This document shows, piece after piece, positions 1 to 64,000 of a DNA stretch of 64,000 nt. Numbering within the stretch: position 1 is the stretch's first letter; each line of letters opens with the position of its first letter. The stretch is taken from assembly GCA_964518965.1 (NCBI GenBank), contig CAZFJP010000003.1:25508-89507 (forward strand), in the 5' to 3' direction. The notes below the pieces were generated by a model that worked only from the letters and a program-made list of their open reading frames with translations, had not been told where the DNA came from and searched no databases. The DNA is from an uncultured Candidatus Saccharibacteria bacterium (GTDB lineage Bacteria > Patescibacteriota > SOKK01). The translations under genes and the position numbers were made by a program.

Positions 1-1358
1 CAACTTTAGCTCTTGATCCCGCCGCTAAAACTGTTAAAATTGGCGAAACCATCAGTTCCAAAGTGTTATTAAACACTGCTGGTCAGAATATCAGCAGCGT
101 GGAATTAAAAATCAATTATGATGCGGCAGCATTCTCGGTAACTGTTGATGACACTGGTTCTAAGTTCACTACTTTTGCGGAAAAAACTGCTAGTGGTGGT
201 GTTGCCAGAATTACTGCTGGTGCTAATCCTTATGTAAAGAGTGACAGTGCTTTGGTCGCTACTTTGAAATTAAAGGCGGTCAAGAATACTACTCCTGCCG
301 GTAACAATATTACTTTTGATTCTAGTTGTAAGATTTACAAACCAGGTCAATCTGCAGGTAGCAAAGTTGATATCTTCAAAGCAGGTTATGGCGCAAAATA
401 CACTGTTACCTCAACTGGTACTCAAGAAGGAAAAGGTCAATTAATCCTTTCTCCCGCAACCGCAAACCATAAGGTGAATGAAACTTTTCCGGTGAAGATT
501 TTAGTTAATACTGGTGGAGAAGAATGTAGCAGTGTTGCTGCTTACGTTGGTTTCAGTGATGAATATTTTGACGTGACGATTGATAAAGCAGGTTCTGATT
601 TCAGTACTTTTGCTCAAGCAGAAGTAAAAAATGGTACTGTCTCGATTAATGCTGGTGCTTCTACTCCCAAGAGTGGTAGCGACTTGCTCTTAGCTACGCT
701 AAAGTTGAAAGGTGTTAAAGAGACACTCTTAACTACGGCTAGAAGTGCTCAAGAAACTGGTAGTTTTATCTTTGATGAAACCAAGTCCAAGGTTTACAAG
801 TATGTTCAGGGCAGTCAACCGATTAATATTTTAGATTCGGTTACTAATGGTCAGTATGATATTACCACTACTGGTGGCGGTGGAACCTCTTTGCTTCCTC
901 CAACTGATTTAAAGGGTAAAGCTGGCAATACCATTATTGACTGGAGCTGGAAGCCAAACCCGAGTGGTCAGGCAGTTAAGGGTTATCGCATTTATGTGAG
1001 TACTGTTTCGGGGCATTATAGTGATGACGCAGTTGTAGTCACTGACGCTGTAAACGGCGCTGATGTTAAGGATGCTTTGAAATATCGTTCTACCAGTTTG
1101 ACTAACGGTAAAACTTACTATGCAATTACAAGGGCTTATGATGAAAAAGGTCGCTTAAGTGCTCCTTCTAATGAAGCAAAAGCAACTCCTACCGGCGGCG
1201 GGGGTGTTGAGAAACCAACTGAGCCAAGTACTGGTGGAATCTTTGAAATGCCGACCAGTTTAATTGCTACTGGTTTAGTCATTGGCACTGCGGTTTTGAT
1301 TGCGTTGGGTGTATCTATCTTAATCTGGATTTTTGCTCGTAAAAGAAAGAAACTCTAA
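1..1358 (+). CDS. Cohesin domain-containing cell-surface protein, 5'-partial. Reading frame 3 is open from the window start. It has two cohesin-like modules, an FN3 domain and a C-terminal sorting-signal-like tail.
   Basis: The frame stays open upstream of the GTG at 63, so the gene runs off the window. There are two ~140 aa modules with a cohesin-like pattern (ELKINYDAAAFSVTV...LVATLKLKAVK and YVGFSDEYFDVTI...LLATLKLKGVK). An FN3-like segment follows (WSWKPNPSGQAVKGYRIYVS...YYAITRAYDEKG). The C-terminus reads S-LIATG, then a hydrophobic stretch, then RKRKKL. Confidence 0.6.
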   Translation, partial: TLALDPAAKTVKIGETISSKVLLNTAGQNISSVELKINYDAAAFSVTVDDTGSKFTTFAEKTASGGVARITAGANPYVKSDSALVATLKLKAVKNTTPAGNNITFDSSCKIYKPGQSAGSKVDIFKAGYGAKYTVTSTGTQEGKGQLILSPATANHKVNETFPVKILVNTGGEECSSVAAYVGFSDEYFDVTIDKAGSDFSTFAQAEVKNGTVSINAGASTPKSGSDLLLATLKLKGVKETLLTTARSAQETGSFIFDETKSKVYKYVQGSQPINILDSVTNGQYDITTTGGGGTSLLPPTDLKGKAGNTIIDWSWKPNPSGQAVKGYRIYVSTVSGHYSDDAVVVTDAVNGADVKDALKYRSTSLTNGKTYYAITRAYDEKGRLSAPSNEAKATPTGGGGVEKPTEPSTGGIFEMPTSLIATGLVIGTAVLIALGVSILIWIFARKRKKL

Positions 1359-1491
1359 ATTCTAGAGTTTCTGAATACTTTCAAGAGGGGAAGTGGGGGG
1401 GTATTCCCCACCTCGCCAAAAACGAACTTTGACTCGTTGAGGCAGGATCAATCACTTTCCCTCTTTTTGTTTCTTTTGTTAGAACGACAGA

Positions 1492-3159
1492 ATGATGTGT
1501 AAAAATATGAAATTTGGGCAAATAATTATCTTAGGAATAATTTTCTTGATTTTAATTAGCGGCCTTTCGTTTTATTATTTTGTGATTTATCGTGCTAGGG
1601 CAGCTGAGAAGGTTACGGTTACTTTTGATTTGAATCAAAAAGAGTTCTGGTCTTCGCATGCTCAGCAAAAATACAACTATCTGCAGAAATTAGATCAGCA
1701 GAAAATTTATCCGGAGATTACTAAAGCGGTTCGGACAAAGATTGATCGTCTTTGGCAAGAAAAATTAATTAATGATAAACCAGGTAAAGAATTTTCTCAT
1801 CCGCTCAAGAAGGAAATGAAAGCGTATGTCACCGCGAAAGATATGGATTATCGGGATCGTTATATACCCGCGGATGCTTTTTCTGCGACTATTGATCAAC
1901 TTCTGGCGGTAAAGAAGATTGATAAATTTCCTGGTGACGAAGACGATTTTAAACAATATGGTGATAAAGGCAAAGAGAAAGCTGCGGAGGTTAAAAAGGA
2001 TACTTTTGAAATGGTGAGTCATCGTACTTTTAAGAAGCGAGAATGGACTTATAATCCTGCCCAACAAATTGCTAGCCAGGTACGAAATACCTACTGGAGT
2101 GGTAGTGCGCCTGCGGGGAAAGCAATAAATGCCTACACACAAGCGAATAATCTTATTTCCGGAGGTCTTATGACTGCTGCTACTGGTTTGTTTTCCCCTG
2201 CTTTCTTTATGGGGCAGGCAGGACAGTTTATTGATGCCATTATTAAGTATCTTACTGCACCCACCCAAGATTGTGAACTAACGATTTGGCGCATGTGCGC
2301 TTTAACTACTCTTAAAAATGATCTTCATGTTAAGGTAACTGGTTTAGATTCTTCCGGTCAATGGATTTTCGCTGGTAGTCTCTATGATCAAAATAAATTC
2401 CAAGGTCAGAATCGCATGTTTATTCCCAAAGCAGGAAATCCGCTTCAGGATTTAAACTTATCTTACACTGTTCCGGGTCGTAACTATGCAGTGAAATGGA
2501 ATGGTGAGCATCTCAAGGAAGGTAGCAGGAATATTGAAGAAGTTTTTGTTCCTGGTTTTACCGATCGTCAAATTGATTTGAATTCAATCAGAGTGAATGG
2601 CAAGTTGCTGAAAGATTCTGGCTTTGATGCTGAGATAGTTTTGGCTACTAATCATGTCGGCAATGGCCCTCAAAATGGTGGTGTAATTGCTTCTTCTCCT
2701 GCTCAGTGGAAATACGAATATAGCGCGGCTAATAAAAAATATTATGGCGCTTGGTTGAGTAAGGAAGTAAATGTTTGGATCAGGATAAAGAGGGGTAATT
2801 CTACTCTTTCCGTTGATAATTATATTGCTAAGGAAGCGGATTTTGATCGTAATGGGAAGGTAGATTATCTTGATTTGAAGCGTTGGATGTTGATGCGTGA
2901 TAATTTTGCGGAAGAAGAGAATAACAAAATTACTGATTTGAACCGCGGTGCTGATTTTAATCGGGATAATAAAATTGATGATGCAGATCTACGTTTATTA
3001 ATGAAAGTTTGGGGAAGTAAAAGTGGCGCAGTAACAGGGCCGGGATCTGGTTCGCAAAGTACTCCAAGTACTCCCGGTGGACAATCGGTACCGGTCTCTC
3101 CCGGCAAAGCAACATCTCCCTCACAAAATAATTCTTTTAAAACATTGCCTAGTCTTTAA
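1492..3159 (+). CDS. Membrane-anchored protein with a C-terminal type-I dockerin-like Ca-binding repeat pair and a Ser/Pro/Gly-rich tail
   Basis: An N-terminal TM helix is followed by a ~430 aa domain of unknown function. Two EF-hand-like dockerin repeats are present: DFDRNGKVDYLDLKRWM and DFNRDNKIDDADLRLLM. The tail is low-complexity (GSGSQSTPSTPGGQSVPVSPGKATSPS). Confidence 0.55.
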   Translation: MMCKNMKFGQIIILGIIFLILISGLSFYYFVIYRARAAEKVTVTFDLNQKEFWSSHAQQKYNYLQKLDQQKIYPEITKAVRTKIDRLWQEKLINDKPGKEFSHPLKKEMKAYVTAKDMDYRDRYIPADAFSATIDQLLAVKKIDKFPGDEDDFKQYGDKGKEKAAEVKKDTFEMVSHRTFKKREWTYNPAQQIASQVRNTYWSGSAPAGKAINAYTQANNLISGGLMTAATGLFSPAFFMGQAGQFIDAIIKYLTAPTQDCELTIWRMCALTTLKNDLHVKVTGLDSSGQWIFAGSLYDQNKFQGQNRMFIPKAGNPLQDLNLSYTVPGRNYAVKWNGEHLKEGSRNIEEVFVPGFTDRQIDLNSIRVNGKLLKDSGFDAEIVLATNHVGNGPQNGGVIASSPAQWKYEYSAANKKYYGAWLSKEVNVWIRIKRGNSTLSVDNYIAKEADFDRNGKVDYLDLKRWMLMRDNFAEEENNKITDLNRGADFNRDNKIDDADLRLLMKVWGSKSGAVTGPGSGSQSTPSTPGGQSVPVSPGKATSPSQNNSFKTLPSL

Positions 3160-3180
3160 TTTTTCTTAATCAAGACAAAA

Positions 3181-4131
3181 ATGAAAACTAAGAAAAGAAC
3201 GTGCAAAAGCATAAAGAAAAAGAATTTCCTTCTTCTGGTTATCGCCGGCTTGGTCCTAATTGTACTGGGAGGAAGTTTATTTTTCTTTATTAATCGTCAA
3301 ACTAAAGCCGCGACGTACAATCGTGAGTCCACTTATGATAATTACAGCTTTGCGGTAAACTGGAGCAAGAAAACTGGTCAGGCATTAGATAAGGGAGATA
3401 GTTGTTTCTTTATGGGTTTGCAGGCAATGAATTTTTGTCTCCGCGGTCAATTTAGTAAAGCTCGTGATTTATATTTGAAGTGCAAAGAGATTGATTTTTA
3501 TCGTCATCCGGATATCTATAAAGAGGCCCAAGGAAAGCCGGTTACTTATAATGGTACTTCCTTTGACATGATGGTAATTTGGGATTATGTCTGTACGAAG
3601 TGGCCACAGGTTGGTGCTCGCCCTAGTTTTCATACCCGTCAAAGTGCTTTCTGGGATGGTCGTTATCGCGCCAATTGGATGTTCAGTGCCGCGACAGTCA
3701 AGCCGCAAATTGACTATGCGATGGATCATCCCTATTTAGGCGATGACTTTTTCCGCAATCATCTTTTGATGCTGAAAATCGGCACCTCTCTTGCTTTAAA
3801 GGAAGATGCTTCTTTGAGAGCTAAGGCAGGTGATTATTTGAAGTTTTTGGAAGAGAAAACCAAAGTGAACGGAAAAGTGATTCCCAACTTATTCTTCCGT
3901 TATATTCTTGGCGTTTCGATCACAACTAATAATATTAATACTTGTTACAATTACTGGTTCCCTCAAGGTTACACTGGCAATTCTGTTTGCGAATGGATTT
4001 TTCAAAGAGATCCTAAAGTAATTGATCTCTATCGCAGTCGCAATGCCGATACCCAGTTTCATTTTGAGAAAGTGGATGGTAAGAAATTAACATTAAGTGA
4101 GCAGTTTATTAATTATTTGAGAAAAAAATAA
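3181..4131 (+). CDS. Hypothetical membrane-anchored protein (single N-terminal TM, Cys/Trp-rich ectodomain)
   Basis: Long ORF with an N-terminal TM helix, part of a co-directional tight cluster. No recognisable family. Confidence 0.45.
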   Translation: MKTKKRTCKSIKKKNFLLLVIAGLVLIVLGGSLFFFINRQTKAATYNRESTYDNYSFAVNWSKKTGQALDKGDSCFFMGLQAMNFCLRGQFSKARDLYLKCKEIDFYRHPDIYKEAQGKPVTYNGTSFDMMVIWDYVCTKWPQVGARPSFHTRQSAFWDGRYRANWMFSAATVKPQIDYAMDHPYLGDDFFRNHLLMLKIGTSLALKEDASLRAKAGDYLKFLEEKTKVNGKVIPNLFFRYILGVSITTNNINTCYNYWFPQGYTGNSVCEWIFQRDPKVIDLYRSRNADTQFHFEKVDGKKLTLSEQFINYLRKK

Positions 4132-4140
4132 TTAAAATTT

Positions 4141-4578
4141 ATGGAATCTAGCCAGCGAAAGAGAATTCGCGAATTGAAAAAACGTAGAAATAATTGGAGC
4201 AAAATGCCGTTTTGGCTTGCGGGAGTAATGTTTTTATTCGGCAGTTTATGGTTTAGCTATCAGTATTTCATTACTCCGGTGACCAAAGCAGCTTCCGAAG
4301 CAAAAAAACCAAAAGATTTTAAGGTTCAGGTTGTTGATCGTAAAGTGCAGTTGAGTTGGAACACCCCACAAACTACTAAAGATTTAGTTAAATATCGCGT
4401 TGAACGTTCGCTGAATATTCCTTCTGGCGATTACTCCAAATGGGTGAAAGAAACTAATCTCACTAGTTTAGTTGATGAGTCAGTTTCACAAGGGAAAACT
4501 TATTGGTATCGTATCTTTGCAGTTTATCAAAATAAAATTTCTGATCCGGTTGGACCGATTCCAGCAATTATTGAGTAA
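4141..4578 (+). CDS. Membrane-anchored fibronectin type III domain protein
   Basis: N-terminal TM helix. FN3-like pattern: KDFKVQVVDRKVQLSWNTP...GKTYWYRIFAVY. Confidence 0.5.
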   Translation: MESSQRKRIRELKKRRNNWSKMPFWLAGVMFLFGSLWFSYQYFITPVTKAASEAKKPKDFKVQVVDRKVQLSWNTPQTTKDLVKYRVERSLNIPSGDYSKWVKETNLTSLVDESVSQGKTYWYRIFAVYQNKISDPVGPIPAIIE

Positions 4579-4597
4579 TTAAATTTTAAGATCAAAT

Positions 4598-4963
4598 ATG
4601 CAAACAAACAATCAATCCAAATTTAAACAATTCTTAGTCAGACGCGCCAAACGCAGTTGGATTATTGCTATTGGTGTGGTAATTGCTTTAGTTGTCGGTG
4701 GTGTTTATGTTGCTCCCGACCTTGTTCGTCGCGTGAAACAAAGTTTTGCTGCGGAAAAGAATATCCAGCACACGGACTGGAGCGGTGGACCAAGAACTGC
4801 CGGTGAATCTTTAATTATCACTGATCCCTACACTAACAAATACGATACTAGCTATAACATTGATACTACTAGTGGCAAGGAGGGAATCAAACTAAAAACC
4901 TTGGATCAAAGAGGCAATACTGGCGATACTAGTAATCGGTTGCAACTTCCTCCTATAGATTAA
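4598..4963 (+). CDS. Small hypothetical membrane-anchored protein
   Basis: ORF with an N-terminal TM helix (WIIAIGVVIALVVGGVYVA), in an operon-like arrangement. Confidence 0.4.
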   Translation: MQTNNQSKFKQFLVRRAKRSWIIAIGVVIALVVGGVYVAPDLVRRVKQSFAAEKNIQHTDWSGGPRTAGESLIITDPYTNKYDTSYNIDTTSGKEGIKLKTLDQRGNTGDTSNRLQLPPID

Positions 4964-4979
4964 TTCTTTCTTATTATTT

Positions 4980-7085
4980 ATGGCGAAGAGATTGCGTTTA
5001 AACACAACTTTTTGGGTAGGGGCAGTGCTTTGTGTTTTAGGGGTCGGAGTGCTGTTGTTTTTGTTTTCCCAGCGACCGAAGGAGACCAAGGCTTCACAGG
5101 CAACGTGGTTGCAAGAGAGCTGGTCGGGGGGAGGGAACAGTCCATTCTTCCGTGAGGAGAGTAAGGACAAGTACTGGACTAAGGATGATACTGTGGATGA
5201 TCGCGAGGGCATTACACTTAAATTTAAGAAACATCAATCGAAGGAATCTTCTAACTCTCCTAACAAACCTGCAGGTAAAGAGAATGAGAGTGGCAGTGGG
5301 GCGGAGAATGGAGGAGATCGGGATGGCACTCAAACCGAACGGTTAGTTAAAGGATCGCTAATTTCATCGGTACTAGATTCTCAAAGGCTGGTTTCAGTTT
5401 TAAATGGAAGAATGGAAGGTAGTTTCAGTTCCGCGGCGGGAAACGGAGCTCATCTTTATCTTCAGAGTGGAGATTTAAGTAAGGAAACAACAAAAGAAGG
5501 TGAGATTAATATTAGTGATATCAGGTGGGGTAAGTGGGTGAGTGTTAAAGAGGTAGCAAAAGGTTCGCTCACTGGTCGCTTCCTTCGCTATCGGGTTGAT
5601 TTGGAAATGATTAGAGGGAGTGAGAACTCTCCGCGAGTTACCCGGGTTATTGTTAGTTATAAACTCTTTTCCCAGACCAAGATAGAAATTGATCCAGCGC
5701 AGTCACAAGTTACTGCGGAGAGTCCGGTGTTGATAGGTACTTCTAGTAATATTGTCATTCAACTAAAGAATGGGTCAGGTGAAGTTGTGGTAGTGCCAGA
5801 AGAGTGGTTAGAGGTGGAAGTTTCGGGATTAAGTGGTTGTCGAGTTACTCAGCTGCGCTTGGGGGCGGACCAAGGTGTTGAGAAGAAGAGCAACTCGATT
5901 TATAAGGCAAGTGTAGTTTCTAAAATCCCGGGAGTGGCAAAGATTCAAGTGATAGTTACTTCTGGTGGAAAGGGAACTGGTAGTTCCTTGAGGACTTCTC
6001 TTGAGGAAAGTGGAGGAACTGTTGCTAATCTAAATCAGATCATTTTAAATGACCAGCCGAAAATTGAGTTTGTTGACCATACAAAAGGTGATCAATATGT
6101 TAGTGAGGGATACATCAGCTCCTTAATCTTTGATGCAGGGAGTGAGGTAAAATGGAGCAAGCTTAATTACGAAGCTAATTCTCCTGAAGGGACGGCAGTT
6201 GAAGTGGGGGTAAGAGTGGGTAATGATCCAAATACTTTAGGAAAATTTCAAAAGGTCAGTGCGGGCCATCATCTTGGTCTGCGAGGGCGCTACTTTCAAT
6301 ATCATGTCACTCTCACTACAAGGAACAATTCAGTAACCCCGGTTTTTAAGAAAATTATTGTTTCCTACAGTTCTTTAAGGAAGGGAGGAAAGGAAATTCC
6401 TACTCCTTTGAACCAACAATATAATAGCAGTAGTGTTGATCCCGCTCGATCTCGTGTGACTGCAACTACTCCTCACCGTGCAGGAATTGAACGCAGTCAG
6501 GTAATCATTACTTTGAAGGATAATAACAATGTTCCAATTAAGGATTTTCCTGCGGCACGTTTTGTGCTAAGCACTGAACCGAAATTTGGTACGATTTTCT
6601 ATGACCAAGCAAAGCGAACTGATAGTGATGGCAGGATTATTTATCAATGTACTTCTACCACTGTTTCCCGTAAAGTTTTAACAGTCAAAATTAAAGATGA
6701 ATTAGGAAAGGAAATTTTAACTTTGCATGATCATCCCATAATTGATTTTGTAGATGTTAATGATAAGGATGTTTATCTAAAGAGTGGCGAGTTGAATTCA
6801 CTGATCTATGATGCAGGAGGTATCGTCGGCTGGAACAAGATTAGCTGGATCGCGGATGTACCCAAGGGAACGACAATGAGGGTAATGGTTCTCTTTGGAA
6901 ATGATCGTGAGTTTATTCAAAAAAATAACTGGGATTTGAGCTTGTGGAGAGAGGTAAAAAATGGTCAGAATCTACGTTTAAAGGCAAGATATTTTCAATA
7001 CAAGATCTTGTTTAATAATGATAATCCTTATTTGACACCGGTATTAAAAGAAATTAAGGTGAATTACCAGAACTTGGAGAGCTAA
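4980..7085 (+). CDS. Large membrane-anchored surface protein with three internal ~110 aa repeats
   Basis: N-terminal TM helix. The repeats end in RYFQY(H/K)V.L....TPV.K.I.VSY-like motifs, seen three times. A hairpin terminator follows. Confidence 0.5.
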   Translation: MAKRLRLNTTFWVGAVLCVLGVGVLLFLFSQRPKETKASQATWLQESWSGGGNSPFFREESKDKYWTKDDTVDDREGITLKFKKHQSKESSNSPNKPAGKENESGSGAENGGDRDGTQTERLVKGSLISSVLDSQRLVSVLNGRMEGSFSSAAGNGAHLYLQSGDLSKETTKEGEINISDIRWGKWVSVKEVAKGSLTGRFLRYRVDLEMIRGSENSPRVTRVIVSYKLFSQTKIEIDPAQSQVTAESPVLIGTSSNIVIQLKNGSGEVVVVPEEWLEVEVSGLSGCRVTQLRLGADQGVEKKSNSIYKASVVSKIPGVAKIQVIVTSGGKGTGSSLRTSLEESGGTVANLNQIILNDQPKIEFVDHTKGDQYVSEGYISSLIFDAGSEVKWSKLNYEANSPEGTAVEVGVRVGNDPNTLGKFQKVSAGHHLGLRGRYFQYHVTLTTRNNSVTPVFKKIIVSYSSLRKGGKEIPTPLNQQYNSSSVDPARSRVTATTPHRAGIERSQVIITLKDNNNVPIKDFPAARFVLSTEPKFGTIFYDQAKRTDSDGRIIYQCTSTTVSRKVLTVKIKDELGKEILTLHDHPIIDFVDVNDKDVYLKSGELNSLIYDAGGIVGWNKISWIADVPKGTTMRVMVLFGNDREFIQKNNWDLSLWREVKNGQNLRLKARYFQYKILFNNDNPYLTPVLKEIKVNYQNLES

Positions 7086-7111
7086 CCTTTTAAATTTGAA
7101 TTTTGTGTCTT

Positions 7112-7140
7112 AAAAAGGTGGTTCTAATCCACCTTTTTAA
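7112..7140 (+). terminator. Rho-independent terminator after the surface-protein gene
   Basis: AGGTGG-ttctaat-CCACCT hairpin followed by TTTTT. Confidence 0.6.
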
Positions 7141-7227
7141 GTTTGTTGCTTAAAGGTATAATGTAAATGTAATTTGCCAAAGTAGCAGTATTATTAACTC
7201 ACTTAGTTTGTTTTTTTGTTTTGATTA

Positions 7228-7241
7228 ACAAGCCGATGTGG
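7228..7241 (+). pseudogene. Orphan 5' fragment of tRNA-Leu(TAA), 10 nt plus 4 nt of upstream flank
   Basis: acaaGCCGATGTGG matches positions -4 to +10 of the intact tRNA-Leu(TAA) at 9211-9224. Downstream of the fragment the sequence is unrelated. Confidence 0.4.
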
Positions 7242-7408
7242 TTTGTCTACGTTCCCTCAGAGTTTCGGCAAGGCGGACGGAATTGATCTGCCTTCGTTCA
7301 AGACTTCGGCAGAAGTTCAGCGGGTAAATAAAACCCCACAACATTCGGTGGGGGGGAGTGTCAGATTTAGAATAGTCTTTTTTGACAAGTTAGTATTTTT
7401 TGATTGGG

Positions 7409-7496
7409 GCCGAAGTGGCGGAATTGGTAGACGCGCGGCGTTCAGAGCGCCGTCCCGCTTAGCGGGGTGGAGGTTCAAATCCTCTCTTCGGCACCA
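7409..7496 (+). tRNA. tRNA-Leu(CAG), type II with long variable arm, CCA encoded
   Basis: GCCGAAG acceptor pairs with CTTCGGC. Anticodon loop TTCAGAG. T-arm GGAGGTTCAAATCCTCT. Confidence 0.85.
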
Positions 7497-7609
7497 TTTT
7501 AGATGCAAAATCCAAAACGTAAAACGCAAAAGCTGTGGTATAATTTGTAGGAGAGCCTTGTTCAGAAGGTTACTTTGTGTTTTGCCTTTTGAATTTTGAG
7601 TTTAATTTT

Positions 7610-7696
7610 GGGGATGTGGCGGAATTGGTAGACGCGCAGGCTTGAGGGGCTTGTGGCCGTAAGGCCATGAGAGTTCAACTCTCTCCATCCCCACCA
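7610..7696 (+). tRNA. tRNA-Leu(GAG), type II, CCA encoded
   Basis: GGGGATG acceptor pairs with CATCCCC. Anticodon loop TTGAGGG. Long variable arm. T-arm GAGAGTTCAACTCTCTC. Confidence 0.8.
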
Positions 7697-7797
7697 GTCT
7701 AAATTTCATCATTGGGATTTAATCAGAAGTTAATTAACAAGATTCTATAGACTGGATTTAAATATTTTTGATTAGTATAAATGATGAAATTTAGGCT

Positions 7798-7872
7798 GGC
7801 GTCGTAGCCAAGTGGTAAGGCAGCGGTTTGCAAAACCGTTATGCGCGAGTTCGAATCTCGCCGACGCCTCCA
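7798..7872 (+). tRNA. tRNA-Cys(GCA), CCA encoded
   Basis: GGCGTCG pairs with CGACGCC. Anticodon loop TTGCAAA. T-arm CGCGAGTTCGAATCTCGC. Discriminator U. Confidence 0.85.
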
Positions 7873-7908
7873 AAAAGAAAGTTGGAGATTAAAAGTTAAA
7901 GGATAAAA

Positions 7909-8505
7909 GTGGAAATCATCAAGCTTCTACAGGAAAATATCCGAGAGGTTGCTTGTGAGGTTGTTTCGCGGCTGAAAGACAATCAGGTTGGAGTAATTCC
8001 AAGTGATACGAGTTATGGGATGGCAACCTTGATTCGCAGGGAGAATATTGATCACTTGTTAAAGATTAAAGGCAGATCAAGGAGGAAACCAATCTCGGTT
8101 TTTGTTTCTTCCCTTGAGTTTCTGGATGAGCTCGCGGTAGTTGATTATAATCAAAGGCAGTTTATCAAGAACCGTTTAAACAAATCACATACCTTTGTTC
8201 TGGAATTGGAATCGCAATTTAAAGATCAGTACAAGGATATTGCTCCCGACGGGAAAATTGGTATTAGGATTGTTGGTGTTCCTTTAATTCGAGAGATACT
8301 TAAAAAACTGAATGAACCAATCACTGCTACTAGTGCAAATCTCAGTAACCATACTAATTGTTACTCGCTCAAAGGATTTCTCAATCAGTTTGAAGATAAG
8401 GCAGTACAACCAGATTTCTTCATTGATGCTGGCAAACTGCCTTATTGCAGTCCTAGTACTGTGATTGATTTAACCACGAGACCCTATAGAATTATTCGCA
8501 AATAG
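7909..8505 (+). CDS. tsaC: L-threonylcarbamoyladenylate synthase TsaC/YrdC family
   Basis: YrdC-like motifs (GVIPSDTSYGMA...). Size of 198 aa is typical. Confidence 0.65.
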   Translation: MEIIKLLQENIREVACEVVSRLKDNQVGVIPSDTSYGMATLIRRENIDHLLKIKGRSRRKPISVFVSSLEFLDELAVVDYNQRQFIKNRLNKSHTFVLELESQFKDQYKDIAPDGKIGIRIVGVPLIREILKKLNEPITATSANLSNHTNCYSLKGFLNQFEDKAVQPDFFIDAGKLPYCSPSTVIDLTTRPYRIIRK

Positions 8506-8596
8506 AGTAAGTCATGCCATACGACAGAACACTCTTTGTTGGTGAATTATTGCAACAACGGATAGTTTTATCGATGTCCGATTTAGATTTAGTCAC

Positions 8597-8713
8597 GGGT
8601 TCGTAGCTCAGTTCCCGCCAGAGGCATGCTCCTGAGGCGCATTCGCCCTCTGGTGAAGGTCCGTCTTTGGCGGAGGTTACCTGCCTGCCGGCAGGCAGGG
8701 AGTGCCTCGTTTT
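8597..8713 (+). pseudogene. Duplicated tRNA-Val 5' fragment (nt 1-17) plus a 100 nt structured GC-rich insert, immediately upstream of the intact tRNA-Val(TAC)
   Basis: GGGTTCGTAGCTCAGTT occurs at 8597-8613 and again at 8714-8730. The intervening 100 nt contain two hairpins: CCGCCAGAGG...CTTTGGCGG, and the perfect palindrome CCTGCCTGCCGGCAGGCAGG. Confidence 0.6.
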
Positions 8714-8790
8714 GGGTTCGTAGCTCAGTTGGTTAGAGCGCCTCGTTTACACCGAGGAGGTCAGAGGTTCAACTCCTCTCGAACCCACCA
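8714..8790 (+). tRNA. tRNA-Val(TAC), CCA encoded
   Basis: GGGTTCG pairs with CGAACCC. Anticodon loop TTTACAC. T-arm AGAGGTTCAACTCCTCT. Confidence 0.85.
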
Positions 8791-8926
8791 TGCTCTGCAG
8801 AGCAAACTTAAAAATTAGAACGTAAAAGTTAAAAGAGAAATTCCGGTTTATGCTATAATAGATACGATTTTGTGAGATATTGCTGCATTGTTTTAAGTTT
8901 TACATTTTACGTTTTAATTTTGAAAT

Positions 8927-9002
8927 GCCGAGATAGCTCAGTTGGTAGAGCACGGCTCTGAAAAAGCCGGTGTCCCCAGTTCGATCCTGGGTCTCGGCAC
9001 CA
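8927..9002 (+). tRNA. tRNA-Phe(GAA), CCA encoded
   Basis: GCCGAGA pairs with TCTCGGC. Anticodon loop CTGAAAA. T-arm CCCAGTTCGATCCTGGG. Confidence 0.85.
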
Positions 9003-9101
9003 CTAAACAACTTAAAACTTAAAAATTAAAACGTAAAAGCTAAATCCAAAAGACCCGAATTTACTTTTTAAGTTTTACGTTTTAACTTTTGAGTTGTTTA
9101 C

Positions 9102-9176
9102 GCGGGAGTAGTTCAGTAGTAGAACGCTTCCTTGCCAAGGAAGAGGTCGCGGGTGCGAATCCCGTCTCCCGCTCCA
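9102..9176 (+). tRNA. tRNA-Gly(GCC), CCA encoded
   Basis: GCGGGAG pairs with CTCCCGC. Anticodon loop TTGCCAA. T-arm GCGGGTGCGAATCCCGT. Confidence 0.85.
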
Positions 9177-9214
9177 ACTAAAACAAATTAAAATAACTTC
9201 TATGTTATTTACAA

Positions 9215-9302
9215 GCCGATGTGGCGGAATGGTAGACGCGGCAGACTTAAAATCTGCTGGGCTTAATCGCCCATGTCGGTTCGACTCCGACCATCGGCAC
9301 CA
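9215..9302 (+). tRNA. tRNA-Leu(TAA), type II, CCA encoded
   Basis: GCCGATG pairs with CATCGGC. Anticodon loop CTTAAAA. Long variable arm. T-arm GTCGGTTCGACTCCGAC. Confidence 0.85.
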
Positions 9303-9337
9303 AGGGTAATTTAAGAGTTAAAACTTAAAATTGAAAG

Positions 9338-9363
9338 ATGCCTTTTCAGAAAGGCGTTTTTTA
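9338..9363 (+). terminator. Rho-independent terminator closing the tRNA array
   Basis: GCCTTT-tcag-AAAGGC hairpin plus TTTTTT. Confidence 0.55.
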
Positions 9364-9426
9364 GTGTCTTTGAGTATGATATAATAGTTCTGTAAGTAAT
9401 TATCCTTAATCAAAAGGGGAGAAACT

Positions 9427-10602
9427 ATGTATAAGAAACGTCTTTTCCTTGTTCTTCTGACTTCGCTTTTCTTGGTCAGTGTCCCTCTTGCTACTTTGGC
9501 AGCGACTTTCAGAACAGGCAATAATGTTACAGTTGGTAGAGATGAAGTTATTAATGGAGATTTGTATGTATCAGGAGGTTCCCTCAATATTGAGGGGTTT
9601 GTAAAGGGTGATGTCTTTGTAGCAGGGCAAACCATTGATGTTGACCATGAGGTTTCTGGAGACTTGTTTGCTGCAGGAACAAATGTTAACATTCGTAGTA
9701 CTATCTGGGATGATGTGAGAGTTTGTGGATCTAATGTTCAACTAGATGCTGGGGTTGGTGATGACATCTTTGCAGTAGGAGCAACAGTTGAGTGCACCGA
9801 AAAATCACTGATTTCGGGTAGTGCATTTTTATCTGGTGGAAATGTGAAAGTATTTGGTGATGTAAAGGGCGATTTAAATGTTTCCGCAACAGCGTTGACT
9901 ATTGAAGGAGTAATCAAGGGTAATGTTAAAGCAACTACCGATAAACTAGTTTTAGGGAAGAATGCTAAAATTGAAGGTGACTTGGAATATACTAGTAAAA
10001 ATGATCTAGAAAAAGCAGAGGGAGCTTTAGTTGTTGGAAAAACTACTCGTCATGAGTCAAAAACTAATGGTAAAATTGCTTGGCTGGGTGGGATTGCCTT
10101 GACAAGCGGTTATTTTCTTTGGAAGTTTGTTTGGTGGGTTGCCTCGTTATTGCTGCTTTTAGTTTTAATTTGGTTGATGCCTAATTTCAGTGTTAGTGTC
10201 GGTAACTATTTAAATAAAAATCCGTGGAAGAGTTTAGGATTTGGGTTACTTGCTCTCATTGTTATTCCAGTTATTGCGGTAATTTTCTGTGTTTTAATTC
10301 TCGGTTTGCCTCTCGGCATTATTATGCTCTTGGCTTATATTGTAATGATTATGATTGCTAAGGCACTGTTCGGTCTTTGGCTTGGTCGCAAGATTCTCTG
10401 GTTGTTTAATAAAAACAAGCGTGGTTATAAACCGCATTTTGTCTGGGCGGCAATCCTTGGTACTTTTGTAGCGACAATTTTATTCATGTTGCCGTTTATC
10501 GGCTGGTTAATCAAGTGGGTGGCGCTCTGGCTGATGTTCGGCGCGTTGATTATTACAACTAAGAATTTGATGAAGAGTTTTAAACGCAAAGGAACGTTAT
10601 AA
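9427..10602 (+). CDS. Membrane protein with a signal peptide, a bactofilin-like beta-helical repeat ectodomain and four C-terminal TM helices
   Basis: Signal peptide is present. Repeats follow a VxGDxxVxGxxxxIxG pattern (INGDLYVSGGSLNIEGFVKGDVFVAGQTIDVDHEVSGDLFAAG...). The C-terminus is hydrophobic. Confidence 0.45.
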   Translation: MYKKRLFLVLLTSLFLVSVPLATLAATFRTGNNVTVGRDEVINGDLYVSGGSLNIEGFVKGDVFVAGQTIDVDHEVSGDLFAAGTNVNIRSTIWDDVRVCGSNVQLDAGVGDDIFAVGATVECTEKSLISGSAFLSGGNVKVFGDVKGDLNVSATALTIEGVIKGNVKATTDKLVLGKNAKIEGDLEYTSKNDLEKAEGALVVGKTTRHESKTNGKIAWLGGIALTSGYFLWKFVWWVASLLLLLVLIWLMPNFSVSVGNYLNKNPWKSLGFGLLALIVIPVIAVIFCVLILGLPLGIIMLLAYIVMIMIAKALFGLWLGRKILWLFNKNKRGYKPHFVWAAILGTFVATILFMLPFIGWLIKWVALWLMFGALIITTKNLMKSFKRKGTL

Positions 10603-10613
10603 AACCTTATTAG

Positions 10614-10647
10614 AAAAGCCGCTTCTAAATCTGGGGGCGGCTTTTTA
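10614..10647 (+). terminator. Rho-independent terminator
   Basis: AAAGCCGC...GCGGCTTT hairpin plus TTT. Confidence 0.55.
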
Positions 10648-10702
10648 GTTGAAAAGTTCACCAACTCCTGCTACCCTAGAAATGTCTATTTAAAGCGGAA
10701 AT

Positions 10703-11551
10703 ATGCTCAAAGCTTTGAAAATCTTGTTGACTTTGTTGCTTCTTTTTATCATTGGAGCAGCTTTTGCAATTACCTGGATGATTTATTTCAAAGATTCGGG
10801 TAATCAGGGGGAGAGAGAGACTAAGTTTCCTGAAGTTCAGGAGGATAAGGGTGATTTTCGTTTTGCGGTTTGTGGTGATCCGCATAGTAACTGGAAGGTT
10901 TATAAAAAAGTTTTCCAAAGTGCTCAAAAGAGAAAAGTGAGCTTTTTGATTAATGTTGGTGATCTTACCAGAGTTGGTGCAGAATCAGAATTTTATGAAG
11001 GGAAACGATTAATGGCTGATTTTCCTTATAAAACATACTTGGTGATGGGTGGTCATGACATGACTGGGGAAGGGAGACGCTGGTTTCGGAAGTACTTTGG
11101 TAAGGATCATCAAAGTTTTAATCAGGGCAAAGCGCATTTCGTCGTTTTAAATAATGCCGATCAAAAAGAGGGGATAAGTAAAGATCAGTTGGATTGGTTG
11201 GAGAAAGATTTAGAAGAGAATAACCTGCCATTAAAGTTTGTTTTTGTTCATCAGCCCCTGGCATTTCCTTATGCTGATCCCGAAGAGATAGGTTATTTGA
11301 CAGAAAAATCCCAAGAGGCAGAACAGGATTTGGTGGAAATTCTGAAAAGGAATCACGTGAATGTTGTTTTTGCTGGTCATCTTCATTCTTATCTTACTTA
11401 TCAGTTTGGCGATATTTCTGCTATAATAACAGGGGGAGCGGGTGGACCAATCTACAGTATGCCCTTTTTAGCTGATACTCCCTACCACTATGTTTTAGTG
11501 ACAGTTAAAGGTACTGAGTATTATCCGGAGAAGATTGAAATTAATAACTAA
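10703..11551 (+). CDS. Membrane-anchored metallophosphoesterase (calcineurin-like)
   Basis: Motifs GDPH, NVGDLT, GGHD and a GHLH-like element. N-terminal TM helix. Confidence 0.65.
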   Translation: MLKALKILLTLLLLFIIGAAFAITWMIYFKDSGNQGERETKFPEVQEDKGDFRFAVCGDPHSNWKVYKKVFQSAQKRKVSFLINVGDLTRVGAESEFYEGKRLMADFPYKTYLVMGGHDMTGEGRRWFRKYFGKDHQSFNQGKAHFVVLNNADQKEGISKDQLDWLEKDLEENNLPLKFVFVHQPLAFPYADPEEIGYLTEKSQEAEQDLVEILKRNHVNVVFAGHLHSYLTYQFGDISAIITGGAGGPIYSMPFLADTPYHYVLVTVKGTEYYPEKIEINN

Positions 11552-11627
11552 TGGCTAATGCCTGCCGGTAGACAGGATTGATTAAAAAACATTTCCATTA
11601 TTCATTATCCATTAAATATTATTTTTT

Positions 11628-12095
11628 ATGTTTTCATCTCATTCTGAAAAACCAACCTTTTCCGAGAAGATTAAACAGGAACTGCAAAGAGAAGAAAAAC
11701 CCCAGACAGGTTCTTATACTCTGTTGCTACTTTTAGTTTTACTGCTTATTGCTTTAGTCTTCTTTTTTGTGGCGCTGATTAAGAATTGTACCACCGAGAA
11801 AGTAGCTGAAAGTGAAACAACTACTCCCGCAGCAGAACAATCTACTACGCCAAATAATCAAAATGAAGAGGCGATTGAAAATTCTGCTGAGGAAGAGATA
11901 ACTCCCGAAACTTCCAATTCTGGTCAGACCTATACGATTCAAGCTGGGGATACGCTCTTTGAAATTGGACAGAAGTTTGGTATAGATTGGAAAAAGATTG
12001 CCAAGGTTAATAGTCTTGAAGCTCCCTATAATCTCACTGTTGGGAAAACCTTGGTTATTCCGCCAAAGGAAAGCAGTGGTGGAACTACGCGGTAG
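11628..12095 (+). CDS. LysM domain-containing membrane-anchored protein
   Basis: C-terminal LysM: YTIQAGDTLFEIGQKFGIDWKKIAKVNSL...LTVGKTLVIP. N-terminal TM helix. Confidence 0.7.
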   Translation: MFSSHSEKPTFSEKIKQELQREEKPQTGSYTLLLLLVLLLIALVFFFVALIKNCTTEKVAESETTTPAAEQSTTPNNQNEEAIENSAEEEITPETSNSGQTYTIQAGDTLFEIGQKFGIDWKKIAKVNSLEAPYNLTVGKTLVIPPKESSGGTTR

Positions 12096-12211
12096 AATCC
12101 TGTATGAGGTTTCGCCATGCGGCGGGACGACCTGTGTTAATGAAATACTGAAAGCTAGTATTGGTTAGAATCGTTTTTGATAGTTGTAAGTCCGAATGGG
12201 CTTACACAGCC

Positions 12212-12288
12212 GGGCTTGTAGCTCAGTTGGTTAGAGCGTTCGCTTGACGTGCGAAAGGTCAGAGGTTCAACTCCTCTCAGGCCCACCA
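12212..12288 (+). tRNA. tRNA-Val(GAC), CCA encoded
   Basis: GGGCTTG pairs with CAGGCCC. Anticodon loop TTGACGT. T-arm AGAGGTTCAACTCCTCT. Confidence 0.85.
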
Positions 12289-12330
12289 TTTCAAACTTAA
12301 AACTTGAAATGTAAAACTTAAAGGGATTAT

Positions 12331-12834
12331 ATGGAGAAGGAATCTGAATATAATTGGAGAGAAAGATTGATCGAGAAAGGAAAAGAGATTGTTGAGCGAG
12401 TTGATGCGGAGACAAACGCCCAAGATTTCATTGATGTTGTAAGAAAGAGAAACGAAAAGGACTTGGGGTCTGGTTTAGGAGAGGACACTATTTCTAGCAA
12501 GGGAATAGCGGAAGCGCTTCCGATTGCAACAAAGATTGATGAAGTGAATGATTTTTATCGTAATTTTTCCAGTTTAGTTAGGAGACATCCGGAATTGGAA
12601 GGGAAAACATTGATTGATTTACTTTCACATGGAAAGAATCCTTTACGGGTAAGAAGATTACTTTCAAAAGGGGTTGAAGATCTGGTTAAAGATATTGACT
12701 GGGGAAGATACTTACTTAAAATTCGTGATTATCTTAGTCGTAAATTTCCTGAGGCAGGTATTCGAAGAGAGGAGGTAAAAGGACCAGAGGGAAAGATTGA
12801 AATTGAAATTGATGATTTCTTTAATTCGGATTGA
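12331..12834 (+). CDS. Hypothetical cytoplasmic protein
   Basis: Clean 167 aa ORF. No recognisable motifs. Confidence 0.4.
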   Translation: MEKESEYNWRERLIEKGKEIVERVDAETNAQDFIDVVRKRNEKDLGSGLGEDTISSKGIAEALPIATKIDEVNDFYRNFSSLVRRHPELEGKTLIDLLSHGKNPLRVRRLLSKGVEDLVKDIDWGRYLLKIRDYLSRKFPEAGIRREEVKGPEGKIEIEIDDFFNSD

Positions 12835-12895
12835 AGTTACTAAAAACAGAGTTTTCACTGACTCTGTTTTTTGTTTGGCCTGAATTGCTTGAAAA

Positions 12896-14644
12896 CTATC
12901 TCATCACTTTCTTTTCCTTAATCGTTACGCGGAAGCCTTTTTTCTCTAAATATTTTCCTAGAAGTAATCTTGTTTGGGAATCAAGAGCCGGGAGGGAGCT
13001 GAAAAGGATAGTGAAAATTGGGAAAATTGCCCATTGCGGAATAAAAATAAAGCGCTTCCAGAAGGGATAATTTTTAGGCTGGGGAGGGAGAAGTAATAAG
13101 CTGATGATTATTGATACTACTAACCCGATCATAGCACAGCTTAAAACAATGTTTCCTATCAAGGGATAATTATAACCCATTATTGTTTTGCTAAAATTAT
13201 GACTGGCGACGAGAGGCGCCCAGCTGACAATGGAAAGAAAGAGTGGCATTGTTGCCCAAGTGAGAAACGATTCAAAGATACGGTAAGTTTGTAAGACTTT
13301 ACGCCAGAGTGGAATTTTATTATCTAGCAAATTATTTTTTAAAACGAAAGGAATATCAATTACTCCCCAAGACCAACGCCGCAATTGTAAATATTGTTCT
13401 TTAATTGTTTTAAAGTAATTCTCCGCTAGTACCGCATCTAGGTAAACGGGAATGTGAAGCGGAACTAAACCAACTTTTCCTTTGTAGTGAAAGAACACCT
13501 GCCAGTAGATACGTGAGTCATCGGGAATAATTGTTTTATCCCAGTAACCGACGTCTTGGAGCGCTTTCAGTCCTATAGCGTGGCTGGAAAAAATGCGCAT
13601 TCGTTCCGGTCGTAATGATTCAATCATCAACCAGAAGGAGCTGCCGATTGCTGCTAAGCGGTTAACTGCCGGTACGTCCCAAATGCGATTAAAGAGCATA
13701 ATGCTAGGTTGGTAGGTATGGCATTCCCGTTTTTTGGTAGCAAGATATTTAAAGGTAAGGCAGGCAAAATACTGCGGGTGAACGCGAGTATCACAATCCA
13801 TTGCCGAGACAATTACCTGTTCAGGTTTAATTTTTTTCTGGACTAAAAACTTTTCGGCATATCGAACAGCGTAAGTAGTATTAGCACTTTTTACTTTGTT
13901 TTCGCCGGGGAGATCTTTGGGGTGAATTGTTGCCATAAACTTGCCGAATTTATTTCCAAAACGTTTCTTAAGTGCGTGAATATTCTGTTTTGCTCGACTA
14001 AGTGCTCGCTCTTCTGTTGCAAGAACAAAAATAATTCGATCTTTGGGATACTTTGTTTTAGCGAGTGCTTCTAGAGAAGGAATAAGAACGTGAAGTTTTT
14101 CGTTGTAAGTAGGAATAATAACTAAATGATAAATTGAGCGCCAAGAGGGAACATCACGTCCTAGTTTTTTTAATTTTAGTAATTCTTTTTTCTGATCTAG
14201 CAGTAAACGGTATTTTTCAAAGGGTTCTTTCTTTACGCCCAGATGAAACGGTCCTTTTTGTTTTGGATTAAAGTCATATTCTTTTTCCAAAAATCTCAAC
14301 TTATTATTAATTTGTTTTAGCGAAGTGGTTAGTTGAGATGATTTTTTGCAGAGTGATAACCAGTCAATTGCAGCAGTTTTGTGGACTTTAAAATAACCAA
14401 GGATAAGATAGGTTGAGATAGAGACAACACGAAAAAACCAAAAAAGGTCAAAAATAATGACAATGTAAGCGACAATTACTGGTGTAAAGAAAGCAAAAAC
14501 AATTGGCAAAGTTAAAATAGAATATGAAAGAAGAGCGGGAATCATCTCCATAAAACGGTAAAACTCGCTGTTTTGAGCGAGTTGGTATTTAAATTTCTGC
14601 CAATTACTTCTTGGCATTGAGGCGTTGTTTAATTTCTTTATCAA
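12896..14644 (-). CDS. Processive family-2 glycosyltransferase (cellulose/hyaluronan-synthase-like), integral membrane
   Basis: Motifs DCD (SAMDCDTRV) and QxxRW (QLRRWSWG). Multiple TM helices. Confidence 0.7.
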   Translation of the reverse strand: MIKKLNNASMPRSNWQKFKYQLAQNSEFYRFMEMIPALLSYSILTLPIVFAFFTPVIVAYIVIIFDLFWFFRVVSISTYLILGYFKVHKTAAIDWLSLCKKSSQLTTSLKQINNKLRFLEKEYDFNPKQKGPFHLGVKKEPFEKYRLLLDQKKELLKLKKLGRDVPSWRSIYHLVIIPTYNEKLHVLIPSLEALAKTKYPKDRIIFVLATEERALSRAKQNIHALKKRFGNKFGKFMATIHPKDLPGENKVKSANTTYAVRYAEKFLVQKKIKPEQVIVSAMDCDTRVHPQYFACLTFKYLATKKRECHTYQPSIMLFNRIWDVPAVNRLAAIGSSFWLMIESLRPERMRIFSSHAIGLKALQDVGYWDKTIIPDDSRIYWQVFFHYKGKVGLVPLHIPVYLDAVLAENYFKTIKEQYLQLRRWSWGVIDIPFVLKNNLLDNKIPLWRKVLQTYRIFESFLTWATMPLFLSIVSWAPLVASHNFSKTIMGYNYPLIGNIVLSCAMIGLVVSIIISLLLLPPQPKNYPFWKRFIFIPQWAIFPIFTILFSSLPALDSQTRLLLGKYLEKKGFRVTIKEKKVMR

Positions 14645-15258
14645 TCTTAGTTTGAATTAGATCCAAGAAATTTGCCAGACGATCAAGGGTAGAATTGTTG
14701 TTAACAATAATGTCAGCGTAGCGTTTGGTCGGTTCAACATAGAGTTTATACATTGGTGCGGCACTTTTGAGATATTGGGTGATAGAATATTTCAGAGAAC
14801 GGTCACGTTCTTTTAGGTCACGTTCTAGGCGACGAGCAAGACGGACATCTGTATCGGCATCAATAAAAATTTTTAGATCCATCATTTTCCGTACAAGCGG
14901 ATTACTTAAAGCAAGAATTCCTTCAATAATGATCACTGGTTTAGGATCAGCGGGGATTGTTTCCTTCCGGCGGGCATGGGTGAAGAAGTTATAAAGTGGC
15001 ATACGGATTTTTTTGCCGGCAATTAATTTTTTAAGATGAGAGATGAATAAGCGGTTATCAACAGATCCGGGGTAGTCAAAGTTCTTAGTAATTGCTTTCT
15101 TCTTGGGGATTTCCCCGTAGGCCTTGTAGTAATTATCGTGGGTGATTAAGAGAATGTTATTAGGATGACTTTCTTTCAAGATCTCAGCTACGGCGGTCTT
15201 TCCGGAGGCAGTTCCACCGGCGATGCCAATGATGTAGGGTTTTTTGGCCTTTGTCATA
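14604..15258 (-). CDS. udk: Uridine kinase
   Basis: P-loop GIAGGTASGKT plus the HDNYYK region. The start is placed at the internal Met (MTKAKKPYIIGIAGG) rather than at the longer ORF track start. Confidence 0.7.
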
Positions 15259-15366
15259 AAAGTTAACTTAAAAAGAAGTTGTGTTTCATTCTTATTTATT
15301 ATACAATAAGCTCTTCCAGAATAAAAACGAGCATCATAAGAAAAGGAGAGAAAAGGAGGTAGTACT

Positions 15367-15798
15367 TTGACAAAAGAACCTACCGCTGCGGACATCTTTT
15401 TTCAGCTAGAAGTTTACCTTCCTAGCTTTGACATTGTTGAAATGGTCTACGAAATGTTTCTTGACCTGATCTTGTTCCGAGGCAAGCTTGTTTTCTTTGA
15501 GGATCTTCCTCAACAGCTGGCAGACCGGCTTGTGAAGGCGATTCAGCAGGGTAAGGGCGCTACTCCAGTTGGAGGAACAGTTCTCCAAGGACGCCAGGCG
15601 TTTCTCCGTGCTCTTGAGGAGATTCATCATTTTTATTTTCTTTCCCTGATTTCTGATAAGGAAGGAATTCGCCAGAGGGCAGTGGAATTGCTCGGCGAGG
15701 CGCGAGAGTTTTTCCATCGTGCTGGCAAAGAGTATCCTCACGTTGCTCTCTGTCGTCTTCTCATTGATCTTCTCAAACGTCAAAATAAAGTCCCCTAA
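15367..15798 (+). CDS. Hypothetical alpha-helical protein (TTG start)
   Basis: Strong RBS AAGGAGG sits 8 nt upstream of the TTG. A stop-in-hairpin terminator follows. Preferred over the antisense ORF 15406..15783. Confidence 0.45.
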   Translation: MTKEPTAADIFFQLEVYLPSFDIVEMVYEMFLDLILFRGKLVFFEDLPQQLADRLVKAIQQGKGATPVGGTVLQGRQAFLRALEEIHHFYFLSLISDKEGIRQRAVELLGEAREFFHRAGKEYPHVALCRLLIDLLKRQNKVP

Positions 15799-15812
15799 GG
15801 GGACTTTTTAAT
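15787..15812 (+). terminator. Rho-independent terminator with the stop codon in the loop
   Basis: AAGTCCCC-taa-GGGGACTT plus TTT. Confidence 0.6.
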
Positions 15813-15919
15813 TAAAAACAGGCCAGACTATAACCAGAAGTTTCGTTTGACTGCGTTAAGCTTAGAAACTCTGCTGTGTTGTTTTTCTCTTGACTTGCTT
15901 TAGTGGTGATCTGCTAAAC

Positions 15920-16013
15920 TTTCGTCAATGATTCAAATCAAAACTTGCTAAATATCAAGACACATTGATATTAGATTATGTCTTGATTAATAATCATCAA
16001 TGATGAAGGTTTA
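15920..16013. repeat. Imperfect palindrome of the 'TTTCATCATTGA...AATCAAGAC' family (copy A), immediately 3' of the tmRNA gene
   Basis: Arms tttcgtcaatgattc...atcaagacac and gtcttgattaataatcatcaatgatgaagg. Related copies at 36552-36658 and 56627-56732. Confidence 0.6.
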
Positions 16014-16017
16014 TCTG

Positions 16018-16399
16018 GTGGAGGTGGGGGGAATTGAACCCCCGTCCAAGAGAGTAAACTAACAATATCTACAAGCTTAGTTATTTTAGTTTGATTCAGA
16101 TTGAAAACTTATCCCGCAGACGGGACCCCGCTATGCAGGGAAAAATAACAAAAAATTTTCAATCCTATTCCTAAAGATTTAACTGATTAACAAGGAAAAA
16201 TTAATCAGCGATCCCATGTTTGACGTCTTTTTCCTTCTTATGGGAGAAGAAGGAAAGACGGCTGTCACGCTAAATTAGGCAACAGCGGGTGCAAAATTTG
16301 TTCTTGCACTTAAAAATTGAAAGTTGAGTTTACGAGCCCACTTTCACACTCGGCTTGCATTGTTAATTTACAAAACTCCTGTCGAAACCTGTCACCCCC
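16018..16399 (-). ncRNA. ssrA: tmRNA (SsrA)
   Basis: The minus-strand 5' end GGGGGTGACAGGTTTCGACAGG pairs with the 3' end ...GGACGGGGGTTCAATTCCCCCCACCTCCACCA. These are tRNA-Ala-like acceptor and T-arms with a G3-U70 pair. A putative tag reading frame GCAAGAACAAATTTTGCACCCGCTGTTGCCTAA (A-R-T-N-F-A-P-A-V-A-stop) lies inside. Confidence 0.8.
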
Positions 16400-16474
16400 A
16401 GTAAGGGTAAGAGTTAAAAGGTAAAGAGGAGAATTTTGGGTTTTGATTTTACTTTTACTTTTTACCTTTTTCCT

Positions 16475-17119
16475 TTAACCTGGCCAGAAGATGAGAAAAT
16501 GTTCGATCGCGTTTGCAACCGGCAGAATAATCCGGCCAAAGAGGGGAATGTTCATAACCGTGGAGAGAATAATAATTCCGAGTAGTACAAACGGACCGAC
16601 TCGTTCAATCTCGATCATTATGTTCTCAAATGATCTTGGTGCAATAGCAACGAGGATTTTGGAACCGTCCAAAGGAGGGATAGGAATCAGATTAAAAATT
16701 GCCAGAATTAAGTTCAGTGCAATAATTGCTTGGAGAAACTGGAATATCAGAAGGGGAAGAGGCAGATTGATCAGAATCAGTAAACGGATAGTTAACCCGA
16801 AAATGGTTGCAACTATTAAGTTACTAAATGGTCCAGAAAGAGCGGTTAGAAGGTTACCCCATTTTCCATAACGAATATTATAAGGATTAATAGGAACTGG
16901 TTTTCCCCAACCAAAACCGACCAAAAAAAGCATGATTGTTCCCAAAGGGTCTAAGTGGGCAAGAGGATTTAAAGTTATTCTACCTTCCAGTTTAGCAGTA
17001 ATGTCGCCTAGTTTATAGGCCGAGAAAGCATGAGCGAATTCGTGTACACTAATTCCAACAACCAGAGCGACTACCCAGCCGATAAAGAAAGTAGGATTAG
17101 AAAATAGGTATTCTAGCAT
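16475..17119 (-). CDS. Site-2 protease family zinc metalloprotease (peptidase M50)
   Basis: HEFAHA zinc motif in TM1 and a polytopic membrane topology. Confidence 0.7.
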   Translation of the reverse strand: MLEYLFSNPTFFIGWVVALVVGISVHEFAHAFSAYKLGDITAKLEGRITLNPLAHLDPLGTIMLFLVGFGWGKPVPINPYNIRYGKWGNLLTALSGPFSNLIVATIFGLTIRLLILINLPLPLLIFQFLQAIIALNLILAIFNLIPIPPLDGSKILVAIAPRSFENIMIEIERVGPFVLLGIIILSTVMNIPLFGRIILPVANAIEHFLIFWPG

Positions 17120-17303
17120 TGAATTAGTTCAAAACTTAAAACTCAGAATGAAGAAGTTGAATCAAACTTTATTTTATGCTAATCTGTGAGGTGCAGTTAT
17201 AATAAAAACAAAAATTGCCTTTTTATTATACTTAATTTCGGCTAAAAAGTCAATTCTGCCACGAGGGCAGGATTCCGCTCTACGGGAGAAAGGGATAGAA
17301 AAA

Positions 17304-17507
17304 ATGGGAAAATTTTGTGCTATTTGTGGAAGAGGTAAACAAGTAGGTTACAATGTTAGTCATTCGCATCGGAAAACGAAGCGTTCTTTTGGAGTTAATC
17401 TTCAAAAGAAGGTAGTTGTTTTCCAAAATCGTGTTTCTCGCAGAGGCACAGTTAAGAGACGCGTTCTTGTTTGTACAAGTTGTCTCAAAAATCAAATGAA
17501 AGCTTAA
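17304..17507 (+). CDS. rpmB: 50S ribosomal protein L28
   Basis: 67 aa protein. Motif CAICGRGKQVGYNVSHSHRKTKRSFGVNL is typical of bL28. Confidence 0.75.
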   Translation: MGKFCAICGRGKQVGYNVSHSHRKTKRSFGVNLQKKVVVFQNRVSRRGTVKRRVLVCTSCLKNQMKA

Positions 17508-17519
17508 CGATTAGGTTTT

Positions 17520-19301
17520 ATGATTATAATAAGAAGAGATCCAATTTCAAGACTTAGATCTCCTCGAGATGGCGAAAAAGGATCTTTTTTTAGTAAGCTC
17601 TTTAATAAATTCTCTTTTTTCCGGTATTATCTCAAGTTAGTCCCAGCTACCTTAACACGAAGAGATAAAATTATTGTTACTATTCTTATATGGGTGATTT
17701 TAATTTCTGTAATGGGATTAGGTTTGCGATTTTATTTAAATCACTCTCATATTGTGCCGGCAAGTGGCGGTAGTTATGTTGAGGGAGTTGTTGGCAAACC
17801 AAAATATATCAATCCCCTTCTGTGTCAAACTAATGATGCTGACCGTGATCTTTGTAGTTTGATTTTTGCTGGTCTTGTCAAATATAATGTCAATCGGCAA
17901 ATTGAAGGAGATCTTGCCGAAAAATGGAAGGTTGATAGGTCAGGAAGAATTTATACTTTTTATTTAAAGGATAATCTCAAGTGGCAAGACGGCCAGGAGC
18001 TTACTGCTTACGATGTTGTCTTTACGATTCAATTAATTCAACATCCTGATTACCCTGGAACTCTAAAAACTAGCTGGAACAAGGTAAAGGTGAAAGCATT
18101 AGATAAGAAAACTGTTTGCTTTACTCTTCAAGATGCCTATACTGACTTTTTATCTAATGCTATGGTGGGGATTTTACCCAAGCATCTTTGGGAAAAGGTT
18201 GATCCAAAGAATTTATTAACTGCTGAGCGTAACCTCAATCCAGTTGGTGCGGGACCCTATCGCTATAAGGAGTTGCAGATTAAGGAAGCAGAAAATCTTG
18301 TTATGGTACGACTTGTTAGGTTTAATGATTATCGGGGTAAGAAACCCTATCTCGATGAAATTACTTTGCGGTTTTATCCTGATTTGGAACGGCTGCGGAC
18401 TGCTTTAAGCAAAAAAGAATTTGAAGGCACTTTTGATCTCAAGGGGAAAGAAGCACGAAAATTAACCCAAGATTTAGGTTATCCAGAATACCATTTTGGC
18501 ACTCCTCAGTACATTGCGGTTTTCTTTAATCAGCAGAAGAGTGACATTTTGGAAGATCCACTAGTACGTAAGGCTCTTAATTTAAGTGTTGAGCGTAATA
18601 AAATTATTCGAGAAATTTTTGACGGCGAAGCGAATCTAATCAACTCGCCAATTCTCTCACACTTTCCCGGTTTTCAGAAGTCTTTTGCCCGCAATCCGTA
18701 TAACTCAAGGCAGGCGCAAAAATTACTTTTACAAGCGGGATTTCGTCTTAACAAGCAAACCGGTGTTAGAGAAAAGGCCGGGAAAAAATTGGCATTTAGT
18801 TTAGTAACGAGTGACCAAGACGAATTTATTCGGGTTGCGGAGAGTTTACGTAGTGATTTTGAGAAAGTCGGCGTGGAAGTGAGTTTGAAAATCTATACCG
18901 TTGGTTCAATTCAGCAGGATCAGATTCGCCCCCGTGACTATCAAGCACTGCTCTTTGGTGAGAACCTTGGACCGGATTCAGATTTGTATCCTTTCTGGCA
19001 TTCTACTCAGGTTAGTGATCCTGGTTTAAACTTGTCGCTTTTCAGTAATTCTGAAGCTGATATTTTACTTGAAGCCAATCGCCAAACTAGGAGTTTGAAG
19101 CAAAAAGGTCGTAATAATCAAGAGTTGTTTAAGATTTTTAGTCGGGAGATACCTGCAATTTTTCTCGTTAACCCAACTAAAAAGTATCTAATTTCCTCAA
19201 GAATTAAAGGAATTCGGGAGGGAATGGTAGCAACACCGGCGGATCGTTTCCTTGGGATTAGTGAGTGGTATATTAGAGGTGAGAGAGAGTGGGGGAAATA
19301 G
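17520..19301 (+). CDS. ABC transporter substrate-binding protein, family 5 (peptide/nickel, OppA-like), membrane-anchored
   Basis: N-terminal TM helix. Family-5 SBP-like regions are present. Size of 593 aa fits. Confidence 0.6.
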   Translation: MIIIRRDPISRLRSPRDGEKGSFFSKLFNKFSFFRYYLKLVPATLTRRDKIIVTILIWVILISVMGLGLRFYLNHSHIVPASGGSYVEGVVGKPKYINPLLCQTNDADRDLCSLIFAGLVKYNVNRQIEGDLAEKWKVDRSGRIYTFYLKDNLKWQDGQELTAYDVVFTIQLIQHPDYPGTLKTSWNKVKVKALDKKTVCFTLQDAYTDFLSNAMVGILPKHLWEKVDPKNLLTAERNLNPVGAGPYRYKELQIKEAENLVMVRLVRFNDYRGKKPYLDEITLRFYPDLERLRTALSKKEFEGTFDLKGKEARKLTQDLGYPEYHFGTPQYIAVFFNQQKSDILEDPLVRKALNLSVERNKIIREIFDGEANLINSPILSHFPGFQKSFARNPYNSRQAQKLLLQAGFRLNKQTGVREKAGKKLAFSLVTSDQDEFIRVAESLRSDFEKVGVEVSLKIYTVGSIQQDQIRPRDYQALLFGENLGPDSDLYPFWHSTQVSDPGLNLSLFSNSEADILLEANRQTRSLKQKGRNNQELFKIFSREIPAIFLVNPTKKYLISSRIKGIREGMVATPADRFLGISEWYIRGEREWGK

Positions 19302-19403
19302 AGACAAAAATCAAAGGTAAAAATAAAGGATTGTTTGAATCATGAGATCTTTAGTCCAAATTTTTACCTTTTGTTTTCACTTTTGTTTTTTTGATTTTTA
19401 GCC

Positions 19404-20324
19404 ATGTTTATTACAACTGCCAGTAGAGTTATAAAGATGGGTTTCGTTAGTTTTTGGCGAAATAGTTTTTTGAGCCTAACTACCACTGCTATTGTTACAC
19501 TTACTTTACTTGTGATTAGTTCAGTGGTAATTATTAGTTTTTTGGGAAATATTGCCTTGAGTTCTATTCAAGATAAGATTGATATCAGTGTTTATTTTAA
19601 GCATTCCACTACTGATCAAGAAATTATGGCAATTCGGGAAAAGCTTTTAATTTTAGCGGAGGTAAAAAGTGTGGAATTTGTTTCACGCGAGAAAGCTCTG
19701 GAGAGATTTAAGGAGGAACATAAAGACGATGCTTTAGTTATTGGATCATTAAAAGGAGCAAACAATCCTCTTCCGGCTAGTTTGGAAATTAAAGCAAAAG
19801 ATCCTGGTCAATATGAAACAGTCGTGCAGGTTCTCAAAGATCCTTTTTATGAATCACTCATTGCCCAGGATGGTATCAATTATTATCAGAATAAAGCTAA
19901 AATTGATCGATTAGCTTCTGCTACTACTTTTATGCGCAAAGTAGGTTTTGGTTTGAGTTTGGGATTTATCCTGATTGCTCTTCTGGTGGTATTTAATTCT
20001 ATCCGAGTGACGATTTATACTCGTCGGGAAGAAATTGAAATTATGCAATTGGTTGGTGCTAGTAGTTGGTACATTCGCTGGCCCTTTGTTTTAGAAGGCG
20101 CGCTGTACGGGATTTTTGCTGCGGTGATCTGTTTTGCAGTTATTATTCCTCTTATTTACTTTTTCTCTCCGCAGGTAATGAAATATCTCGGTGGAGAGGG
20201 AGTAAATATGATTGGTGCTTTGAAAAGTAGTTTAATTATTTTGGTGGTTTTTCAGTTTTTAATGGGGATCGTAATTGGGATAGGGAGTAGTTTGGTGGCA
20301 ATTCACCGCCATCTGAAAATATGA
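19404..20324 (+). CDS. ftsX: Cell-division ABC transporter permease FtsX
   Basis: Topology of N-terminal TM, periplasmic domain, then three C-terminal TM helices. FtsX-like C-terminal sequence. Confidence 0.7.
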   Translation: MFITTASRVIKMGFVSFWRNSFLSLTTTAIVTLTLLVISSVVIISFLGNIALSSIQDKIDISVYFKHSTTDQEIMAIREKLLILAEVKSVEFVSREKALERFKEEHKDDALVIGSLKGANNPLPASLEIKAKDPGQYETVVQVLKDPFYESLIAQDGINYYQNKAKIDRLASATTFMRKVGFGLSLGFILIALLVVFNSIRVTIYTRREEIEIMQLVGASSWYIRWPFVLEGALYGIFAAVICFAVIIPLIYFFSPQVMKYLGGEGVNMIGALKSSLIILVVFQFLMGIVIGIGSSLVAIHRHLKI

Positions 20325-20350
20325 TAATTGGTAAGGAAGTGTTGAGGAAA

Positions 20351-20384
20351 CAAAAAACAGTGCCATTTTAGGCACTATTTTTTG
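20351..20384. terminator. Bidirectional rho-independent terminator
   Basis: A-run, then CAGTGCC-atttta-GGCACTA, then T-run. Confidence 0.6.
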
Positions 20385-20475
20385 TAAGTAAGGGCTTGTC
20401 CTGCAATGGGTGTTGCAGGAGCGAGGTTGCCCCTCCACTGTCGGGCATGAGCGCCAGGTATTCCTGAAACAAGAA
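20352..20475 (-). ncRNA. Candidate small structured RNA (GC-rich, about 125 nt) with its own sigma70-like promoter and terminator
   Basis: Minus-strand promoter: TTGACA (20501-20506 rc) plus a 17 nt spacer plus TAAACT (20478-20483 rc). A GC-rich segment with internal hairpins follows. It ends at the bidirectional terminator. Confidence 0.3.
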
Positions 20476-20641
20476 CTAGTTTAGCACACAAAAATCTCCT
20501 TGTCAAGAAATATGCGATTTATTTGACAAAAACGGTTATTTTTGGTAAGATTAAGAAGAAAGGGGAAGAATCCCGAAATTAGCGATAAATTAGTAAAGTT
20601 TTGATTATAAGCTAATTTCAGGTTTCTTTTTCCTTCTCAAT

Positions 20642-21799
20642 ATGCTTCAACAAAGCTCCAAAAGAGTTTACTCTAAAACCAAGAGATTTGTGATATCTTG
20701 CTTGGTTTTTCTTTTTATTGTAGTTTTTTGTGTTCCCAAAGTAGAGGCAGATTCCTTGAATCAGAAACAGTGGGAGTTAGACCAAATTAATCAGAAAATT
20801 GCTGAGTATCAGAAGCAAATTGATGCTAAGCAGAGTAAGATTAATTCTCTGAACAGTCAAATTAGCTTGATGAACAGTCAGATTGCTAAGTTAAATCTAG
20901 AGATCAAAGCGACTGATTTAGAGATTAAACAAAACGGGGTAAAGATTAAAGAAGTTACGGAAAAGATTGTAACCAAACAAAAGGAAATCAAACACCAGAC
21001 CGAAATTGTCGGGCGTTTGATTCTCTTAATGTACCAACAGGAACAAAAGGGGTTGTTGGAAATTATTTTGGAGAGTAACAATTTTTCGCACTTTCTTGAC
21101 CAGTTGACTTATCTTGAAATTGTTGAGAAACAAGGTCAGGAGGCACTTGATTACTTGAAAAAATTAAAAGAGGAATTAGATAAGGAAAAGAAAACTTTAG
21201 TAGAAGCAAAAAAGACTTTAAATAAATTAAAGGATAAACAAATTGCTCAGAAGCAAAGTTTAGTTTCTCAAAAGAATACTAAAAATCAATTACTTGCTAA
21301 AACTCGCGGTGAAGAAGCGGCTTATCAGGCAATGATTCAAGAAAGTTATCGCCAAGCAGCAGTAGTTCAGGCACAAATCGCGGAAATTATTGCTCGCCGT
21401 ACCGGTTCTGCTCCCCATGGTGGCTATGGCACTGGTGGTTATCCTTGGCATGGTCAGCATGGAGTTGATCCGTGGGGCTTTTATATGGGACAATGTACTT
21501 CTTATGCTGCTTGGAAATGGTCTACTTTAGGTCGGACGGTTACTTGGAGAGGCCATGCTCGTGATTGGGCTTCCCGCGCCGCGGCACAAGGATATCGAGT
21601 TGATCAGTCGCCACGTTCGGGAAACATCATTTGTTTCTTGGATTTATCTTATTATGGTCATGTTGGTATCGTCGAATCAGTTTCCGGAAGCCAAGTGACT
21701 TTTACTGATTATAACGGCTGGGGTGGTTCGGAAGAGTTTGGTTGGGGAACAATTAATTATCGCAGTGGACAATGGGGAAGGATTTATTTCATTCATTAA
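20642..21799 (+). CDS. Secreted coiled-coil plus C-terminal CHAP-domain peptidoglycan hydrolase (PcsB-like)
   Basis: Signal/TM segment, about 230 aa of coiled-coil, then a CHAP catalytic region (CTSYAAWKW...GHVGIVESV). It lies immediately downstream of ftsX. A possible + promoter is TTGACA(20523)-17 nt-TAAGAT. Confidence 0.6.
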   Translation: MLQQSSKRVYSKTKRFVISCLVFLFIVVFCVPKVEADSLNQKQWELDQINQKIAEYQKQIDAKQSKINSLNSQISLMNSQIAKLNLEIKATDLEIKQNGVKIKEVTEKIVTKQKEIKHQTEIVGRLILLMYQQEQKGLLEIILESNNFSHFLDQLTYLEIVEKQGQEALDYLKKLKEELDKEKKTLVEAKKTLNKLKDKQIAQKQSLVSQKNTKNQLLAKTRGEEAAYQAMIQESYRQAAVVQAQIAEIIARRTGSAPHGGYGTGGYPWHGQHGVDPWGFYMGQCTSYAAWKWSTLGRTVTWRGHARDWASRAAAQGYRVDQSPRSGNIICFLDLSYYGHVGIVESVSGSQVTFTDYNGWGGSEEFGWGTINYRSGQWGRIYFIH

Positions 21800-21868
21800 T
21801 TATTGAAGATAATAAACGAGAGTAGTAGTTGAAAAGGTAGGGGGATTTATTATTATTTAATTTAGTAA

Positions 21869-23065
21869 TTGATCATTAATTTAATGGGTGATTATTTAGA
21901 AAGAAAAGTAATTCGTTTTTTGAAGAAGCATCAGAATGGAGTGTTAGTTTTAATGGCGACGATGTTTCTGTTTTTAATTGCCTTGGGTCAGGTTCTGCCA
22001 ACGCAAGCAGCTTTGACTTTTGAATCAAAAGAGAAACCTCATCCGGTGTGGGATCATGTTGTAACGAAAGTAGCGATTTCCTTTGCTGATCAAAAATACC
22101 ATTTTTTTACTCGAGCGAACAGCTTGCAGGAAGCATTGGTAAAGCAAGGGTTAATCTTGGATCAACGTGATCTGGTTGAACCCAGTCCCAAGACAGTTCT
22201 TTCTGGCGGGGAGTTAAGTGTCTCAGTGGATAAAGCTGAACCTGTAGTAGTGATTGATAATAACTTGCGTTTTGAAACTAAGGCATGTGGAGAAACTGTT
22301 GGTGAGATTTTGGATAATCTCAAGTTGAAGATTCATCCCAAAGATATTGTAATGCCGCCCAAAGATAGTGTCTATCTTCCCGGTAGTGAAATTGCGATCG
22401 CCCGTGCTAAACGAGTTACTATTTTTAATTATGACCAAGAAATTAGGTATTATACTAATGCCGGTACTGTTGGTGACGTTTTGAGAGAAGTAGGAATTGC
22501 GCTAAAATCTATAGATCAAATCAAACCTAGCTTGAATCATAGTGTTTCCGACCGTTTGGTAATTCATATTTTCCATAAGGGGGAAGAGATTCTCACGGAA
22601 AAAGTACCGATTGCTTATCAGGTAACTTATCAGGATGATCCTAACCTTCCGGTCGGCGAGCAAATTATTGTCCAGCAGGGAAGGGATGGGGAAAAAGAAC
22701 AAACCTTAAAAGTCGTTCGCTATAACGGTCGCATTGTTCAGTATCTGGTTTTACGAGAGAAAGTGCTCAAAGAGCCCCGATCAGCAATTATCAAACGTGG
22801 TATCAAGTTTGAGGGTGTTTCCGAGACCGGTTATGCTAGTTGGTATGATTGGGTCAGCGGCATGACGGCAGCGCATCGCACTTTGCCCAAAGGAACAAGG
22901 GTGAGAGTGATTAATCTAGACAATGGTCGTTCCTGCATCGTTACCATTATTGATCGCGGTCCTTGGAAACCAGAGCGTATTATTGATGTCTCAAAACAGG
23001 CAGCGGGAGTGTTGGGATTTATTTCGCGGGGGGTGGCGTTGGTGAGGATTGAAGTGTTACATTAA
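21869..23065 (+). CDS. YabE-like secreted protein: DUF348/G5-like region plus a C-terminal RlpA-like double-psi beta-barrel (lytic transglycosylase-like)
   Basis: C-terminal sequence YASWYDW...TAAHRTLPKGTRVRVINLDNGRSCIVTIIDRGPW...IDVSKQAA is typical of RlpA/3D-type DPBB. N-terminal TM helix. Confidence 0.6.
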   Translation: MIINLMGDYLERKVIRFLKKHQNGVLVLMATMFLFLIALGQVLPTQAALTFESKEKPHPVWDHVVTKVAISFADQKYHFFTRANSLQEALVKQGLILDQRDLVEPSPKTVLSGGELSVSVDKAEPVVVIDNNLRFETKACGETVGEILDNLKLKIHPKDIVMPPKDSVYLPGSEIAIARAKRVTIFNYDQEIRYYTNAGTVGDVLREVGIALKSIDQIKPSLNHSVSDRLVIHIFHKGEEILTEKVPIAYQVTYQDDPNLPVGEQIIVQQGRDGEKEQTLKVVRYNGRIVQYLVLREKVLKEPRSAIIKRGIKFEGVSETGYASWYDWVSGMTAAHRTLPKGTRVRVINLDNGRSCIVTIIDRGPWKPERIIDVSKQAAGVLGFISRGVALVRIEVLH

Positions 23066-23119
23066 TAAATAATAGATTTTATAATTGTAGAGACGTGCCA
23101 TGGTACGTCTCTACTTTGT

Positions 23120-23902
23120 TTGAATAAGGTGATGGTTAGTAGTCAACGATTTAGGGCAAAAAAGTCTCTCGGTCAACATTTTTTGGTGGATTTAAACGTT
23201 GTTGATAAAATTATTGCAGCGCTTGACTTGAAAGATAATGACATTGTTCTTGAAATCGGTCCTGGTAAAGGGATTTTAACCGAATCAATTTTGCCGGAGG
23301 TAAAAAAAGTAATTGCGGTGGAGAAAGATAATCAATTATCAGAGGAATTAGCAAGGCGTTTCGGAACTAATGTTAATTTTGAACTGGTACGAGCTGACTT
23401 TTTGGATTGGAATCTTTCAAGATTGCAGCATTTTAAGATTAAAGTAGTTGGCAATCTTCCTTATAATCAAAGCAAGCCAATTTTACGTCGGCTTTTAGAA
23501 TCGCAGCTAAATGTTGAGTTAGTGGTTTTGATGTTACAGCGAGAAGTGGCCGAGAAAATTTTGAATCCTATTAAGAATAATTTATTTAGCTTAATGATTT
23601 CAGTATTTGCTAAAGCGGAGAAAATAATTTTGGTGAAGCCAAACGCGTTTGTTCCGCAACCGAAAGTAGATTCGCTTATAATCAAACTAGTTCCTTATCA
23701 AAAGCCATTGATTATAAAAGAAGACCAACTACAATTTTTTGCTTTAATTAAAAAAGCTTTTCGCTTTCCACGCAAAAAGCTTTTGAACAATTTACCGGAG
23801 TTGAGAGAGGTAGATTTAACTAGAATCGGATTAAATCCAAATGTAAGGGCGGAGGATTTACGGTTAGATCAGTGGATAGAGCTGTTAAGATTATCTAGAT
23901 AA
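23120..23902 (+). CDS. rsmA: 16S rRNA (adenine1518/1519-N6)-dimethyltransferase RsmA/KsgA
   Basis: SLGQHFLVD...ILEIGPGKGILTE...GNLPYN motifs. Confidence 0.75.
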   Translation: MNKVMVSSQRFRAKKSLGQHFLVDLNVVDKIIAALDLKDNDIVLEIGPGKGILTESILPEVKKVIAVEKDNQLSEELARRFGTNVNFELVRADFLDWNLSRLQHFKIKVVGNLPYNQSKPILRRLLESQLNVELVVLMLQREVAEKILNPIKNNLFSLMISVFAKAEKIILVKPNAFVPQPKVDSLIIKLVPYQKPLIIKEDQLQFFALIKKAFRFPRKKLLNNLPELREVDLTRIGLNPNVRAEDLRLDQWIELLRLSR

Positions 23903-24416
23903 TCTCATCTGCCAATTCTTTAAGACCTTTACTCTTCTCCAGTTCTTCAATCATAATATAGTGCGGCGTTACTTTGATGATCTTATTCCAAGGAATCAAG
24001 CGCTCCGTTTCTAGAAGACCTTTGAGGGAGGTGATCTCAATAGAGAGGCGACTGATCTGACCAATCTCTAAATCTAAAGTCAGGTCAAGCACTTTGCCGA
24101 TTTTCCGTTTTTGAGTATTAACCACTTTTTGATCAACCCATTTGAAATGTTGTTTTAGGATTTCCTGCACCCGCACAATTTCTTCAACGGGAATTAGGGA
24201 CTGGTTATTCTGAATAAGAATAAATTCTTCTTCCCACTTTAGAATATCTTGAGGGAGTAAAGCTAATTTGGGACTAAAAAATCCTGTTTTGATGAGCAAG
24301 CACAGAATTTTGCCATCTTGGGGATTAATGGCAAGATCAAGGACACTTCCCACTTTTACTTCTTGGTCTAGGGAAACTATTGGTAAATCTTTAATTGTAC
24401 TGAAATTAACTAACAT
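23895..24416 (-). CDS. PRC-barrel domain protein (two repeats)
   Basis: Two PRC-like segments (VGSVLDLAINPQDGKI... and IGKVLDLTLDLEIGQI...). Confidence 0.4.
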   Translation of the reverse strand: MLVNFSTIKDLPIVSLDQEVKVGSVLDLAINPQDGKILCLLIKTGFFSPKLALLPQDILKWEEEFILIQNNQSLIPVEEIVRVQEILKQHFKWVDQKVVNTQKRKIGKVLDLTLDLEIGQISRLSIEITSLKGLLETERLIPWNKIIKVTPHYIMIEELEKSKGLKELADEII

Positions 24417-24442
24417 AAAGCTCCCCCTGGAATTATTTGGAC

Positions 24443-24631
24443 TTAATCAATCCAGATACAACCCAGTGGGCAGTTCTCAGCGCAGGTACCATCGCCATCG
24501 CAGTTCTCGGGATGGATGACTCTTACTTTTCCATCCTCAATCCTTAAGACATTTCGTTTGCAGGTCTCAACGCACTTTCCGCAGTTATTACAGACGCTGT
24601 AATCAATTTCTGGTGTTAAATTGGAGTCCAT
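24443..24631 (-). CDS. 4Fe-4S ferredoxin
   Basis: CNNCGKCVETC and CDGDGTCAENCP cysteine clusters in a 62 aa protein. Confidence 0.65.
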   Translation of the reverse strand: MDSNLTPEIDYSVCNNCGKCVETCKRNVLRIEDGKVRVIHPENCDGDGTCAENCPLGCIWID

Positions 24632-24753
24632 AACTTTTGGTTAAGTTCCCTTTTGATAATAGCATAAAAGCAATGGGTAATGTATAATGGCTAATGAATG
24701 ATAGGCAATCGCTCATTAGTCATTAATCATTAGTCATTAATCATTATTTTTTT

Positions 24754-25575
24754 ATGTCTATTATTCAAGCAATTGTTTTAGGTATTGTTCAGGGAATTAC
24801 CGAGTTTTTACCAATTAGTTCATCCGGTCACTTGGTAATAATAGAGGATGTTTTGGGTTGGGAAAATCCCGGGATCTTTTTTGATGTTGTTCTGCATTGG
24901 GGTACTCTTATTGTATTGTTAGTTTATTTTCGGAAGGAATGGGTTAGGTTAATCAAAATGCTTCCCGATTTCTTTCGTTCTTTTTCGGGAAAAGCAGCAT
25001 TAAAGACAGAAGAATTTTTGTTAACAAAAGTATTAGTCGGTATTATTCCCGCAGTAATAGTTGGATTTTTTACTGCTGATCTTTTGGAAAAATATTTTCG
25101 TAATCTTTTTGTTGTAGCTGGCTGGATGTTTCTAATGGGAATTGTGTTTATTTTTGCTGAATCTGTAGCAAAACTGCACAAACGTTTAGCGGAGATTACT
25201 CTTTTAGATTCTCTGATTATCGGTGTAGCTCAAATTTTTGCTCTCATTCCAGGAGTTTCTCGTTCAGGAGTTACAATTAGTGCGGCATTGCTGCGGGGGG
25301 TGCGCCGAGCAATAGCGGCTAAGTTTTCCTTTATGATGGGTGCACCATTGATTTTTGGAGCAGGGCTTTATTCTTTCGTACGTTTTATTCAGAAGGGTGT
25401 TTTTCAGGAAAGCATTTGGTTTTTTATTGCTGGTTTTCTTGCGGCAGTTGTATTTAGCTACCTAGCAGTAGGGTTTTTGATGCGTTATTTAAGAAAGCAC
25501 TCACTTTTTGCTTTTGCCTATTACCTTTTTGCAGTGGCAATAGTGCTTGTGGTATTGGGAATTGTAGCTTTATAG
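24754..25575 (+). CDS. uppP: Undecaprenyl-diphosphatase
   Basis: N-terminus MSIIQAIVLGIVQGITEFLPISSSGHLVI is typical of UppP/BacA. Confidence 0.8.
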   Translation: MSIIQAIVLGIVQGITEFLPISSSGHLVIIEDVLGWENPGIFFDVVLHWGTLIVLLVYFRKEWVRLIKMLPDFFRSFSGKAALKTEEFLLTKVLVGIIPAVIVGFFTADLLEKYFRNLFVVAGWMFLMGIVFIFAESVAKLHKRLAEITLLDSLIIGVAQIFALIPGVSRSGVTISAALLRGVRRAIAAKFSFMMGAPLIFGAGLYSFVRFIQKGVFQESIWFFIAGFLAAVVFSYLAVGFLMRYLRKHSLFAFAYYLFAVAIVLVVLGIVAL

Positions 25576-25676
25576 AGTAGCTAATCTCGGATTTTAAGAT
25601 TCAAGGTTGCCCAACTTTAAAAATTTGAACTTTAAGCTTCTTTCTTCTGGTAGATATAACTTTTAACCATTTATAA

Positions 25677-26297
25677 ATGTTTGCGGAAATCATCACTGTT
25701 GTTAGTGACTTTATTATTACGCTCATCTCAAGTTTGGGCTATTTTGGAGTGGTAATTGCAATGGCAATTGAGAGTGCCTGTATCCCTCTTCCTTCCGAGA
25801 TTATCTTACCCTTCTCGGGTTTTTTAGTTTATCAAGGGCGGTTTAATTTGTGGCTGGCAGCACTGGCGGGAACGCTTGGTTGCTTAATTGGTTCATTGGT
25901 TGCTTATTACATTGGTGTTTGGGGTAGTCGGCCATTAGTGGAAAAGTACGGTAGGTATATTTTGATCTCTCATCACGATTTGGATTGGGCAGACCGTTGG
26001 TTTAAAAAGTATGGCGAGGTTACAATTTTCTTCAGTCGGCTTCTTCCAATTATCCGTACCTTTATCTCGCTACCAGCAGGGATTGCCAAGATGAACATCT
26101 GGCGCTTTATTATTTATACAGTGTTAGGTTCTTTCCCATGGTGCTTGTTTTTGGTTTATGTTGGCTATCGTTTGGGAGCGCACTGGGAAAATATTAAAAC
26201 TTATTTTCATCGTTTTGATTTGGTGATTGGGATTGTTTTGATTTTAGGAGCTGGGTGGTATGTGGGGAGGCATATTAAAAATTTAAGAAAAGGATAG
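25677..26297 (+). CDS. DedA family membrane protein
   Basis: DedA-like core (MAIESACIPLPSEIILPFSGFLV... G.W) with about 5 TM helices. Confidence 0.65.
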   Translation: MFAEIITVVSDFIITLISSLGYFGVVIAMAIESACIPLPSEIILPFSGFLVYQGRFNLWLAALAGTLGCLIGSLVAYYIGVWGSRPLVEKYGRYILISHHDLDWADRWFKKYGEVTIFFSRLLPIIRTFISLPAGIAKMNIWRFIIYTVLGSFPWCLFLVYVGYRLGAHWENIKTYFHRFDLVIGIVLILGAGWYVGRHIKNLRKG

Positions 26298-26380
26298 AGT
26301 AGATAATTATTTTAAATTATTTTAGGATTTCAAAAACGCTTCAGAATACAGAAGCGTTTTTTGATTAGATTTCATTTTGT

Positions 26381-26644
26381 TTAATAATGATGCCGGATGG
26401 GGAATTCCCTCCTTGTTTTTTTAAAAAACCATTGATAGATTCCGTAGAGCCAGCTGAAAACAAAGAGGATGCTTGTTATGAATACGCCCCATTGGTGATT
26501 GATAATTGCAGTAATAATCCAAAATGGTTGTGAAAAGAGTCCGATAACGAATCCCCATTTATTCTTTTTTCCAACAAGAATGATTGCGCTTACTGACATT
26601 ACTGTTAAACCAATTTGAGCAATGAAATCAAGATCAATGTTCAT
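26381..26644 (-). CDS. Small hypothetical membrane protein
   Basis: 87 aa with 3 TM segments. Overlaps the downstream co-directional gene by 11 nt. Confidence 0.35.
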   Translation of the reverse strand: MNIDLDFIAQIGLTVMSVSAIILVGKKNKWGFVIGLFSQPFWIITAIINHQWGVFITSILFVFSWLYGIYQWFFKKTRREFPIRHHY

Positions 26645-27326
26645 TTTTTGTTAAAATTAACTTATTTAGATACATGAATGGGATATTGATTAGACCAACC
26701 AGCCATTTGACTAGCATTTGTCCCAGTATTAGTGTTCCCAGTGGCATTAGCCCTGCGAAAGCAAGAGGAATAAAAATAAGTGTGTCTAACGCTAAAGCGG
26801 GGATGGAACTAAAGGCATTGCGACTCCAAAGATATTTTCCTTTCGTAAGTTTTTTAAACCAGGCAAAAACATAAGCGTCAAAATTTTCAGAAATGAGAAA
26901 AGCAATCCAACTTGCGAGGGTGATTCTTGGAACGAGGTTGAAAATTTTTTCCCAACTTTCCTGCAAGTTCCAAAATGGCGCCGGTGGGAATTTTACTCCC
27001 AGCCAGAAAAAGAAGACCATTGTTATCTGTGAAACAAAAGCAATTAAAATCATTTTTTGGGTCTCTTTGCGCCCAAATTTTTCATTGACAATATCGGTAA
27101 GGAGATAGGTAATTGAGAAAACAATTAAGCCACTGGGTCCACTGAATTCTCTGAAACCAAGGTCAAAGGTAGATATTTTAGCCGCGAGAACTTGAGCTAC
27201 CAAAACAAAAGTAACATAAAGTCCGATTAATAAGTCGGGCTTTTGAAACTTGCGTGCATAAAAACTGCCGAGAAGAGTAATTGAGGTAATACCAACAATC
27301 CAAAGGATGAGAAGAGTAATTGACAT
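26634..27326 (-). CDS. Queuosine-precursor transporter family (YhhQ/DUF165)-like membrane protein
   Basis: Polytopic membrane protein carrying a TDIVNEKFG motif of the D..NE.YG type. Confidence 0.5.
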   Translation of the reverse strand: MSITLLILWIVGITSITLLGSFYARKFQKPDLLIGLYVTFVLVAQVLAAKISTFDLGFREFSGPSGLIVFSITYLLTDIVNEKFGRKETQKMILIAFVSQITMVFFFWLGVKFPPAPFWNLQESWEKIFNLVPRITLASWIAFLISENFDAYVFAWFKKLTKGKYLWSRNAFSSIPALALDTLIFIPLAFAGLMPLGTLILGQMLVKWLVGLINIPFMYLNKLILTKNEH

Positions 27327-27328
27327 GA

Positions 27329-28444
27329 CTATTTGTTAAATTCAATCTTTTCCTTATTTGCACTGATACTTAGGATAATTCCGAAGCTAAGCATAAAGAG
27401 GAGTAGTGAACTTCCGCCGTAGCTGACCAGAGGCAGAGGAATGCCGGTGACCGGCATAATTCCAATGTTCATTCCGACATTGATTAATACTTGGAAAAGG
27501 ATAATGGTGAAGACCCCGATACTTAACAGTTTACCGAAGTTATCGGCGGCAAGTAAAATGATGCGGAAAATTCGCCAGAGCAGAATTCCAAAGATTCCTA
27601 GCAAAATGATTGCTCCAACAAATCCCAGTTCTTCCGCCAGAACAGCAAAGACAAAGTCGGTATGTTGAACGGGGAGGAAATTGAGATGACTTTGCGGACC
27701 GTAACCCAACCCGCGCCCAAAGATTCTTCCTGAACCAACCGCAATCATTGATTGAACAACATTGTATCCGCTGCCTAAGGGATCTTGTTTAGGATTAAGG
27801 AAAGAAATCAGTCGTTCTTTCTGGTAATCTTTGAGCAGGAAGAACCAGGCGAGGGGGAAGATTGCTCCTGCCCCCGCGCCTAAGAGGAGTAAATGGAGAG
27901 CGCGCACGCCGGCAATGGCTACCATCACAAGCCAGATCACAACATAACTTAAAGCAGTTCCCAGGTCTGGCTCAAGAATGACGAGAACTGTTGGAATAAG
28001 AACATAAAGACCGCTGATTAAGAAGTGTTTGAAAAATTTCATCTCGTGCAGGTGATCGGAGAAATACTTGGCGAGGATAATAATGAGAATTAATTTAGTA
28101 ATCTCGGATGGTTGGAAATTAAAGAAACCGAAACTAATCCAACGGGTAGAGCCGAGAACTGTTCTCCCAAGCATGAGTACGATTATTAAACTGATAATCG
28201 CAAAGAGATAGAGATAATTCGTTACGTTCCGCAAGCCGCGGTAGTTTACTACAGACATCATAAGCATAACTGTTAAACCAATCGTGGCGTAAATAGTTTG
28301 GTGAATAAAATTATTGTAATTCGGAGATTGATCTGCTTTGAAACTGGTACTGTAAATCAAAAGCAGCCCCGTAGAAATTAAAAGGACAACCAAGGCGATT
28401 AAGAGCCAGTCTAATCGGAAGAAATATTTAAATGAGAATTTCAT
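27329..28444 (-). CDS. SEDS family peptidoglycan polymerase (FtsW/RodA)
   Basis: Ten TM helices and SEDS-like conserved segments (PSEITKLILIIILAKYF, GSS...PLPLVSYGGSS). Confidence 0.75.
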   Translation of the reverse strand: MKFSFKYFFRLDWLLIALVVLLISTGLLLIYSTSFKADQSPNYNNFIHQTIYATIGLTVMLMMSVVNYRGLRNVTNYLYLFAIISLIIVLMLGRTVLGSTRWISFGFFNFQPSEITKLILIIILAKYFSDHLHEMKFFKHFLISGLYVLIPTVLVILEPDLGTALSYVVIWLVMVAIAGVRALHLLLLGAGAGAIFPLAWFFLLKDYQKERLISFLNPKQDPLGSGYNVVQSMIAVGSGRIFGRGLGYGPQSHLNFLPVQHTDFVFAVLAEELGFVGAIILLGIFGILLWRIFRIILLAADNFGKLLSIGVFTIILFQVLINVGMNIGIMPVTGIPLPLVSYGGSSLLLFMLSFGIILSISANKEKIEFNK

Positions 28445-28633
28445 AGGATAAAGGCAAAAATCAAAAATAAAAATACAAAATTGAATTAAAAAGATAAAAA
28501 TTCAAGCGTCTGTGTTTTACTTTTTCTAACTAAATAATATCTTATTTTACCTTTTACATTTAATTTTGCTTTTTGCCTTTTGCATTTTGAATTTCTGCCA
28601 AAGGCAGATTCATTATAGCTTCTTTTGAAGTAA

Positions 28634-28666
28634 GAAAAAACCCCCACACCAAGTGGTTGTGGGGGT
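28634..28666 (-). terminator. Rho-independent terminator for the GC-rich two-gene operon
   Basis: CCCCCACA-ccaagtggt-TGTGGGGG hairpin with a T-run on the minus strand. Confidence 0.6.
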
Positions 28667-28680
28667 AAGTTTTTACAGGA

Positions 28681-29778
28681 CTAGATGAGCGGCAGGCCGC
28701 ACTTTTCGCAGTGGACCGTACCGATGGGGTAACATACTCCACAGAGGGGGCACCATGGCCCTGTGTGCTCCTCGCCGGGGGCGATGAGTTCTCCGCACCT
28801 GAGACAAGTTGGCGGCTTGGGCGGGGGAGGAGGAATCGGTTCCTCCCCCTCAATTTCTCGTGCTACTTCCGCCCGAAGAATTGCTTCGGGGGAAGAGCTT
28901 TTTACCTCTGCCTCCTCCTCACGGATAATTTGGGTAAGAACTCTTTTGATTTTATCCGTGAGTTCTTCTCTCTCTTTCCCTTCACTTACACCTTTGTTGT
29001 AGATATCCTCAAAGGTGCAATGGAGAAAGAAGAGAATGATGCCGCTTTCCGAGTCCTGATCTTTGTTGTCATGAAGATAGACTCGGAGGGCATTTAAGAG
29101 CCTTGCGCTGAGGTTTTCGAGGAAGAAGCGCACCTCGCGCTCAGTTTTTTGGGGAAGAATTGTTGTTCTTTTGCCCCTCGCGAGCGCAAGGAGCTCGGTG
29201 CAGTATTTCTGGCAATTTTCCCGGGACAAACTGCGGGCGATTGTCCCGGCTGGCTCCCTGAGGTATCTGAGCAGGGAAGGAAGGTCTTTGATTAGACCAT
29301 CTTCGCCCTGCGCCATCAAGAAGCCCAACAGGCTAGTGGCCTGCTGGTCTGGAGGGGAGCCACAGGTATGTTGCCAGAGGATCACTAGTTTCTCTAGGGG
29401 GGATTCCTTGGGGATGCCGTTTTGCTGGTTGACCAGCTCTCTCAGTTCCTGGTCGAGAAGCGGGAGTTTTGACTTCGGCGTAGTGGTCAGGTAGAGGATC
29501 GTTATGATCCTCAAAAGCGAAATCCCCCAAAAGGATTCGCTTACTCGTTCATTAAGAACGAGTGAAGCAATCCCGTGCCGAACAATCCCAGCGTCGGTTT
29601 TGTTTAGGAGCTCTTTAAGTGCTGGCACAAGCTCTTCCTTAAAGCGCCTTTCGGCTTCCCTCCGGTCTATCAAGCCGAGGCGCATCTTGGCGCGGATTTC
29701 ATTTGTGCCGGTTAAGATGTCCGTTGCAACTGAAACGAAATCCTCGCTACTTATCCTAGAGTTTTTATTCTCTGGCAT
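28681..29778 (-). CDS. Hypothetical protein with a C-terminal double zinc-ribbon (GC-rich island)
   Basis: The C-terminus has four CxxC motifs (CLRCG...CPLCG...CEKCG). About 52% GC against a 38% background. Overlaps the upstream gene by 28 nt. Confidence 0.5.
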   Translation of the reverse strand: MPENKNSRISSEDFVSVATDILTGTNEIRAKMRLGLIDRREAERRFKEELVPALKELLNKTDAGIVRHGIASLVLNERVSESFWGISLLRIITILYLTTTPKSKLPLLDQELRELVNQQNGIPKESPLEKLVILWQHTCGSPPDQQATSLLGFLMAQGEDGLIKDLPSLLRYLREPAGTIARSLSRENCQKYCTELLALARGKRTTILPQKTEREVRFFLENLSARLLNALRVYLHDNKDQDSESGIILFFLHCTFEDIYNKGVSEGKEREELTDKIKRVLTQIIREEEAEVKSSSPEAILRAEVAREIEGEEPIPPPPPKPPTCLRCGELIAPGEEHTGPWCPLCGVCYPIGTVHCEKCGLPLI

Positions 29779-30419
29779 ATTGTTGACTCCACCTCCTTCC
29801 AGGTGGTTTCGATAACTACTGCCGCGAGAGGCGGCAGCGAGTTGTAGATTTCGTTGATTTCCGCTCGCGCGATTTCTACGATCAGTCCCCGCATACTCTC
29901 GTTATGCCAAGTGATTTCGGACGGTAACGCAATTGGCTGGTGGACTGATTGGGATGTTCCTTTGGGGAGGGCGAGAGGAGTGATGGTTTTGGGAGGAAGA
30001 GCTAGTGGGTATTCCTTTTTGTGAGGTTCTATCTTTTTTTCTTCGAGTTCGAGCTTCACATTCTCATTCTGATGTTTCTCTTCCTCGAGATCAAATTCGT
30101 CCACCTCAACATTTACCGGTTTGGGTAGAAGGACTTCCTTTATCCATTCTGCTAATCCCGGTATTATGAGGTGTATGATTTCAGGTTGAGGAGGTTGAGG
30201 AGGAAAAGTGAATTCAATACGAACAGGAGGGCAAAGAGTGCATTGGATGCACTCTCCCGTTTTTGGTCCGAAAACAACTTTTTTCGGTTCCGCAAAGTCA
30301 TCAGGATACAACTCTCGCGGAACCTCGCGGAACCGGACACCCGCTTTTCGCAAAGTGTCTTCGATAATGGTAATAGTCCTGTCTCCCGCAGGGACAGAAC
30401 CATTTTTATCGCTTGCCAT
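29751..30419 (-). CDS. Hypothetical protein (GC-rich island)
   Basis: 222 aa with a CIQCTLCPP motif and Pro-rich and acidic repeats. Minus-strand promoter: TTGACT-17 nt-TAAGTT near 30470-30500. RBS is GGAGG. Confidence 0.45.
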   Translation of the reverse strand: MASDKNGSVPAGDRTITIIEDTLRKAGVRFREVPRELYPDDFAEPKKVVFGPKTGECIQCTLCPPVRIEFTFPPQPPQPEIIHLIIPGLAEWIKEVLLPKPVNVEVDEFDLEEEKHQNENVKLELEEKKIEPHKKEYPLALPPKTITPLALPKGTSQSVHQPIALPSEITWHNESMRGLIVEIARAEINEIYNSLPPLAAVVIETTWKEVESTICQRIKTLG

Positions 30420-30542
30420 GGTCTTGCCTCCTCGGGAGGTTATAGTTTGGGTTTTAAAGCTACAAAGCGACAGGTTAACTTAGCACAAAGAAGCCATTAA
30501 GTCAAGATTTATTGTGTTATAATTAAAATAGAAAGAAACATC

Positions 30543-31085
30543 ATGCGCAAAAAGATTCCTAAAATTCGCTTGTTTTTTGCTTTACGACCTGAGCGAGCTA
30601 GCGAAAAGAAGCTACTTACTTTAATCCGGAGGTTAAAGAAGCAGTTTAAGGGAAGATTTTACCCGGTAAATAAGTTACACCTGACGTTAGCGTTTCTTGG
30701 TTGGGTAAGAAAGGATCGCTTGAAAGTTGTTGAGAATGTTTTTAAGGAGCAATCTGCTCACTCTCATTCTTTTAAAGTAGAAACCGATCTTCTGGAGCTT
30801 TGTCGCAGGAGCCGCTGTCGTAATCATCTTTGGTTACGTTTCAAGAATGCTGAAGTGTTGGAAAATTTTCAAAACAAGCTCTTGATTTTACTGAAAAGAA
30901 ATAAATTCCCTGTTGAGAAATGTCGTTTTCTCCCTCATCTTACCCTTGCGAGACAATTAGAAACAAAGAAGAAGATTAAAGAGCCATTAGAATTGAAATT
31001 AGAGTTTAATCAGTTCATTCTTTATCAAAGCACTTTACTTCGCCAGGGTTCACGTTATACAAAATTGTTAAGTTCTTCTAAATGA
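30543..31085 (+). CDS. thpR: RNA 2',3'-cyclic phosphodiesterase (2H family, ThpR/LigT)
   Basis: Two H-x-T-x motifs (LHLTLAFLG and PHLTLARQ) in a 180 aa protein. Confidence 0.65.
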   Translation: MRKKIPKIRLFFALRPERASEKKLLTLIRRLKKQFKGRFYPVNKLHLTLAFLGWVRKDRLKVVENVFKEQSAHSHSFKVETDLLELCRRSRCRNHLWLRFKNAEVLENFQNKLLILLKRNKFPVEKCRFLPHLTLARQLETKKKIKEPLELKLEFNQFILYQSTLLRQGSRYTKLLSSSK

Positions 31086-31726
31086 AAAAAGATCCCGATT
31101 ATCAAAAATTAGTGCAGGAGTTAATTGCTGAAAGAACACTTGTTACCAAGGAAATTATTAATGCCTTTCTTAAAATTGACCGGGTTAATTTCTTGCCGGA
31201 AGAATTAAAGACGCAAGCAGGAGTAAATACTGCTCTTCCAATTGGTTGTGAGCAGACAATATCGCAGCCATTTACGGTTGCTTTTATGTTAGAATTACTT
31301 CAGCCAAAGTCCGGCCAGAAGATTTTAGATATCGGCTCAGGTTCCGGATGGCAAACCGCCCTTTTGGCAGAGATTGCCGGAAGTAATGGCAAGGTAATTG
31401 CAATGGAAATTGTTCCGGAATTAAAAGAAGAAGGGGAGCAAAACGTCAGGAAATTCGGATTTGCTAGTGTTACTTTTATTCTCGGTGATGGTTCTCAGGG
31501 TTATACTAAGGAAGCGCCTTTTGATCGAATTATCGGTGCAGCGGCAATTCCCCAGATTCCTCAAATACTAAAAAACCAACTTAAAATTGGTGGCCGCATG
31601 GTCCTGCCGGTGGGAACAACTGATCAGGAGATTGTACTTGTTATCCGTGAAAGCGAGAAAGAATTTCATGAAGAGCATTTTTCCGGCTTTGTGTTTGTAC
31701 CGATGGTTGGTAAATATGGTATCTGA
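31082..31726 (+). CDS. pcm: Protein-L-isoaspartate O-methyltransferase
   Basis: SAM motif LDIGSGSGWQTALLAEI plus PIMT-like flanks. Start overlaps the thpR stop. Confidence 0.7.
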   Translation: MKKDPDYQKLVQELIAERTLVTKEIINAFLKIDRVNFLPEELKTQAGVNTALPIGCEQTISQPFTVAFMLELLQPKSGQKILDIGSGSGWQTALLAEIAGSNGKVIAMEIVPELKEEGEQNVRKFGFASVTFILGDGSQGYTKEAPFDRIIGAAAIPQIPQILKNQLKIGGRMVLPVGTTDQEIVLVIRESEKEFHEEHFSGFVFVPMVGKYGI

Positions 31727-31744
31727 ATAATGGATAATGTATAA

Positions 31745-31835
31745 TAAGAAATGTTAGATGTAAGATGTAAGATGTTGGATATAGGAATTCTCACATCTCA
31801 CATCTCACATTTACCATCTAACATCTAACATTTTA
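31745..31835. repeat. Imperfect palindrome built from tandem heptamers (GATGTAA x3 facing TCTCACA x3 and TCTAACA x2)
   Basis: aatgttagatgtaagatgtaagatgttgg...ctcacatctcacatctcacatttaccatctaacatctaacatt. Confidence 0.6.
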
Positions 31836-31837
31836 TT

Positions 31838-33169
31838 ATGAGAAAGTATTTTTGGTTACTTGTGTCATTGATTATTGTTCTAACGGTTTTAGCTGGTTTG
31901 GTAGATTGGCCCAAGGGACCGAATTTGGATTTAAGTTTCTTGGGGATTAATGTTAAGCGGGAATTAAAGATTCACCGCGGCTTAGATTTACAGGGTGGCT
32001 CGCACTTGGTTTATGAGGCGGATTTAAGTAAGATTCAGTCCGGCGAGGAAGAAGAGGCAATGGATGGAGTAGTGGAAGTGATTCGTAATCGTATTGATGC
32101 TTATGGTGTTGCGGAACCAAACATTCAGAAAGATAAAAGTGGCGGTAGGTGGCGGGTGATTGTAGAATTGCCGGGTGTGAAGAACGAGCAGGAAGCATTA
32201 AAATTAATTGGTAAGACTGCTCAATTGGATTTTCGTGAGCAAAAAACTGCGGAAGTTTCCAAAAAAGCAAAAAAGAATGTGCCTAGTGAAGTATTTGTTC
32301 CAACCGGTTTGACCGGAAAAGATTTTAAGAAAGCCAAGGTCCAGTTTAATCCCCAAGATAATAGTCCCGAGATTGCAATTGAGTTTACATCAGAGGGAAA
32401 GAAAAAGTTTGCTGAGATTACCAAGCGCAATGTTCAAAAACCTTTAGCAATTTACCTAGATAATGAACAGATTAGTGCACCGACAGTTCAGCAAGCGATT
32501 ACTGATGGTAAGGCGGTGATTACGGGTAACTTTACTTTGCAGTCTGCAAAAGAATTGGCGATTCAGCTGAACGCTGGTGCCTTGCCAGTTCCAATCTCAC
32601 TTGTAGAACAACGTAAAATTGGTGCAACTCTAGGTGATGAATCAGTAGAGAAGAGCTTACTTGCAGGTTTATTCGGATTATTTCTCGTAGCGTTATTTAT
32701 GATTCTTTATTATCGTCTACCGGGACTTTTGGCAGTGCTTGCGCTCTTTATTTATTCCTTGATTGTTCTTGCTATTTATAAGCTGGTACCGGTAACTTTA
32801 ACCTTGGCAGGGATTGCTGGTTTCATTCTTTCTATTGGGATGGCGGTAGATGCCAATATTCTGATTTTTGAAAGAATGAAGGAGGAATTGCGTGCTGGGA
32901 AATCGCTTTCAAGCGCTATTGAAGAAGGTTTTCGTCGTGCTTGGCTTTCTATTCGCGACTCCAACATTTCTAGTTTAATTACCTGTCTCATTCTTTACTG
33001 GTTTGGTACTGGTCAGGTGCGTGGCTTTGCCCTTACGCTGGGTATTGGTATTCTGGTAAGTATGTTCTCAGCGATTATCGTTACTCGCACTTTTTTGAGG
33101 TTTTTTGAAAGAGAAACATTTGAGAATAAGTTGCGTGGCTTCTTTGGAGTTAGTAAAACAAGTCAATAA
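31838..33169 (+). CDS. secD: Protein translocase subunit SecD
   Basis: LDLQGGSHLVYEADLS motif, a periplasmic domain, and six C-terminal TM helices (RND-like). Confidence 0.7.
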   Translation: MRKYFWLLVSLIIVLTVLAGLVDWPKGPNLDLSFLGINVKRELKIHRGLDLQGGSHLVYEADLSKIQSGEEEEAMDGVVEVIRNRIDAYGVAEPNIQKDKSGGRWRVIVELPGVKNEQEALKLIGKTAQLDFREQKTAEVSKKAKKNVPSEVFVPTGLTGKDFKKAKVQFNPQDNSPEIAIEFTSEGKKKFAEITKRNVQKPLAIYLDNEQISAPTVQQAITDGKAVITGNFTLQSAKELAIQLNAGALPVPISLVEQRKIGATLGDESVEKSLLAGLFGLFLVALFMILYYRLPGLLAVLALFIYSLIVLAIYKLVPVTLTLAGIAGFILSIGMAVDANILIFERMKEELRAGKSLSSAIEEGFRRAWLSIRDSNISSLITCLILYWFGTGQVRGFALTLGIGILVSMFSAIIVTRTFLRFFERETFENKLRGFFGVSKTSQ

Positions 33170-33189
33170 TTAGTTCTTAATTTCTAAAA

Positions 33190-33360
33190 ATGGCAGAAAA
33201 AGAAAATAGGGTTACATTAGTTTGTGAAGAATGTAAGGAAGTAAATTACTTCACGAATATTAATCATAAAAATGTTAAGGACAAATTGAAATTAAAGAAA
33301 TTTTGTCATCGTTGTAAAAAACATACTGTTCATAAAGAAAGTAAGTTCAAGAAGAAGTAA
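33190..33360 (+). CDS. rpmG: 50S ribosomal protein L33 (56 aa; below the ORF-track length cutoff)
   Basis: MAEKENRVTLVCEECKEVNYFTNINHKNVKDKLKLKKFCHRCKKHTVHKESKFKKK shows the typical bL33 Cys4 pattern. Confidence 0.75.
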   Translation: MAEKENRVTLVCEECKEVNYFTNINHKNVKDKLKLKKFCHRCKKHTVHKESKFKKK

Positions 33361-33405
33361 GTTAGTTTTATTTTTACATTTTACATTTTAATTTTTAAGT
33401 TTTTT

Positions 33406-33482
33406 AGGCCCGTAGCTCTAATGGTTAGAGCGGTGGTCTCCAAAACCACAGGTTGGGTGTTCGACTCACCCCGGGCCTGCCA
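33406..33482 (+). tRNA. tRNA-Trp(CCA), CCA encoded
   Basis: AGGCCCG pairs with CGGGCCT. Anticodon loop CTCCAAA. T-arm GGGTGTTCGACTCACCC. Classic rpmG/tRNA-Trp linkage. Confidence 0.8.
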
Positions 33483-33552
33483 AATCTGAAAAACTGCGTC
33501 TGTAGGCGGTTTTTTTAATGTAGTTCTCATGGATATAGTGTCGCATTAAAAA

Positions 33553-33590
33553 TTGACTTAAAATTTAATGTTTGATATCATATCAACGTA
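33553..33590 (+). promoter_or_regulatory. Sigma70-like promoter with an overlapping palindromic candidate ArsR operator
   Basis: TTGACT (33553-33558), 17 nt spacer, TATCAT (33576-33581). The palindrome TGATATCATATCA overlaps the -10. A second half-site ttgatatgata lies downstream. Confidence 0.45.
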
Positions 33591-33607
33591 AATTGATATG
33601 ATAAATA

Positions 33608-33934
33608 TTGATTATGGAAAATATTCCTTATTGTCGAAATAAACTAAAATCAAAAAATAATTTTCAAGAAGCAATTGAATTTTTAAGAATTATTAATGAA
33701 CCAAATCGTTTGAGAATTATTTATTTTTTGAATTACGGCGAACAATGTGTTTGCAATATTCGAAAGTCCTTGAATATTTCTCAAAACCTTACTTCTTATC
33801 ACCTCAAAACCTTGAAAGATTTTGGTTTAGTTGATTCCAGGCAAGAGGGTAAGAAGATCATTTACTCGTCAAACAAAAAATTTATGAAAAAATGTATTTC
33901 ACTTTTAAATAATTTTTTAATTTTAAATTTATGA
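33608..33934 (+). CDS. ArsR/SmtB family transcriptional regulator
   Basis: wHTH region: NRLRIIYFLNYGEQCVCNIRKSLNISQNLTSYHLKTLKDFGLV. Confidence 0.7.
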   Translation: MIMENIPYCRNKLKSKNNFQEAIEFLRIINEPNRLRIIYFLNYGEQCVCNIRKSLNISQNLTSYHLKTLKDFGLVDSRQEGKKIIYSSNKKFMKKCISLLNNFLILNL

Positions 33935-34194
33935 AAATTCAAGTTTTGGGTTCGGGTTGTGTTACTTGCGAGAATTTGCATAAGACAGTTGAAGAAGTAG
34001 TCAAAAAATTAAATCTTGATTTGAAGGTGGAATATTCTACAGATATTACTAAAATTGTTGAAATTGGTGCGATGGGTAGTCCTGTTTTTGTAATTGATGG
34101 AAAATTAATTACTGCGGGTAAAGTGCCTTCCGACAAAGAAATCGAAAAAGCCATTTTAGAGAAAATGAAAAGGAGTATGCTAGAAAAAAAATAA
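33931..34194 (+). CDS. Small thioredoxin-fold protein (redox-active disulfide protein 2-like)
   Basis: 87 aa. A CVTC motif near the N-terminus. GSPVFVIDGKL. Confidence 0.6.
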   Translation: MKIQVLGSGCVTCENLHKTVEEVVKKLNLDLKVEYSTDITKIVEIGAMGSPVFVIDGKLITAGKVPSDKEIEKAILEKMKRSMLEKK

Positions 34195-34251
34195 TCATTG
34201 CAGAACAGTTGTTTTCGCGGTGGAAATTATTAATAATTTTTTAAAAATAAT

Positions 34252-34722
34252 ATGAACAAAAAAATAATCGCTCCATCTCTTTTGTTAATTTTTTTATTAC
34301 TTACAGTCTTTTTGATGGGTTGTGATAATCAATCAAACTTTCAGGGTTCTGGAAAAAATACTCTTTCCGATTCAACCTCTGAGATTTCAAAAGCTGAAAG
34401 AGTTGAAGTAGTTTGTTTTTATGGGACCCATCGTTGCATTTCATGTAAAATTGTTGAAGAGTATGCTAAAAAAACTCTTGAGGAATTTTTTCAATCAGAA
34501 CTCCGAACTGGCAAAATCACATTTAAATCTATTAATATTGAACTTCCTGAAAACCGCGATATTGTAGTAAAATATCAAGCTCGCGGATCATCACTTTTTA
34601 TCAATGCGATTAAAGATGGAAAAGATAATATTTCAGAAGATGTCGATGTTTGGTATTTGACTGGTGATGAACAGGCTTACAAAGAATATTTCAAAGAAAA
34701 AATTGAGAAAATTTTAAATTAA
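34252..34722 (+). CDS. Lipoprotein with a thioredoxin-like CxxC motif
   Basis: Lipobox LMGC. A CISC motif in VVCFYGTHRCISCKIVEEYAKK. Confidence 0.5.
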   Translation: MNKKIIAPSLLLIFLLLTVFLMGCDNQSNFQGSGKNTLSDSTSEISKAERVEVVCFYGTHRCISCKIVEEYAKKTLEEFFQSELRTGKITFKSINIELPENRDIVVKYQARGSSLFINAIKDGKDNISEDVDVWYLTGDEQAYKEYFKEKIEKILN

Positions 34723-34726
34723 CTCC

Positions 34727-36415
34727 ATGGGAAATTTTATTGCGTCGTTAATTGATACTTATAATATCCCACTTCTAACAGCATTTTTGCTGGGAATTTT
34801 AACTTCCATTAGCCCCTGCCCGTTAGCAACCAATATTACGGCAGTCGGGTTTTTATCAAAGGATATCAAAACTGCCAAAAATACTCTTTTGAACGCACTT
34901 TTTTACATCATCGGACGGGGCATTTCTTACACTTTGCTGGCGGGTCTAATTTATTTTGGAATTTCCTCTTTTACGGTTTCGGGAATTTTTCAGGGGTGGG
35001 GAGAAAAACTACTTGCGCCTGTTTTGCTTATTATGGGATTTTTTATGCTTGGGATTTTTAAAATAAATTTACATTCTCAGGATGATAAATGGGAGAAATC
35101 TAAGCAATGGCTTTCTAAGAAAGGATATTTAGGGTCTTTGGGGCTTGGAATGATTTTTGCTTTAGCCTTTTGCCCCTATAGTGGTGTATTATTTTTCGGG
35201 ATACTAATGCCGCTTATTTTAAAATCAGCGAGCGGATTTCTTCTTGCTTCTCTTTTTGCTCTTGGCACAGGCCTACCAGTTGCGGTTTTTGCTGTATTGA
35301 TGGTCTTAAGTCTTCAAAAAATGAGTAAAATATACCGTATCACTCACAAGGTGGAAAAATATCTACGCTATATTGTCGCTTTTATCTTTATCGGGGTCGG
35401 TTTATATTTTCTTATTAAATACACATTTGGTATTGAGGATTTTGATATTTTTTATCCCTTTGCGGCGTTGGCAAACTGGTTGACATTTTCAGTTTTGGGT
35501 ATTAAGCAAGGTTCATATCTTGGCAGTAGTGTAGAATTTTTTCTTTATGATGTTCTTAAAATTTTTGCACTTATGCTGGTAATTGGTTACTCCATGAGTG
35601 CACTTCGTTATTATCTCCCCATTGAAAAGTTACGTAATTTTTTAACCAGAAGAAAGCTCTATGGACTTGATTATTTTTTTGCTGCTATTTTTGGAGTAGT
35701 TACTCCTTTTTGCTCTTGTTCCTCAATCCCGCTTTTTGTTGGATTTTTAGAAGCTCGAATTCCGCTCGGAGTTACTTTTACTTTTATGATCACTTCCCCG
35801 TTGGTTAATGAAGTGGCTATTGTTCTTTTACTTGGTATTTTTGGTTGGCGAATAATGGTATTCTATGTTATTGCAGCGATTTTAATTGGGATGGCGGGGG
35901 GATTCGTTTTAGGTAAGCTTAAAATGGAGAAGTATGTTGAGGATTTTGTTTGGAAAATTCATACTCCAAAGCAAAATCCGAAAGAAATTAAAAGAGAACC
36001 ATTTATAAAAGTATTTCCCCAACTTTCACGGGAGGCACTTGGGATAATCAAAAAAATCGCCCTTTATATTATTATTGGTGTTGGAGTAGGAGCATTTATT
36101 CATGGTTATGTTCCAGAGGGATTTTTTGAGAAATACTTGGAAAATACCGGCTTTTGGAGTGTGCCTCTCGCGACAATTTTAGCGGTGCCAATGTATGCTA
36201 ATGCTAGTGGAGTTATTCCTGTTATTCAATCATTAGTTGCGAAAGGCATTCCTCTTGGTACGGCTCTTGCTTTTATGATGGCGACCGTCGGGCTTTCATT
36301 ACCCGAAGCGCTGATTTTGAAAAAAGTTCTCAAGTGGAAACTTCTTGCGGCATTTTTTGGATTCGTAACAGTTGGAATTATTTTAATTGGTTATGTATTT
36401 AATTTTTTATTTTAA
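34727..36415 (+). CDS. Fusion membrane protein: N-terminal CcdA/DsbD-like thiol-disulfide transporter domain plus C-terminal DUF318/UPF0718 (ArsP-like) permease
   Basis: N-terminal SPCPL motif in TM1 with about 6 TM helices. The C-terminal half carries TPFCSCSSIPLFVGFL and about 8 TM helices. Confidence 0.55.
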   Translation: MGNFIASLIDTYNIPLLTAFLLGILTSISPCPLATNITAVGFLSKDIKTAKNTLLNALFYIIGRGISYTLLAGLIYFGISSFTVSGIFQGWGEKLLAPVLLIMGFFMLGIFKINLHSQDDKWEKSKQWLSKKGYLGSLGLGMIFALAFCPYSGVLFFGILMPLILKSASGFLLASLFALGTGLPVAVFAVLMVLSLQKMSKIYRITHKVEKYLRYIVAFIFIGVGLYFLIKYTFGIEDFDIFYPFAALANWLTFSVLGIKQGSYLGSSVEFFLYDVLKIFALMLVIGYSMSALRYYLPIEKLRNFLTRRKLYGLDYFFAAIFGVVTPFCSCSSIPLFVGFLEARIPLGVTFTFMITSPLVNEVAIVLLLGIFGWRIMVFYVIAAILIGMAGGFVLGKLKMEKYVEDFVWKIHTPKQNPKEIKREPFIKVFPQLSREALGIIKKIALYIIIGVGVGAFIHGYVPEGFFEKYLENTGFWSVPLATILAVPMYANASGVIPVIQSLVAKGIPLGTALAFMMATVGLSLPEALILKKVLKWKLLAAFFGFVTVGIILIGYVFNFLF

Positions 36416-36551
36416 ATAAAATTAAGGCGAAAAAGATTAGAAATAAATATCCAGTGAACGAGATGGTAGAGTGCTAGATGGTGTTAATTTGGGACATAAA
36501 CAAACTCTCCTGAATTTCTAAACACATTTCTAACATTGTCTACGACTGCCT

Positions 36552-36658
36552 GCCAGCCCAAATTTCATCAATGATATTAATCAAGATAAACTAAATCTCA
36601 TAAGCAATTTTATTTTTAGTGGTTCTTGATTAACCTTAATGATGAAACTTGGGCTGGC
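36552..36658. repeat. Palindrome of the 'TTTCATCATTGA...AATCAAGA' family (copy B), at the boundary of GC-rich island 2
   Basis: gccagcccaaatttcatcaatgatattaatcaagat ... cttgattaaccttaatgatgaaacttgggctggc. Confidence 0.6.
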
Positions 36659-36747
36659 TTGCCATTTAAATCAGGTCAAAGGTAACAGGTTAAAGGTCAA
36701 AGATAATAAATCCGGAAACTTTGATCTTTGCCCTTTAACCTTTAACC

Positions 36748-36772
36748 TTCTCCGAGAGGAGCGGTTTTTTGT
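36748..36772 (+). terminator. Possible rho-independent terminator (short stem, T7 run)
   Basis: CTCC-gaga-GGAG-cgg-TTTTTTG. It is preceded by a longer hairpin: ggttaaaggtcaaag...ctttgatctttgccctttaacc. Confidence 0.35.
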
Positions 36773-36904
36773 TTGACCTTTTCCTTGGTTTATGTTATTG
36801 TAGCTTGTCGCTTTGCGATTTTGTCAAAGAGCGATTGTACCTTTAACTCAACAATAAATAAACGGTTTATTAACAGTTTTCATAGTCCTAGGAGGCTGAT
36901 TGGC

Positions 36905-38287
36905 ATGAAATGGATTATCGCTGTTTTACTGGTAGCGAATGCCGCTTGGGGGTATCTTATCCCCCAGACAGGCGAATTGGATGTCGACGGGGTAACTCTC
37001 GTCATTGGCGCGGAAATAAACAAACCGGACGGGGAAGATCCCCGAAAGTTAATCGGGAGTGTCTTGGACGCGGATAGCGGCCGGTCATTTGAGGTGCGGG
37101 AGAAGATCGCCAATGCTATTAAAGCGGCGGAGATCTCTCCGGAACTGGATGACCAAGAAGGTCGTTGGAAGCGGGCCAAGGATGCGGTCAAGGATTGGGA
37201 AGATCGCTTGGCACTTGCTCGCGCTTTCAAGGACGAGCTGGCGAGGCATGCTACTACGGCAGCGGTATATTTTTCCATGGACCCGGCTCAGTATGAGCGA
37301 ATGCCGGATCCCTTCGGGGCAATCCAAACACTCTTGGATGACTTTAACGACCGTGTTGCCGACATTATGGCAACCGATCCTAAGCTCCTTGAGGGTGTCG
37401 CGGCTAGTTTAATGGCATTGCGCCGCAATGCCGATCAGTTCCCCAAAGGTCTGAATAAGGATGTTGAGAAGTGTTGGGGGATTCTTATCGGCGAAGGGAA
37501 ACATCCGGAGTGGTGGGACGAAGACGTCAAAGCGGTCGCTTTAGCTGCGGAGGCGAAAAATCCCCTGCGTGAGACTAAGCCCGCTGTTGCGACGGCTCTC
37601 CCATCGCCGGTTAAGGAAACCCCTGTGTCTGTACCCGCGCCTACGCCTTCTACTCCGGTCCCAACGCTGGAAGTTGATCTCGAAGAAGCCGGGATTCTAC
37701 CTCCGCCAGAAGAAAAGTATAATAAAGAAACATCTCCTCCGGTTGAGGAAAATACGACGACTGTCGCAACGGAAGTTACTTCTTCGACTGAAGTGGTTAC
37801 GACAGAAACGTCTGTGACCTCGCCGGAAGTAGTAGCGACTAAAACGACGGAGGCGCCGACCGAATTTGTATCGGTAGAAGAACTGACAGAAGGAGTATCC
37901 GAATCTTCAGAACCTCCTTCTGCCGAATACTCGGTAGCGGACTTTCGGCGGTTAGACCTAAGCTCCAAGAGCGCTGTCGTTGACGTCATCGCCAAAAAGG
38001 AATCCTGGTCCGATGCGGATTACGAAATTATTTTCCTCTCGTTAGGATTGAATGACGATCCTAACGACGAGATTGCCGCGAAGACCTGGGAAGTAATTTG
38101 CGCTCGCTATCGCGGGTCGCAGACCTCCGAGCGGGAAGTGATTCTTGCTAAGGTGCGGGAATTCCGAAATCAAAACAACCGGAAGTTTTCTTCCCGTAGA
38201 TGTGACTTCCTGCTCAAGTATCTCGAAACTCTAAATAAACCGTTTATCAAAAAGCCCTCCCCCGGGAGGGCTTTACTCTCTTGTTAG
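36905..38287 (+). CDS. Secreted acidic protein with a Thr/Ser/Pro/Glu-rich linker (GC-rich island 2)
   Basis: The start is placed at MKWIIAVLLVANAAWG (signal peptide), with RBS TAGGAGG 8 nt upstream. The ORF track starts earlier at 36773. About 55% GC. Confidence 0.5.
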   Translation: MKWIIAVLLVANAAWGYLIPQTGELDVDGVTLVIGAEINKPDGEDPRKLIGSVLDADSGRSFEVREKIANAIKAAEISPELDDQEGRWKRAKDAVKDWEDRLALARAFKDELARHATTAAVYFSMDPAQYERMPDPFGAIQTLLDDFNDRVADIMATDPKLLEGVAASLMALRRNADQFPKGLNKDVEKCWGILIGEGKHPEWWDEDVKAVALAAEAKNPLRETKPAVATALPSPVKETPVSVPAPTPSTPVPTLEVDLEEAGILPPPEEKYNKETSPPVEENTTTVATEVTSSTEVVTTETSVTSPEVVATKTTEAPTEFVSVEELTEGVSESSEPPSAEYSVADFRRLDLSSKSAVVDVIAKKESWSDADYEIIFLSLGLNDDPNDEIAAKTWEVICARYRGSQTSEREVILAKVREFRNQNNRKFSSRRCDFLLKYLETLNKPFIKKPSPGRALLSC

Positions 38288-38432
38288 TTAAGCTAAAATT
38301 AACTGCCAAGAGCGTAAATTGGGCAATTCTAACAAGTTGGAACAGTTAAAAGTGTTTTTTGTAGGTAGTCATTGGGTGAATCAAAGATTTCTGGTGAGGA
38401 AAATCGGAAGCAAAATTACTGCAAAATTACTC

Positions 38433-38627
38433 TTGACAAGTTTCATAAGATGTGCTATACTCTTTGGTCAGCCCGGAAACTAATAGAAAAAAAGCGCGTA
38501 TTCAAGCGAAAATACTCTCTTCTTTCTGTTAGTTTTAGGGTAAAACCTAGGGCTAAACAGCGTACCAAACTCAATACTCAATCCATTATCCATTCAACTC
38601 CCCTAAGCAGGGGAAGGAGGTTCAGCC
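38433..38627 (+). promoter_or_regulatory. Promoter (TTGACA-17-TGcTATACT) plus about 160 nt conserved structured leader; copy 1 of a duplicated cassette
   Basis: About 90% identical to 39441-39625 through the RBS and into the signal peptide. Contains hairpin CCCCTAAGCAGGGG adjacent to the RBS GGAAGGAGG. Confidence 0.55.
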
Positions 38628-39323
38628 ATGCGTTACTTAGTTATCGTTTTAACCCTCTCCCTGCTCTGCGCGGGGAGCGTGTTGGCGGAGACGACCTACC
38701 ACCATTGCGACCCCTTCACGGCCGGCCACTTGGTCGACGTGCCGGGTGTCGCGATGGCTTTGGTCCAAGGCGGTATTCCCGCCGGGACCGAGCCGTCTAC
38801 CCTTAAGAAGTTTTTAGAGGAGGGGGGCGTCAACGAAAAAATTCTTGAGGGATTTTTCGCCCAGGCCGATAAGGTCGGGGCGCCGATCCCAGAGGGACTC
38901 CACTCCTGGGCTTCCGTTGCGCCGGTTTTTATCAAGGCGCTAGAAGGCGGCAAAGTCGAAGTCCAGGAGATCAGCTACGGTGAAGTGATGTGGTGGGTCG
39001 GCTATGTGCCGAGTCACCCGATTAACGCCGTAGCGATTTTAACCCCCCCGCACTACTGGGCACTCGACTATCTTTTGCGGGTGTACGTTGTCCGCGGGGT
39101 TATAGTCGAGGTCGCAGGGGAGAAAGCCGAGTTGTTTATCGGTTTCATGGAGCCCTGCGGGAACTTAGTGTTCCTCGGCGGGGAAATCCTCGAGGAACCC
39201 GAGCCCGGGGTCGGTCAAAAAGGTCCGGCTCCGGGAAAGCCGCTGAAGGTCGGCAACAAACCGATCCGTAAGCCCATTATCGGGCATGAAAACTGGGTCG
39301 GTCCCTCCTTCGGCGGACCGTAA
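38628..39323 (+). CDS. Secreted hypothetical protein (paralog 1, shares signal peptide MRYLVIVLTLSLLCAGS)
   Basis: ORF with signal peptide and RBS GGAAGGAGG. GC-rich. Confidence 0.5.
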   Translation: MRYLVIVLTLSLLCAGSVLAETTYHHCDPFTAGHLVDVPGVAMALVQGGIPAGTEPSTLKKFLEEGGVNEKILEGFFAQADKVGAPIPEGLHSWASVAPVFIKALEGGKVEVQEISYGEVMWWVGYVPSHPINAVAILTPPHYWALDYLLRVYVVRGVIVEVAGEKAELFIGFMEPCGNLVFLGGEILEEPEPGVGQKGPAPGKPLKVGNKPIRKPIIGHENWVGPSFGGP

Positions 39324-39440
39324 CGCCAACAACGCCAACACAAACTGCCCCTCCTGAATCGCAAGATTCGGAGGGGCTTCTATCCTTTTTTGACTAAGCA
39401 ATTATTCAATTATTCAAAAGAGGCGTAGAATCAACTACTA

Positions 39441-39625
39441 TTGACAACTTGTCTACTTTATGCTATACTCTTTGGTCAGTCCGGAAACTAATAGAAAAAA
39501 GCGTGTATTCAAGCGAAAAGGTACTCTCTTCTTTCTGTTAGTTTTAGGGTAAAACCTAGGGCTAAACAGCGTACCAAAAAACTCAACCCATTCATCTCCC
39601 CTAAGCAGGGGAAGGAGGTTCAGTC
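39441..39625 (+). promoter_or_regulatory. Copy 2 of the promoter plus conserved leader cassette
   Basis: TTGACA (39441-39446), 17 nt spacer, TATACT (39464-39469). The leader is near-identical to copy 1. Confidence 0.55.
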
Positions 39626-40483
39626 ATGCGTTACTTAATCGTTTTAACCCTCTCCCTGCTCTGCGCGGGGAGCACGTTTGCCGACCAAGGCGCCGGCGAG
39701 GATCCGTATCAGGACCTCTCGGCGACCAATCTCGCGGAACTGGACGCATTTGCGTTCGGGCCCATGCGGGAGCCGGACCGGGCAGTTTCTTTCTACGTTT
39801 CGCACTTAACGCGGGACGAGAAAGAATATCTCGGGACGGAGTACGAGCAGAATCTTCGGATTCTCTCGGAAACGTTCGGGATAGGGCTTGACCCTTGGCG
39901 GGACGACCGCTATGGGTTCAAGTTCGGAGCTTCCGTTACGGTACAAGATTTACTGTCGCGTAACAGCTCCGGCAAATCCTATCCCCTCGGTTTCGTGAAA
40001 TTCCGTCCCGTTTATTTCTGGAAGTTCTATGACGGGATGAACGACGGTTCGGTCGGAGATCTCGAAATCGGGTGTAGCGGTTTATACCGCTGGACCCGTT
40101 TCACGGATCTACCCGACACGGTTAAACCCGGCGCCGCTGTGGAACCGACCTTACAGGTTCGGTACCGCAGCGAACGTTGGGGCGTTTCGGCGATGGGAGG
40201 TTATTTGTATAACATCCAATCGAACCAGCACGAAGATTTCGTGCAGGGTAGAACGGATCTGTTCTGGCTCTGGGGTAAATCCTTGAGTCATGAGGTTAGC
40301 TCCTCCCTCGGCGTTGGCTATTTTAGGGCCACCGAGGGCCGCGACTATGCCTTAATTCCGAGTGTGACGCTCACGGACACCCTCTGGGATACCGTCGAGC
40401 TGACCGCCGGATACGACGCGGGACTGGTACAACATCGGCTTTATGCCAACACCTGGCGCTTCGGCGCTGGCGTTGCCTTCTAG
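39626..40483 (+). CDS. Secreted hypothetical protein (paralog 2), possibly beta-rich, outer-membrane-like, ending in a C-terminal aromatic residue
   Basis: Same signal peptide (MRYLIVLTLSLLCAGS). The mature part diverges. Ends ...GAGVAF. Confidence 0.5.
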   Translation: MRYLIVLTLSLLCAGSTFADQGAGEDPYQDLSATNLAELDAFAFGPMREPDRAVSFYVSHLTRDEKEYLGTEYEQNLRILSETFGIGLDPWRDDRYGFKFGASVTVQDLLSRNSSGKSYPLGFVKFRPVYFWKFYDGMNDGSVGDLEIGCSGLYRWTRFTDLPDTVKPGAAVEPTLQVRYRSERWGVSAMGGYLYNIQSNQHEDFVQGRTDLFWLWGKSLSHEVSSSLGVGYFRATEGRDYALIPSVTLTDTLWDTVELTAGYDAGLVQHRLYANTWRFGAGVAF

Positions 40484-40510
40484 CTTCATGCTAGCGCCGA
40501 CGACATCAAA

Positions 40511-40552
40511 GGGAACCTGGACTTTTAGTTCGGGTTCCCTCTACATCTTTTC
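40511..40552 (+). terminator. Possible terminator
   Basis: GGGAACC...GGTTCCC hairpin followed by a T-rich tract. Confidence 0.35.
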
Positions 40553-40625
40553 CTGCTAAAACTAAATTAACAGTAAGAGATGTAGCGTTTCATTATTTAT
40601 CCATAAATTAATTAAAAGGAAAACT

Positions 40626-43600
40626 ATGAAAAACTTATTCAAAAAAGCAAGTAGAACCTTAGTCGGAATGGCTCTGGTGCTTTTAGTTAGTCAAATCATT
40701 GCACCGGCGCTTTCTACTCACGCTGATGGTTTTACTCCTGGTTTTAATACGAAACCGGGTGAAGCGGATTTTTATAAAATCCGCAATGTTACCAAAGGAA
40801 CAAGTTTTGGTAATAGTGTTCAGGCAGATCCCAAAGATGTGCTTGAATTTTCTATTTACTTTCATAACTCTGTTCCTTATTCTGTTGCTCGTGACTCTCG
40901 TGTCATGGCTAACTTTCCGGCTCAAACTAAGAACGGTAAAGTAACTACTACCGGATTTTTGGGTAGCAAAGATGCCCAGCCAGCAGAGATCCAGGATACT
41001 GCGGAAATTACTGCAGACGGTCAATATAATTTGACCCATGTTGCCGGCTCTACCTGGATGAAAAAGGGTGACGGCAATGGCAACTATCCGGAAACAAGAC
41101 CCCTTCCTAATGGTAATCAAATTACCCAGGAACGCGTCAGCATTGGCGATGTTGTTGGTGGTAATTTGGAATTCCAAGGTTGGGTTTATTTCCGTATGCA
41201 AGTAGGTCCTGCCGAACAGCCTCAAGAAAATTATTCTGTTAACATTGAACCCGACCGCAATGGTCAGGATTATGCCGGTCGTGAAGTAGCTTACAATCAT
41301 ACTATTACCAACACTGGTAATGTTACCGACAGCTACAATATTTCTGCGCAATCAAGCAAAGGTTGGAAGGTACGTCTTTCTAAAGACAGCACCAACCCGA
41401 CTGCTCCTAATCAAAGCCGTGACTTAACGGTTTGGGTTACTATTCCTTACGGTGCTTCTGCTAATGATGTAGATAGTACTGTGATTACGGTTACCTCTCG
41501 AACTCGCGGTAATGTTTCCGACCGGGTTACTGATCGCACCACTGTTTTAGAGCGTCAGGTTGAAGAGGCAGAGTTAGTATTGTCAGAAAAAGTAGACAAG
41601 ACAGAGGTTCAGCGCGATAATCCAAACGAATCTGCTCGCAATATTACCTATACAATGACTGTTACTAATATCGGTAATAAAGCTGCGGTGAACACTGTAT
41701 TGGTTTCTGATTTAGGTGATAACTTGGAAGGTAATGCTAACTTCATTAGTTACGGCGGTGGTCAACGTGATGGCAATAATTTAATTTATCGCATTGGTAG
41801 AATTGGGCCGGGTCAGACGGTAGAGAAGTGGTTTATTGCTGATGTCCGTTCTGATTTAGCGGACGGTTTCCGTTTAAGAAATCGCTCTTTGGTTTCTTAT
41901 GATACCGAAGGCAATGGTATTGCAGAACCGATTAATCCGGTTGAGATCTTAGATGCCACTGCTTGGAGTGAATATGTTTATACAATTGTTCGTGGTTCTG
42001 GTTTAGATTTAGCGGTTACTGACAATCGCACTGTTGCTGAACCGGGTGATACTTTGAACTATAAGCTTACTTTAAGCAATACGGGTTCTGGCCAAGGTTA
42101 TCGGGTGATTGTGAAGAATCAGGTCCCGAACTACTTAGAGAATGTTCGCAATATTAGCGATAGTGGTATCTATGATGCTTCCGCACGTGAAATTACATGG
42201 GTACCTCGGGTTATTGGTGGCAATGGTAGTCATACCTTTACCTTTAGTGCTGACATTGAAGCGGGTACTCCTCAAGGTACCGTGCTGGTTGACACTGCAA
42301 CTGCTTCTGCTAATAATGTTCCTTCAGTTTCTGCTTCTGATTCTACTTTGGTTCAATCACAAGCCAAGTTGAATCTTGTTGAAGCAGTAGATAAAGCGGA
42401 TGTTCAAAGAGATGATTCAACTCCTGGTGCCAACGAAGTTACTTATACTTTGACTTTATCCAACAATGGTTCTGGTCCTGCCAGTCATGTCATTGTCCGC
42501 TCTGATTTAACGAGCATTTTGCAAAGTGCGACTATTATTGATACTGGCGGCGGTACTATTAGTGGCAATGAATTAAGTTATGCGCCAGTTGATCTTAATG
42601 TTGGTGATGCAGTTACCTTTACTTTCCGTGCGCAGGTCAATGCTTCGGCAGCTGACGGTGCAGTGATGACTAATCAATCTACGGCGGAATACGAAGTTGG
42701 TTTTCCGGAGGGTGTTAGTTTGGCTGTGGTTCGTAGCAATACGGTTAATACTACTATTCATGCGCCGTTCTTGACTTTAACCAAAACTGATAATAAGGAT
42801 ACAACTCAGCCGGGTGATACTTCTAATTATGAAGTGAGAATTGTTAATACCGGTTCTGGTAGTGCCTATGAAGTGAATGTCGTGGATTACTTGCCGCAAT
42901 ATCTGGAAAATATTACCGATATTTCTGACGGAGGTGTCTACGATGCTACTACCCATACCATTACTTGGAGCAATTTAACTGTTGATGGTACTGGTGGTGC
43001 GGATGCAGTAGTCCCTCAAGTCATGAAGGTCCTAACCTTTGGTGGCGAGGTCTCTACAAGCGCTTCTCACGACACAATCTTATTGAACCGCGCAGTGTTA
43101 ACTGCTCGCAATCTTGCCCAATTAGAAGCCACCGATGAAACTCGTGTAGTTGCGGAACCGGTTCTTGATTTAGCCAAAACTGTTGATGTTAATGGTACTG
43201 ATCGCGCTACGGCTCGTCCTGGCGATACCTTAACCTATACTATTACTTATGGTAATAGCGGATTGGGTGCTGCAGGCAATGTGGTCTTGCAAGATCGTTT
43301 GCCGCAATATGTCACTTATGTTTCCGGTAGTGCTACCAATGGTGGTACTTACAACGGCTTGAATCGCATGATTACTTGGAATTTAGGTAATTTGGCGGTC
43401 GGCGATATTGGTTCGGTTTCTTTTCAAGTAACTGTTAATAGTGATGTTCCGCATAATTCTACAATTCGTAACCGTGCCGTTATTGTAGCCGATGGCGGAT
43501 TCAGTAACAAAGCATTTGCAGATATTTTAGCGGAACAATTGCCGGCTCTCTTTGTTCAAAAGAGCGTAGATAAAACTAATACCAAACCGGGTGATATTCT

Positions 43601-44075
43601 TACCTACACAGTCCGTTATGGCAATAACTCTCCTTATGTTTCTGCTTTCAATGCAGTTCTAACCGATGATTTATCTGGTTATGTGACTTATGTTTCGGGC
43701 AGTGCTACTTCTAGTGGTGTTTATAACAGCACTAACCATACGCTTACTTGGAACTTGGGTACTCTACCTCCCCGAAGTTCAGGTTCAGTTACCTATCAAG
43801 TAAGAGTGAATAGTGATGTTCCCAATGGAGCAATCATTAGAAACACCGTGACTTTGACTGCAAGTTATGTTGACCCAGTCAGACACTCTGTTGCAAGTTT
43901 GTCAGAGAGGGGAGTTGTGGAGAGTACAGTTACTACGAGAGTTAGCTTCCCGGGCAGCTTAACCAAGACCGGAGTGGGCTTGATTGGTTTAATCGCTCTT
44001 GTGATTACCTTCTTGATCACACTACTTGTTACTTCTCCGCGTTTCAAAGAATATCTTACCCGCTTAAAGCGTTAA
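40626..44075 (+). CDS. Giant cell-surface protein with multiple DUF11-type repeats and a C-terminal sorting-signal-like tail
   Basis: Signal peptide. Recurring motifs of the T(Y/V)T(L/I)T..N.G...A..V.V.D.LP type across about 8 repeats. The C-terminus reads S-LTKTG, then a hydrophobic stretch, then RLKR. Confidence 0.6.
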   Translation: MKNLFKKASRTLVGMALVLLVSQIIAPALSTHADGFTPGFNTKPGEADFYKIRNVTKGTSFGNSVQADPKDVLEFSIYFHNSVPYSVARDSRVMANFPAQTKNGKVTTTGFLGSKDAQPAEIQDTAEITADGQYNLTHVAGSTWMKKGDGNGNYPETRPLPNGNQITQERVSIGDVVGGNLEFQGWVYFRMQVGPAEQPQENYSVNIEPDRNGQDYAGREVAYNHTITNTGNVTDSYNISAQSSKGWKVRLSKDSTNPTAPNQSRDLTVWVTIPYGASANDVDSTVITVTSRTRGNVSDRVTDRTTVLERQVEEAELVLSEKVDKTEVQRDNPNESARNITYTMTVTNIGNKAAVNTVLVSDLGDNLEGNANFISYGGGQRDGNNLIYRIGRIGPGQTVEKWFIADVRSDLADGFRLRNRSLVSYDTEGNGIAEPINPVEILDATAWSEYVYTIVRGSGLDLAVTDNRTVAEPGDTLNYKLTLSNTGSGQGYRVIVKNQVPNYLENVRNISDSGIYDASAREITWVPRVIGGNGSHTFTFSADIEAGTPQGTVLVDTATASANNVPSVSASDSTLVQSQAKLNLVEAVDKADVQRDDSTPGANEVTYTLTLSNNGSGPASHVIVRSDLTSILQSATIIDTGGGTISGNELSYAPVDLNVGDAVTFTFRAQVNASAADGAVMTNQSTAEYEVGFPEGVSLAVVRSNTVNTTIHAPFLTLTKTDNKDTTQPGDTSNYEVRIVNTGSGSAYEVNVVDYLPQYLENITDISDGGVYDATTHTITWSNLTVDGTGGADAVVPQVMKVLTFGGEVSTSASHDTILLNRAVLTARNLAQLEATDETRVVAEPVLDLAKTVDVNGTDRATARPGDTLTYTITYGNSGLGAAGNVVLQDRLPQYVTYVSGSATNGGTYNGLNRMITWNLGNLAVGDIGSVSFQVTVNSDVPHNSTIRNRAVIVADGGFSNKAFADILAEQLPALFVQKSVDKTNTKPGDILTYTVRYGNNSPYVSAFNAVLTDDLSGYVTYVSGSATSSGVYNSTNHTLTWNLGTLPPRSSGSVTYQVRVNSDVPNGAIIRNTVTLTASYVDPVRHSVASLSERGVVESTVTTRVSFPGSLTKTGVGLIGLIALVITFLITLLVTSPRFKEYLTRLKR

Positions 44076-44100
44076 GGAATTTCGGTAGTTGCAATAAACT

Positions 44101-44134
44101 AAAAGCCCTTGCTTGAATAAAGTAGGGGCTTTTA
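44101..44134 (+). terminator. Rho-independent terminator
   Basis: AAAAGCCC...GGGCTTTT hairpin. Confidence 0.55.
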
Positions 44135-44339
44135 GAATACATAGGATAAAATCAAAAAGCAAAAATCAAAATGCAAAGGTAAATGTAAAAGGCAGGATTA
44201 AAGTATTATTAGAGTTGAAGAAAGTAAAACGAGAGAATCCCAATTTTTGCATTTTGTTTTCAATTTTGCTTTTTGCCTTTTGCGTTTTGCTTTTTAGCAA
44301 TGCTTATGTTATAATGTCTTGTGCTTAATAATTAAAATA

Positions 44340-47150
44340 ATGCGTTTGGAAGCAAAAATCTGGTTAATTATTCTTGGTATTAGTTCTCTTCTGGGAGCTC
44401 TTTTTGTAGGGGTCAATTTCTCTCAGGCAGAACAAAATGAATTCAAAGGTACTCTTTATAAAGAGCTGCCATCGTTTGATATTAGAAGGGACGGCATGGG
44501 GGTTACTGAGTCGGGTAAGCAATTTCAATCTGAAATTATCAAAACTGATTTTGGTTTTAATGCCGTTGGTTTTGTTTGGAAACAGCCGAAAGAAAATACT
44601 TACCGGCTTAAAATTAGAACGGGGACGAGTAGGAGTGCACTTAGCTCTTGGAGAACTTTATCGCTAATGGATGATGTCAAAGATGGTAGTGATCGAACAT
44701 CTACTGATCTTTATTTTCCCGATCAGAAAAGTAATTATTTCCAATATCAGCTTGAATTATTAAGAGGAGATCAATTAATTCTTGAGCAGTTTAAGCCAGT
44801 TTATCTTGATTCCACTGATTCTCAGTTTCAAACTCAAACAAGCACACAATCAAATAGTAGCCCGTATATTATTTCTCGTGCTGATTGGGGCTGTAATGAG
44901 AGTTTGATGACTTGGACGCCGGAGTATGCGCCAGTACGCAAAATTATTGTTCATCATACTGCTGGGCCCAATAATCCTTCTGATCCCAAAGCAACAATTC
45001 GGGGGATTTACCAGTATCATGCGGTAACTTTGGGTTGGGGTGATATTGGTTATAATTATTTAGTTGATCAATATGGCAATGTCTACCAAGGACGTAAGGG
45101 AGATAATGGTGTCATTGGCGGACATGCCTCTGGTTATAATACTGGCAGCGTTGGTATAGCAGTTTTAGGTACTTATACTAGTGTTGCGCCAAGCAGTGCC
45201 GCAAGAAACGCAGTGGCAAAAGTTTCGGCTTGGAAAGCAGCTTATAATGGTTTTAAGCCAAACGAAAAGAGTTCCTGGAAAGATGAGTATACCTATAATG
45301 TTGCTGGTCATCGGGATTATAATTCTACTGCTTGTCCGGGTAATGCTTTTTATAGTTGTCTTTCTTCAATCCGTTCCACAGCTTACAACAGTTATTTTAA
45401 AAATTATGAACCAGGAGCCGTTACTGATCTTCGGGTAGTAGCAAGACAACCCGATCAAGTGGAATTGGAATGGACAGCTTCAGGAGGGTTCTGGGAATAT
45501 GGTTTGCCGGAAGTTACTCAAATCTTTTATTCCACAACTCCGATTAAGGACCAGTATTCTTTTTTGGGAGTAGTAGCGGTAGCTCCAGAGATACCAGGTT
45601 CGCTTCAGCGGGAAACAGTAACTGGTCTTTCGCCGGGAGTAAGATATTACTTCGCTGTCCGGTCTAAGAACTGGAATAACAAGTGGAGCACGGTTTCTAA
45701 GAATGCCTGTGATTTTACCAAGCCAATTGTTGATTTTTTAGCTTCAGCTACTCTGGATAGCCCTTATGATACAGCGCCGGGAGGAAATCTCTATCTCTGG
45801 CGGACTTATAATTTTAGTACTGTTCTGGGTGGTACTTTGCGGGTTGAGCTAACCGGGCACGCTGATGCTAATGGTAGTTCAGATGATGACGATCTGAAGT
45901 TAATTTTAGATGGCAATGACTATGGTTGGGGTGGAGAGTATGGTCTTGATGGTAATGTCCAAGATAGTAGAGTAAAGACAATTTTGATTGAGGTAAATTC
46001 TTCTGTCGGTGATCATACTCTGGAAATTTGGGCGGATGAAACTCCCACTTTGCATAATTTCTATATTGAAGGACCAAATTGTGAGGGTAGAAGTTTTGCT
46101 ATTTATCCTCAAGAAGAAACTCCCGATTTAAATATTGCTTTATTTAAAGAATACCAATTTGAAGTAGCGGAGGCAGGGGATTATAAAATAGAAGTTACGG
46201 CTACTGCGGATAGTAATGGTTCTGCTGATGATGATGATTTACGGTTTATGATTGATGATACTGATTATGGTTGGACGGGAACAAATGGTTTTGATGGCAA
46301 GACCGAAAAGGGTCGGGAAAAAACAGTTACGGTTAACCAAAATTTAACCGCCGGGATGCATACAATTAAAATTTATGCGGATGAAACTCCGGTTCTGAAT
46401 GCCATCGAAGTTTATCCTGCCATTGATTTACAGAAAGTGTCCAGTTTGGCAGCTAATCAAAGTGGTAATTCGCGAGATCTCAACTGTGCTTTATGGCGTA
46501 TCAAGCAGTTTACTTCTGAGGGAGGAGCAGCAAAAATTAAAGTGCAGGTTGCTGCTGATAGTAATGGTTCTGCTGACGATGATGATCTGAAAATTGTTTT
46601 GGATAATGTTGATTATCACTGGAATTCCAACAAAAGTTTTGATGGGTCTTTAAATCAAAGTCAGTCCTGCACGATTGTCATTAATCAATTATTGTCTCCC
46701 GGGATACATACAATTAAAGTTTATGTTGATGAAACTCCTAATTTACAGAATATTGAAATCTTCGCGACCCCCTCTGTTCAAAATTATTTGGTGGAAAGTT
46801 ATCCGGAGGAAGTAGCAACCGGTTTGCGTACAGAATTGTGGAAGGATACTGATTATAGCTTTACTTTAACTTCTAACGCGACAGTGAAAATGGAGGTGGT
46901 TGGTGCAGCGGATAGTAATGGCAGTAACAATGATGATGATTTAAAATTGGTCTTAGTTAAAACTAATAATCCTCCAGCGACTTATGACTATGGTTGGAAT
47001 AATGATTTTGCCTTAAATGGTGCAGTTTTAAATAGTGCCTCAAAATTAGTTACCATTACTCGTACTCTTCTTGCCGGCAATTATAAATTACAGATTTGGG
47101 GCGATGCTACTCCTACACTGAATTCGGTAATTATCTCAAAGGTAAATTAA
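44340..47150 (+). CDS. Secreted N-acetylmuramoyl-L-alanine amidase (Amidase_2/PGRP-like) with an FN3 domain and four ~115 aa repeats carrying a DSNGSxDDDDLK motif
   Basis: Amidase_2 region: KIIVHHTAGPNNPSD...GWGDIGYNYLVDQYGNVYQGR...GHRDYNSTACPGN. Repeat motifs lie at about 45861, 46205, 46549 and 46906. The start is chosen at MRLEAKIW; the ORF track starts at 44319. Confidence 0.65.
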   Translation: MRLEAKIWLIILGISSLLGALFVGVNFSQAEQNEFKGTLYKELPSFDIRRDGMGVTESGKQFQSEIIKTDFGFNAVGFVWKQPKENTYRLKIRTGTSRSALSSWRTLSLMDDVKDGSDRTSTDLYFPDQKSNYFQYQLELLRGDQLILEQFKPVYLDSTDSQFQTQTSTQSNSSPYIISRADWGCNESLMTWTPEYAPVRKIIVHHTAGPNNPSDPKATIRGIYQYHAVTLGWGDIGYNYLVDQYGNVYQGRKGDNGVIGGHASGYNTGSVGIAVLGTYTSVAPSSAARNAVAKVSAWKAAYNGFKPNEKSSWKDEYTYNVAGHRDYNSTACPGNAFYSCLSSIRSTAYNSYFKNYEPGAVTDLRVVARQPDQVELEWTASGGFWEYGLPEVTQIFYSTTPIKDQYSFLGVVAVAPEIPGSLQRETVTGLSPGVRYYFAVRSKNWNNKWSTVSKNACDFTKPIVDFLASATLDSPYDTAPGGNLYLWRTYNFSTVLGGTLRVELTGHADANGSSDDDDLKLILDGNDYGWGGEYGLDGNVQDSRVKTILIEVNSSVGDHTLEIWADETPTLHNFYIEGPNCEGRSFAIYPQEETPDLNIALFKEYQFEVAEAGDYKIEVTATADSNGSADDDDLRFMIDDTDYGWTGTNGFDGKTEKGREKTVTVNQNLTAGMHTIKIYADETPVLNAIEVYPAIDLQKVSSLAANQSGNSRDLNCALWRIKQFTSEGGAAKIKVQVAADSNGSADDDDLKIVLDNVDYHWNSNKSFDGSLNQSQSCTIVINQLLSPGIHTIKVYVDETPNLQNIEIFATPSVQNYLVESYPEEVATGLRTELWKDTDYSFTLTSNATVKMEVVGAADSNGSNNDDDLKLVLVKTNNPPATYDYGWNNDFALNGAVLNSASKLVTITRTLLAGNYKLQIWGDATPTLNSVIISKVN

Positions 47151-47171
47151 CTTTTTCAATTAAATCTGAAA

Positions 47172-47204
47172 AATAACCTCCTTATGGGAGGTTTTTGCTT
47201 TTTG
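47172..47204 (+). terminator. Rho-independent terminator
   Basis: AACCTCC-ttatg-GGAGGTT plus TTTTGCTTTTT. Confidence 0.6.
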
Positions 47205-47263
47205 TCAAAATTCTCAAAAGATGCTAAAATATCCTTGAAAATAGACATTTTTAAGCTAAATCT

Positions 47264-47902
47264 ATGGATATTAAATGGTTGGGACATTCGTGTTTTTTAC
47301 TCAAGGGGGGCAAAGTCACTCTTGTAACAGATCCTTTTTCTGCTGAAACGGGACTTAAAGTTCCCAATGTCCAAGCAGATATCGTTACGATCAGTCATGA
47401 TCATTTTGACCATAATAATGCCACTGCGATTTCTGGCGAACCTTTTATTGTTAAAAGTCCGGGCGAGTATGAGGTGAAGGAAGTTTTCATCAATGGCATT
47501 CCTTCCTTTCATGATGAAAGTGAAGGCAGGGAGCGAGGGGAAAATACTATTTATGTAATTGAAATTAATGGTTTTCGCATTTGTCACTTGGGTGACTTGG
47601 GGCATAAATTGACTGACGTTCAGCTGGCGATGATTGAGAATATTGATGTGCTCTTAATTCCTGTCGGTGGCAAGTTTACCTTAGATGCAAAAAAAGCCGC
47701 GGAAGTAGTTGAGCAAGTTGAACCGCGTATTGTGATTCCAATGCACTATCATGTCAAAGGGCTTAAAGTAGAAGGTCTTACCGGTATTGAAGAATTTGCC
47801 AAGGAAATGGGTGTCAAAGAAATTAAATCCCAATCTACTCTCAAACTTAAACGTGACCAGCTCCCGCAAGATAAAACCGAGGTAGTATTTCTAAATAAGT
47901 AA
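47264..47902 (+). CDS. Metal-dependent hydrolase, metallo-beta-lactamase fold (UPF0173-like)
   Basis: MDIKWLGHSCFLLKGG...DPF...HDHFDH motifs. Confidence 0.65.
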   Translation: MDIKWLGHSCFLLKGGKVTLVTDPFSAETGLKVPNVQADIVTISHDHFDHNNATAISGEPFIVKSPGEYEVKEVFINGIPSFHDESEGRERGENTIYVIEINGFRICHLGDLGHKLTDVQLAMIENIDVLLIPVGGKFTLDAKKAAEVVEQVEPRIVIPMHYHVKGLKVEGLTGIEEFAKEMGVKEIKSQSTLKLKRDQLPQDKTEVVFLNK

Positions 47903-47963
47903 CAAGAGTGTCCATTTTATTTACGTTTTAGATTTGTCCTGTATCAGTCGGTACAGAGCGCAG

Positions 47964-48038
47964 GCGGGAGTAGTTCAGTGGTAGAATGCAACCTTCCCAA
48001 GGTTGAGGTCGCCGGTTCAAATCCGGTCTCCCGCTCCA
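47964..48038 (+). tRNA. tRNA-Gly(CCC), CCA encoded
   Basis: GCGGGAG pairs with CTCCCGC. Anticodon loop TTCCCAA. T-arm GCCGGTTCAAATCCGGT. Confidence 0.8.
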
Positions 48039-48232
48039 TCTGAAATAAATTAGAATGTAGAATGTAGAAAATAAGTTAAGAAAGTTCTTCAGGATTTACT
48101 TCCTATTCTCTATATTCCAATTCCTATTTTGTTTACTAAAACAAGTAGAATGGAGAAGTTAGAACAGAGAAAATGAATCAAGTAAGTCATCCAAGGCTTA
48201 ATTTCTACATTCTAATTTCTATGTTATTTAGT

Positions 48233-48260
48233 GCTGAGGTAGCTTAGCCTGCCATGTAGT
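48233..48260 (+). pseudogene. tRNA-like 5' fragment (GCTGAGGTAGCTTAG) followed by CCTGCC...
   Basis: Acceptor plus D-stem-like 15-mer. The same junction motif is seen at other fragments. Confidence 0.3.
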
Positions 48261-48327
48261 GGGACTTCACAGAAGTTTTAAAGATTATTTTAATGTCTTA
48301 TCTCATTGTAAATTCAAATTTTCGTGT

Positions 48328-48370
48328 GCCGACGTAGCTCAGCCCGCCTATGTCCAAAAGGCTTCGGCGG
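48328..48370 (+). pseudogene. tRNA-Thr 5' fragment (nt 1-15) plus a CCGCC...GGCGG hairpin module
   Basis: GCCGACGTAGCTCAG is identical to the 5' end of tRNA-Thr at 48437. CCCGCCtatgtccaaaaggcttcGGCGG follows. Confidence 0.55.
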
Positions 48371-48436
48371 ACTGGTAGCAAATCCTGATAATTTATTTAT
48401 TTTTAATTTTTAAGTTTTAATTTCTAACTTTCGCCC

Positions 48437-48512
48437 GCCGACGTAGCTCAGTTGGTAGAGCAGCGGTTTCGTAAATCGCGGGTCAGCGGTTCGAATCCGC
48501 TCGTCGGCTCCA
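48437..48512 (+). tRNA. tRNA-Thr(CGT), CCA encoded
   Basis: GCCGACG pairs with CGTCGGC. Anticodon loop TTCGTAA. T-arm AGCGGTTCGAATCCGCT. Confidence 0.8.
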
Positions 48513-48587
48513 CCGCAAATTAGAATTTAGAATGTAGAAATTAGAAATAAAATTAACCATTAACAATTAATCATTAATAATTATTTT

Positions 48588-49364
48588 ATGCACTTTCCTG
48601 TTCTCTTAAAATTAGGACCAATTAATGTTTATAGTTATGGATTTTTTGTGGCGTTAGCGTTTGTAGTAGGGGGGGTATTTATTTACTGGCAAACAAAAAA
48701 GAAACGCCTTCCTTTTTCTAAATTGCTCAATTTTTCTCCCTGGATTGTTATTGGCGTTATGATTGGAGCGAGAATATATTATGTTCTCCAACATTTTAGT
48801 TATTATCGCAATCATCTGCTTGAAGTTTTTGCTTTCTGGAATGGCGGGTTATCTATGTATGGTGGAGTTATTGCTGGTTTACTACTTCTGCTCCTGTTTT
48901 TACGCAGGCAAAGCCCACGAGAAAGATGGCTCTGGTTGGATGTTGTTATAATGAGTGTTTTACTTGGTTCAGCAATTGGAAGAATTGGTTGTTTTCTCAA
49001 TGGTTGTTGTTATGGTTTGCCGCTTAAGTTATCTTGGGGTGTTACTTCCGGATTATTGGGAGACGGAATTGAGCGTCATCCTACTCAACTTTACGAGTCG
49101 TTGGGTTATCTACTTTCCTTTTTTGTTACTTTCTTTGTTTATCAGAAAATTGGTAGAAAACTTACAATTGGAACAATTTTCTTTGGGGGAGTCGTTTTAC
49201 ATTCACTTACTCGTTTCATTGTTGAGCTTTTCCGTTTCAGTGATTCTTATCTTGGGCCATTTAAAACTGCACATTTAGTAACTTTCAGTATCATTGTTGT
49301 TGCGATTACTATTTATCTTGTTACTTACAAATCACGCTTAAAACTATCTTTGAAAGGAGCGTAA
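48588..49364 (+). CDS. lgt: Prolipoprotein diacylglyceryl transferase
   Basis: Lgt-like N-terminus (FPVLLKLGPINVYSYGFFVALAF), a GARIYY motif and 7 TM helices. Confidence 0.7.
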   Translation: MHFPVLLKLGPINVYSYGFFVALAFVVGGVFIYWQTKKKRLPFSKLLNFSPWIVIGVMIGARIYYVLQHFSYYRNHLLEVFAFWNGGLSMYGGVIAGLLLLLLFLRRQSPRERWLWLDVVIMSVLLGSAIGRIGCFLNGCCYGLPLKLSWGVTSGLLGDGIERHPTQLYESLGYLLSFFVTFFVYQKIGRKLTIGTIFFGGVVLHSLTRFIVELFRFSDSYLGPFKTAHLVTFSIIVVAITIYLVTYKSRLKLSLKGA

Positions 49365-49365
49365 A

Positions 49366-49749
49366 ATGAATAAAGATTATCCAGCTGAATTTATTGAGGC
49401 CCGTAAAGAGGAACTTTTGCGGCAAAAGAGGTATGTTGAGGATGAATTGAAGCATATTGCTACTTGTGATCTGCGGGGAGGGGTAGAAGGATGCAAAGCA
49501 AAATTTCCTGATTTTGGCGACAAAGAGGAGGATAATGCAACTGAAGTAGATCTCTATGAAAATTACACTTCGCTTGAGACCAATTTACAAACTCTTTTAA
49601 AAGAAGTTAATAATGCTTTGGCAAAAATCAAGCAAGGAACTTATGGCCAATGTGATAATTGCAAAGGATTAATTCCTGCGAAACGCTTAGAGGCATTTCC
49701 TGCTGCACCGCTTTGTTTGCAGTGTCAAAGCAAAAGGGAAGTGAAATAA
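49366..49749 (+). CDS. DksA/TraR family C4-type zinc-finger protein
   Basis: C-terminal CDNCKGLIPAKRLEAFPAAPLCLQCQ. Confidence 0.6.
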   Translation: MNKDYPAEFIEARKEELLRQKRYVEDELKHIATCDLRGGVEGCKAKFPDFGDKEEDNATEVDLYENYTSLETNLQTLLKEVNNALAKIKQGTYGQCDNCKGLIPAKRLEAFPAAPLCLQCQSKREVK

Positions 49750-50211
49750 ATGAAACAGTTATTTTTTCGGATTTCTGATTTAATTTGGGTTATTGTTTTA
49801 ATTCTCATTGATCGTCTTGCCAAGATTATTGTTCAAGTATTTTTGGAACAAGATAAAGAGATTATTCTGGTTAAAAAAATCGCATCTCTTCGTTTAGTTC
49901 TAAACGAAGGTGCGATTTTTAGTCTGCCATTTGGCAGATGGATTTTGGTTTTGGGAACCGTAATTATTCTTGTTATTCTGGGCGCGCTCTATCTTCGGGG
50001 GGTGTTTCATAGAGAGACGGAATGTCTCGGAGTAGCGCTCGTTTTTGCTGGTGCAGTCGGGAATTTAGTCGATCGGCTATTTTGGGGAAGAGTTATTGAT
50101 TGGCTTTCCGTCAGTTTCTGGCCAGCGTTTAATTTTGCGGATGTAATGATTGTTTTTGGTGTAATTCTCATGGGATTGGGGGTGTTTAGAGTTGGAAAGG
50201 AAATTAAATAG
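49750..50211 (+). CDS. lspA: Lipoprotein signal peptidase (signal peptidase II)
   Basis: NEGAIFSLPFG...NLVDRLFWGRVIDWL...NFADVMI motifs and 4 TM helices. Confidence 0.75.
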   Translation: MKQLFFRISDLIWVIVLILIDRLAKIIVQVFLEQDKEIILVKKIASLRLVLNEGAIFSLPFGRWILVLGTVIILVILGALYLRGVFHRETECLGVALVFAGAVGNLVDRLFWGRVIDWLSVSFWPAFNFADVMIVFGVILMGLGVFRVGKEIK

Positions 50212-50245
50212 GAAGTGATATAGTCAGTTTCTAAAATTGAATCAT

Positions 50246-50278
50246 AAAACTTCTACCGGTTATTGGTAGAAGTTTTTA
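50246..50278. terminator. Bidirectional terminator between convergent lspA and the DUF4012 gene
   Basis: AAACTTCTACC-ggttatt-GGTAGAAGTTT plus T-run. Confidence 0.6.
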
Positions 50279-50299
50279 ATATTTTAATAACCTGTGCAA

Positions 50300-52681
50300 T
50301 TATTTTTTAATAATTCCAACAATTTCTTTGTCGGTATCTAGGATGGTACTGTAATTAATATTAGAGTTCAATGGCGTGCGGCTATTTTTTAACTCAATGC
50401 GTAAAGGTGCAATGGTTTCTAGGATTATATCTAATTGACTGCCGCGACTTCCGGATTGTTTTTGGGCATAGAGAACATATTTTTGCTGGGGTTTGAAGAT
50501 GCTTACTTTCAGTTTGAATGGCAAACGATATTGCAAAGTGATTTGGGAGGTTTTCTTAATTTTTGTGATTAACCACGTGCCAAAAACTGTTTTTCCCTTC
50601 TCAATTCCAATTTCAATTGGTGAGCGATTACCTTTGCTTTCCAGAAGCACACTACCCTCTGGTACCAAAACTCGCGTATAGATAATACTATCTCCCGCAC
50701 GGAAATATTTTATTCCCTTGTGTTTGTGGGTAATGGTAATGGTGCGAATAATCTCGCCATTCTCTTCAATCTCGGTTTTGCTTTGGATTGTTTCCTTAAT
50801 TACTGCAGTACTTTTGTTACCTGCAAGGTTACTGTTTATAACACTAAGATAATCGGTATATTTGTCTTTGAATTCTTTAATCTCGCCAGCGAGATTATTC
50901 TGGAAAAGTAAGTTTTGTTCTATGGGATGATAAGAGAAAGCAAGAAAATGTTTTTGTTTAACATTCTGATCAAGGATTTTTAGATATTCAAACCATTTTG
51001 ATTTATCGCTAATTAACTTTTCTAGAAGAAGCGGCGCTAAATCTACTAGAAATTCTTTAGGATTCTTTTCATTAGTATATTCTTTTTCTACTTTAAGTTG
51101 GGTGACTTGGGTAAAGTTTTCGGCAGTAAGGGTAGTTTGATATTTTTTGAGCGTAATTGGACCGGTTGCTTTCAAGAGATTTTCAATAAAAGAATTGTCA
51201 AGGGCAATTACGCCGTCAACTGATTCTCCCCCCGAGTGCTCGTAAAACCAAGCTACTTTCTGTGCCGAGGTAGGAAAATCCGGTGACCAGTTGCTGTCGC
51301 GCATTTTGAGCTTTGTGATATGCATTTTTTGGAAGGGTTTAGGTGCTGGCACTTTGACGGTACAAATACCATCGGGATTATAGACATTATCAACAAAAAA
51401 CTTGCGTACCTGTCCTTGATAAACATGAACGAGAGCATAACTTCCGATAAATCCACCGGTTGCTCGGATTTCAGTATTATTTTGGAAGAGGATTAGATAA
51501 TGACGGTTCTCTTCACTGCCCAGTGCGTTGATAATTTGGGGCAATACTTCATTAATTAATGTTAATTTATTTTCTATCTCAGGAAGATTGTTTTTTAATT
51601 GGCTGATAATCGGTTGAATATTTTCTGGCAATTCCTCAACGGCAACTTTTTTAAAATTATTGTTAGCTTTTGTAATTTCTTTTAATCCATTGGAAAAATA
51701 TTCTTTGTTTTCTTTAAGTCTAGTCGTTAGAGAGTTTTTAGGATTAACATTAGTTTCATAATTGTCAGGTAAAAAACTTTTGCCGTTGTCTAAGAATATT
51801 GGCTCCGAGAATTTAAGAAGATATTGAGCGGCACGACTTAAGTGATAGCCGGCTTCTATGGTGTTGTTACCGCTTTGGACAATAGTGCCAAAGTGGGGAG
51901 TTTTTTCAATTACCTGACGGGGAATAACACCAATCCACCTAATTGATTTTTTTGCGTCTGCAAAGGAAAATTCTGCTTTTTGGAAATTTGCTTGCGCGTT
52001 TTTGAAATCACTTTTTTCTAGTGAAATAAGGGCGTTTTTAAGATATTGGGAAGCAGAAGAAGCATCTTGAAAGGCGTTGTCTTTTGCGGCTTGGGCATGA
52101 TTATAGGTGTTATTGGCGGAAAAGACAAGGAGTAAGATAATTGCAACACAGGAAACGGAGATCAAACCATTTTGCAGTGAAAATAGTCTTTTCAGCGGAG
52201 GAAGTTTGGGGAGAGTGATCTTCTGCAGCAATAATTTTTGGAGATTTTTACCAAGAGAGGACTTGTTTGTTTTACGATAAAATGAATCTTTGGCAAAGGA
52301 TTGTTGTTGTGATTTTTGTGAAGCGATAATAAGGGAAGGAGAGGATCGTTTGAAAAATGAAGTAGTTTTTTCTTTGCTACTGTGAAGTAGTTTTTTGAAG
52401 CGATTAAAATTAAAGGGAGAAAGTTTAATTCGCGGGAAAGTCCATTGTTTTTGGGTAGGTGGAGTAGTAGCTGCTTTGTTTTTCTTGATTAATTTTAAAT
52501 CAGGATCGCCAAAAATATTCCGTCTAACTTGAGGTTTTAATCGGGGAGGACGAGGAACAAGACGAATCCCTTCCATTGCTGGATAGTCAATTTTGATTTT
52601 TGGTGTTTTCATTAAATTGAGAAACAGGATAGTGGAGATACAATGGCAGAAATGATGGCAAATATCAGATGGCGGGAGCAA
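50300..52681 (-). CDS. DUF4012-like membrane-anchored protein of a polysaccharide locus
   Basis: TM helix near residue 150. Motif NNTEIRATGGFIGSYALV. Alternative start at 52612 (MKTPKIK...). Confidence 0.45.
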   Translation of the reverse strand: MLPPSDICHHFCHCISTILFLNLMKTPKIKIDYPAMEGIRLVPRPPRLKPQVRRNIFGDPDLKLIKKNKAATTPPTQKQWTFPRIKLSPFNFNRFKKLLHSSKEKTTSFFKRSSPSLIIASQKSQQQSFAKDSFYRKTNKSSLGKNLQKLLLQKITLPKLPPLKRLFSLQNGLISVSCVAIILLLVFSANNTYNHAQAAKDNAFQDASSASQYLKNALISLEKSDFKNAQANFQKAEFSFADAKKSIRWIGVIPRQVIEKTPHFGTIVQSGNNTIEAGYHLSRAAQYLLKFSEPIFLDNGKSFLPDNYETNVNPKNSLTTRLKENKEYFSNGLKEITKANNNFKKVAVEELPENIQPIISQLKNNLPEIENKLTLINEVLPQIINALGSEENRHYLILFQNNTEIRATGGFIGSYALVHVYQGQVRKFFVDNVYNPDGICTVKVPAPKPFQKMHITKLKMRDSNWSPDFPTSAQKVAWFYEHSGGESVDGVIALDNSFIENLLKATGPITLKKYQTTLTAENFTQVTQLKVEKEYTNEKNPKEFLVDLAPLLLEKLISDKSKWFEYLKILDQNVKQKHFLAFSYHPIEQNLLFQNNLAGEIKEFKDKYTDYLSVINSNLAGNKSTAVIKETIQSKTEIEENGEIIRTITITHKHKGIKYFRAGDSIIYTRVLVPEGSVLLESKGNRSPIEIGIEKGKTVFGTWLITKIKKTSQITLQYRLPFKLKVSIFKPQQKYVLYAQKQSGSRGSQLDIILETIAPLRIELKNSRTPLNSNINYSTILDTDKEIVGIIKK

Positions 52682-52693
52682 GCAACATATCTA

Positions 52694-53806
52694 CTACCCG
52701 CCATCTGCGATCATTTTCAATACTTTCAGAGTTTCTTGAGCAGTTTTCTCCCAACGGAATTTTTTGCTTTGCTCCTGTCCTTTTTTGCTTAACTTAATGC
52801 GCAAACGAGGATTTTGCGCAAGGGCCTTAAACGCTTGAGTGATCTCCTGGGTATTGTTGGGATTAACAAGGATGGCACAATCTGCGGTTATTTCCGGCAG
52901 AGAGGAAATGTTGCTAGTAATTACCGGAGTACCCATTCTCATTGCTTCTAAAACCGGTAAACCAAAACCCTCATAAAATGATGGTAGTGCAAAGAATTCG
53001 CAGTTTTGATAGAGATATTTTTTTTCTTTTGCTGAAATATAATCCAAGATAATAATATCGGAATCTTTCTGGGGACACTTTCCTTTTCCCGCAATTACTA
53101 ATTTGTGAGGAAGGGTAGTTTCAGTTTTAAATTTTTTAAATGCCTTGATAATTCCATTGATGTTTTTTCGTGGTTCTTTTGTACCGAGAGTAAAAATAAA
53201 AGGTTTTTCAATTTGGGTGGAGAACCGTACTTCGTTGTTATAATTATAGTCTACAGTATTATTAGAAGCATTTGTTCCGAGAAGAGTAACTGAAATCTTT
53301 TCCGCCGGGATTTTAAAGTAATGAATTAAGTCATTTTTAGTTGATTGGGAAACAGCAATTAAGTGATCACTTGTTTGCGCTTGTTTTTTTAGTCCGAGGA
53401 TTTGATGCCAAAAGCGGGTTTTAAGTGAGAGAAGATGGGGTAGAATAACAAAGCCAAGATCATGGAAGACCATAATTTTCTTCGCAGTAGTGGCAAGCGG
53501 ACGGTAACTTGGAATAATTACGATGTCAGGTTTTATTCCAAGTAATTTTTCTAATTTTGGCCTCTGAAATAAGATAAAACTAAAGTTAAGGAGTTTGTTT
53601 GGTTTTTTCCAATTTACCAATTGGACATTTTTTGGTTTTCTTAATTCTTCAAGGAACAGTTTTTCACAAGGGGAATTGTAAAAAAGAATAAACTGGTCTT
53701 GGGGGGCAAGATGGGGTAAGTAGTAGGCAAGTTGGTAAATATATTCTTCAATTCCAGTCCATTGATCAGTATAGAATAAGGAGCGGATATCAAGAGCGAT
53801 TTTCAT
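52694..53806 (-). CDS. Glycosyltransferase family 4 (GT-B)
   Basis: EGFGLPVLEAMRMGTPVITSNISSLPEI motif. Confidence 0.7.
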   Translation of the reverse strand: MKIALDIRSLFYTDQWTGIEEYIYQLAYYLPHLAPQDQFILFYNSPCEKLFLEELRKPKNVQLVNWKKPNKLLNFSFILFQRPKLEKLLGIKPDIVIIPSYRPLATTAKKIMVFHDLGFVILPHLLSLKTRFWHQILGLKKQAQTSDHLIAVSQSTKNDLIHYFKIPAEKISVTLLGTNASNNTVDYNYNNEVRFSTQIEKPFIFTLGTKEPRKNINGIIKAFKKFKTETTLPHKLVIAGKGKCPQKDSDIIILDYISAKEKKYLYQNCEFFALPSFYEGFGLPVLEAMRMGTPVITSNISSLPEITADCAILVNPNNTQEITQAFKALAQNPRLRIKLSKKGQEQSKKFRWEKTAQETLKVLKMIADGG

Positions 53807-53809
53807 TAT

Positions 53810-54931
53810 TTATTTAGTTAAGCTGAATTGTTTTTGGTGTTCGCAATATTTTTCTTCAATAAACTTCTTAATTTTTTGCTGAAAGATTTTTTTGTCAAAC
53901 TGCAAGGAATACTGACGAATTTTATTAGGGTTAAAGACATTAGGATTAAACTTGCGAATTGCATTAATGAGGCATTGCGGTGTTTGTTCGGTAAAGAAAA
54001 CGCCACTGATGCCTGGTTTTACGGTTTCCCGAGCACCACCGCGGTTATAGGCAATGACGGGTCTTCCTGATGCCATTGCTTCCACAGGAGTAATACCAAA
54101 ATCTTCTTCGGTAGGAAAAATAAAGGCCTTGGCTTCGGCATAGAGAGTAGCTAACTCTTCGTCGCTTACGTAACCGAGAAATTCAATATTTTTCTTAGCC
54201 ATCTTTTTTAGTTTTTTTAATTCTGATCCAATACCAGCAATTTTTAAAGGTAAGCCAAGATCATTAAAGGCCTTAACAATTAAATCAAATTTTTTGTAGG
54301 GGATTAGACGGCCAAAAGCAAAATAGTAATCTTTGATTTTTTTTGCGGGTTTAAACTTGGAAACATTTACGGGCGGATAAATTACTTCTGCTTTCCATCC
54401 GTAATATTTTTTAATGCGATTAGCAACAAATTGAGAGTTAGCGATAAAGTAATCCACGCGATCTGCGGCAGCCCGATCCCAAATTCTTAAGTAATTAATT
54501 AGATAGGGCATGACAAGTTTTACGAGAGGATTGAGGATTCCGTAGCGAGGATTTTTGATGTATTCATGATAGTCACTCCAGTAGTAACGAATTGGCGTGT
54601 GGCAATAACAGATATGTAAAGTTCCTGGTTTGGTGATTACTCCTTTTGCTTCGGCATGACTGTCGGAAATGACGATATCATATTTACTGAGATCAAAATT
54701 TTCAAAAGCAAGCGGCCGTAGATGGGGGAACATTTGATGTTTGCTTTTGGCAAAAGGGATTTTCTGCAGAAAAGAGGAAATAATTTTGGTGTTTTTTAAT
54801 CGGGGGAATTTTTCGGGACGGTAAACAGAAGTATAAATTGGTGCTTTGGGGTAGAGTTCATGCATTGCCAAAAGTACTTGCTCTGCACCAGCAAGATTAG
54901 TTAACCAATCATGAACAAACGCGATTCTCAT
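53810..54931 (-). CDS. Glycosyltransferase family 4 (GT-B)
   Basis: EDFGITPVEAMASGRPVIAYNRGGARETV motif. Confidence 0.7.
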   Translation of the reverse strand: MRIAFVHDWLTNLAGAEQVLLAMHELYPKAPIYTSVYRPEKFPRLKNTKIISSFLQKIPFAKSKHQMFPHLRPLAFENFDLSKYDIVISDSHAEAKGVITKPGTLHICYCHTPIRYYWSDYHEYIKNPRYGILNPLVKLVMPYLINYLRIWDRAAADRVDYFIANSQFVANRIKKYYGWKAEVIYPPVNVSKFKPAKKIKDYYFAFGRLIPYKKFDLIVKAFNDLGLPLKIAGIGSELKKLKKMAKKNIEFLGYVSDEELATLYAEAKAFIFPTEEDFGITPVEAMASGRPVIAYNRGGARETVKPGISGVFFTEQTPQCLINAIRKFNPNVFNPNKIRQYSLQFDKKIFQQKIKKFIEEKYCEHQKQFSLTK

Positions 54932-55074
54932 AGGTTAAAGGTAGAAAATGAAAGATGTCATTGCGGGTCCCATTGCGGGACGTGGCAATCCCGTCAGGTT
55001 AGCTAATGTCCTCACGGAATTGCTTCGCTCACTACGTTCGCTTGCAATGACTATTACTTTCTGTTCTTTACCTT

Positions 55075-56499
55075 TTAAGACGTATGTCCTTGACTAAACA
55101 GAATTGTCTTAATCGTGAGGAGGATAATTTTGATATCAAATAAAAGCGTCCAGTTCTCAATATAGTAAAGATCATATTTCACCCGTTCTTCAATAGAAGT
55201 GTCGCCGCGAAGACCGTTTACCTGTGCCCAACCGGTAATTCCGCCTTTAACGCGATGGCGGTAGGCATAGCGGGGAATTTCTCGGGAGAATTTCTTAACA
55301 AATCTTGGTTGTTCCGGACGAGGACCAACAATACTCATTTCTCCTTTAAGGACATTGAAAAGTTGCGGTAATTCATCAATGCTGAATTTGCGAATGATTT
55401 TACCGATTTTAGTAACACGCGGATCGTTTTTAGTGGTCCATTTTTTTAGTTTGTCGGCATCCGGACGCATTGAACGAAATTTATAAGCCCAAAATCTTTT
55501 TTCGTCACGTCCAATTCGTTCCTGTTTATAAAATATCGGTCCAAAGTCGCTTAGTTTAATAATAATTGCGGTCAGGATTAGTATTGGCGAAAGTAAAATT
55601 AAACTGATGGTAGAGAAAGTAAGATCAAAAATTCTTTTTGCTATCCGTCCCCAACCAAGAATAGTAGGTTTTTTTACTCCGTAAATGGGAATGCCGTCAA
55701 TATTGGTAATTAAGGAGTAACGAGCGAGAAGACGAGGGATATCGGGAATAAAGCGAAATTCAATATTGCGTTTGCGGCAGGTTTCGGCAAGGTTTAAAAT
55801 ACCTACTAGTTTCTTTGTTGCAGTTAGAAGAACAATATCGGGATGATATTTTTTAATAATTTCTTCCACTTTTTGTTTGGTTCCTAAATAGCGAAAGCCA
55901 TTCTCGGTGAAGAGTTTTTCATTTTCCCGCTCGCTTACAATACCAATCAATTCAAATCCGCCTGTCGTTTTCTTGGCAGTTAAGGTTTGGATAATTTTAA
56001 TTGTTTGTTTCCCGTTACCGACAATCAAAAGTTTCTTTGTCCCGACACCGTAACGGCGGAGCGCTTTGCGTACCGTTTTGACCCAGAATCTTCCCGTGAA
56101 GATAAGGATACAGCTTAGAATAAAAGCGTAAACAATAATTAAACGGGAGAAAGGCGGGTTTTCACTGAAAAAGAAGAAAAGAACAATCAGGGTAGTGCCG
56201 AAAGAAATTGCGCCGACTAGCTTGTAAAAACCGCCGGTACCTTCACTGATTTTCTCGCGATGATAAAGTTTCGCAAACCAGAAAACAATTATCCAAATTA
56301 AGGTAATTGTTGCGATATAGAGGAGGTAAGTTTTAAAATCAATCAATTCCGAAACGGTGCGAATTTCTATATTACTTCTAATGAAATAAGCAAGAATGAA
56401 TGAACCACTAATCGCGATGATATCAGAAATCAAAAAACAGGTTGCGAAGACAGCGTCTGTATCTAAAGTTTCTTTCACTTTTTTCCAAAATCTTTTCAT
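55075..56499 (-). CDS. Undecaprenyl-phosphate hexose-1-phosphate transferase (WbaP/WcaJ-type bacterial sugar transferase)
   Basis: Motifs KRIFDL..S...LLL.SP....TA..IKL.D.GP.FY.Q.R.G and DELPQLFNVLKGEMSIVGPRP. N-terminal TM block plus a C-terminal catalytic domain. Confidence 0.75.
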   Translation of the reverse strand: MKRFWKKVKETLDTDAVFATCFLISDIIAISGSFILAYFIRSNIEIRTVSELIDFKTYLLYIATITLIWIIVFWFAKLYHREKISEGTGGFYKLVGAISFGTTLIVLFFFFSENPPFSRLIIVYAFILSCILIFTGRFWVKTVRKALRRYGVGTKKLLIVGNGKQTIKIIQTLTAKKTTGGFELIGIVSERENEKLFTENGFRYLGTKQKVEEIIKKYHPDIVLLTATKKLVGILNLAETCRKRNIEFRFIPDIPRLLARYSLITNIDGIPIYGVKKPTILGWGRIAKRIFDLTFSTISLILLSPILILTAIIIKLSDFGPIFYKQERIGRDEKRFWAYKFRSMRPDADKLKKWTTKNDPRVTKIGKIIRKFSIDELPQLFNVLKGEMSIVGPRPEQPRFVKKFSREIPRYAYRHRVKGGITGWAQVNGLRGDTSIEERVKYDLYYIENWTLLFDIKIILLTIKTILFSQGHTS

Positions 56500-56626
56500 C
56501 TCTGAAGTTAGTTAATATAGATTATACCAAAAAATAGAAGTCCTAAAATTAAGCGGCTCCTTTTGGATTTTGCATTTTTCGTTTTGAATTTATTTTGTCC
56601 ATCTAATCTGTAAGCCGAGTTCTGTT

Positions 56627-56732
56627 CCCCGCCTAAGTTTCATCGTTGAACTAAATCAAGACTCACTAGAATTGTCAGAACTACTGAACTGATAATGTCT
56701 TGATGGATGTCAATGATGAAATTTAGGCGGGG
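56627..56732. repeat. Palindrome of the 'TTTCATCATTGA...AATCAAGAC' family (copy C), immediately 3' of the RNase P RNA
   Basis: ccccgcctaagtttcatcgttgaactaaatcaagac ... gtcttgatggatgtcaatgatgaaatttaggcgggg. Confidence 0.6.
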
Positions 56733-57092
56733 CGATAATCATCTCTCTAGTCCCCGACTCGCATCGGGGATCAGGCGACCAACCCGTCCCATCCGCTTCT
56801 GGCGGAGAGGCCTACTTGGTCTTACACCAGGCAGGGTTTGGCTCTTCTAAGTATCACTGCTTAGAACTGGGAGCTTTTACCTCACTCTTTTCACCCTTAC
56901 CTTAATACCGGAATGGTATAAGGCGGTTTAAGTTTCTGTGCCACTTTCCCTTGTCGTTTTCTTTTATCTAGAAGGCAAAGAAAACAACCGGTTTGGATTA
57001 CAAACTGCCTTTTTCCCAATAATGAGGGGATATGGTGCTCGGACTTTCCTCCCTGTGCCATAGGACGCAGGGCGATTATCCGATTAGATGGA
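56733..57092 (-). ncRNA. rnpB: RNase P RNA (bacterial type A-like)
   Basis: Minus strand carries the P3 hairpin CCCTGCGTCCTATGGCACAGGG, then GAGGAAAGTCCGAGCACC (P4 5' strand), then ...GGTAAGGGTGAAAAGAGTGAGGTAAAAGCTC (P10.1-P12 consensus-like). GATAATC pairs with GATTATC as a P2 candidate. An upstream promoter is TTGACA-17 nt-TAAAAT (57100-57128 rc). Both ends are approximate. Confidence 0.7.
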
Positions 57093-57443
57093 CATTCTGA
57101 TTTTAGCTTAAAATGATGTTATTGTCAAGAAGATACCATATTATTGAAAAAATGTCAATTCTCAAGGCAATTGGGAGGGACTGGAGGTTTTTGCTGTATC
57201 TCTACATTTTAGGGTTTATCTGCTAAAATAAACTTGCAATGACAAGTAGAAGATATGAAGATTGGGAGAAAAAGGTTTTGCTTAGAGTAAGGGCTCGTGA
57301 GAAGAAAAAGCAAATGATGCCTGTTTCTGGCAAGGGAGTTTTTCAGTTACAAAAATTAATTGGGCGATCTAAATTTAAAAAGAATAATTCTAAATAAGGA
57401 TTTTTAGGGTTTTGGGTTTTGCGTTTTGAGTTGAGTTTTGAGA

Positions 57444-57494
57444 CGGGGATTGGCCCAGTTTCCGCCAGGGGCGGATGCGCCTCTGGCGCACACC
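57444..57494 (+). pseudogene. tRNA-Pro 5' fragment (nt 1-17) plus double-hairpin module (copy 1)
   Basis: CGGGGATTGGCCCAGTT, then TCCGCC-agg-GGCGGA, then TGCGCC-tct-GGCGCA. Confidence 0.55.
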
Positions 57495-57530
57495 TTAGTT
57501 TATCTACATAATTTTTAAAGAAGGGACTAA

Positions 57531-57791
57531 ATGTTTTTTGTCTATTTTTTGAGAAGTAGAAAGAATCGGAAGATTTATACTGGAATGACAGCAAAGATAC
57601 CTTGTGAGAGATTAAAGGAACATAATTTAGGATCGAACAAATGGACGAGAAAAAATGGACCATTCAGTTTGCTCTATTATGAGAAATATTTCTGCAAAGC
57701 TGATGCTATGCAAAGAGAAAGATTTTATAAATCGGGGTTTGGTAGAAAAATCAGAGATTCAATTATTGTTGCTTTAACAAGATTTCAATGA
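57531..57791 (+). CDS. Stand-alone GIY-YIG nuclease family protein (UPF0213/YazA-like)
   Basis: FFVYFLRS.KNRKIYTGMT......RLKEHNLG...WTRKNGP..LLYYEKF......A..RE...K motif pattern in an 86 aa protein. Confidence 0.6.
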   Translation: MFFVYFLRSRKNRKIYTGMTAKIPCERLKEHNLGSNKWTRKNGPFSLLYYEKYFCKADAMQRERFYKSGFGRKIRDSIIVALTRFQ

Positions 57792-57876
57792 GAATAGTTA
57801 GTATTTTAGAGAGCAAGCCTGATTTCTCCGCCAGGGGCGGATGCGAAATTTGGTTTTTCTTTTATAAACTATTTTC

Positions 57877-57993
57877 CGGGGATTGGCCCAGTTTCCGCCA
57901 GGGGCGGATGCGCCTCTGGCGCACACCTGGCGTATCTCTGGTGCACAGGATGTGTTTTAAGATTTACTCTTTCTTTTATCAAGTTATTTTTTC
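57877..57993 (+). pseudogene. tRNA-Pro 5' fragment (nt 1-17) plus double-hairpin module (copy 2), immediately upstream of the intact tRNA-Pro(GGG)
   Basis: Identical 47-mer CGGGGATTGGCCCAGTTTCCGCCAGGGGCGGATGCGCCTCTGGCGCACACCT. A third partial copy of hairpin 1 lies at 57827-57845. Confidence 0.55.
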
Positions 57994-58071
57994 CGGGGAT
58001 TGGCCCAGTTGGTCTAAGGCGCACGCATGGGGTGCGTGAGATCGTGAGTTCGAATCTCACATCCCCGACCA
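57994..58071 (+). tRNA. tRNA-Pro(GGG), CCA encoded
   Basis: CGGGGAT pairs with ATCCCCG. Anticodon loop ATGGGGT. T-arm GTGAGTTCGAATCTCAC. The D-stem has one mismatch. Confidence 0.7.
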
Positions 58072-58087
58072 TTAAAGAATTAAAAGG

Positions 58088-59080
58088 ATGCCTAAGTTTT
58101 ATGAGACAATTGGGGTTGCGATCATTCTAACGCTTCTTATGGGAGGAGGTTATTTTGCATATCACGGACAAGGAGATACTCGTGATAGTTTTGGAGTTGA
58201 GAATTATTCTGAATCAGGTCAAGCTTCTGATTTGGATGTGAATGAGAAACTTTTTTATCAAGCGGTTGCAAGTGGCACTTCTGATGAGCAGATAGCAGTT
58301 TTGCAAAAGGATCTTAATCGTTTGAAAAAGCACGAACAAAGGAATTATTGGCTGATTGTTAAGTTAGGTAAGCAATTTCCGGAGAGTTTTAAGCAAGGAT
58401 ACGAGCTTGAGGATGTTTTTAGTTTTGGTAGCTTGTTACCGGCGTTAAATACCGAAGGAAGTGTAAGTGAGAATATTGCAAAGGTGTTAGGGGAAGATCT
58501 TTCGCAAAAGCAGGGGTTGTTTTGGGAGGATAAAATTGTTTTGCTGAACAGGGTTTATCTGCCTTTTAAGAAGGAGAAGTTGCTTAAACGTTTGGATAGT
58601 CCCACTGAGTTTGATCGTAATTTTCTTGAAGCGCATCCGGATTTTTTTTGGGATTGTCTTACGGAGTTAAACGGTTGGCTGAAGGGGACGGAGGTAGTTT
58701 TGGCTTTTAAGGATGAGGCGCAAAAAAAATCCCGCTTTGAATTGCGGAATTTGTTGCAACGTTTGTATTATCTGGAAGTTTATTTGCGTTATCTGAAAGC
58801 AGAAGAGCCGGATTATTGGCAGAAGTTGGTTTCGGAAAAAGGGGTGGTGTTTATGCTTCAACGTTTGTTTTATCTTGCTAATCAAACTGCTGAAGCGGGT
58901 CGTAAATCCAAGATTTTCAAGGAATATCAATTGGCTTTTAAGCGAGCAACGGATTGGAAGAATCGGGATGTTGTGAATCAATTGGTGAGTGAAGCGGGGA
59001 TTGGTAAGTTTAAGACTTTGCTGCTTTCTGATGCAAAGTTGCGGGAGAAGGGGATTGTGATTGAGTTGAGAGATTTTTAA
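58088..59080 (+). CDS. Hypothetical protein with N-terminal TM anchor
   Basis: 330 aa ORF lying between two tRNA-Pro loci. No recognisable motifs. Confidence 0.4.
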   Translation: MPKFYETIGVAIILTLLMGGGYFAYHGQGDTRDSFGVENYSESGQASDLDVNEKLFYQAVASGTSDEQIAVLQKDLNRLKKHEQRNYWLIVKLGKQFPESFKQGYELEDVFSFGSLLPALNTEGSVSENIAKVLGEDLSQKQGLFWEDKIVLLNRVYLPFKKEKLLKRLDSPTEFDRNFLEAHPDFFWDCLTELNGWLKGTEVVLAFKDEAQKKSRFELRNLLQRLYYLEVYLRYLKAEEPDYWQKLVSEKGVVFMLQRLFYLANQTAEAGRKSKIFKEYQLAFKRATDWKNRDVVNQLVSEAGIGKFKTLLLSDAKLREKGIVIELRDF

Positions 59081-59095
59081 TTTTTAATTTGTTTC

Positions 59096-59285
59096 CGGGG
59101 ACTGGTCTAATGGCTAAGGCACACGATTCGGTTTGCCTGCCGCCAAATTATTCTCGGGGATTGGCCTAGTGGATTAAGGCGCACGCTTCGGGTGCGTGAG
59201 ATCATCGGTTCGAATCCGATATCCCCGACCATGGCTCTGGTAGGCGGGGTTCGTGAGATTCTGGGTTTGAGTCCCGGGTCCCCGA
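59096..59285 (+). other. Split tRNA-Pro(CGG). The 5' half (positions 1-36, 59096-59131) and the 3' half (positions 37-73, 59249-59285) are separated by a 117 nt insert that itself contains an intact tRNA-Pro(CGG).
   Basis: The halves reconstitute a canonical cloverleaf: acceptor CGGGGAC/GTCCCCG, D-stem GTCT/AGGC, anticodon stem CACGA/TCGTG with loop TTCGG|GT, T-arm CTGGGTTTGAGTCCCGG. No CCA is encoded (CTA follows). Confidence 0.55.
59155..59231 (+). tRNA. tRNA-Pro(CGG), CCA encoded (nested inside the split tRNA-Pro)
   Basis: CGGGGAT pairs with ATCCCCG. D-stem GCCT/AGGC. Anticodon loop TTCGGGT. T-arm ATCGGTTCGAATCCGAT. Confidence 0.8.
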
Positions 59286-59472
59286 CTAAGGACAGTTTTT
59301 CTTTTTGAGAGTGTTTCAGGTTTTTCTTTAATATAGTATGGGTTTTGGAATTAGGGGATTGTTTGAAGTGGTGGTAAGGTAAAAGGTAGACGATATTGCT
59401 GGGTTTTTTAATTGGTATATTCTAGAGTTGGCTATATTTTGGGGCTAATTGACGGCTTATTAATAAAAAGTT

Positions 59473-62400
59473 ATGGCCCAAAAATTTTTACACAATGCAA
59501 ATAACGATTCACTTCCTGAATTAGCTGATAATCTTGTTTCGGAAACAAAGAAAATGCTTCATGAAACCAAAACGGAGGAAGATTTAAGAATTGGTTTTGA
59601 AAAACTTTTGGAACCGATAAGGTCCGAATTAAATCTAAATTCAACCCCAAAATACGAAAAATCTGTTTATAGTGGTCGTTCAGATGCAGTACACGGACAA
59701 GTAATAATTGAATATGAACCGCCAAAATCATTTTCATCAAAAAAGAATATAAATCATGCTTACGAGCAATTGGTAAATTACTTGTCCGATGAAGCAAAAG
59801 AAACAAAATTAACTCAATTAGTGGGAATAGGTTTTGATGGCGAGCAGATTTTCTTTGTCCAATATCAAGACAAAAACAACAAAAAGATAGACAAGGCAAA
59901 ATTTTTTATTCGTGGACCTTACCATTTTACTCCTGAAAGTGCCAGAACTTTTTTAATTCATCTACGTGCTCTGTCTCGGCTTCCGCTTAGCCCTGAAAAT
60001 TTGGCACAAAAGTTTGGTCCCCAAAGCGAACTTGCACAAAAAATGGTTTCCTCTCTTGCCAATGCTTTGGAATATTGGGTGGATCAAACACATATTCGCA
60101 CATTTTTTAATGAGTGGAAAAGATTATTTGGTATTGTTTATGGAGAACAATTTACTAGTGGATATCAAGAAAAAGAGGCAGAAAAGCTTTCAAAACTTTA
60201 CAAAGTAGGGAAAGAAACTGAATTTCAAGAGCTTTTATTTTCCATCCATACTTACTTTGCTTTTTTAATGAAACTTATTGCTGCCGAAATTTTGACTTTA
60301 AGAGAAACATCTTTTAGTTCATCTCTTGCTTCAGAACTAGCTCATATTTCGGAGGATGAACTTAAAAGCAATCTTTCCGATATAGAAAACGGTGGAATTT
60401 ATGCCCAAAAAGGAATTACTAATTTTTTGGAAGGTGATTTTTTCCGCTGGTATCTTGATGCTTTTGAATCACCGGAACTAAAAGACGCGATTAGAGAAAT
60501 TGCCAGATGTCTTTCTGAATTTGAACCGGCAACCAGCACTTTAGATCCGGTTTCAACTCGCGATCTCCTCAAAAAACTTTATCAGTATTTAGTCCCGCAG
60601 GAAGTCCGCCATCGCCTTGGCGAATATTATACACCCGATTGGTTGGCGGAATTACTACTAAATGAAGTTGGCTACGATGGCAACACCCTTAAAAGATTTT
60701 TGGACCCGGCTTGCGGCTCCGGAACATTTTTAGTTTTGGCAATTCAGCGCGCAATAAAACATGGCAGAGAAAAAGAAAAGATCTCTGATCTTGAAATCGC
60801 AAAAAGAATCGTCGCCAATATCTGGGGATTTGATTTAAATCCTTTGGCAGTTATTGCCGCGCGAACCAATTATCTTTTTGCTTTGGGAGATTTGGTAAAT
60901 GAACTGGAACGAGTGGAAATCCCAATTTACCTTTGCGATTCAGTTTTATGGCCAGAACAAATAGGGGGACAATTAATCCTCGGTTTAGAGGGAGATGTCA
61001 GAAAAATTAAAACTTCAGTTAAAGAGTTTTTCGTTCCAAGAATTTGGACCGATGAGTTTAAGTGGCGAATGGGCGAAGCCGCAGAAATTATTGAAAGAGA
61101 TGTTAAACTTCAAGTTGATTCAGAAATAGCATTAAAACATTTTAAAGATGTTGGCTTGGCTTTTCGTGGTTGCGAGAATGAGGTTAAAAATTTTTATAGT
61201 CAAATTTTGGACTTGGAAAAAGAAAGAAAAAACGGTATTTGGGCAAGATTTCTTAAAAATTTCTCTGCGCCGATAGTAGCTGGAAGAGAAAAATATGATT
61301 TTGTCGTTGGCAACCCTCCGTGGATTATGTGGCAATATTTGTCAATAGAATACAGAAAGGCTACACAAAATTTATGGGAGAATTATGGTCTTACAAAGAT
61401 CGGGCAAGTACGAAATGTCCTGATTAGGGGTAGAAGAGATTTTTCAATGCTTTTTGTTTATGCTTCCGCTGACTATTATCTTAAAGATGGAGCAAAATTA
61501 GGATTTTTAATAACCCAAGAGGTTTTTAAATCCAAAGGGGCGGGTGAGGGATTTAGGAGATTTCAGCTTGGCGAGGGTAAATATCTTAAAGTATTAAAAG
61601 CCCACGATTTAGTTTCCATTCAGCCATTTGAGGGCGCAACAAATAAAACAGCGGCAATAATTCTTAAAAAGGGAGAAAAAACAAAGTATCCTGTGCCTTA
61701 TATTGTTTGGTCAAAGAAACAAACCATGGGGAAAATCGCTACAGATAAACTTTTAGAAGAAGTAGTTCCTATGCTTTCTAAAAAACGACTCCTTGCTAGA
61801 CCAATTGGTTCAGAAACAGGAGCCTGGCAAACACAAATACAGGGTATAGTTATTAATATTGAGGGACAAAATTATTATAAAGCACATGCTGGAGCTTATA
61901 TTTCTCCTTATGGGATTTTTTGGCTAAAAGTAAAAAGTATACTATCAGATAATAACTTATTAATTGAAAATTTTACTGAAAAAGTAAAAACAAAAATTCC
62001 AAAAACAGAAGCAGTGATTGAGCAGGATTTAGTTTACCCAGCGATACGTGGCTCAGATATTCAAAAGTGGAAGGTATTACCTCAAATCTATGTCTTAATC
62101 ACTCACCCTGCATCACAGACCCCGTATATAGAAGAAGAGATGAAAAAGCAATGGCCGAGAACTTATAGTTATCTGATTAACTTCAAAAACATTTTATTGC
62201 AAAGAGCACTTTATAAACACTTTCATGAGAAATCAGACAATTCTTTTTATGGACAACGTCTTTTTGGAAATTATACTTTTTCAAAATATAAAGTTGTGTG
62301 GAAGCGAATGGCTGAAGACTTAATTTCCGCAGTTGTTTCTCAACATAAAACTTTATTCGGTTATAAAATAATAATACCTGTTGAAACGGTTACTTTCTTT

Positions 62401-62715
62401 TCAACCGACAACGAATTTGAAGCTCACTATCTCTGTGCTATTATCAATTCAACACCAGTCCGTGATTTTATTAAATCTTTCTCTTCTGCTGGTCGAGGTT
62501 TTGGCACGCCTTCGGTAATGGAGCATGTCAGCATTCCAAAATTTGACCCTAAAAATCCGCTTCACCTGAAACTTGCTGAAATTTCTAAAAAATGCCACCA
62601 ATTCAAAGCCGAAGGCAAAGAAAAAGAGATTGAAAAATTAGAAAAAGAAAACGACGAGTTAGTTAAAGAACTTTTTGCTAAAAAAGCGAAGAAAATTGCC
62701 TTATTCACTCATTAA
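59473..62715 (+). CDS. Large gamma-class N6-adenine DNA methyltransferase protein (Type IIG/IIL- or PglX-like): N-terminal domain with a possible degenerate PD-(D/E)xK, central methyltransferase, C-terminal target-recognition-like region
   Basis: Motif X GEYYTPDWLAELLL. Motif I FLDPACGSGTFLV. Motif IV VVGNPPWIMWQY. N-terminal GRSDAVHGQVIIEYEPPK is D-x9-E-x-E-like. 1080 aa. Confidence 0.65.
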   Translation: MAQKFLHNANNDSLPELADNLVSETKKMLHETKTEEDLRIGFEKLLEPIRSELNLNSTPKYEKSVYSGRSDAVHGQVIIEYEPPKSFSSKKNINHAYEQLVNYLSDEAKETKLTQLVGIGFDGEQIFFVQYQDKNNKKIDKAKFFIRGPYHFTPESARTFLIHLRALSRLPLSPENLAQKFGPQSELAQKMVSSLANALEYWVDQTHIRTFFNEWKRLFGIVYGEQFTSGYQEKEAEKLSKLYKVGKETEFQELLFSIHTYFAFLMKLIAAEILTLRETSFSSSLASELAHISEDELKSNLSDIENGGIYAQKGITNFLEGDFFRWYLDAFESPELKDAIREIARCLSEFEPATSTLDPVSTRDLLKKLYQYLVPQEVRHRLGEYYTPDWLAELLLNEVGYDGNTLKRFLDPACGSGTFLVLAIQRAIKHGREKEKISDLEIAKRIVANIWGFDLNPLAVIAARTNYLFALGDLVNELERVEIPIYLCDSVLWPEQIGGQLILGLEGDVRKIKTSVKEFFVPRIWTDEFKWRMGEAAEIIERDVKLQVDSEIALKHFKDVGLAFRGCENEVKNFYSQILDLEKERKNGIWARFLKNFSAPIVAGREKYDFVVGNPPWIMWQYLSIEYRKATQNLWENYGLTKIGQVRNVLIRGRRDFSMLFVYASADYYLKDGAKLGFLITQEVFKSKGAGEGFRRFQLGEGKYLKVLKAHDLVSIQPFEGATNKTAAIILKKGEKTKYPVPYIVWSKKQTMGKIATDKLLEEVVPMLSKKRLLARPIGSETGAWQTQIQGIVINIEGQNYYKAHAGAYISPYGIFWLKVKSILSDNNLLIENFTEKVKTKIPKTEAVIEQDLVYPAIRGSDIQKWKVLPQIYVLITHPASQTPYIEEEMKKQWPRTYSYLINFKNILLQRALYKHFHEKSDNSFYGQRLFGNYTFSKYKVVWKRMAEDLISAVVSQHKTLFGYKIIIPVETVTFFSTDNEFEAHYLCAIINSTPVRDFIKSFSSAGRGFGTPSVMEHVSIPKFDPKNPLHLKLAEISKKCHQFKAEGKEKEIEKLEKENDELVKELFAKKAKKIALFTH

Positions 62716-62833
62716 TCTTGTGATGAAGAAAGAAAGGCGAGGGAATTATTAGAAGGGGCAAAAAGAGCAGTAGAGATTGCTATTGAGAAAAACGAAGAAA
62801 AAGCGCTGGACTATATTTTGGCAAAAAATAACT

Positions 62834-63586
62834 ATGAACTCATTTAAAGATATTGCTTATCAAATTTTAAAAGAGGCGGGAAAACCTTTACATAGTAAAG
62901 AGATTACTAAAATTGCTTTAAAACGAGGTTGGCTTAAGACCAGTGGTAAAACTCCAGAAGCGACAATGAATGCCCAATTAATTGTGGATATAAACACTAG
63001 AAAAGGAGAATCGCGTTTTATAAAAACTGGCCCTTCTATTTTTGCTTTAAACCCAAATAAAAGTGCGGTTGTAAAACCAGAAACGCTTAAGGTTTATCTT
63101 CCAAACCTTAAAATCGGCGGAAAACAAAAAGGAGATATCGCTGAGGCAAGAATAGCAGAAATTATTTTGCTTTATAGTAAAGAACCCGGTCTTTCTTGCT
63201 ATAAACCCCTTTCTGACGATGAGGGAATAGATTTAATTGTTAAAACAAAAGGAGAATTTAAAACAATGTTTTTACAGATTAAAAGTCGGTTTGGTATAGA
63301 ACCAAATTTGGTTTATACAGCGACAGTTAAAAGAAAAACTTTAATCGATAATTATTCAATGGCCTTGGTTTTTTGCTATTTTGATTTATCAGATGGGGAT
63401 TTATGGGATTATCTTTGGTTTGTGCCGGCTCCTGATTTTATTAAAATGGCAAATCAACTTCAAGGTGGAAAAATGCTGGGCTTCGTGGCTGGAAGAAAAA
63501 AGAAAGAGTCAAATAAATGGGACCGGTATTTGATTGACAAAAGAGATTTGGCAAGAGTTATTGTGGGACAAATGAGAAGGATTTGA
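62834..63586 (+). CDS. Mrr-like restriction endonuclease: N-terminal winged-helix (HARE-HTH/Mrr_N-like) plus a C-terminal PD-(D/E)xK-type domain with a D...QxK variant
   Basis: N-terminus FKDIAYQILKEAGKPLHSKEITKIALKRGW. C-terminus ...DDEGIDLIVK...FLQIKSR. The start is chosen at the internal Met; the ORF track starts at 62777. Confidence 0.5.
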   Translation: MNSFKDIAYQILKEAGKPLHSKEITKIALKRGWLKTSGKTPEATMNAQLIVDINTRKGESRFIKTGPSIFALNPNKSAVVKPETLKVYLPNLKIGGKQKGDIAEARIAEIILLYSKEPGLSCYKPLSDDEGIDLIVKTKGEFKTMFLQIKSRFGIEPNLVYTATVKRKTLIDNYSMALVFCYFDLSDGDLWDYLWFVPAPDFIKMANQLQGGKMLGFVAGRKKKESNKWDRYLIDKRDLARVIVGQMRRI

Positions 63587-63756
63587 AATAATTACGGAGT
63601 AATAAAAAACGATTGAATTTAATCCTAAAATTAAAAAAGCTAATTAAAGAAATTAAAGAATTAACGAATTAACGGATTAAAAGATTGACTAATTAACTAA
63701 TTAAAAGATTAATGAATTACGAATTGAAAGACTGTAATATGCTAAAATTAATTTCT

Positions 63757-64000
63757 ATGAATAGAAAAATTTTGATTTTAGGGGTTGGTTTTTTGGTTTT
63801 GGGTCTTCTTTTTTATTTTTTAAGACAGAATTTCGTTCAAAAAAATTCCCAAGAGAAACAAATCACAGGAATAGCAAATCCGGCTTCTGTTTATTGTGAA
63901 AAAGAAGGAGGGAAATTAGAAATTAGAAAAGATAAAGATGGCAATGAAAAAGGATTTTGTATTTTTGAGGATGGTTCGGAGTGTGAGGAATGGGATTTTT
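63757..64000 (+). CDS. DUF333-like small secreted/lipoprotein (3'-partial, runs off the window)
   Basis: Signal/TM segment, then NPASVYCEKEGGKLEIRKDKDGNEKGFCIFEDGSECEEWDF, which is the DUF333 pattern. Confidence 0.45.
   Translation, partial: MNRKILILGVGFLVLGLLFYFLRQNFVQKNSQEKQITGIANPASVYCEKEGGKLEIRKDKDGNEKGFCIFEDGSECEEWDF

Follow-up and report, generated by a model that had tools for sequence, protein, structure and literature searches.

Gene content and extent of the cluster

The window, by which we mean the whole 64,000-nt stretch of DNA that was analysed, begins with six genes on one strand, g1 to g6 (Table 1), which the preliminary description regarded as a six-gene operon of membrane-anchored surface proteins with minimal gaps between them. 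For g2 to g6 this spacing was borne out, as the gaps measure 9–21 nt, and each of these proteins has a basic N-terminus followed by a hydrophobic segment of 19–23 residues. The operon itself had to be redrawn: the metagenome contig L002 matches the window without a difference over 8,653 nt and extends the cluster by at least 8.2 kb upstream, where four further cohesin proteins are encoded. In total the cluster measures about 15.3 kb, and its downstream portion is the first 7.1 kb of the window; it contains at least 11 genes and a 49-codon fragment, all on a single strand. Furthermore, the 133 nt between g1 and g2 contain a long hairpin and a T-tract that together resemble a terminator or attenuator, and that a simple terminator scan overlooked because of the large loop. 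The stem and T-tract are kept in L001, in which they form a clean hairpin of 19 bp followed by a U-tract (z = −4.1). Another terminator-like hairpin closes the cluster after g6, and tRNA genes start beyond it at position 7409.

All 11 cluster proteins possess an N-terminal hydrophobic segment of 19–24 residues, which is long enough for a membrane anchor, and only g1 has a second, C-terminal one. The assignment to a CPR cell agrees with the best SecD matches, all of which come from CPR/Patescibacteria MAGs (at most 60% identity). Searches of Pfam, NCBIfam and PDB sequences detected no catalytic domain, CAZyme or CBM in any cluster member, nor did SLH or classical S-layer domains turn up, and the earlier impression that carbohydrate-active genes are lacking nearby holds insofar as neither the cluster nor the other large window ORFs that were tested contain a glycoside hydrolase. 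The same window also encodes, 37 kb from the cluster, a 943-aa surface protein with Amidase_2 and FN3 domains.

Table 1. Positions of genes and features in the window (aa, residues of the encoded protein).
Feature	Position	Strand	Remarks
g1	3–1358	+	ORF; 5' end beyond window edge
g1 cohesin module 1	3–431	+	Pfam Cohesin 35.5 bits (cutoff 24.1)
g1 cohesin module 2	432–887	+	35% identity to module 1 (BLASTP E = 3e-23)
g1 FN3-like module	897–1175	+	Pfam fn3 19 bits (below cutoff 25)
g1 C-terminal anchor / possible sorting signal	1221–1355	+	EPSTGGIFEMPTSLIATG, hydrophobic stretch, then RKRKKL
g1–g2 structured element	1383–1480	+	Long hairpin 1383–1465, T-tract 1466–1480; fold z = −5.15
g2	1492–3159	+	ORF; N-terminal hydrophobic segment, orphan ectodomain, paired Ca2+-loop (dockerin-like) module, Ser/Pro/Gly-rich tail
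g2 ectodomain	1603–2811	+	aa 38–440, about 400 aa
g2 paired Ca2+ loops and following helices	2839–3006	+	aa 450–505; dockerin-like / EF-hand-like
g3	3181–4131	+	ORF
g4	4141–4578	+	ORF
g5	4598–4963	+	ORF
g6	4980–7085	+	ORF
Intrinsic-terminator-like hairpin	7109–7141	+	13-bp stem and T-run; closes cluster after g6

The two-cohesin protein g1

Read from L002 (8380–9864), the complete g1 has 494 residues and exactly two cohesin modules, and the window contains residues 44–494, with the first 43 codons lying upstream. At least two cohesin-like modules, an FN3 module and a wall or membrane anchor had been proposed for this protein, and all of these were recovered. Module 1 scores above the Pfam cutoff, and its AF2 model (pLDDT 88.5, pTM 0.85) has the fold of cohesins and not an unrelated one: the best 22 Foldseek matches in the PDB are all cohesins (E down to 9e-6, TM 0.6–0.69), among them the cohesin–FN3 pair 2w1n of Clostridium perfringens and, as match no. 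14, 2xdh, a non-cellulosomal cohesin of Archaeoglobus fulgidus. Module 2 receives no Pfam call when taken alone and is homologous to module 1. The FN3-like module stays below the fn3 cutoff, and the paralogous position in the upstream-encoded proteins U6 and U5 reaches 30–32 bits. The C-terminal anchor is the most conserved part of g1, with 71–82% identity across orthologs, and the cohesins of distant orthologs are 37–44% identical. Over the whole protein, identities are 71% for P0006, 44% for P0007, 42% for P0008 and 40% for the ortholog in the related lineage L086, for which Pfam Cohesin gives 46.7 bits over the whole protein in two stretches. We regard g1 as a putative anchoring scaffold protein.

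The Ca2+-loop protein g2

As described earlier, g2 has a large domain in front of its Ca2+ loops, for which no match was obtained in Pfam, NCBIfam or the PDB. An exhaustive HMMER search among 1.84 billion representatives returned only the protein itself, P0009 and P0010, and both relatives have C-terminal dockerin-type tails of the type seen in the g2 lineage. In the database g2 is present as a 550-aa form, which corresponds to an alternative start at 1507.

The claim that g2 ends in a textbook pair of dockerin repeats turned out to be overstated. It does contain two canonical 12-residue loops, DFDRNGKVDYLD and DFNRDNKIDDAD, 38 residues apart, and Dockerin_1 exceeds its cutoff of 22.9 bits on the isolated loop segment (26.4 bits), but it does not on the whole protein (17.9 bits), and EF-hand_1 is level on the same segment (26.6 bits). 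In a profile search of PDB sequences calmodulins rank first, with non-significant E-values, and the AF2 model has a pLDDT of about 25 in this region. Position 12 is Asp in both loops, and Asp instead of Glu at this position is a dockerin habit. At the sequence level, a dockerin and an EF-hand pair are thus inseparable here, and the dockerin call rests partly on context. With this qualification, g2 is a putative cargo-type protein.

Upstream genes and related lineages

The context is provided by the upstream genes and by roughly five related metagenomic lineages, over which the family is spread. Five proteins of the cluster (U1, U3, U5, U6 and g1) together carry six cohesin modules, all homologous to one another, with Pfam Cohesin above cutoff for U6 (42.2 bits) and U1 (29.6 bits). 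U6 combines the two module types in a cohesin–FN3–dockerin architecture, and its tail is related across both repeats to a Pfam-verified dockerin of L086 (39% identity, E = 3e-11) and also matches a long-loop tail of L087 (E = 1e-17). U2 resembles g2, with a large orphan ectodomain and, at its C-terminus, paired Ca2+ loops that are weaker (tail 15.8 bits), and the tails of U3 and U5 show no significant link to any dockerin and match EF-hand loops only.

The gene order U2-U3-U5-U6-g1-(dockerin protein)-g5-g6 is conserved at 40–48% protein identity. Since g2 and g3 occur in the closest relative only, the g1–g2 adjacency, which the preliminary description took for a cognate pair encoded side by side, is not itself conserved; in L086 and L087, however, the gene directly after the g1 ortholog encodes another dockerin-bearing protein. 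The L086 protein scores 37.2 bits with Dockerin_1, or 48.5 bits for the tail alone, against just 17 bits for EF-hand, and aligns with PDB dockerins from end to end (E = 2e-5). The corresponding L087 tail, which gets no Pfam dockerin call, is a long-loop variant homologous to the L086 dockerin (E = 4e-19). Insertions of 6–10 residues lie inside the Ca2+ loops of some dockerin repeats in the family; the U6-type tail of L086 is free of them and scores 21.8 bits over the full Dockerin_1 model. The conserved rule thus appears to be a dockerin-bearing protein after g1, whatever its identity, with a variable slot.

These data bear on the question of whether the cohesins and dockerins pair at all. The cluster could instead be an island of surface proteins that are each anchored alone, in which the cohesin folds serve as stalk or spacer, like the FN3s, and the Ca2+-loop modules act as EF-hand-type sites with a structural or regulatory role, for example in adhesins or envelope proteins. 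The hydrophobic segments at all 11 N-termini fit such an island, and if they are uncleaved anchors, every protein would already be membrane-tethered and capture by a scaffold would be less necessary. The g2 module, equally good as an EF-hand and nearer to calmodulin than to solved dockerins, points in the same direction, as do the U3 and U5 tails, and non-cellulosomal cohesins and dockerins are reportedly often unpaired and obscure in function. We nevertheless consider the absence of pairing unlikely. Genuine dockerins are present in the family, with 37–48 bits, far lower EF-hand scores and full-length PDB dockerin matches; in three lineages they are C-terminal and adjoin the two-cohesin gene; both g2 loops have the dockerin-typical Asp; and the co-clustering of six cohesins with at least three dockerin-type tails in conserved synteny is hard to explain if they do not interact.

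The remaining predicted surface proteins

The other proteins, g3 to g6, each have an N-terminal hydrophobic segment. In g3 (316 aa), which is found in the window lineage and L001 only, a Cys-rich ectodomain follows. The 145-aa g4 has one FN3-like module (fn3 19.6 bits) and is 28% identical to the N-terminal part of the 'g4-long' protein of L003; it is a short version of these g4-long proteins, which in the relatives have dockerins at their C-terminal end. A small 'DWSGG' head domain is present in g5 (121 aa), which is conserved (64% identity to the L086 ortholog). The terminal gene of the cluster in every variant is g6 (701 aa), whose 'WSGGG' head is followed by three copies of a beta-type module of about 100 aa that alternate with two Ig-like modules, the latter Big_1/invasin-like at sub-threshold scores; its orthologs are 56% (P0011), 46% (P0012) and 43% (L086) identical.

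Discussion

The preliminary description had suggested a non-cellulosomal surface assembly, and this is still the best reading, to which the upstream cohesins, U6 and the dockerins of the relatives add weight. We think that the cluster probably encodes a lineage-restricted, multi-tier, enzyme-free cohesin–dockerin surface assembly of cellulosome style in a CPR/Patescibacteria bacterium. All cluster proteins would be exported via their N-terminal hydrophobic segments, and the C-terminal anchor would keep g1 on the envelope. The two g1 cohesins may capture, in a Ca2+-dependent manner, the dockerin-bearing products of the neighbouring genes: U6, the adaptor whose gene lies just upstream, and the product of the gene just downstream as cargo, which would be g2 here and g4-long in relatives. 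The adaptor cohesins of U6, and possibly of U3 and U5, could recruit further dockerin proteins such as U2, and the outcome would be a branched, multi-tier structure showing variable orphan ectodomains on the surface, with g5 and g6 as conserved accessory surface proteins.

Such a layout is known from multi-tier cellulosomes (Acetivibrio/Clostridium thermocellum, A. cellulolyticus, the sca cluster of Ruminococcus flavefaciens), which share with the cluster an anchor with more than one cohesin, adaptors with cohesin plus dockerin, C-terminal cargo dockerins and scaffold genes clustered on one strand. Solved cellulosomal cohesins also match the fold of the g1 cohesin, and type I dockerins match the dockerins of the family. 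The cluster departs from these systems in several ways. It has no glycoside hydrolase, CBM or SLH module, and its cargo consists of orphan ectodomains. Long hydrophobic segments are present at the N-terminus of all its proteins, each cohesin unit has an FN3 behind it, the anchor would be a hydrophobic/basic signal at a C-terminus, some dockerin repeats have loop insertions, and the host is a CPR bacterium. The likeness would allow the ectodomains of g2, U2 and perhaps g3 to be novel hydrolases, gathered on a scaffold to attack the wall or glycans in the envelope of a host or prey cell; the evolutionarily variable cargo slot after g1, the host dependence of CPR bacteria and the presence of the amidase in the same window are in keeping with this. 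We regard an enzyme scaffold as distinctly improbable, as no catalytic domain was detected in any member by the Pfam, NCBIfam and PDB sequence searches, and the distant amidase is devoid of dockerin-type loops in a window-wide scan for canonical loop pairs.

Non-cellulosomal precedents are closer in some respects. In C. perfringens, large secreted glycoside hydrolases and toxins bear cohesin and dockerin modules that link these enzymes in pairs. This toxin/GH84 system (2w1n, 2jh2, 2o4e, 2vo8) has, like the cluster, a cohesin with an FN3 directly behind it, 2w1n being a cohesin–FN3 double module. In the cluster, by contrast, scaffold and adaptor are proteins of their own, and no enzyme can be recognised. 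The amylosome of Ruminococcus bromii likewise serves a use other than cellulose and has some proteins with both module types, but its cargo are GH13 amylases (PMC4611034), whereas the cluster has no CAZyme. Methanococcus cohesins have been proposed as a hydrogenase anchor (PMC11452385). Cohesin and dockerin modules also occur in other bacteria and archaea that, like the host of the cluster, have no cellulosome (Peer et al. 2009, cited in PMC10066038; e.g., A. fulgidus 2xdh), mostly as isolated modules or single pairs, in contrast to the conserved, syntenic, multi-component anchor/adaptor/cargo layout seen here. Some episymbiotic or ultra-small bacteria also have envelope proteins with dockerins, for which a part in host interaction has been speculated: examples are the essential Southlakia surface protein SEML1_0315 (PMC10633639) and a giant Omnitrophota ORF with nine dockerins, a proposed adhesin (PMC10066038). 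The available excerpts of these two papers describe the dockerins without a partner cohesin or scaffold, whereas the cluster encodes cohesins, adaptors and an anchor.

Cohesin–dockerin links could also join the membrane-tethered proteins in cis into an S-layer-like lattice or sheath. The many cohesin–FN3 paralogs of similar length, each with its membrane-proximal N-terminal segment, would suit a structural layer, and an alternative lattice builder is conceivable as SLH and classical S-layer domains were not found. However, a layer essential to the envelope should recur in related CPR genomes and not be confined to so narrow a lineage, and a variable cargo slot with orphan domains is more in line with interaction or display than with a lattice, which makes this option very improbable.

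In conclusion, we favor the enzyme-free surface assembly. So restricted a family offers no basis for arguing that a function common to CPR bacteria has been under selection. For the bacteria that carry the cluster, the assembly likely serves the display of binding or host-interaction domains, with adhesion as our guess, rather than polysaccharide degradation, and a role in episymbiotic attachment, although purely inferred, is plausible.

Gene layout and extent of the cluster

The preliminary description of the window's first 7 kb proposed a six-gene surface-protein operon, and our ORF calls agree with it on six plus-strand reading frames (g1–g6, Table). The operon boundaries, however, were wrong, as the cluster extends upstream of the window and a terminator- or attenuator-like hairpin splits g1, the anchor scaffold protein gene, from g2, the gene of a cargo-type protein. 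The upstream part is found on a 24.4-kb JGI metagenome contig (L002), which carries the 554-aa form of g2 and is identical to the window across the entire 8,653-nt overlap (L002 position 8507 corresponds to window position 1). Its upstream genes (U0–U6) are on the same strand as g1–g6 and are separated by gaps of 25–41 nt; the intergenic gaps are 9–21 nt between g2 and g6 and 133 nt between g1 and g2. The GC content is uniform at about 0.40 over the cluster. Two tiny ORFs of 49 and 52 codons (on L002, and at 1563–1721 of the related locus L005) lie at different places of the cluster in two lineages and encode just the N-terminal hydrophobic segment of the U1 type with a 'GDFSFA' motif; they could be gene remnants or genuine small membrane proteins.

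Table. Features of the cluster and of the remaining window. Positions are those of the window unless the metagenome contig L002 is named.
Feature	Position	Strand	Length	Description
U0	L002 56–196		last 46 residues only	upstream of U1; C-terminal EETGG...LPTSG, hydrophobic stretch, SRRK
U1	L002, upstream of window		209 aa	Cohesin 29.6 bits
U2	L002		955 aa	large domain, FN3-like repeats, weak Dockerin_1 tail (15.8 bits)
U3	L002 3864–5501		545 aa	cohesin-like module, two FN3s, duplicated acidic tail
Fragment between U3 and U5	L002 5527–5676		49 codons	only an N-terminal hydrophobic segment of the U1 type and a 'GDFSFA' motif
U5	L002 5711–7156		481 aa	cohesin-like module, two FN3s, duplicated acidic tail
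U6	L002 7198–8340		380 aa	Cohesin 42.2 bits, fn3 30.1 bits, duplicated acidic tail
g1, complete	L002		494 aa	
g1	3–1358	+		ORF cut by window 5' end
Hairpin between g1 and g2	1383–1465, T-tract to 1480	+		followed by TTTTTGTTTCTTTTG T-tract; fold z=-5.15
g2	1492–3159	+		ORF
g3	3181–4131	+		ORF
g4	4141–4578	+		ORF
g5	4598–4963	+		ORF
g6	4980–7085	+		ORF
Hairpin after g6	7109–7141			13 bp, followed by T-run
Seven tRNA genes	7409–9302			Leu x3, Cys, Val, Phe, Gly
Sua5/YciO/YrdC-family gene	7909–8505			interrupts the tRNA genes
tmRNA gene	16016–16399	-		
DUF11-repeat protein	40626–44075	+	1,149 aa	isopeptide-type domain; C-terminal LTKTG, hydrophobic stretch, basic tail
Amidase_2 protein	44319–47150	+	943 aa	N-acetylmuramoyl-L-alanine amidase domain (71 bits) and FN3
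RNase P RNA gene	56595–57091	-		
PglX-like protein	59473–62715	+	1,080 aa	weakly similar to adenine methyltransferases of the BREX PglX type (E=4e-12; far under the cutoff of the family)

The hairpin between g1 and g2 had been overlooked by a simple scan because of its large loop. Stem and T-tract are kept in the related locus L001 (5244–5300), where they form a clean 19-bp hairpin with a U-tract (z=-4.1); the loop of the window hairpin bears an extra nested hairpin. As just 11–26 nt, depending on the start codon chosen, separate the T-tract from the start of g2, expression of g2–g6 by read-through of a leaky terminator is more likely than expression from a promoter of their own. With such a terminator, the scaffold genes in front of it would be expressed at a higher dose than the genes behind it, and the hairpin may thereby set the ratio of the two. 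A second hairpin with a T-run immediately follows g6, and the tRNA genes come next.

Relatives and conservation of gene order

The g1, g2 and g6 families are extremely narrow. A word-indexed search with g2 returned two database entries, g2 itself and an ortholog of 78% identity, and HMMER, run exhaustively over 1.84 billion representatives, added only two more relatives (P0009, 42%; P0010, 34%). For g1, a database search gave four matches, one of which is a fragment of g1 itself, a metagenome scan gave one additional locus, and there was no relative of the family among the GTDB species representatives; g6 has two relatives. The system appears to be restricted to a handful of related metagenomic lineages.

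In L001, the locus of the 78% g2 ortholog, the order U3'-U5'-U6'-g1'-g2'-g3' (primes denote counterparts in relatives) is that of the window genome. In L003/L004, whose g1 is 44% identical, U2'-U3'-U5'-U6'-g1' is followed not by g2 but by the gene of a dockerin-bearing protein that we term g4-long, and L087, which carries this genome on across a contig break, adds g4-long'-g5'-g6'. The order in L086 (g1 40% identical) is U6'-g1'-g4-long'-g5'-g6'. These arrangements indicate an insertion of g2 and g3 that is peculiar to the lineage of the window; g4 of the window is a short form of g4-long. In all three lineages (window g2, L086, L087), the gene right after the two-cohesin anchor g1 encodes a product that ends in a dockerin-type module. 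Downstream of g6', L087 continues with genes of the bactofilin/DUF8173, Metallophos and LysM families, and matches to these three families recur in this order among the window genes at 9427–12095. An origin of the cluster from a phage or mobile element was considered and rejected, given the uniform GC content and the tRNA, Sua5-, bactofilin-, metallophosphoesterase- and LysM-family genes downstream, which are partly syntenic with L087.

The assignment of the DNA to a CPR bacterium is reasonable. Among 185,579 species representatives, the best SecD matches are MAGs of CPR/Patescibacteria, such as Kazan, Doudna-, Gottesman- and Daviesbacteria, with identities of 46–60%, and a few records in the match list bear other taxonomic labels.

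Cohesin modules of g1 and the upstream genes

The first cohesin module of g1 scored 35.5 bits with Pfam Cohesin (PF00963; curated cutoff 24.1), and the modules of U6 and U1 also exceed this cutoff (Table). In the g1 ortholog of L086 both modules were matched, with 46.7 bits. Module 2 of g1 received no Pfam Cohesin call and is assigned by homology: it is 35% identical to module 1 (BLASTP, E=3e-23; E=1e-25 in a second comparison), and, together with U3 and U5, it is tied to the cohesin set by BLASTP with E-values of 1e-9 to 4e-39. There are six cohesin-type modules in total, and they are mutually homologous, with U5 and U6 being 42% identical (E=4e-39) and pairs other than this one and the two g1 modules giving E-values of 1e-4 to 1e-13; the exception is U1 and g1 module 2, which are connected via other cohesin modules only. 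An AlphaFold2 model of g1 module 1, calculated from a module-level alignment of eight rows (g1 and three orthologs, each with its two cohesin modules), is all-beta (pLDDT 88.5, pTM 0.85), and in a Foldseek search against the PDB ranks 1–22 were cohesins throughout (E 9e-6 to 3.5e-3, TM 0.5–0.69). They include cellulosomal cohesins solved with dockerins (2vn5, 6kgf, 5m2o, 5nrm) as well as the non-cellulosomal cohesin 2xdh of A. fulgidus and 2w1n, a double module of cohesin and FN3 from C. perfringens. The model thus superposes on solved cohesins, and the unrelated folds that, according to the preliminary description, would have spoken against the assignment were not seen. Judged by sequence and predicted fold, the modules of the cluster qualify as cohesins, and their binding of dockerins is predicted.

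Proposed anchoring and export

The FN3 domain and the anchor ascribed to g1 were both recovered, the former as a sub-threshold Pfam match (19 bits), the latter as a C-terminal hydrophobic stretch followed by RKRKKL. Within the cluster, only g1 and U0 end in a hydrophobic segment with a basic tail. The N-termini of g2–g6 have a basic stretch and then a hydrophobic segment of 19–23 residues, and a [STAG]-x-A motif recurs 4–11 residues after the N-terminal hydrophobic segments, which are 19–24 residues long. The C-terminus of g1 (window 1221–1355) contains EP[SG]TGG..F.MP.SL.ATG before the hydrophobic stretch, and no other part of the protein is as well conserved, with 71–82% identity across orthologs, as compared to 37–44% for the cohesins in distant orthologs. 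This unusual conservation suggests a dedicated signal recognised for sorting and not simply a membrane helix. The motif resembles an LPXTG signal, yet it is not a canonical LPXTG, and a search for a sortase found no ORF with the TLxTC motif within the 64-kb window. The N-terminal segments may be either cleaved signal peptides or permanent anchors; if they are cleaved, g1 alone would be fixed to the envelope, and the other proteins would be held by cohesin–dockerin contacts.

Dockerin-type tails

The tail of g4-long from L086 reads as a textbook dockerin, with Dockerin_1 scoring 37.2 bits on the complete protein and 48.5 bits on its tail, an EF-hand_1 score of 17, and full-length matches to solved type I dockerins in a PDB search (E=2e-5). 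The corresponding tail in L087 has a 10-residue insertion within each Ca2+ loop and no Pfam Dockerin_1 call, and is 36% identical to the L086 dockerin. The repeat with the long loop, GD.SG.E..GQ.P.PDG.IDL.DF.TW..YW, is lineage-specific and has 6–10 extra residues inside the Ca2+ loop (L087 1–564; U6 C-terminus); its homology to canonical dockerins is clear from the alignment (E=4e-19), though Pfam does not pick it up. The U6 tail of the window genome is related to the L086 dockerin (BLASTP, E=3e-11) and to the long-loop tail of L087 (E=1e-17), and the U6-type tail of L086, which lacks the loop insertion, matches Dockerin_1 across the full model with 21.8 bits. NCBIfam gave nothing above threshold for the eight cluster proteins searched; the one notable match, of U6 to dockerin_GC, was weak (E=0.028). 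Because its tail is homologous to the L086 and L087 dockerins, U6 combines cohesin, FN3 and dockerin in one protein, as adaptor scaffoldins do. The C-termini of P0009 and P0010, the distant homologs of the g2 ectodomain, also carry this dockerin type, and the g2-type ectodomain therefore behaves as a cargo that is always accompanied by a docking module. On these alignments, the tails of the relatives and of U6 qualify as dockerins.

The duplicated tails of U3 and U5 contain two copies of the motif DIAH..G.AVYGRD.KV.YFDYAFLMNV.W, which is kept in three lineages. They have no Pfam match, their profile matches only EF-hand loops, as half-matches with E-values of 0.004–0.03, and comparisons with dockerins gave an hhalign probability of 15% and non-significant BLASTP E-values of 0.1–1. 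These tails may represent a distinct docking module. An hhalign comparison of the U6-type and U3/U5-type tails with g2-type modules aligned just 18–19 columns with 9–15% probability.

The g2 module had been regarded as a textbook dockerin, and this view holds in part. Two canonical 12-residue Ca2+ loops, DFDRNGKVDYLD and DFNRDNKIDDAD, stand in tandem at the C-terminus, 38 residues apart, and have D/N at positions 1, 3, 5, 9 and 12, with Asp at position 12 in both; they follow a region of about 400 residues that has no Pfam, NCBIfam or PDB sequence match. However, an EF-hand pair of another kind has to be weighed, as the profiles tie and the PDB searches favour calmodulins. Dockerin_1 (PF00404) scored 17.9 bits on whole g2, under the cutoff of 22.9, and 26.4 bits on the isolated 92-aa segment, for which EF-hand_1 and EF-hand_7 both gave 26.6 bits. 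In phmmer and profile searches of the PDB calmodulins came out on top with non-significant E-values (0.006–0.07), and there was no dockerin among the best 60 matches; the L086 dockerin, used as positive control, retrieved dockerins with E=2e-5. The AlphaFold2 model of full-length g2, based on a four-row alignment, had a mean pLDDT of 40 and of about 25 in the Ca2+-loop module, with the helices that follow the loops weakly predicted, and was unfit for a fold search. Asp instead of Glu at loop position 12 is a habit of dockerins. This residue, the C-terminal position on a protein with an N-terminal export/anchor segment and the context in the relatives favour a dockerin role of the g2 module. 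The assignment, which rests partly on context, is the weakest link of the observation.

Other surface proteins and enzyme content

The preliminary description had seen no obvious carbohydrate-active genes nearby, and this agrees with our searches: none of the cluster proteins, and none of the neighbouring and other large ORFs tested in the window, matched a GH, PL, CE or CBM family. PDB sequence searches with g3 and g6 gave nothing significant. In g6, three copies of an unassigned beta-type module alternate with Ig-like modules (Big_1/invasin-like, sub-threshold); when the modules were searched separately with Pfam, one Ig-like module matched Big_1/Invasin_D3 below threshold, and there was no other match. 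This layout is at least compatible with an adhesin. After the hydrophobic segment, g5 (4598–4963) and g6 (4980–5240) have a common N-terminal 'head', in which [DS]WSGG is followed by about 25 residues and then 'EGI.LK'; the orthologs of L086 share this head, and no Pfam family corresponds to it.

Elsewhere, the window encodes glycosyltransferases, a polyprenyl glycosylphosphotransferase, and the Amidase_2 and DUF11-repeat proteins (Table). The former of these two, a large surface peptidoglycan hydrolase, could act on the wall of a host; it showed no dockerin-type loops when the whole window was scanned for canonical pairs of loops. The DUF11-repeat protein sits in a stretch of raised GC content (36–42 kb; 0.46–0.51, as against roughly 0.39 in the remainder), and this stretch may be an island of surface proteins gained by horizontal transfer. 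The PglX-like protein may be a methyltransferase of a defence system.

Discussion

Cohesin–dockerin pairs are modular and among the strongest protein–protein connectors known. In its working, the cluster would come closest to the multi-tier cellulosome, which combines an anchoring scaffoldin with adaptor scaffoldins and whose scaffoldin genes are clustered. The multiple cohesins and the adaptor and anchor tiers that mark a cellulosome scaffold are found in the cluster, where g1 has two cohesins and an anchor, U6 combines a cohesin with a dockerin, and six cohesin modules are present overall. What defines a cellulosome, dockerin-bearing CAZymes and a CBM on the scaffoldin, is absent, and therefore the cluster is not a cellulosome. 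The use of these modules outside cellulosomes is well established (Peer et al., 2009, cited by PMC10066038). It includes the amylosome of R. bromii (PMC4611034) and, in Methanococcus, cohesins that have been proposed as anchors of a hydrogenase (PMC11452385), and further cases are the toxin/GH84 complexes of C. perfringens and the A. fulgidus cohesin, both of which are among the fold matches of g1 module 1.

From the module identities, homologies, gene order and cohesin fold, we infer how the components would be arranged. g1 would be fixed to the envelope and present its two cohesins, and these would be occupied, presumably in a Ca2+-dependent manner, by dockerin proteins of the flanking genes, with U6 as the adaptor and g2 or g4-long as the variable cargo being the obvious candidates. 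The cohesins of U6, and perhaps those of U5, U3 and U1, would recruit further tails, such as those of U2 and of the U3/U5 type. The outcome would be a branched structure, spaced by FN3 domains, that displays orphan ectodomains and may serve adhesion, and g5 and g6 would be conserved accessory surface proteins without a dockerin. The idea of a non-cellulosomal surface assembly that the preliminary description had put forward is partly supported, and its core has been strengthened; the cognate pair that it saw in g1 and g2 is a candidate pair. A more far-reaching reading, which we consider conceivable but rather improbable in its entirety, is that of a CPR surface organelle, an 'adhesosome'. Such an organelle would be a self-assembling, multi-tier cohesin–dockerin scaffold on g1, in which rapidly exchanged orphan ectodomains (g2, U2, g4-long) would serve host recognition and attachment, dockerins with insertions of 6–10 residues would be lineage-specific, and the U3/U5-type tail would be a novel docking module that recognises cohesins with a specificity of its own.

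Apart from type IV pili, little is known of how CPR cells physically engage their hosts. Individual dockerins have been described in related contexts: the essential protein SEML1_0315 of Southlakia, an ultra-small symbiont, has a lone dockerin domain (PMC10633639), and a giant ORF of Omnitrophota has nine dockerins and is a proposed adhesin (PMC10066038). The searched literature on ultra-small symbionts mentions lone dockerin domains only, and no CPR cohesin–dockerin scaffold cluster is described in the literature that we searched. Judging from the sequences, the new aspects would be a complete enzyme-free anchor/adaptor/cargo cluster in CPR, dockerin repeats that bear insertions, and a second type of tail. 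If assembly is as proposed, testable candidates would be the specific cohesin–tail pairs, the orphan cargo domains with respect to host binding, and, for protein engineers, the insertion-bearing dockerin variant. With its narrow lineage spread, the cluster speaks to what CPR cells can do, not to what they generally do. If the components assemble as proposed, the building principle of the cellulosome would have been reused for surface display or attachment in an ultra-small symbiont.

Follow-up and report, generated by a model that had tools for sequence, protein, structure and literature searches.

A duplicated promoter, leader and signal-peptide cassette ahead of two unrelated secreted proteins of a Saccharibacteria bacterium

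Two adjacent genes of an uncultured Candidatus Saccharibacteria bacterium, encoding the secreted proteins A and B, begin with nearly the same block of DNA, running from the -35 hexamer of the promoter to codon 17 (A) or 16 (B). The whole stretch analysed, 64,000 nucleotides long, is called the window. On balance, and with some reserve, we favour the view that the block is a modular 5' expression-and-export cassette, placed on two neighbouring but separately transcribed genes. This cassette would supply four things: the strongest sigma-70-type promoter of the window (TTGACA, 17 nt, TG-n-TATACT); an untranslated 5' leader RNA some 135-240 nt long, the first 100 nt or so of which would form a closed domain made of two hairpins (H1 and H2) and a short helix pairing the predicted 5' end; an unstructured C/A-rich linker, with a strong SD preceded by a small GC clamp hairpin; and a Sec-type signal peptide. 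From it A and B would receive equal, high and coordinated expression. The 5' domain would mainly be a leader that stabilizes the mRNA and favours translation, in the manner of those of ompA, aprE and slpA, rather than a ligand sensor, and the homology of the shared 250 nt or so would let the copies undergo gene conversion and exchange their mature parts.

To our knowledge, almost nothing is known of how CPR/Patescibacteria-like organisms control expression or build their surface, because they are uncultured. The locus offers a native strong promoter open to testing, with a 5' untranslated structure supported by covariation, and possibly an expression tool. It points to separate evolutionary histories for the regulatory/export modules and the mature-protein modules of secreted proteins in these genomes. 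Furthermore, it encodes two orphan secreted proteins, one of them a probable beta-barrel of the transmembrane type, that are promising candidates for a role in host contact. Since genes of Borrelia, Mycoplasma and S-layers already show the same general design, the finding carries a known principle into a new lineage and overturns nothing.

The duplicated cassette and its transcription units

The duplication is direct (38433-38678 and 39441-39673; Table 1), and these are the only two copies in the 64-kb window. Each holds a near-consensus extended -10 promoter, a leader of 156-166 nt, an SD and the first 16-17 codons. The copies are identical at 213 of 233 aligned non-gap positions (91.4%; 83.5% if gaps are counted), with marked differences from one segment to the next: 72% in the -35 to -10 block, where the hexamers and the TG are the same and the spacer differs; 95% from the end of the -10 hexamer (38462/39470) to ...GTACCAA, including an exact match of 57 nt; 38% in the C/A-rich linker, with an 11-nt indel; 97% over the CCCC..GGGG hairpin, AAGGAGG and ATG; and 94% over codons 2-17. 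The edges are sharp: identity drops to background in the flanking 100 nt on either side (32% upstream, 43% downstream). An earlier note, made from the letters of this DNA, had described two copies about 90% identical leading into unrelated mature proteins, with an extended -10 TGcTATACT, CCCCTAAGCAGGGG adjoining AAGGAGG and a signal peptide MRYL(V)IVLTLSLLCAGS. All these features are there, and BLASTP of mature A against mature B gives nothing better than E = 2.8. The same two-cassette layout on A and B is found in four lineages (the window, L003, L005-L008 and L009-L012), always in the order A-B.

Table 1. Coordinates of the features in the window
Feature	Position	Strand	Remarks
gene1	36905..38287	+	460-aa secreted protein, low complexity (T/S/E/V/P-rich); N-terminal signal MKWIIAVLLVANAAWG
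gene1 terminator hairpin	38252-38273	+	terminator scan
Second hairpin after gene1	38274-38316	+	directly adjoins the terminator
Cassette A promoter	38433..38461	+	-35 TTGACA 38433-38438, 17-nt spacer, TG 38453-38454, -10 TATACT 38456-38461
Cassette A 5' structured RNA domain	38466..38566	+	MFE folds, RNAalifold, covariance model R1 98 bits
Cassette A P0 closing helix	GGU 38466-38468 / ACC 38564-38566	+	MFE folds
Cassette A H1, long irregular hairpin	38477-38535	+	pair counts with compensatory changes
Cassette A H2, small hairpin	38536-38549	+	MFE folds
Cassette A C/A-rich variable linker	38567..38598	+	nearly G-free; local duplication ACTCAAT ACTCAAT
Cassette A H3, SD and ATG	38599..38630	+	CCCC 38600-38603 / GGGG 38610-38613
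Cassette A SD AAGGAGG	38614-38620	+	7-nt spacer, then ATG 38628-38630
A signal peptide	38628..38687	+	MRYLVIVLTLSLLCAGSVLA; VLA followed by a predicted signal peptidase I site; homologous to copy B as far as about 38678
Cassette A H5, inside signal-peptide codons	CTCCCTGC 38657-38664 / GCGGGGAG 38670-38677	+	
Mature protein A (211 aa) and stop	38688..39323	+	orphan family
Protein A gene terminator hairpin	39347-39377	+	second hairpin 39378-39430
Cassette B promoter	39441..39469	+	-35 TTGACA 39441-39446, TG 39461-39462, -10 TATACT 39464-39469
Cassette B 5' structured RNA domain	39474..39575	+	covariance model R1 98 bits
Cassette B P0	GGU 39474-39476 / ACC 39573-39575	+	
Cassette B H1	39485-39544	+	H2 next
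Cassette B linker, H3, SD and ATG	39576..39628	+	C/A-rich linker first
Cassette B H3	CCCC 39598-39601 / GGGG 39608-39611	+	SD AAGGAGG 39612-39618, ATG 39626-39628
B signal peptide	39626..39682	+	MRYLIVLTLSLLCAGSTFA; homology to copy A stops at about 39673
Cassette B H5	39652-39659 / 39665-39672	+	inside signal-peptide codons
Mature protein B and stop	39683..40483	+	orphan family; predicted 12 long antiparallel beta strands
Terminator-like hairpin after B	40510..40540	+	fold z = -4.3

The two promoters are the top two of 30 sigma-70-like sites in the window. That of cassette A matches the consensus at 11 positions out of 12, in addition to its extended -10, and the -35 and -10 hexamers are invariant in 8 of 8 homologous cassettes. 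Both transcription starts are predicted from the -10 hexamer. Upstream of cassette A, outside the duplicated sequence, the terminator of gene1 and the hairpin next to it (38252..38316) have a fold z of -4.1. The hairpins after A (39347..39430) fold at -39.8 kcal/mol (z = -7.2), and such strong terminators make A and B separate transcription units. A search for the promoter pattern in GTDB genomes returned 18 matches, mostly in CPR (Moraniibacteriota, Uhrbacteria, Saccharibacteria, Parcubacteria), and the cassette leader is absent from all 18 loci; judged by pattern, this type of promoter is common in CPR genomes, which is all that these matches show. Further cassettes before other secreted proteins, which the earlier note had proposed to look for, did not appear in the 64-kb window, in 19 kb of a relative or at the 18 other CPR loci.

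Structure of the leader RNA

Both leaders are structured (fold z about -2.6). In the alignment, 97.7% of cells are paired, against 46-61% when the 3' partners are slid as a control (for H1, 97.5% against 49-63%), cell counts that overstate independent events because both arms of a stem may be carried over in a single gene conversion; the data comprise 8 sequences from 4 lineages, with an effective number of 1.62. Nine pairs have changed on both sides, 5 of them in H1 and 1 in the 5'-end helix, none of 500 shuffles reaches the observed covariation score, and G-U pairs are found on the + strand only. Compensatory changes and G-U pairs identify H1 as an RNA structure on the sense strand; with the slid controls, they bear out the earlier suggestion that the leader holds conserved RNA structure. 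H3 and H5, being invariant, give no covariation evidence: the H3-SD motif is the same in 8 of 8 cassettes, as are the H5 nucleotides in the 8 sequences, synonymous positions included. The length of the linker varies in all lineages, and a palindromic hairpin of 110 nt is inserted in the B copies of L005 and L009 (L005_B and L009_B). The GGU-ACC helix at the 5' end is predicted in 5 of 8 individual folds, while the alignment shows its compensatory G-C to A-U switch in L005_B and L009_B, which the folds of those two do not. Because H1 starts about 11 nt past the predicted transcription start, protection of the 5' end would rest on this helix of 3 bp. It also counts against a stabilizer model that the conserved bulge and loop bases of H1 (AGCG..AUU, CUCU) may be a regulator site, for which that model has no need.

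The 5' domain might instead be the site of a trans-acting RNA-binding protein, RNase III included, or of an sRNA, which would switch A and B jointly, for example on host contact, stabilization being secondary. A shared element on both genes suits co-regulation, the H1 helix of about 22 bp is long enough for a double-strand-specific nuclease, and its unpaired or bulged bases (AAAGCG.G.AUU on the 5' side, ACUCU on the 3' side) are invariant in 8 of 8 sequences. Yet that invariance is also explicable by concerted evolution in few lineages, the locus has no linked gene for a candidate regulator, and a covariance model search found no complementary sRNA-like sequence in the window. To be sure, such a regulator deserves some weight, but we hold it to be unlikely.

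Recombination of the cassettes

Paralogous cassettes are 94-97% identical within the window and 89-93% within L003, and orthologues are 77-90% identical between the two. Paralogues within a genome are thus closer than orthologues between genomes, which means that the cassettes evolve in concert. A second line of evidence comes from L005 and L009, which co-occur (both types of locus are present in samples 3300028835, 3300024432, 3300009488 and ERZ27251131): identity is 95-98% between their cassettes and 61-72% between their mature A, mature B and DUF11 parts, those of L009 grouping with the window and L003 instead (71-81%). These alignments show that the cassette recombines independently of the parts coding for the mature proteins; concerted evolution and differing histories thereby lend support to the recombination cassette that had been put forward earlier as an alternative. 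The companion claim, that the leader is conserved above the coding sequence, holds between paralogues and between L005 and L009. It fails between the window and L003, where cassette (79-80%) and coding sequence (76-77%) are about equally conserved, so that part of the conservation may be due to recombination, not to RNA function.

It could then be argued that the cassette is chiefly a block of DNA homology, used for swapping, deleting or converting mature modules in surface or antigenic variation of the kind seen in Mycoplasma vsp/vpma, Borrelia erp and Campylobacter fetus sap, with an incidental RNA fold. Recombination alone, however, leaves the compensatory changes of H1 and the strand-specific G-U pairs unexplained. 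The mosaic of L005 and L009 does speak for this role: IG1 with cassette A, cassette B and the start of DUF11 are 90-100% identical and the three mature parts 40-75%, the cassette and the mature parts group differently, the breakpoint coincides with the signal-peptide end, and contigs of the L009 type always break within the shared block; the raised GC3 would also fit GC-biased gene conversion. Nevertheless, both copies have complete promoters, so that there are no silent cassettes, the direct repeats flank a single gene in an A-B order fixed in all lineages, and a check of the genes within about 10 kb, in the window and in L003, revealed no recombinase domain. As the chief role of the cassette, we find this distinctly unlikely.

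Searches for known and regulatory RNAs

Over 38433-39680, Rfam 15 gives no match at gathering thresholds and, at E <= 10, only patAB-leader on the opposite strand (E = 8), nothing relevant. The leader RNA itself is new, a candidate for a new RNA motif. A pattern made of the RBS hairpin had 0 matches in GTDB with one genome per species and 0 in viral contigs; in metagenomes it returned the known lineages, one extra homologue of B (L034) and three chance matches. A 45-aa profile of the signal peptide recovered generic signal peptides only, and not the known family members themselves.

Several regulatory devices were considered and rejected. No upstream ORF was found in the leader (6 of 8 leaders have no ATG, the sole ATG sits in a lineage-specific insertion, and frame-breaking indels are present), which disposes of a leader-peptide attenuator. 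H1 was rejected as the terminator of an attenuator, the U-run after it not being conserved, and as a palindromic DNA operator, its arms lying 33-36 nt apart and its G-U pairs being A-C mismatches on the other strand. An open/closed switch burying the SD was also rejected, as signal-peptide codons recoded synonymously give equal SD pairing: the probability that the SD is paired is 0.5-1.0, the recoded controls average 0.72-0.88, and among 200 recodings per sequence the fraction with pairing at least equal to that observed is 0.07-0.81. The overall fold energy is somewhat lower than that of the recodings (fraction at or below the observed value 0.01-0.125), because of hairpin H5.

The earlier note had in mind a riboswitch, a thermometer or an sRNA target, none of which is supported. 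A cis-acting sensor gating translation or transcription, be it a metabolite riboswitch or an RNA thermometer, would account for a long, structured leader in which four related segments (CUCCCC, GCAGGGGAAGGAGG, CUCUCCCUGC and GCGGGGAG), invariant down to their synonymous sites, can pair in two mutually exclusive ways; of these, the one that buries the SD has the lowest energy in copy B and in L005. Against such a sensor, there is neither an Rfam match nor an upstream ORF, SD pairing does not exceed that of the recoded controls, and L005_B and L009_B tolerate the 110-nt hairpin between the 5' domain and the RBS. Moreover, a single hairpin without a multi-helix junction (0 branch points) makes up the 5' domain, and no conserved terminator follows H1. 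We regard such a sensor as very improbable. Finally, the cassettes could be a segmental duplication that is recent and without function, or a product of misassembly, as suggested by a base composition unlike that of the flanks and by the presence of the three-gene block as a separate 3.9-kb contig in another sample. This is refuted by the identical sequence in independent JGI, ENA and NCBI assemblies, by edges that match functional boundaries (promoter, end of the signal peptide) and by a two-cassette layout kept in four lineages that are 60-80% identical elsewhere.

Comparison with known systems

The modular cassette that we favour has counterparts in design elsewhere. In the UHB/Erp (OspE/OspF-related) family of Borrelia burgdorferi, unrelated mature surface proteins share a near-identical promoter region and leader peptide, and recombination among members is documented (PMC7002432). 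The likeness, the same promoter and leader peptide before unrelated mature proteins with recombination, is one of design only: the genes of the Erp proteins, which are lipoproteins, lie on many cp32 prophage plasmids, whereas the window has just two chromosomal copies, in tandem. The shared Borrelia block is mainly a promoter/operator for DNA-binding regulators, not a folded 5' untranslated region of about 100 nt. Recombination in the Erp family is, going by their titles, reportedly also the subject of studies by Marconi in 1996, Akins in 1999 and Sung in 2000.

The vpma genes of Mycoplasma agalactiae and the vsp genes of M. bovis have highly conserved 5' untranslated and signal-peptide regions and no significant homology over the remainder; in these loci, which encode lipoproteins, a single promoter is active and there are silent copies, recombination sites lie in the 5' untranslated region, and an Xer-type tyrosine recombinase is encoded nearby (PMC2268961). 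The cassettes of the window likewise join a conserved 5' untranslated region and signal-peptide region to otherwise unrelated genes, but both copies have promoters, no recombinase lies nearby and there is no lipobox. In the sap (S-layer) genes of Campylobacter fetus, a conserved block spanning upstream DNA and 5' coding sequence is followed by divergent coding sequence, as it is here. That block serves as recombination homology, in a system with a single invertible promoter, type I secretion and no cleaved signal peptide.

As for stabilization, the high expression of S-layer slp mRNAs is due to a strong promoter together with a 5' untranslated stem-loop that stabilizes the transcript and exposes the RBS (PMC10221546), and 5' stem-loop stabilizers of ompA and aprE are listed in another work (PMC3997798). 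With Lactobacillus slpA, Escherichia coli ompA and Bacillus subtilis aprE the cassette shares a strong promoter, a long 5' untranslated region with a stem-loop predicted to lie near the 5' end, an exposed strong RBS and a protein with a signal peptide, from which we infer stabilization here. Those leaders are single-copy, unlike the cassette, and no sequence or Rfam relationship links them to it.

The encoded proteins

The two genes belong to a GC-rich block of three, the first of which, gene1, has its own, different promoter and leader and is syntenic in L003 and L005. GC3 is 53% in gene1, against about 33% in its neighbours, and 71% in the gene of protein A. None of the three proteins matches Pfam or NCBIfam, and a phage origin was rejected, PHROG giving no matches. 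The cysteine in ...SLLCAGS of the signal peptide is not conserved across lineages (Leu, Ile or Phe-Val elsewhere) and is followed by a signal-peptidase-I-type site, VLA or TFA; there being no lipobox either, a lipoprotein signal was rejected.

Protein A forms only 4 clusters among 5.8 billion proteins; its AlphaFold2 model has a pLDDT of 63, and a search for its fold in PDB gave no match. Protein B, also with 4 clusters among 5.8 billion proteins, recovers only its own cluster in a profile search of 1.84 billion representatives. Its AlphaFold2 model has 12 long strands (pLDDT 58). In the Foldseek search of PDB with this model, ranks 1-30 are all outer-membrane barrels (TM 0.44-0.58, E 1e-6 to 1e-4), the best-fitting ones being 12-stranded: FapF, beta-domains of autotransporters, OMPLA and COG4313. 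Of 4 homologues, 3 have the C-terminus ...GAGVAF (...RFGAGVAF in the window) and one has ...GIGVSF. The model makes B a probable beta-barrel of 12 strands. A scan of about 30 window proteins turned up no genes for outer-membrane assembly.

More speculatively, an episymbiotic CPR bacterium could use A and B as a pair to interact with its host. B would insert itself as a 12-stranded barrel in the outer membrane of a diderm host, or be a novel barrel of the bacterium's own envelope, with A as its partner; the leader, as a regulatory RNA of a new kind, would turn on both genes together, and the cassette would be a recombination handle for swapping exposed parts and escaping recognition by host or phage. 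We consider this whole scenario improbable.

The neighbouring DUF11 protein bears a sortase-type C-terminal anchor, which points to a single-membrane envelope. A barrel-like protein such as B is an oddity in an organism that apparently has a single membrane.

A duplicated cassette before two genes for unrelated proteins

The element that precedes A and B, two neighbouring genes for secreted proteins, is best supported as a modular cassette for expression and export. It is a direct duplication of promoter, structured 5' leader, Shine-Dalgarno (SD) sequence and signal-peptide codons, with 213 of 233 aligned bases identical (91.4%, or 83.5% when gaps are counted), close to the 90% announced in the earlier note, while the 100 nt flanking it on each side fall to 32% and 43%, the background level. 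As had also been claimed, the mature proteins are unrelated in sequence, no BLASTP match between them being better than E = 2.8. A third copy was not found within the 64-kb window.

Both promoters read TTGACA, 17 nt, TG-n-TATACT, an 11/12 match plus the TG, and of 30 promoter-like sites in the 64-kb window they are the two best. Since strong terminator hairpins lie 3' of A, of B and of gene1 (the secreted-protein gene upstream of A), A and B form separate transcription units. The promoter-derived pattern matched 18 genomes, chiefly of Moraniibacteriota and other Patescibacteria, the sole and indirect ground for likening the organism to the candidate phyla radiation (CPR). Several Moraniibacteriota genomes share a conserved block of their own, with an upstream GCAGTTT..GATGTCAA.ATTGTCGCAA box, the same promoter type and a 5' hairpin (GTCAAnnnGAGAAnnGGnTTCTCG); placed before small ORFs that are unrelated, it may represent a further promoter-leader cassette put to repeated use in CPR genomes.

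A and B each belong to an orphan family with 4 clusters among 5.8 billion proteins; a profile search with B recovered its own cluster only, among 1.84 billion representatives. The encoding contigs gave three more lineages (L003; L005-L008; L009-L012), the last two co-occurring in the same four samples. Every lineage has the same kind of cassette before both genes: promoter, leader of 134-237 nt, CCCC(N)AAGCAGGGG, AAGGAGG and a related signal peptide. Exact-pattern scans of one-genome-per-species GTDB contigs, metagenome contigs and viral contigs yielded no other carrier. One contig, L009, is identical to L010 for 2011 nt and then diverges, without the last ~26 codons of B and the terminator, continuing into the DUF11 gene: either a deletion variant or a mis-assembly.

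Structure prediction and fold search gave no recognisable fold for A. For B the prediction, of low confidence (pLDDT 58), shows 12 antiparallel strands, all of them long. Every fold match at ranks 1-30 is an outer-membrane beta-barrel, and those with 12 strands fit best (FapF, autotransporter beta-domains, OMPLA, COG4313; TM 0.44-0.58); the C-terminus of B reads ...GAGVAF. Among the roughly 30 window proteins scanned, none was for outer-membrane assembly. A predicted barrel is unexpected in an organism that in other respects seems to have a single membrane, which suggests, speculatively, a role for B at the host interface.

Coordinates of the cassette (+ strand) and of other features (window positions unless stated)
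Feature	Position	Identity A vs B	Remark
Cassette copies before A and B	38433-38678; 39441-39673		
-35 to -10		72%	hexamers and TG of extended -10 identical, spacer differs
After -10 hexamer to ...GTACCAA	from 38462; from 39470	95%	includes 57-nt exact run
C/A-rich linker		38%	11-nt indel
CCCC-TAAGCA-GGGG hairpin, AAGGAGG, ATG		97%	
Codons 2-17		94%	
Mature A; mature B	38688-39323; 39683-40483		
gene1-A-B block	36743-40601		
110-nt hairpin in B leader	L005 2330-2440; L009 1175-1285		these two lineages only
L009 divergence from L010	L009 2054-2146		
Moraniibacteriota promoter-leader block	L014 4139-4260; L022 2499-2640; L024 2883-3010; L027 near 1863-1900 (- strand)		
Second G+C-rich gene pair	28681-30419 (- strand)		L003 756-2443
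Low-G+C insertion	33483-36760		permease 34727-36415
52-nt direct repeat	57444-57495; 57877-57928		tRNA-Pro 57994-58071
GIY-YIG ORF	57531-57791		
Truncated tRNA-Val copy and structured segment	8597-8690		intact tRNA-Val 8714-8790
A+T-rich 30-nt repeats (examples)	7574-7603; 8804-8833; 9015-9044; 28565-28594; 44265-44294		

Structure of the leader RNA

Each leader forms a long irregular hairpin (H1) shortly past the predicted start (z about -2.6). From an alignment of 8 sequences RNAalifold obtains H1 with 22 pairs, the small H2, H3 ahead of the SD, and H5 inside codons 10-17. Across this alignment 97.5-97.7% of cells pair, and sliding the partners by 1-3 columns lowers the share to 46-63%, which, with compensatory changes in H1, supports the conserved RNA structure of the earlier note. 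Pairs changed on both sides number 8-9, five of them in H1, and none of 500 shuffles reached the observed covariation score; the set comprises four lineages only (effective sequence number 1.62), and a single gene conversion can carry over the two arms of a stem at once. G-U at several positions on the + strand indicates that it is the sense-strand RNA that pairs and that this is no DNA palindrome. In 5 of the 8 individual folds the predicted 5' end (GGU) is joined to a conserved ACC that follows H2, and the alignment has a G-C to A-U switch there in L005_B and L009_B, the copies before B in two lineages. H3 and H5 are invariant across the 8 sequences, synonymous positions included, and give no covariation evidence because neither ever varies.

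Separate histories of cassette and mature parts

Paralogous cassettes are 94-97% identical in the window and 89-93% in L003, against 77-90% for orthologues, which is concerted evolution in both. Within L005 and L009 the A and B leaders diverge in their 5' halves (69%), and the parts covering the ribosome-binding site (RBS) and signal peptide are 90-100% identical among all four copies. Between these two lineages the cassettes are 95-98% identical, but mature A, mature B and the DUF11 5' parts only 61-72%; in the latter, L009 is nearer to the window and L003 (71-81%), which leaves L005 as the outlier. The history of the cassette therefore differs from that of the mature parts, and the breakpoints fall where the signal peptide ends and upstream of the promoter. 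L005 and L009 may be separate strains or a pair of loci within a single genome; L009-type contigs always break inside the shared block. The claim that the leader is conserved above the coding sequence holds between the paralogues and for this pair of lineages, but not between the window and L003, where cassette (79-80%) and coding sequence (76-77%) are about equally conserved and the spacer upstream of the promoter lies far below the cassette (63% of aligned bases, 12% with gaps counted).

Interpretation

In the modular cassette, a very strong promoter would drive each copy, the closed 5' domain of the 5' UTR would most likely stabilise the mRNA and keep the strong RBS available, and the Sec signal peptide would serve export. 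A and B would then be made at the same high level and would probably act together, gene conversion keeping the copies alike. The stabilising role is inferred. S-layer slp genes, in which a strong promoter is followed by a stabilising 5' stem-loop exposing the RBS (PMC10221546), are of a matching design, and the ompA and aprE leaders also match (references in PMC3997798). Among the closest designs are the Borrelia upstream homology box/Erp family, in which genes for different surface proteins carry a similar promoter and leader peptide (PMC7002432), and the Mycoplasma vsp/vpma loci, with conserved 5' UTR and signal-peptide region and no homology beyond (PMC2268961). Nothing at the window locus resembles the multicopy prophage-plasmid setting of Borrelia, and of the defining features of the Mycoplasma systems it has neither silent copies nor a lipobox, nor a recombinase within about 10 kb. 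The design is known from other bacteria; the leader RNA itself is new to Rfam.

Among other explanations, a regulator-binding site in the leader carries most weight, as suggested by conserved bulges in H1. Next comes a recombination handle whose RNA structure is only incidental; the recombination cassette that the earlier note offered as its alternative has gained from concerted evolution and from the separate histories of cassette and mature parts. The riboswitch or thermometer that it proposed has fared poorly: the leader is absent from Rfam, with no family match even at E <= 10, the leaders contain no ATG outside the lineage-specific insertion and no conserved upstream ORF, and the U-run 3' of H1 is not conserved. 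Two mutually exclusive pairings are open to four G/C-rich segments, and in one of them the SD is buried, but such a switch was rejected, 200 synonymous recodings per sequence burying the SD equally often. A compact RBS-coupled sensor is also made unlikely by a perfect or near-perfect 110-nt hairpin in L005_B and L009_B, which lies in the C/A-rich linker between 5' domain and RBS and looks like a small palindromic insertion element. Finally, a functionless duplication is excluded by conservation across lineages.

Locus and genome context

The window (~39% G+C) has numerous tRNA genes and also encodes tmRNA and RNase P RNA. The majority of its proteins are without a curated family; those with one include Gram-positive-type wall domains (G5, DUF348, CHAP, Amidase_2), and a 1149-aa DUF11 protein has a sortase-type C-terminal anchor. 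L003, a relative at ~72% nucleotide identity, has the same order gene1-A-B-DUF11-amidase, and the gene1-A-B block is syntenic, not a recent import. This block is G+C-rich (GC3 53-71% against about 30-37% in neighbours), a contrast that recurs in all related loci (four lineages) and for which old transfer, codon selection or GC-biased conversion are possible causes. In another sample the stretch 36743-40601 assembles on its own, as a 3859-bp contig (L001) that ends at just these positions.

A second G+C-rich gene pair (365 and 222 aa; GC3 59% and 45%) had no Pfam, NCBIfam or PHROG match and is syntenic in L003. Relative to L003 the window has a 3.3-kb low-G+C insertion between tRNA-Trp and gene1, which carries the gene of a DsbD_2/ArsP_1 fusion permease and a lipoprotein-like ORF of 156 aa. 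An exact 52-nt direct repeat, starting with the first 17 nt of the adjacent tRNA-Pro, brackets an 86-aa GIY-YIG nuclease ORF (Pfam E = 9e-15), and the arrangement suggests a small mobile GIY-YIG element that has entered a tRNA gene or landed beside one. The same motif occurs beside tRNA-Val, where a truncated copy of the tRNA 5' end (GGGTTCGTAGCTCAGTT), followed by a G+C-rich structured segment CCCGCCAGAGG..., sits just upstream of the intact gene. Across the window, most tRNA genes and a number of intergenic regions are bordered by A+T-rich 30-nt repeats, in families that resemble TTTTAAGTTTTACGTTTTAA or its complement.

Follow-up and report, generated by a model that had tools for sequence, protein, structure and literature searches.

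Copies of the first 15 to 17 nucleotides of a tRNA, each running directly into GC-rich hairpins, lie a short distance upstream of intact tRNA genes in a 64,000 nucleotide stretch (the window) of the genome of an uncultured Candidatus Saccharibacteria bacterium. What are these modules, and how did they come to lie beside the tRNA genes? The best explanation is that they would be the scars and GIY-less derivatives of a selfish, tRNA-resident, homing-type GIY-YIG cassette in the Patescibacteria. Judged from comparisons of sequence, this reading is given a probability of about 0.6. That the interrupted tRNA copies belong to a family of GIY-YIG cassettes is very likely; the specific homing mechanism proposed below is tentative and falls somewhat short of an even chance.

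tRNA copies in the window

Exact copies of tRNA nucleotides 1-17 are present at 8597 (Val-UAC) and at 57444 and 57877 (Pro-GGG), and an exact copy of nucleotides 1-15 at 48328 (Thr-CGU), as in the original prediction, which missed a fifth locus at tRNA-Pro(CGG) (59155). The 'tRNA-like' 15-mer noticed at 48233 does match tRNA-Thr, but imperfectly (Table 1). A YCCGCC sequence and GC-rich hairpins are found directly 3' of each copy, in agreement with the CC(C/T)GCC junction first described. From the start of the fragment to the start of the intact tRNA is 117 nt for Val, 109 nt for Thr, and 117 nt for Pro, and the tRNA at every locus is contiguous, scoring 50-77 bits.

Table 1. Coordinates of the cassette-related features in the window.
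Feature	Position	Strand	Remarks
GIY-less unit at tRNA-Val(UAC)	8597-8713	+	intact tRNA from 8714
Solo canonical hairpin TCTGCCAAAGGCAGA	28594-28608	+	intergenic, no tRNA nearby
Older, more decayed Thr-like 5' copy, followed by CCTGCC	48233-48261	+	12/15 match to Thr 1-15
GIY-less decaying unit at tRNA-Thr(CGU)	48328-48385	+	intact tRNA at 48437
52-aa ORF, marker of the native upstream flank	57239-57397	+	preceded by promoter-like site 57201-57229
U1, copy of tRNA-Pro(GGG) nt 1-17	57444-57460	+	
Double hairpin after CAGTT: HP1 TCCGCCAGGGGCGGA and HP2 TGCGCCTCTGGCGCA	57461-57490	+	
86-aa minimal GIY-YIG nuclease gene, UPF0213/Slx1-like	57531-57791	+	
Third copy of HP1, with TGCG	57827-57845	+	36 nt past the GIY-YIG stop
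Leader copy 1	57846-57876	+	25/34 identical to intact tRNA leader 57960-57993
U2, GIY-less unit	57877-57959	+	
Intact tRNA-Pro(GGG)	57994-58071	+	
tRNA inside tRNA: older tRNA-Pro split around intact tRNA-Pro(CGG)	59096-59286	+	

The copies were thought to break off in the D-loop after 15-17 nt. Past the hairpins, though, tRNA sequence is picked up again at Val (nt 18-22 at 8675-8679 and nt 23-35 at 8700-8712) and at Pro (nt 25-37 at 57918-57930). The Val, Thr, and Pro fragments are therefore not short stubs, but interrupted, truncated pseudo-copies of the adjacent tRNA. In the Val unit, nt 1-17 are followed by a nested hairpin of 61 nt (8614-8674), nt 18-22, the 20 nt palindrome CCTGCCTGCCGGCAGGCAGG (8680-8699), and nt 23-35. 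The Thr unit has nt 1-15, a 29 nt CCCGCC...GGCGGA hairpin, and then CTGGTAGCA, which is probably a remnant of the D-loop.

Each copy was also said to start exactly at tRNA position +1. This is so for Val and for the first Pro copy, but not for the second Pro copy, which has a related leader (Table 1), nor for Thr, where the leaders are identical at 15 of 25 positions. Similarity runs on upstream in two of the four window cases, and +1 is not a mechanistic breakpoint. It is the point at which the native gene, still on its promoter, starts to resemble the imported copy.

At the fifth locus one tRNA lies inside another. The 5' half (59096-59131) and 3' half (approximately 59244-59286) of an older tRNA-Pro are separated at the anticodon loop by GCCTGCC/GGTAGGC hairpin arms, a leader, and the intact tRNA-Pro(CGG) (59155-59231). 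Once joined, the halves fold as a valid tRNA-Pro, from which tRNA-Pro(CGG) differs at 5 of the 29 positions aligned in the 5' half.

Perfect CC...GG hairpins of 6 bp with a 3 nt loop occur 7 times in the window, against about 1.2 expected. Compared with shuffled sequence, the Pro and Val modules fold with z of -2.5 to -3.9, while the Thr module folds no better (z -0.24). The hairpins lack a T-run, and a search for terminators found none. Searched against Rfam at both gathering and permissive E-value thresholds, the window and five related loci gave no match to the hairpin module, but only tRNA, tmRNA, RNase P, and, elsewhere, one group I intron. A hairpin-like 18-mer at 56788-56805 was considered as an insertion and rejected, as it is a helix of the RNase P RNA itself.

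The tRNA-Pro(GGG) locus and its nuclease gene

The Pro module was described as a 47-mer duplicated around a small GIY-YIG gene. It is duplicated and the ORF does lie between the copies, but the exact repeat is 52 nt (57444-57495 and 57877-57928), and the hairpin junction occurs a third time beyond the ORF, a copy absent from the original list. Just 5' of this third copy, GCCTGATT is possibly a degenerate D-arm remnant. U1 is probably the native 5' end of the tRNA-Pro gene, pushed upstream. U2 is made up of tRNA-Pro nt 1-17, HP1, HP2, a sequence like nt 25-37, a 9 nt insert, and a sequence like nt 38-42; the 3' arm of HP2 is at the same time tRNA nt 25-30. On the + strand of the locus no promoter-like site was found besides the one ahead of the 52-aa ORF. 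The region is not an assembly artefact, since it is identical across three independent JGI assemblies. In metagenomes the predicted empty-site sequence had no matches, and the 3'-flank pattern recovered only the window's own population, identical over the region, with no empty allele.

The 86-aa ORF matches Pfam PF01541 with 55.2 bits (cut-off 22.6; E 8.6e-15). Residues Y5, G18, R27, H31, and E63 are invariant in 21 homologues and Y16 is nearly so; their catalytic roles are presumably those of the analogous positions in I-TevI. Among solved structures its best relatives are the UPF0213 proteins 1ywl and 1zg2, with SLX1 and I-TevI next. The protein is a bare GIY-YIG domain, with no evident DNA-binding domain. 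Its ORF is intact in nearly all related loci; of two cassettes in one MAG (L079 and L080), that of L079 has a stop codon or frameshift. No HUH/Y1 transposase is present in the cassette, the GIY-YIG gene being the sole associated ORF, and no tyrosine or serine integrase or recombinase was found in the 0.3-0.4 kb unit. A phage origin was dropped, as both the protein family and the junction pattern are absent from IMG/VR viral contigs.

A cassette family in the Patescibacteria

The comparison covered distinct related loci (L numbers) from Patescibacteria MAGs, 79 in all. In approximately 74 of the 79, a homologue of the window's 86-aa gene is within about 200 nt, and mostly within 100 nt, of a tRNA on the same strand, with at least ten tRNA identities represented (Pro, Val, Ala, Asp, Asn, Ile, Lys, His, Gly, and others). 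The gene, formerly taken for a bystander, is carried by the autonomous form of the element. An intact tRNA lies on one side of it and a collinear pseudo-copy on the other, and there are two mirror-image arrangements. In configuration A the hairpin module is 5' of the ORF; in configuration B it comes 3' and is even translated, as the tail of the ORF. The junction between ORF and tRNA is fixed in B, with a conserved motif 33 nt ahead of the first hairpin, and variable in A (30-60 nt, all three frames). Just 5' of the interrupted copy, -10-like boxes are found in 19 of 33 configuration A loci versus 4 of 33 controls; terminator-like hairpins are found 3' of it in configuration B loci L003 and L029.

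Throughout, the interrupted copies lack one acceptor strand, having nt 1-28 only or missing nt 1-7, and the D arm is always kept around the hairpin insert. The duplicated segments vary (nt 1-28, or nt 8-77 plus spacer). In place of the long target-site duplications once suggested there are thus tRNA segments of variable length, partly imported with the cassette.

It could be argued that the module acts as RNA, as a cis element of a tRNA-GIY-YIG operon in which D-stem and hairpins stabilise or regulate the nuclease mRNA, or block the processing or misfolding of a redundant tRNA piece; the RNase P decoy or leader first proposed is an idea of this type. In its favour, ORF and tRNA never differ in strand and seem to share the tRNA promoter, the Pro and Val hairpins are stable, and the D arm is always retained. 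The module is nevertheless found on either side of the ORF, at Val and Thr in the window it has no ORF to regulate, and it matches nothing in Rfam. Each locus has its contiguous, high-scoring tRNA, and the interrupted copies are not tRNA-type RNase P substrates, because the acceptor strand is missing. Empty sites, arrays, and foreign tRNA alleles are also left unexplained, and a role of the module as RNA is considered improbable. A type III toxin-antitoxin system, with the pseudo-tRNA as the RNA antitoxin or decoy of a tRNA-cleaving nuclease, was rejected: the pseudo-copy is a DNA-level duplicate of its neighbour, can be 5' or 3' of the ORF, and is still present where the ORF is missing.

Split, permuted, or intron-containing tRNA genes, whose halves are joined as RNA, were also suggested. 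Non-canonical tRNA introns of archaea are found in the same loops (D, anticodon, and T) as the inserts, and the outer halves at 59096-59286 would make a tRNA. Fragments are redundant, however, beside a contiguous tRNA at each locus, and they are truncated. No ribozyme core or Rfam intron match was found at the hairpin insert in the window region and representative loci, and two 6 bp triloop hairpins do not have bulge-helix-bulge geometry. This reading is hardly credible.

Evidence for a mobile cassette includes its empty site and the tRNA alleles beside it. At L087, RNase P RNA, a homologue of the 52-aa ORF, tRNA-Pro (starting after 5 nt), and a 327-aa ORF are syntenic with the window, with no cassette, fragments, or hairpins. 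An empty site in a relative, one of the checks proposed at the outset, is therefore available, although this only example comes from a genome that is distantly related, its neighbouring gene having 65% amino-acid identity. In L090 and L095 the intact tRNA-Val has the acceptor GGATCTG/CAGATCC and the T stem CTGCA/TGCAG, whereas the interrupted copy, joined to the downstream gene, has the T stem TCTGG/CCAGA and the acceptor strand TATACCC. The two tRNA copies of L018 differ by compensatory changes in the T stem. Since the intact tRNA is another allele than the displaced remnant in these loci, and at 59096-59286 in the window, the cassette imports tRNA sequence.

The sister cassettes L067 (Ala) and L068 (Asp) have hairpin pairs identical at 29 of 30 positions, in a 528-column alignment with a mean identity of 78% in which the hairpins are visibly better conserved than the interior of the ORF. 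A neighbour-joining tree, of low resolution with a protein of about 80 aa, has tRNA types and configurations intermixed. Tandem arrays of units are seen in L001, L009, L033, L092, and the window. The cassette is also where many contigs end. Contig L094 resembles a chimeric tRNA but was left out as evidence, collapse of the assembly across the repeat being just as possible.

The double hairpin

The pseudo-copy is usually split exactly between nt 17 and 18 (CAGTT/GG) by 30 nt that form two 15 nt hairpins, TCNNCC-ARA-GGNNGA (HP1) and then its reverse-complement type (HP2). The insertion is precise, with nothing lost and nothing duplicated. CAGTT followed by this pair was found in 85 places, in about 70 genomes and at least ten tRNA types. 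All 85 insertions are 3' of YARYT, always after ...AG(T/C)T, and one CAGTT site is in the anticodon stem of tRNA-Asn. The D-loop insertion element once envisaged thus comes close as to its site, its presence in many genomes and tRNA types, and its empty site; it is not miniature at its origin.

Such recurrence bears on the idea that the fragments are decayed local tandem duplications of tRNA genes, with unrelated terminators or chance palindromes as hairpins and the GIY-YIG gene as a bystander. Tandem arrays and unequal exchange clearly do occur, and the Thr module folds like shuffled sequence. An identical junction in so many places, beside homologous nuclease genes, is not accounted for by decay, nor are hairpin counts far above chance or hairpins that show no sign of being terminators. 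This idea is contradicted by these observations and very improbable.

Hairpin pairs also occur in pseudo-copies at nt 8/9, 12/13, 52/53, and 56/57, several independent pairs being present per pseudo-copy in L003, L012, L013, L026, L035, and L082. Occasionally hairpins are found away from tRNAs (28594 in the window, L014:1509, L067:1768). Beside the GIY-YIG ORF are 172 of 210 hairpins (82%), a density approximately 60-fold that of the rest of the loci, and the 7 in the window likewise fall short of dispersal in many copies. The two variable stem positions stay complementary across many stem types, although the covariation statistics are partly circular, the input sequences having been picked for being palindromic. 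Palindromic fill-in at hairpin-capped breaks was rejected as the origin of the hairpins, since the arms are not complementary to the flanks; the conserved TCNNCC...GGNNGA pattern also disfavours it.

These features raise the possibility that the doublet is itself a mobile 30 nt REPIN-like unit, with the GIY-YIG protein as its single-strand or structure-specific nuclease or transposase, working on hairpins as do IS200/IS605 TnpA or RAYT. It would insert 3' of YARYT, typically CAGTT; tRNA D-arms would be hit as carriers of the target, and insertions would survive only in redundant pseudo-copies. Precise insertion, also at the tRNA-Asn site, fits this, as do the multiple pairs, the solo and paired hairpins at non-tRNA sites, and a stem complementarity which implies folding in single-stranded nucleic acid. 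In pairing a hairpin (HP1) with its reverse-complement type (HP2), the unit resembles REP doublets (PMC3116915, PMC3337134). Slx1, a structure-specific nuclease, is among the nearest solved relatives of the protein. Against it, no GIY-YIG enzyme is known to serve as such a transposase, the hairpins cluster beside the nuclease gene, the covariation carries the circularity noted above, and tRNA duplications and imported alleles are left unexplained. We regard a REPIN-like unit as unlikely.

Proposed mechanism

As a homing-type element, the autonomous cassette would consist of an 80-90 aa Slx1/UPF0213-type GIY-YIG ORF, a piece of tRNA gene, and the 30 nt double hairpin. The tRNA piece (in configuration A the leader plus nt 1-17, in B either nt 18-77 or an entire tRNA) would restore a functional tRNA. 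With the cassette inserted at D-loop position 17/18, part of the native gene would be displaced, in A the 5' part, still on the native promoter, and in B the 3' part, still on the native terminator. This part would persist as a truncated pseudo-copy, its D arm kept and the hairpins splitting 17/18, and the +1 boundary would be the end of the native flank and the start of conserved tRNA sequence. The nuclease gene would be co-transcribed with the tRNA. A and B may be circular permutations of one unit (hairpins, nt 18-x, ORF, nt y-17), arising by crossover or gap repair to the left or right of the hairpins, inside the longer homology arm.

We infer that the nuclease would break uninterrupted tRNA D-arm DNA in cassette-free alleles, and that repair from the occupied allele would amount to homing with co-conversion of tRNA sequence. 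The hairpin insert would protect the retained homology arm from becoming a target. Repeated break and repair, or unequal exchange, could stack additional units, and loss of the ORF could give the solo units at Val, Thr, and the second Pro module.

Some observations sit poorly with homing. The D-loop of the pseudo-copy is split by hairpins, while the adjacent intact tRNA, beside the nuclease, keeps the putative target CAGTT/GG, which is at odds with the immunity logic of classical homing. The small catalytic domain has nothing evident that would give it site specificity. Moves between tRNA types are not explained by homologous exchange on its own, from which chimeric, dead tRNAs would be expected; for such switches one must assume that a new tRNA segment is captured. 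Hairpin pairs at other positions or off tRNAs are a better fit to an independently mobile hairpin.

Comparison with known systems

Free-standing GIY-YIG homing endonuclease genes are known from tRNA regions, as in phage T4 SegB, and in collaborative homing a free-standing endonuclease is paired with an insert that splits its target, as with F-CphI and the psbA intron or mobE and I-TevIII (PMC2330249, PMC2790892, PMC6083498). The cassette resembles these in having a small nuclease gene next to a conserved RNA gene and not within it, an insertion close by that interrupts highly conserved sequence, co-transfer of flanking gene sequence, seen here as mosaic tRNA alleles, and both empty (L087) and occupied sites. 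It differs in its bare domain, its cellular hosts, and the intact tRNA that keeps the presumed target on the same chromosome. Unlike the insert in collaborative homing, the double hairpin cannot splice, so the interrupted copy is dead and a second, intact tRNA is always regenerated.

Islands and prophages that integrate in tRNA genes also supply a gene-restoring tRNA segment (attP), leaving the displaced native segment as a direct repeat at the other end, and configuration B is formally identical to this. The cassette, however, carries no integrase, is only about 0.3-0.4 kb, has its crossover region in the D arm and a hairpin doublet at its junction, and in configuration A restores the 5' and not the 3' part.

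Organelles have mobile GC-rich palindromic or double-hairpin repeats, such as the GC clusters of yeast and the double-hairpin elements of Allomyces. The palindromes of Volvox are also of this kind (PMC2670323). Like the cassette hairpins, organelle repeats are GC-rich in an AT-rich genome, lie in or beside RNA genes, and form double hairpins. They are longer and more variable, with no dedicated nuclease gene adjacent and no specificity for the tRNA D-loop.

With REP/REPIN-RAYT and IS200/IS605 systems the cassette shares short palindromic units in inverted doublets (PMC3116915, PMC3337134), precise insertion 3' of a short conserved target without target duplication, and a single small nuclease gene with non-autonomous derivatives. 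Its nuclease is GIY-YIG, not HUH/Y1. Its units are far smaller (15 nt) and clustered at tRNA pseudo-copies beside the nuclease, not dispersed in hundreds. It is conceivable, if doubtful, that the UPF0213/Slx1-like protein and the double hairpin make up a new class of prokaryotic mobile element, the GIY-YIG counterpart of RAYT/REPIN or IS200/IS605. A structure-specific nuclease would then recognise folded single-stranded hairpins or cloverleaf-like tRNA-gene DNA, and would both insert the doublet at the YARYT sites of tRNA D arms and cause resident tRNA genes to be replaced by cassette-borne ones.

No description of the arrangement was found in Rfam or in the literature, including work on GIY-YIG phylogenomics (PMC1564403) and on tRNA introns of Patescibacteria (PMC13011429). 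The selfish nuclease cassette in tRNA genes is apparently undescribed, in agreement with the original prediction, in which the arrangement was not recognised as a known element.

Significance for the Patescibacteria

The cassette would offer a very small system of nuclease and DNA structure with a defined, highly conserved target, the tRNA D arm. Strong conservation of the doublet within a cassette lineage, with complementary variation between lineages, would make it a clean test of folded DNA or RNA recognition. A bare GIY-YIG domain, of the UPF0213/YhbQ type, would also gain a concrete biological role, and if a new class of element is involved, the widespread UPF0213 family would have its first function.

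In the tiny genomes of Patescibacteria, each tRNA gene is usually present only once. If these genes are repeatedly broken and replaced, the element would shape the evolution of their alleles, including the mosaics of anticodon and arms seen here, and the cassette would confound tRNA annotation and break assemblies.

tRNA copies in the window

A total of 13 tRNA genes, a tmRNA and an RNase P RNA were identified in the window with ARAGORN and Rfam. Searching the window with k-mers of each tRNA bore out the 5' copies that the original prediction had listed at tRNA-Val, tRNA-Thr and, twice, tRNA-Pro, each with YCCGCC and GC-rich hairpins directly 3' of it as claimed. The 18-mer CCGCCAGGGGCGGATGCG has 3 occurrences where 0 are expected, and there are 7 perfect hairpins of 6 bp with a 3 nt loop and a CC...GG centre, against about 1.2 expected. 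The ORF between the two Pro modules encodes a GIY-YIG domain, and the region is identical in three independent assemblies. The exact repeat shared by the modules is 52 nt, rather than the 47-mer first reported.

The copies had been described as breaking off in the D-loop, but gapped alignment of the upstream regions with the tRNAs finds that the tRNA sequence picks up again past the hairpins. In the second Pro module, the second hairpin is formed by nine inserted bases paired with nucleotides 25-30 of the tRNA itself. Similarity was also said to start exactly at +1; this is so for the Val and first Pro fragments, whereas the second Pro fragment and the Thr copies have similar leaders as well (25/34 identities with the leader of the intact gene and 15/25, respectively). 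Missing from the prediction was a fifth locus, where an older tRNA-Pro has an intact tRNA-Pro(CGG), with a short leader and hairpin arms, in its anticodon loop. Put together, the two halves of the older gene still fold as tRNA-Pro, and 5 of 29 aligned 5'-half positions differ from the intact gene.

Features of the window and of related loci (L numbers, loci from other genomes)
Feature	Position	Description	Method
tRNA-Val(UAC) unit	8597	Copy of nt 1-17, 61-nt nested hairpin, nt 18-22, 20-nt perfect palindrome, nt 23-35, intact gene	k-mer search; gapped alignment
Solo canonical hairpin TCTGCCAAAGGCAGA	28594-28608	AT-rich intergenic, flanked by two minus-strand ORFs, no tRNA nearby	
High G+C region	36001-42000	G+C 0.46-0.51 against ~0.38 elsewhere, lower GC skew; no rRNA found by Rfam; candidate for foreign DNA or for a block of highly expressed genes	
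Older, more decayed tRNA-Thr copy	48233	Further upstream of the Thr unit	
tRNA-Thr(CGU) unit	48328	Copy of nt 1-15, 29-nt hairpin, then probable D-loop remnant	k-mer search; gapped alignment
RNase P RNA (class A)	56595-57091 (-)	497 nt against a 367-position model; 28 nt inserted earlier, ~92 nt close to the 3' end (model positions 335/336)	
Basic 52-aa ORF	57239-57397	Directly upstream of the tRNA-Pro locus; no Pfam family; position and sequence conserved in L087 (425-583)	
tRNA-Pro(GGG), first copy	57444	nt 1-17	k-mer search
86-aa ORF	57531-57791	GIY-YIG domain	
tRNA-Pro(GGG), second copy	57877	nt 1-17, first hairpin, 9 inserted bases, nt 25-37, 9-nt insert, nt 38-42	k-mer search; gapped alignment
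Older tRNA-Pro	59096-59286	Holds the nested tRNA-Pro(CGG)	
tRNA-Pro(CGG)	59155-59231	Intact, nested	
1080-aa ORF	59473-62715	Right after the tRNA-Pro cluster; resembles a fused type II restriction-modification enzyme; N6-methylase, Eco57I and MmeI-type methyltransferase domains plus a TaqI-like specificity domain	
L015 tRNA	~2414-2499	Beside a cassette; 11-nt D-arm tandem duplication (GGCTAGAGCAT twice), miscalled as an 86-nt tRNA-Cys	
L023 group I intron	2856-3137	66.6 bits; directly downstream of a cassette-associated tRNA-Val	
L079 GIY-YIG ORF	2486-2740	Cassette at tRNA-Asp; stop codon or frameshift inside	
L094 tRNA-Val	318-392	Cassette nt 1-48 joined to native T arm and acceptor strand; two acceptor mismatches, no hairpins	

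The hairpin-like UCCGCCAGAAGCGGA in the RNase P RNA was rejected as an insert, since it falls on a helix when aligned to the family model.

The nuclease gene and its tRNA partners

Close homologues of the window GIY-YIG protein are annotated from Patescibacteria. A profile of the homologues, scanned against one genome per GTDB species, found 80 loci, nearly all in Patescibacteria-type MAGs of many classes; scan loci and those fetched earlier together make 79 distinct loci. In approximately 74 of the 79, the nuclease gene has a same-strand tRNA gene no more than about 200 nt away, mostly within 100 nt. These tRNAs are of types Pro, Val, Ala, Asp, Asn, Ile, Lys, His, Gly and others, and nearly all of these loci have a second, partial copy of the same tRNA across the ORF from the intact one.

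Two arrangements are found. The majority (configuration A) consist of nt 1-17 of the tRNA, a 30-nt insert, nt 18 to about 28, some 10 nt, the ORF and the intact tRNA. Configuration B consists of the intact tRNA, 1-80 nt, the ORF, nt 8-17, the insert and nt 18-77. In the latter, nt 8-17 code for the end of the ORF, which passes through the insert (ten codons) and has the D-loop TAG as its stop codon. The unusual tails ...SAKGGPASGGG at the C-terminus of several database entries are accounted for in this way.

Almost all of the ORFs are intact, and their catalytic-type residues are invariant. The protein consists of a catalytic domain alone. Among solved structures its nearest relatives are UPF0213 proteins, with Slx1 (a structure-specific nuclease) and I-TevI next. 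One MAG has cassettes at two different tRNA types, Asp (L079) and Asn (L080). Sister loci of L015 (L016 and L029) have a normal tRNA-Pro(UGG), and the L023 intron presumably sits in the tRNA gene that follows in its cluster.

The hairpin insert

The insert is made of two adjoining 15-nt hairpins, TCNNCC-ARA-GGNNGA and then its reverse-complement form with a TYT loop, and the 30-mer is thus a quasi-palindrome of two palindromes. Insertion is precise, with no base lost and none duplicated. The commonest site is between CAGTT and GG (nt 17/18). Others are between TAGYT and CA (nt 12/13), at nt 8/9, in the T arm (52/53 and 56/57) and, in tRNA-Asn, at a CAGTT in the anticodon stem; from this set, the 5' flank can be written YARYT. 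Hairpin pairs are thus spread over several positions of the pseudo-copies, and they also occur at a few non-tRNA sites (position 28594 of the window, and in loci L014 and L067).

Stem positions 3 and 4 are variable (CG, AG, GG, GT and others) and their partners vary with them, although the pairing statistics are partly circular, the hairpins having been picked as palindromic. Three observations are independent of this selection: both hairpins are visible in most loci in an unselected display of all configuration A upstream regions, hairpins are enriched about 60-fold beside the ORF (172/210), and there is the excess in the window. From sequence, complementary variation at otherwise free positions indicates that the insert would act by folding in single-stranded DNA or RNA, not as a duplex site read by a dimer.

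Evidence for mobility and tRNA replacement

In a syntenic relative (L087) the site is empty: a plain tRNA-Pro lies 5 nt after the 52-aa ORF, with the nuclease gene, fragment and hairpin all absent, while orthologues of the 52-aa ORF, a 330-aa ORF and the RNase P RNA of the window keep their order. The Pro anticodons are swapped at two syntenic positions there, CGG being first and GGG second.

Just upstream of the interrupted copy, -10-like boxes, often of the TGGTATAAT type, are present in 19 of 33 configuration A loci against 4 of 33 control regions, and in two configuration B loci (L003 and L029) a terminator-like hairpin is 3' of it. The interrupted piece is therefore the native gene end. 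The sole promoter-like site on the Pro-locus strand in the window is upstream of the 52-aa ORF. The ORF and functional tRNA are predicted to be transcribed from the native promoter.

Some tRNA sequence is imported, and the functional tRNA can differ from the native one. In three Val loci (L090, L092 and L095) the intact tRNA beside the ORF has acceptor strands GGATCTG/CAGATCC and T stem CTGCA/TGCAG. The interrupted copy has nt 10-48 in common with it, but T stem TCTGG/CCAGA and acceptor strand TATACCC, the end that joins the downstream gene. The two tRNA copies of L018 have compensatory T-stem differences (GTGGG/CCCAC and GCCGG/CCGGC). The nested Pro(CGG) of the window is the same kind of tRNA-import event. 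Locus L094, with a nuclease gene identical to that of L095, has a tRNA-Val of one of two origins: a genuine deletion or recombination between the two copies, or a collapse of the assembly over the repeat.

The neighbour-joining tree of the short nuclease has low resolution and no support values; in it, tRNA types and configurations are intermixed, some clades hold to one tRNA type, and the nearest relative of the window nuclease is at tRNA-Val(GAC). Sister cassettes at tRNA-Ala (L067) and tRNA-Asp (L068) have hairpin pairs identical at 29/30 positions, against 78% mean identity over the whole alignment, and conservation is visibly lower inside the ORF than in the hairpins. The hairpins thus move together with the ORF, under tighter constraint. 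Units are in tandem arrays in the window and four other loci (L001, L009, L033 and L092), and in many contigs the cassette is the contig end.

A role of the module in RNA, as leader, decoy or stabiliser, would agree with the co-orientation of ORF and tRNA; it does not fit a module placed either 5' or 3', the existence of solo units, or the DNA-level evidence. The split-tRNA and plain-decay readings are both contradicted.

A model for the cassette

Configurations A and B are circular permutations of a single unit: hairpins, nt 18-x, ORF and nt y-17. Recombination of this unit, or of an occupied allele as repair template, with an uninterrupted tRNA gene is expected to give just these two products. 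A crossover left of the hairpins would give configuration A and need a long left arm (leader and nt 1-17), and one to the right would give configuration B and need a long right arm (nt 18-77). The long arm seen in each configuration is the one required, the short arm being the remaining half of the D-arm. The nuclease would break the uninterrupted D-arm DNA of cassette-free alleles and stimulate recombination, as in homing with co-conversion. Stacking could follow from repeated events or unequal exchange, and the solo units (Val, Thr and the second Pro module) could be what remains once the ORF is lost. The anatomy, the association with tRNA genes, the empty site, the imported alleles and the position of the native ends are shown by the data; we infer the cleavage, its site, an immunity role for the hairpins and the route to a new tRNA type.

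This proposal fits poorly with the intact tRNA, which retains the presumed target, with the bare catalytic domain and with the range of sites that hairpin pairs occupy. The three points leave room for another reading, in which the hairpin doublet is mobile in its own right, on single-stranded DNA and 3' of YARYT, with the GIY-YIG protein as its nuclease. Formally this resembles REPIN/RAYT or IS200/IS605 (PMC3116915, PMC3337134), although the enzyme fold differs.

No family for the hairpin module was found in Rfam, and no member of the nuclease family in IMG/VR. The arrangement is not described in the literature searched, including a phylogenomic survey of GIY-YIG proteins (PMC1564403) and a 2026 survey of Patescibacteria tRNA introns (PMC13011429). 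The former records Slx1-like proteins of prokaryotes only as minimal domains that stand alone, with one of them joined to a methyltransferase of the TrmH type (PMC1564403), the enzyme for modification of tRNA position 18. This is an intriguing coincidence, as position 18 is the insertion point here.

On the homing proposal, the nuclease would resemble T4 SegB in its tRNA cluster (PMC2330249), and the process would resemble 'collaborative homing', in which the target is split by a neighbouring insert (PMC2790892, PMC6083498). It is unlikely that the cassette is a new class of hairpin-guided element; it is filed as a free-standing homing-type nuclease cassette combined with a tRNA-restoring integration logic.
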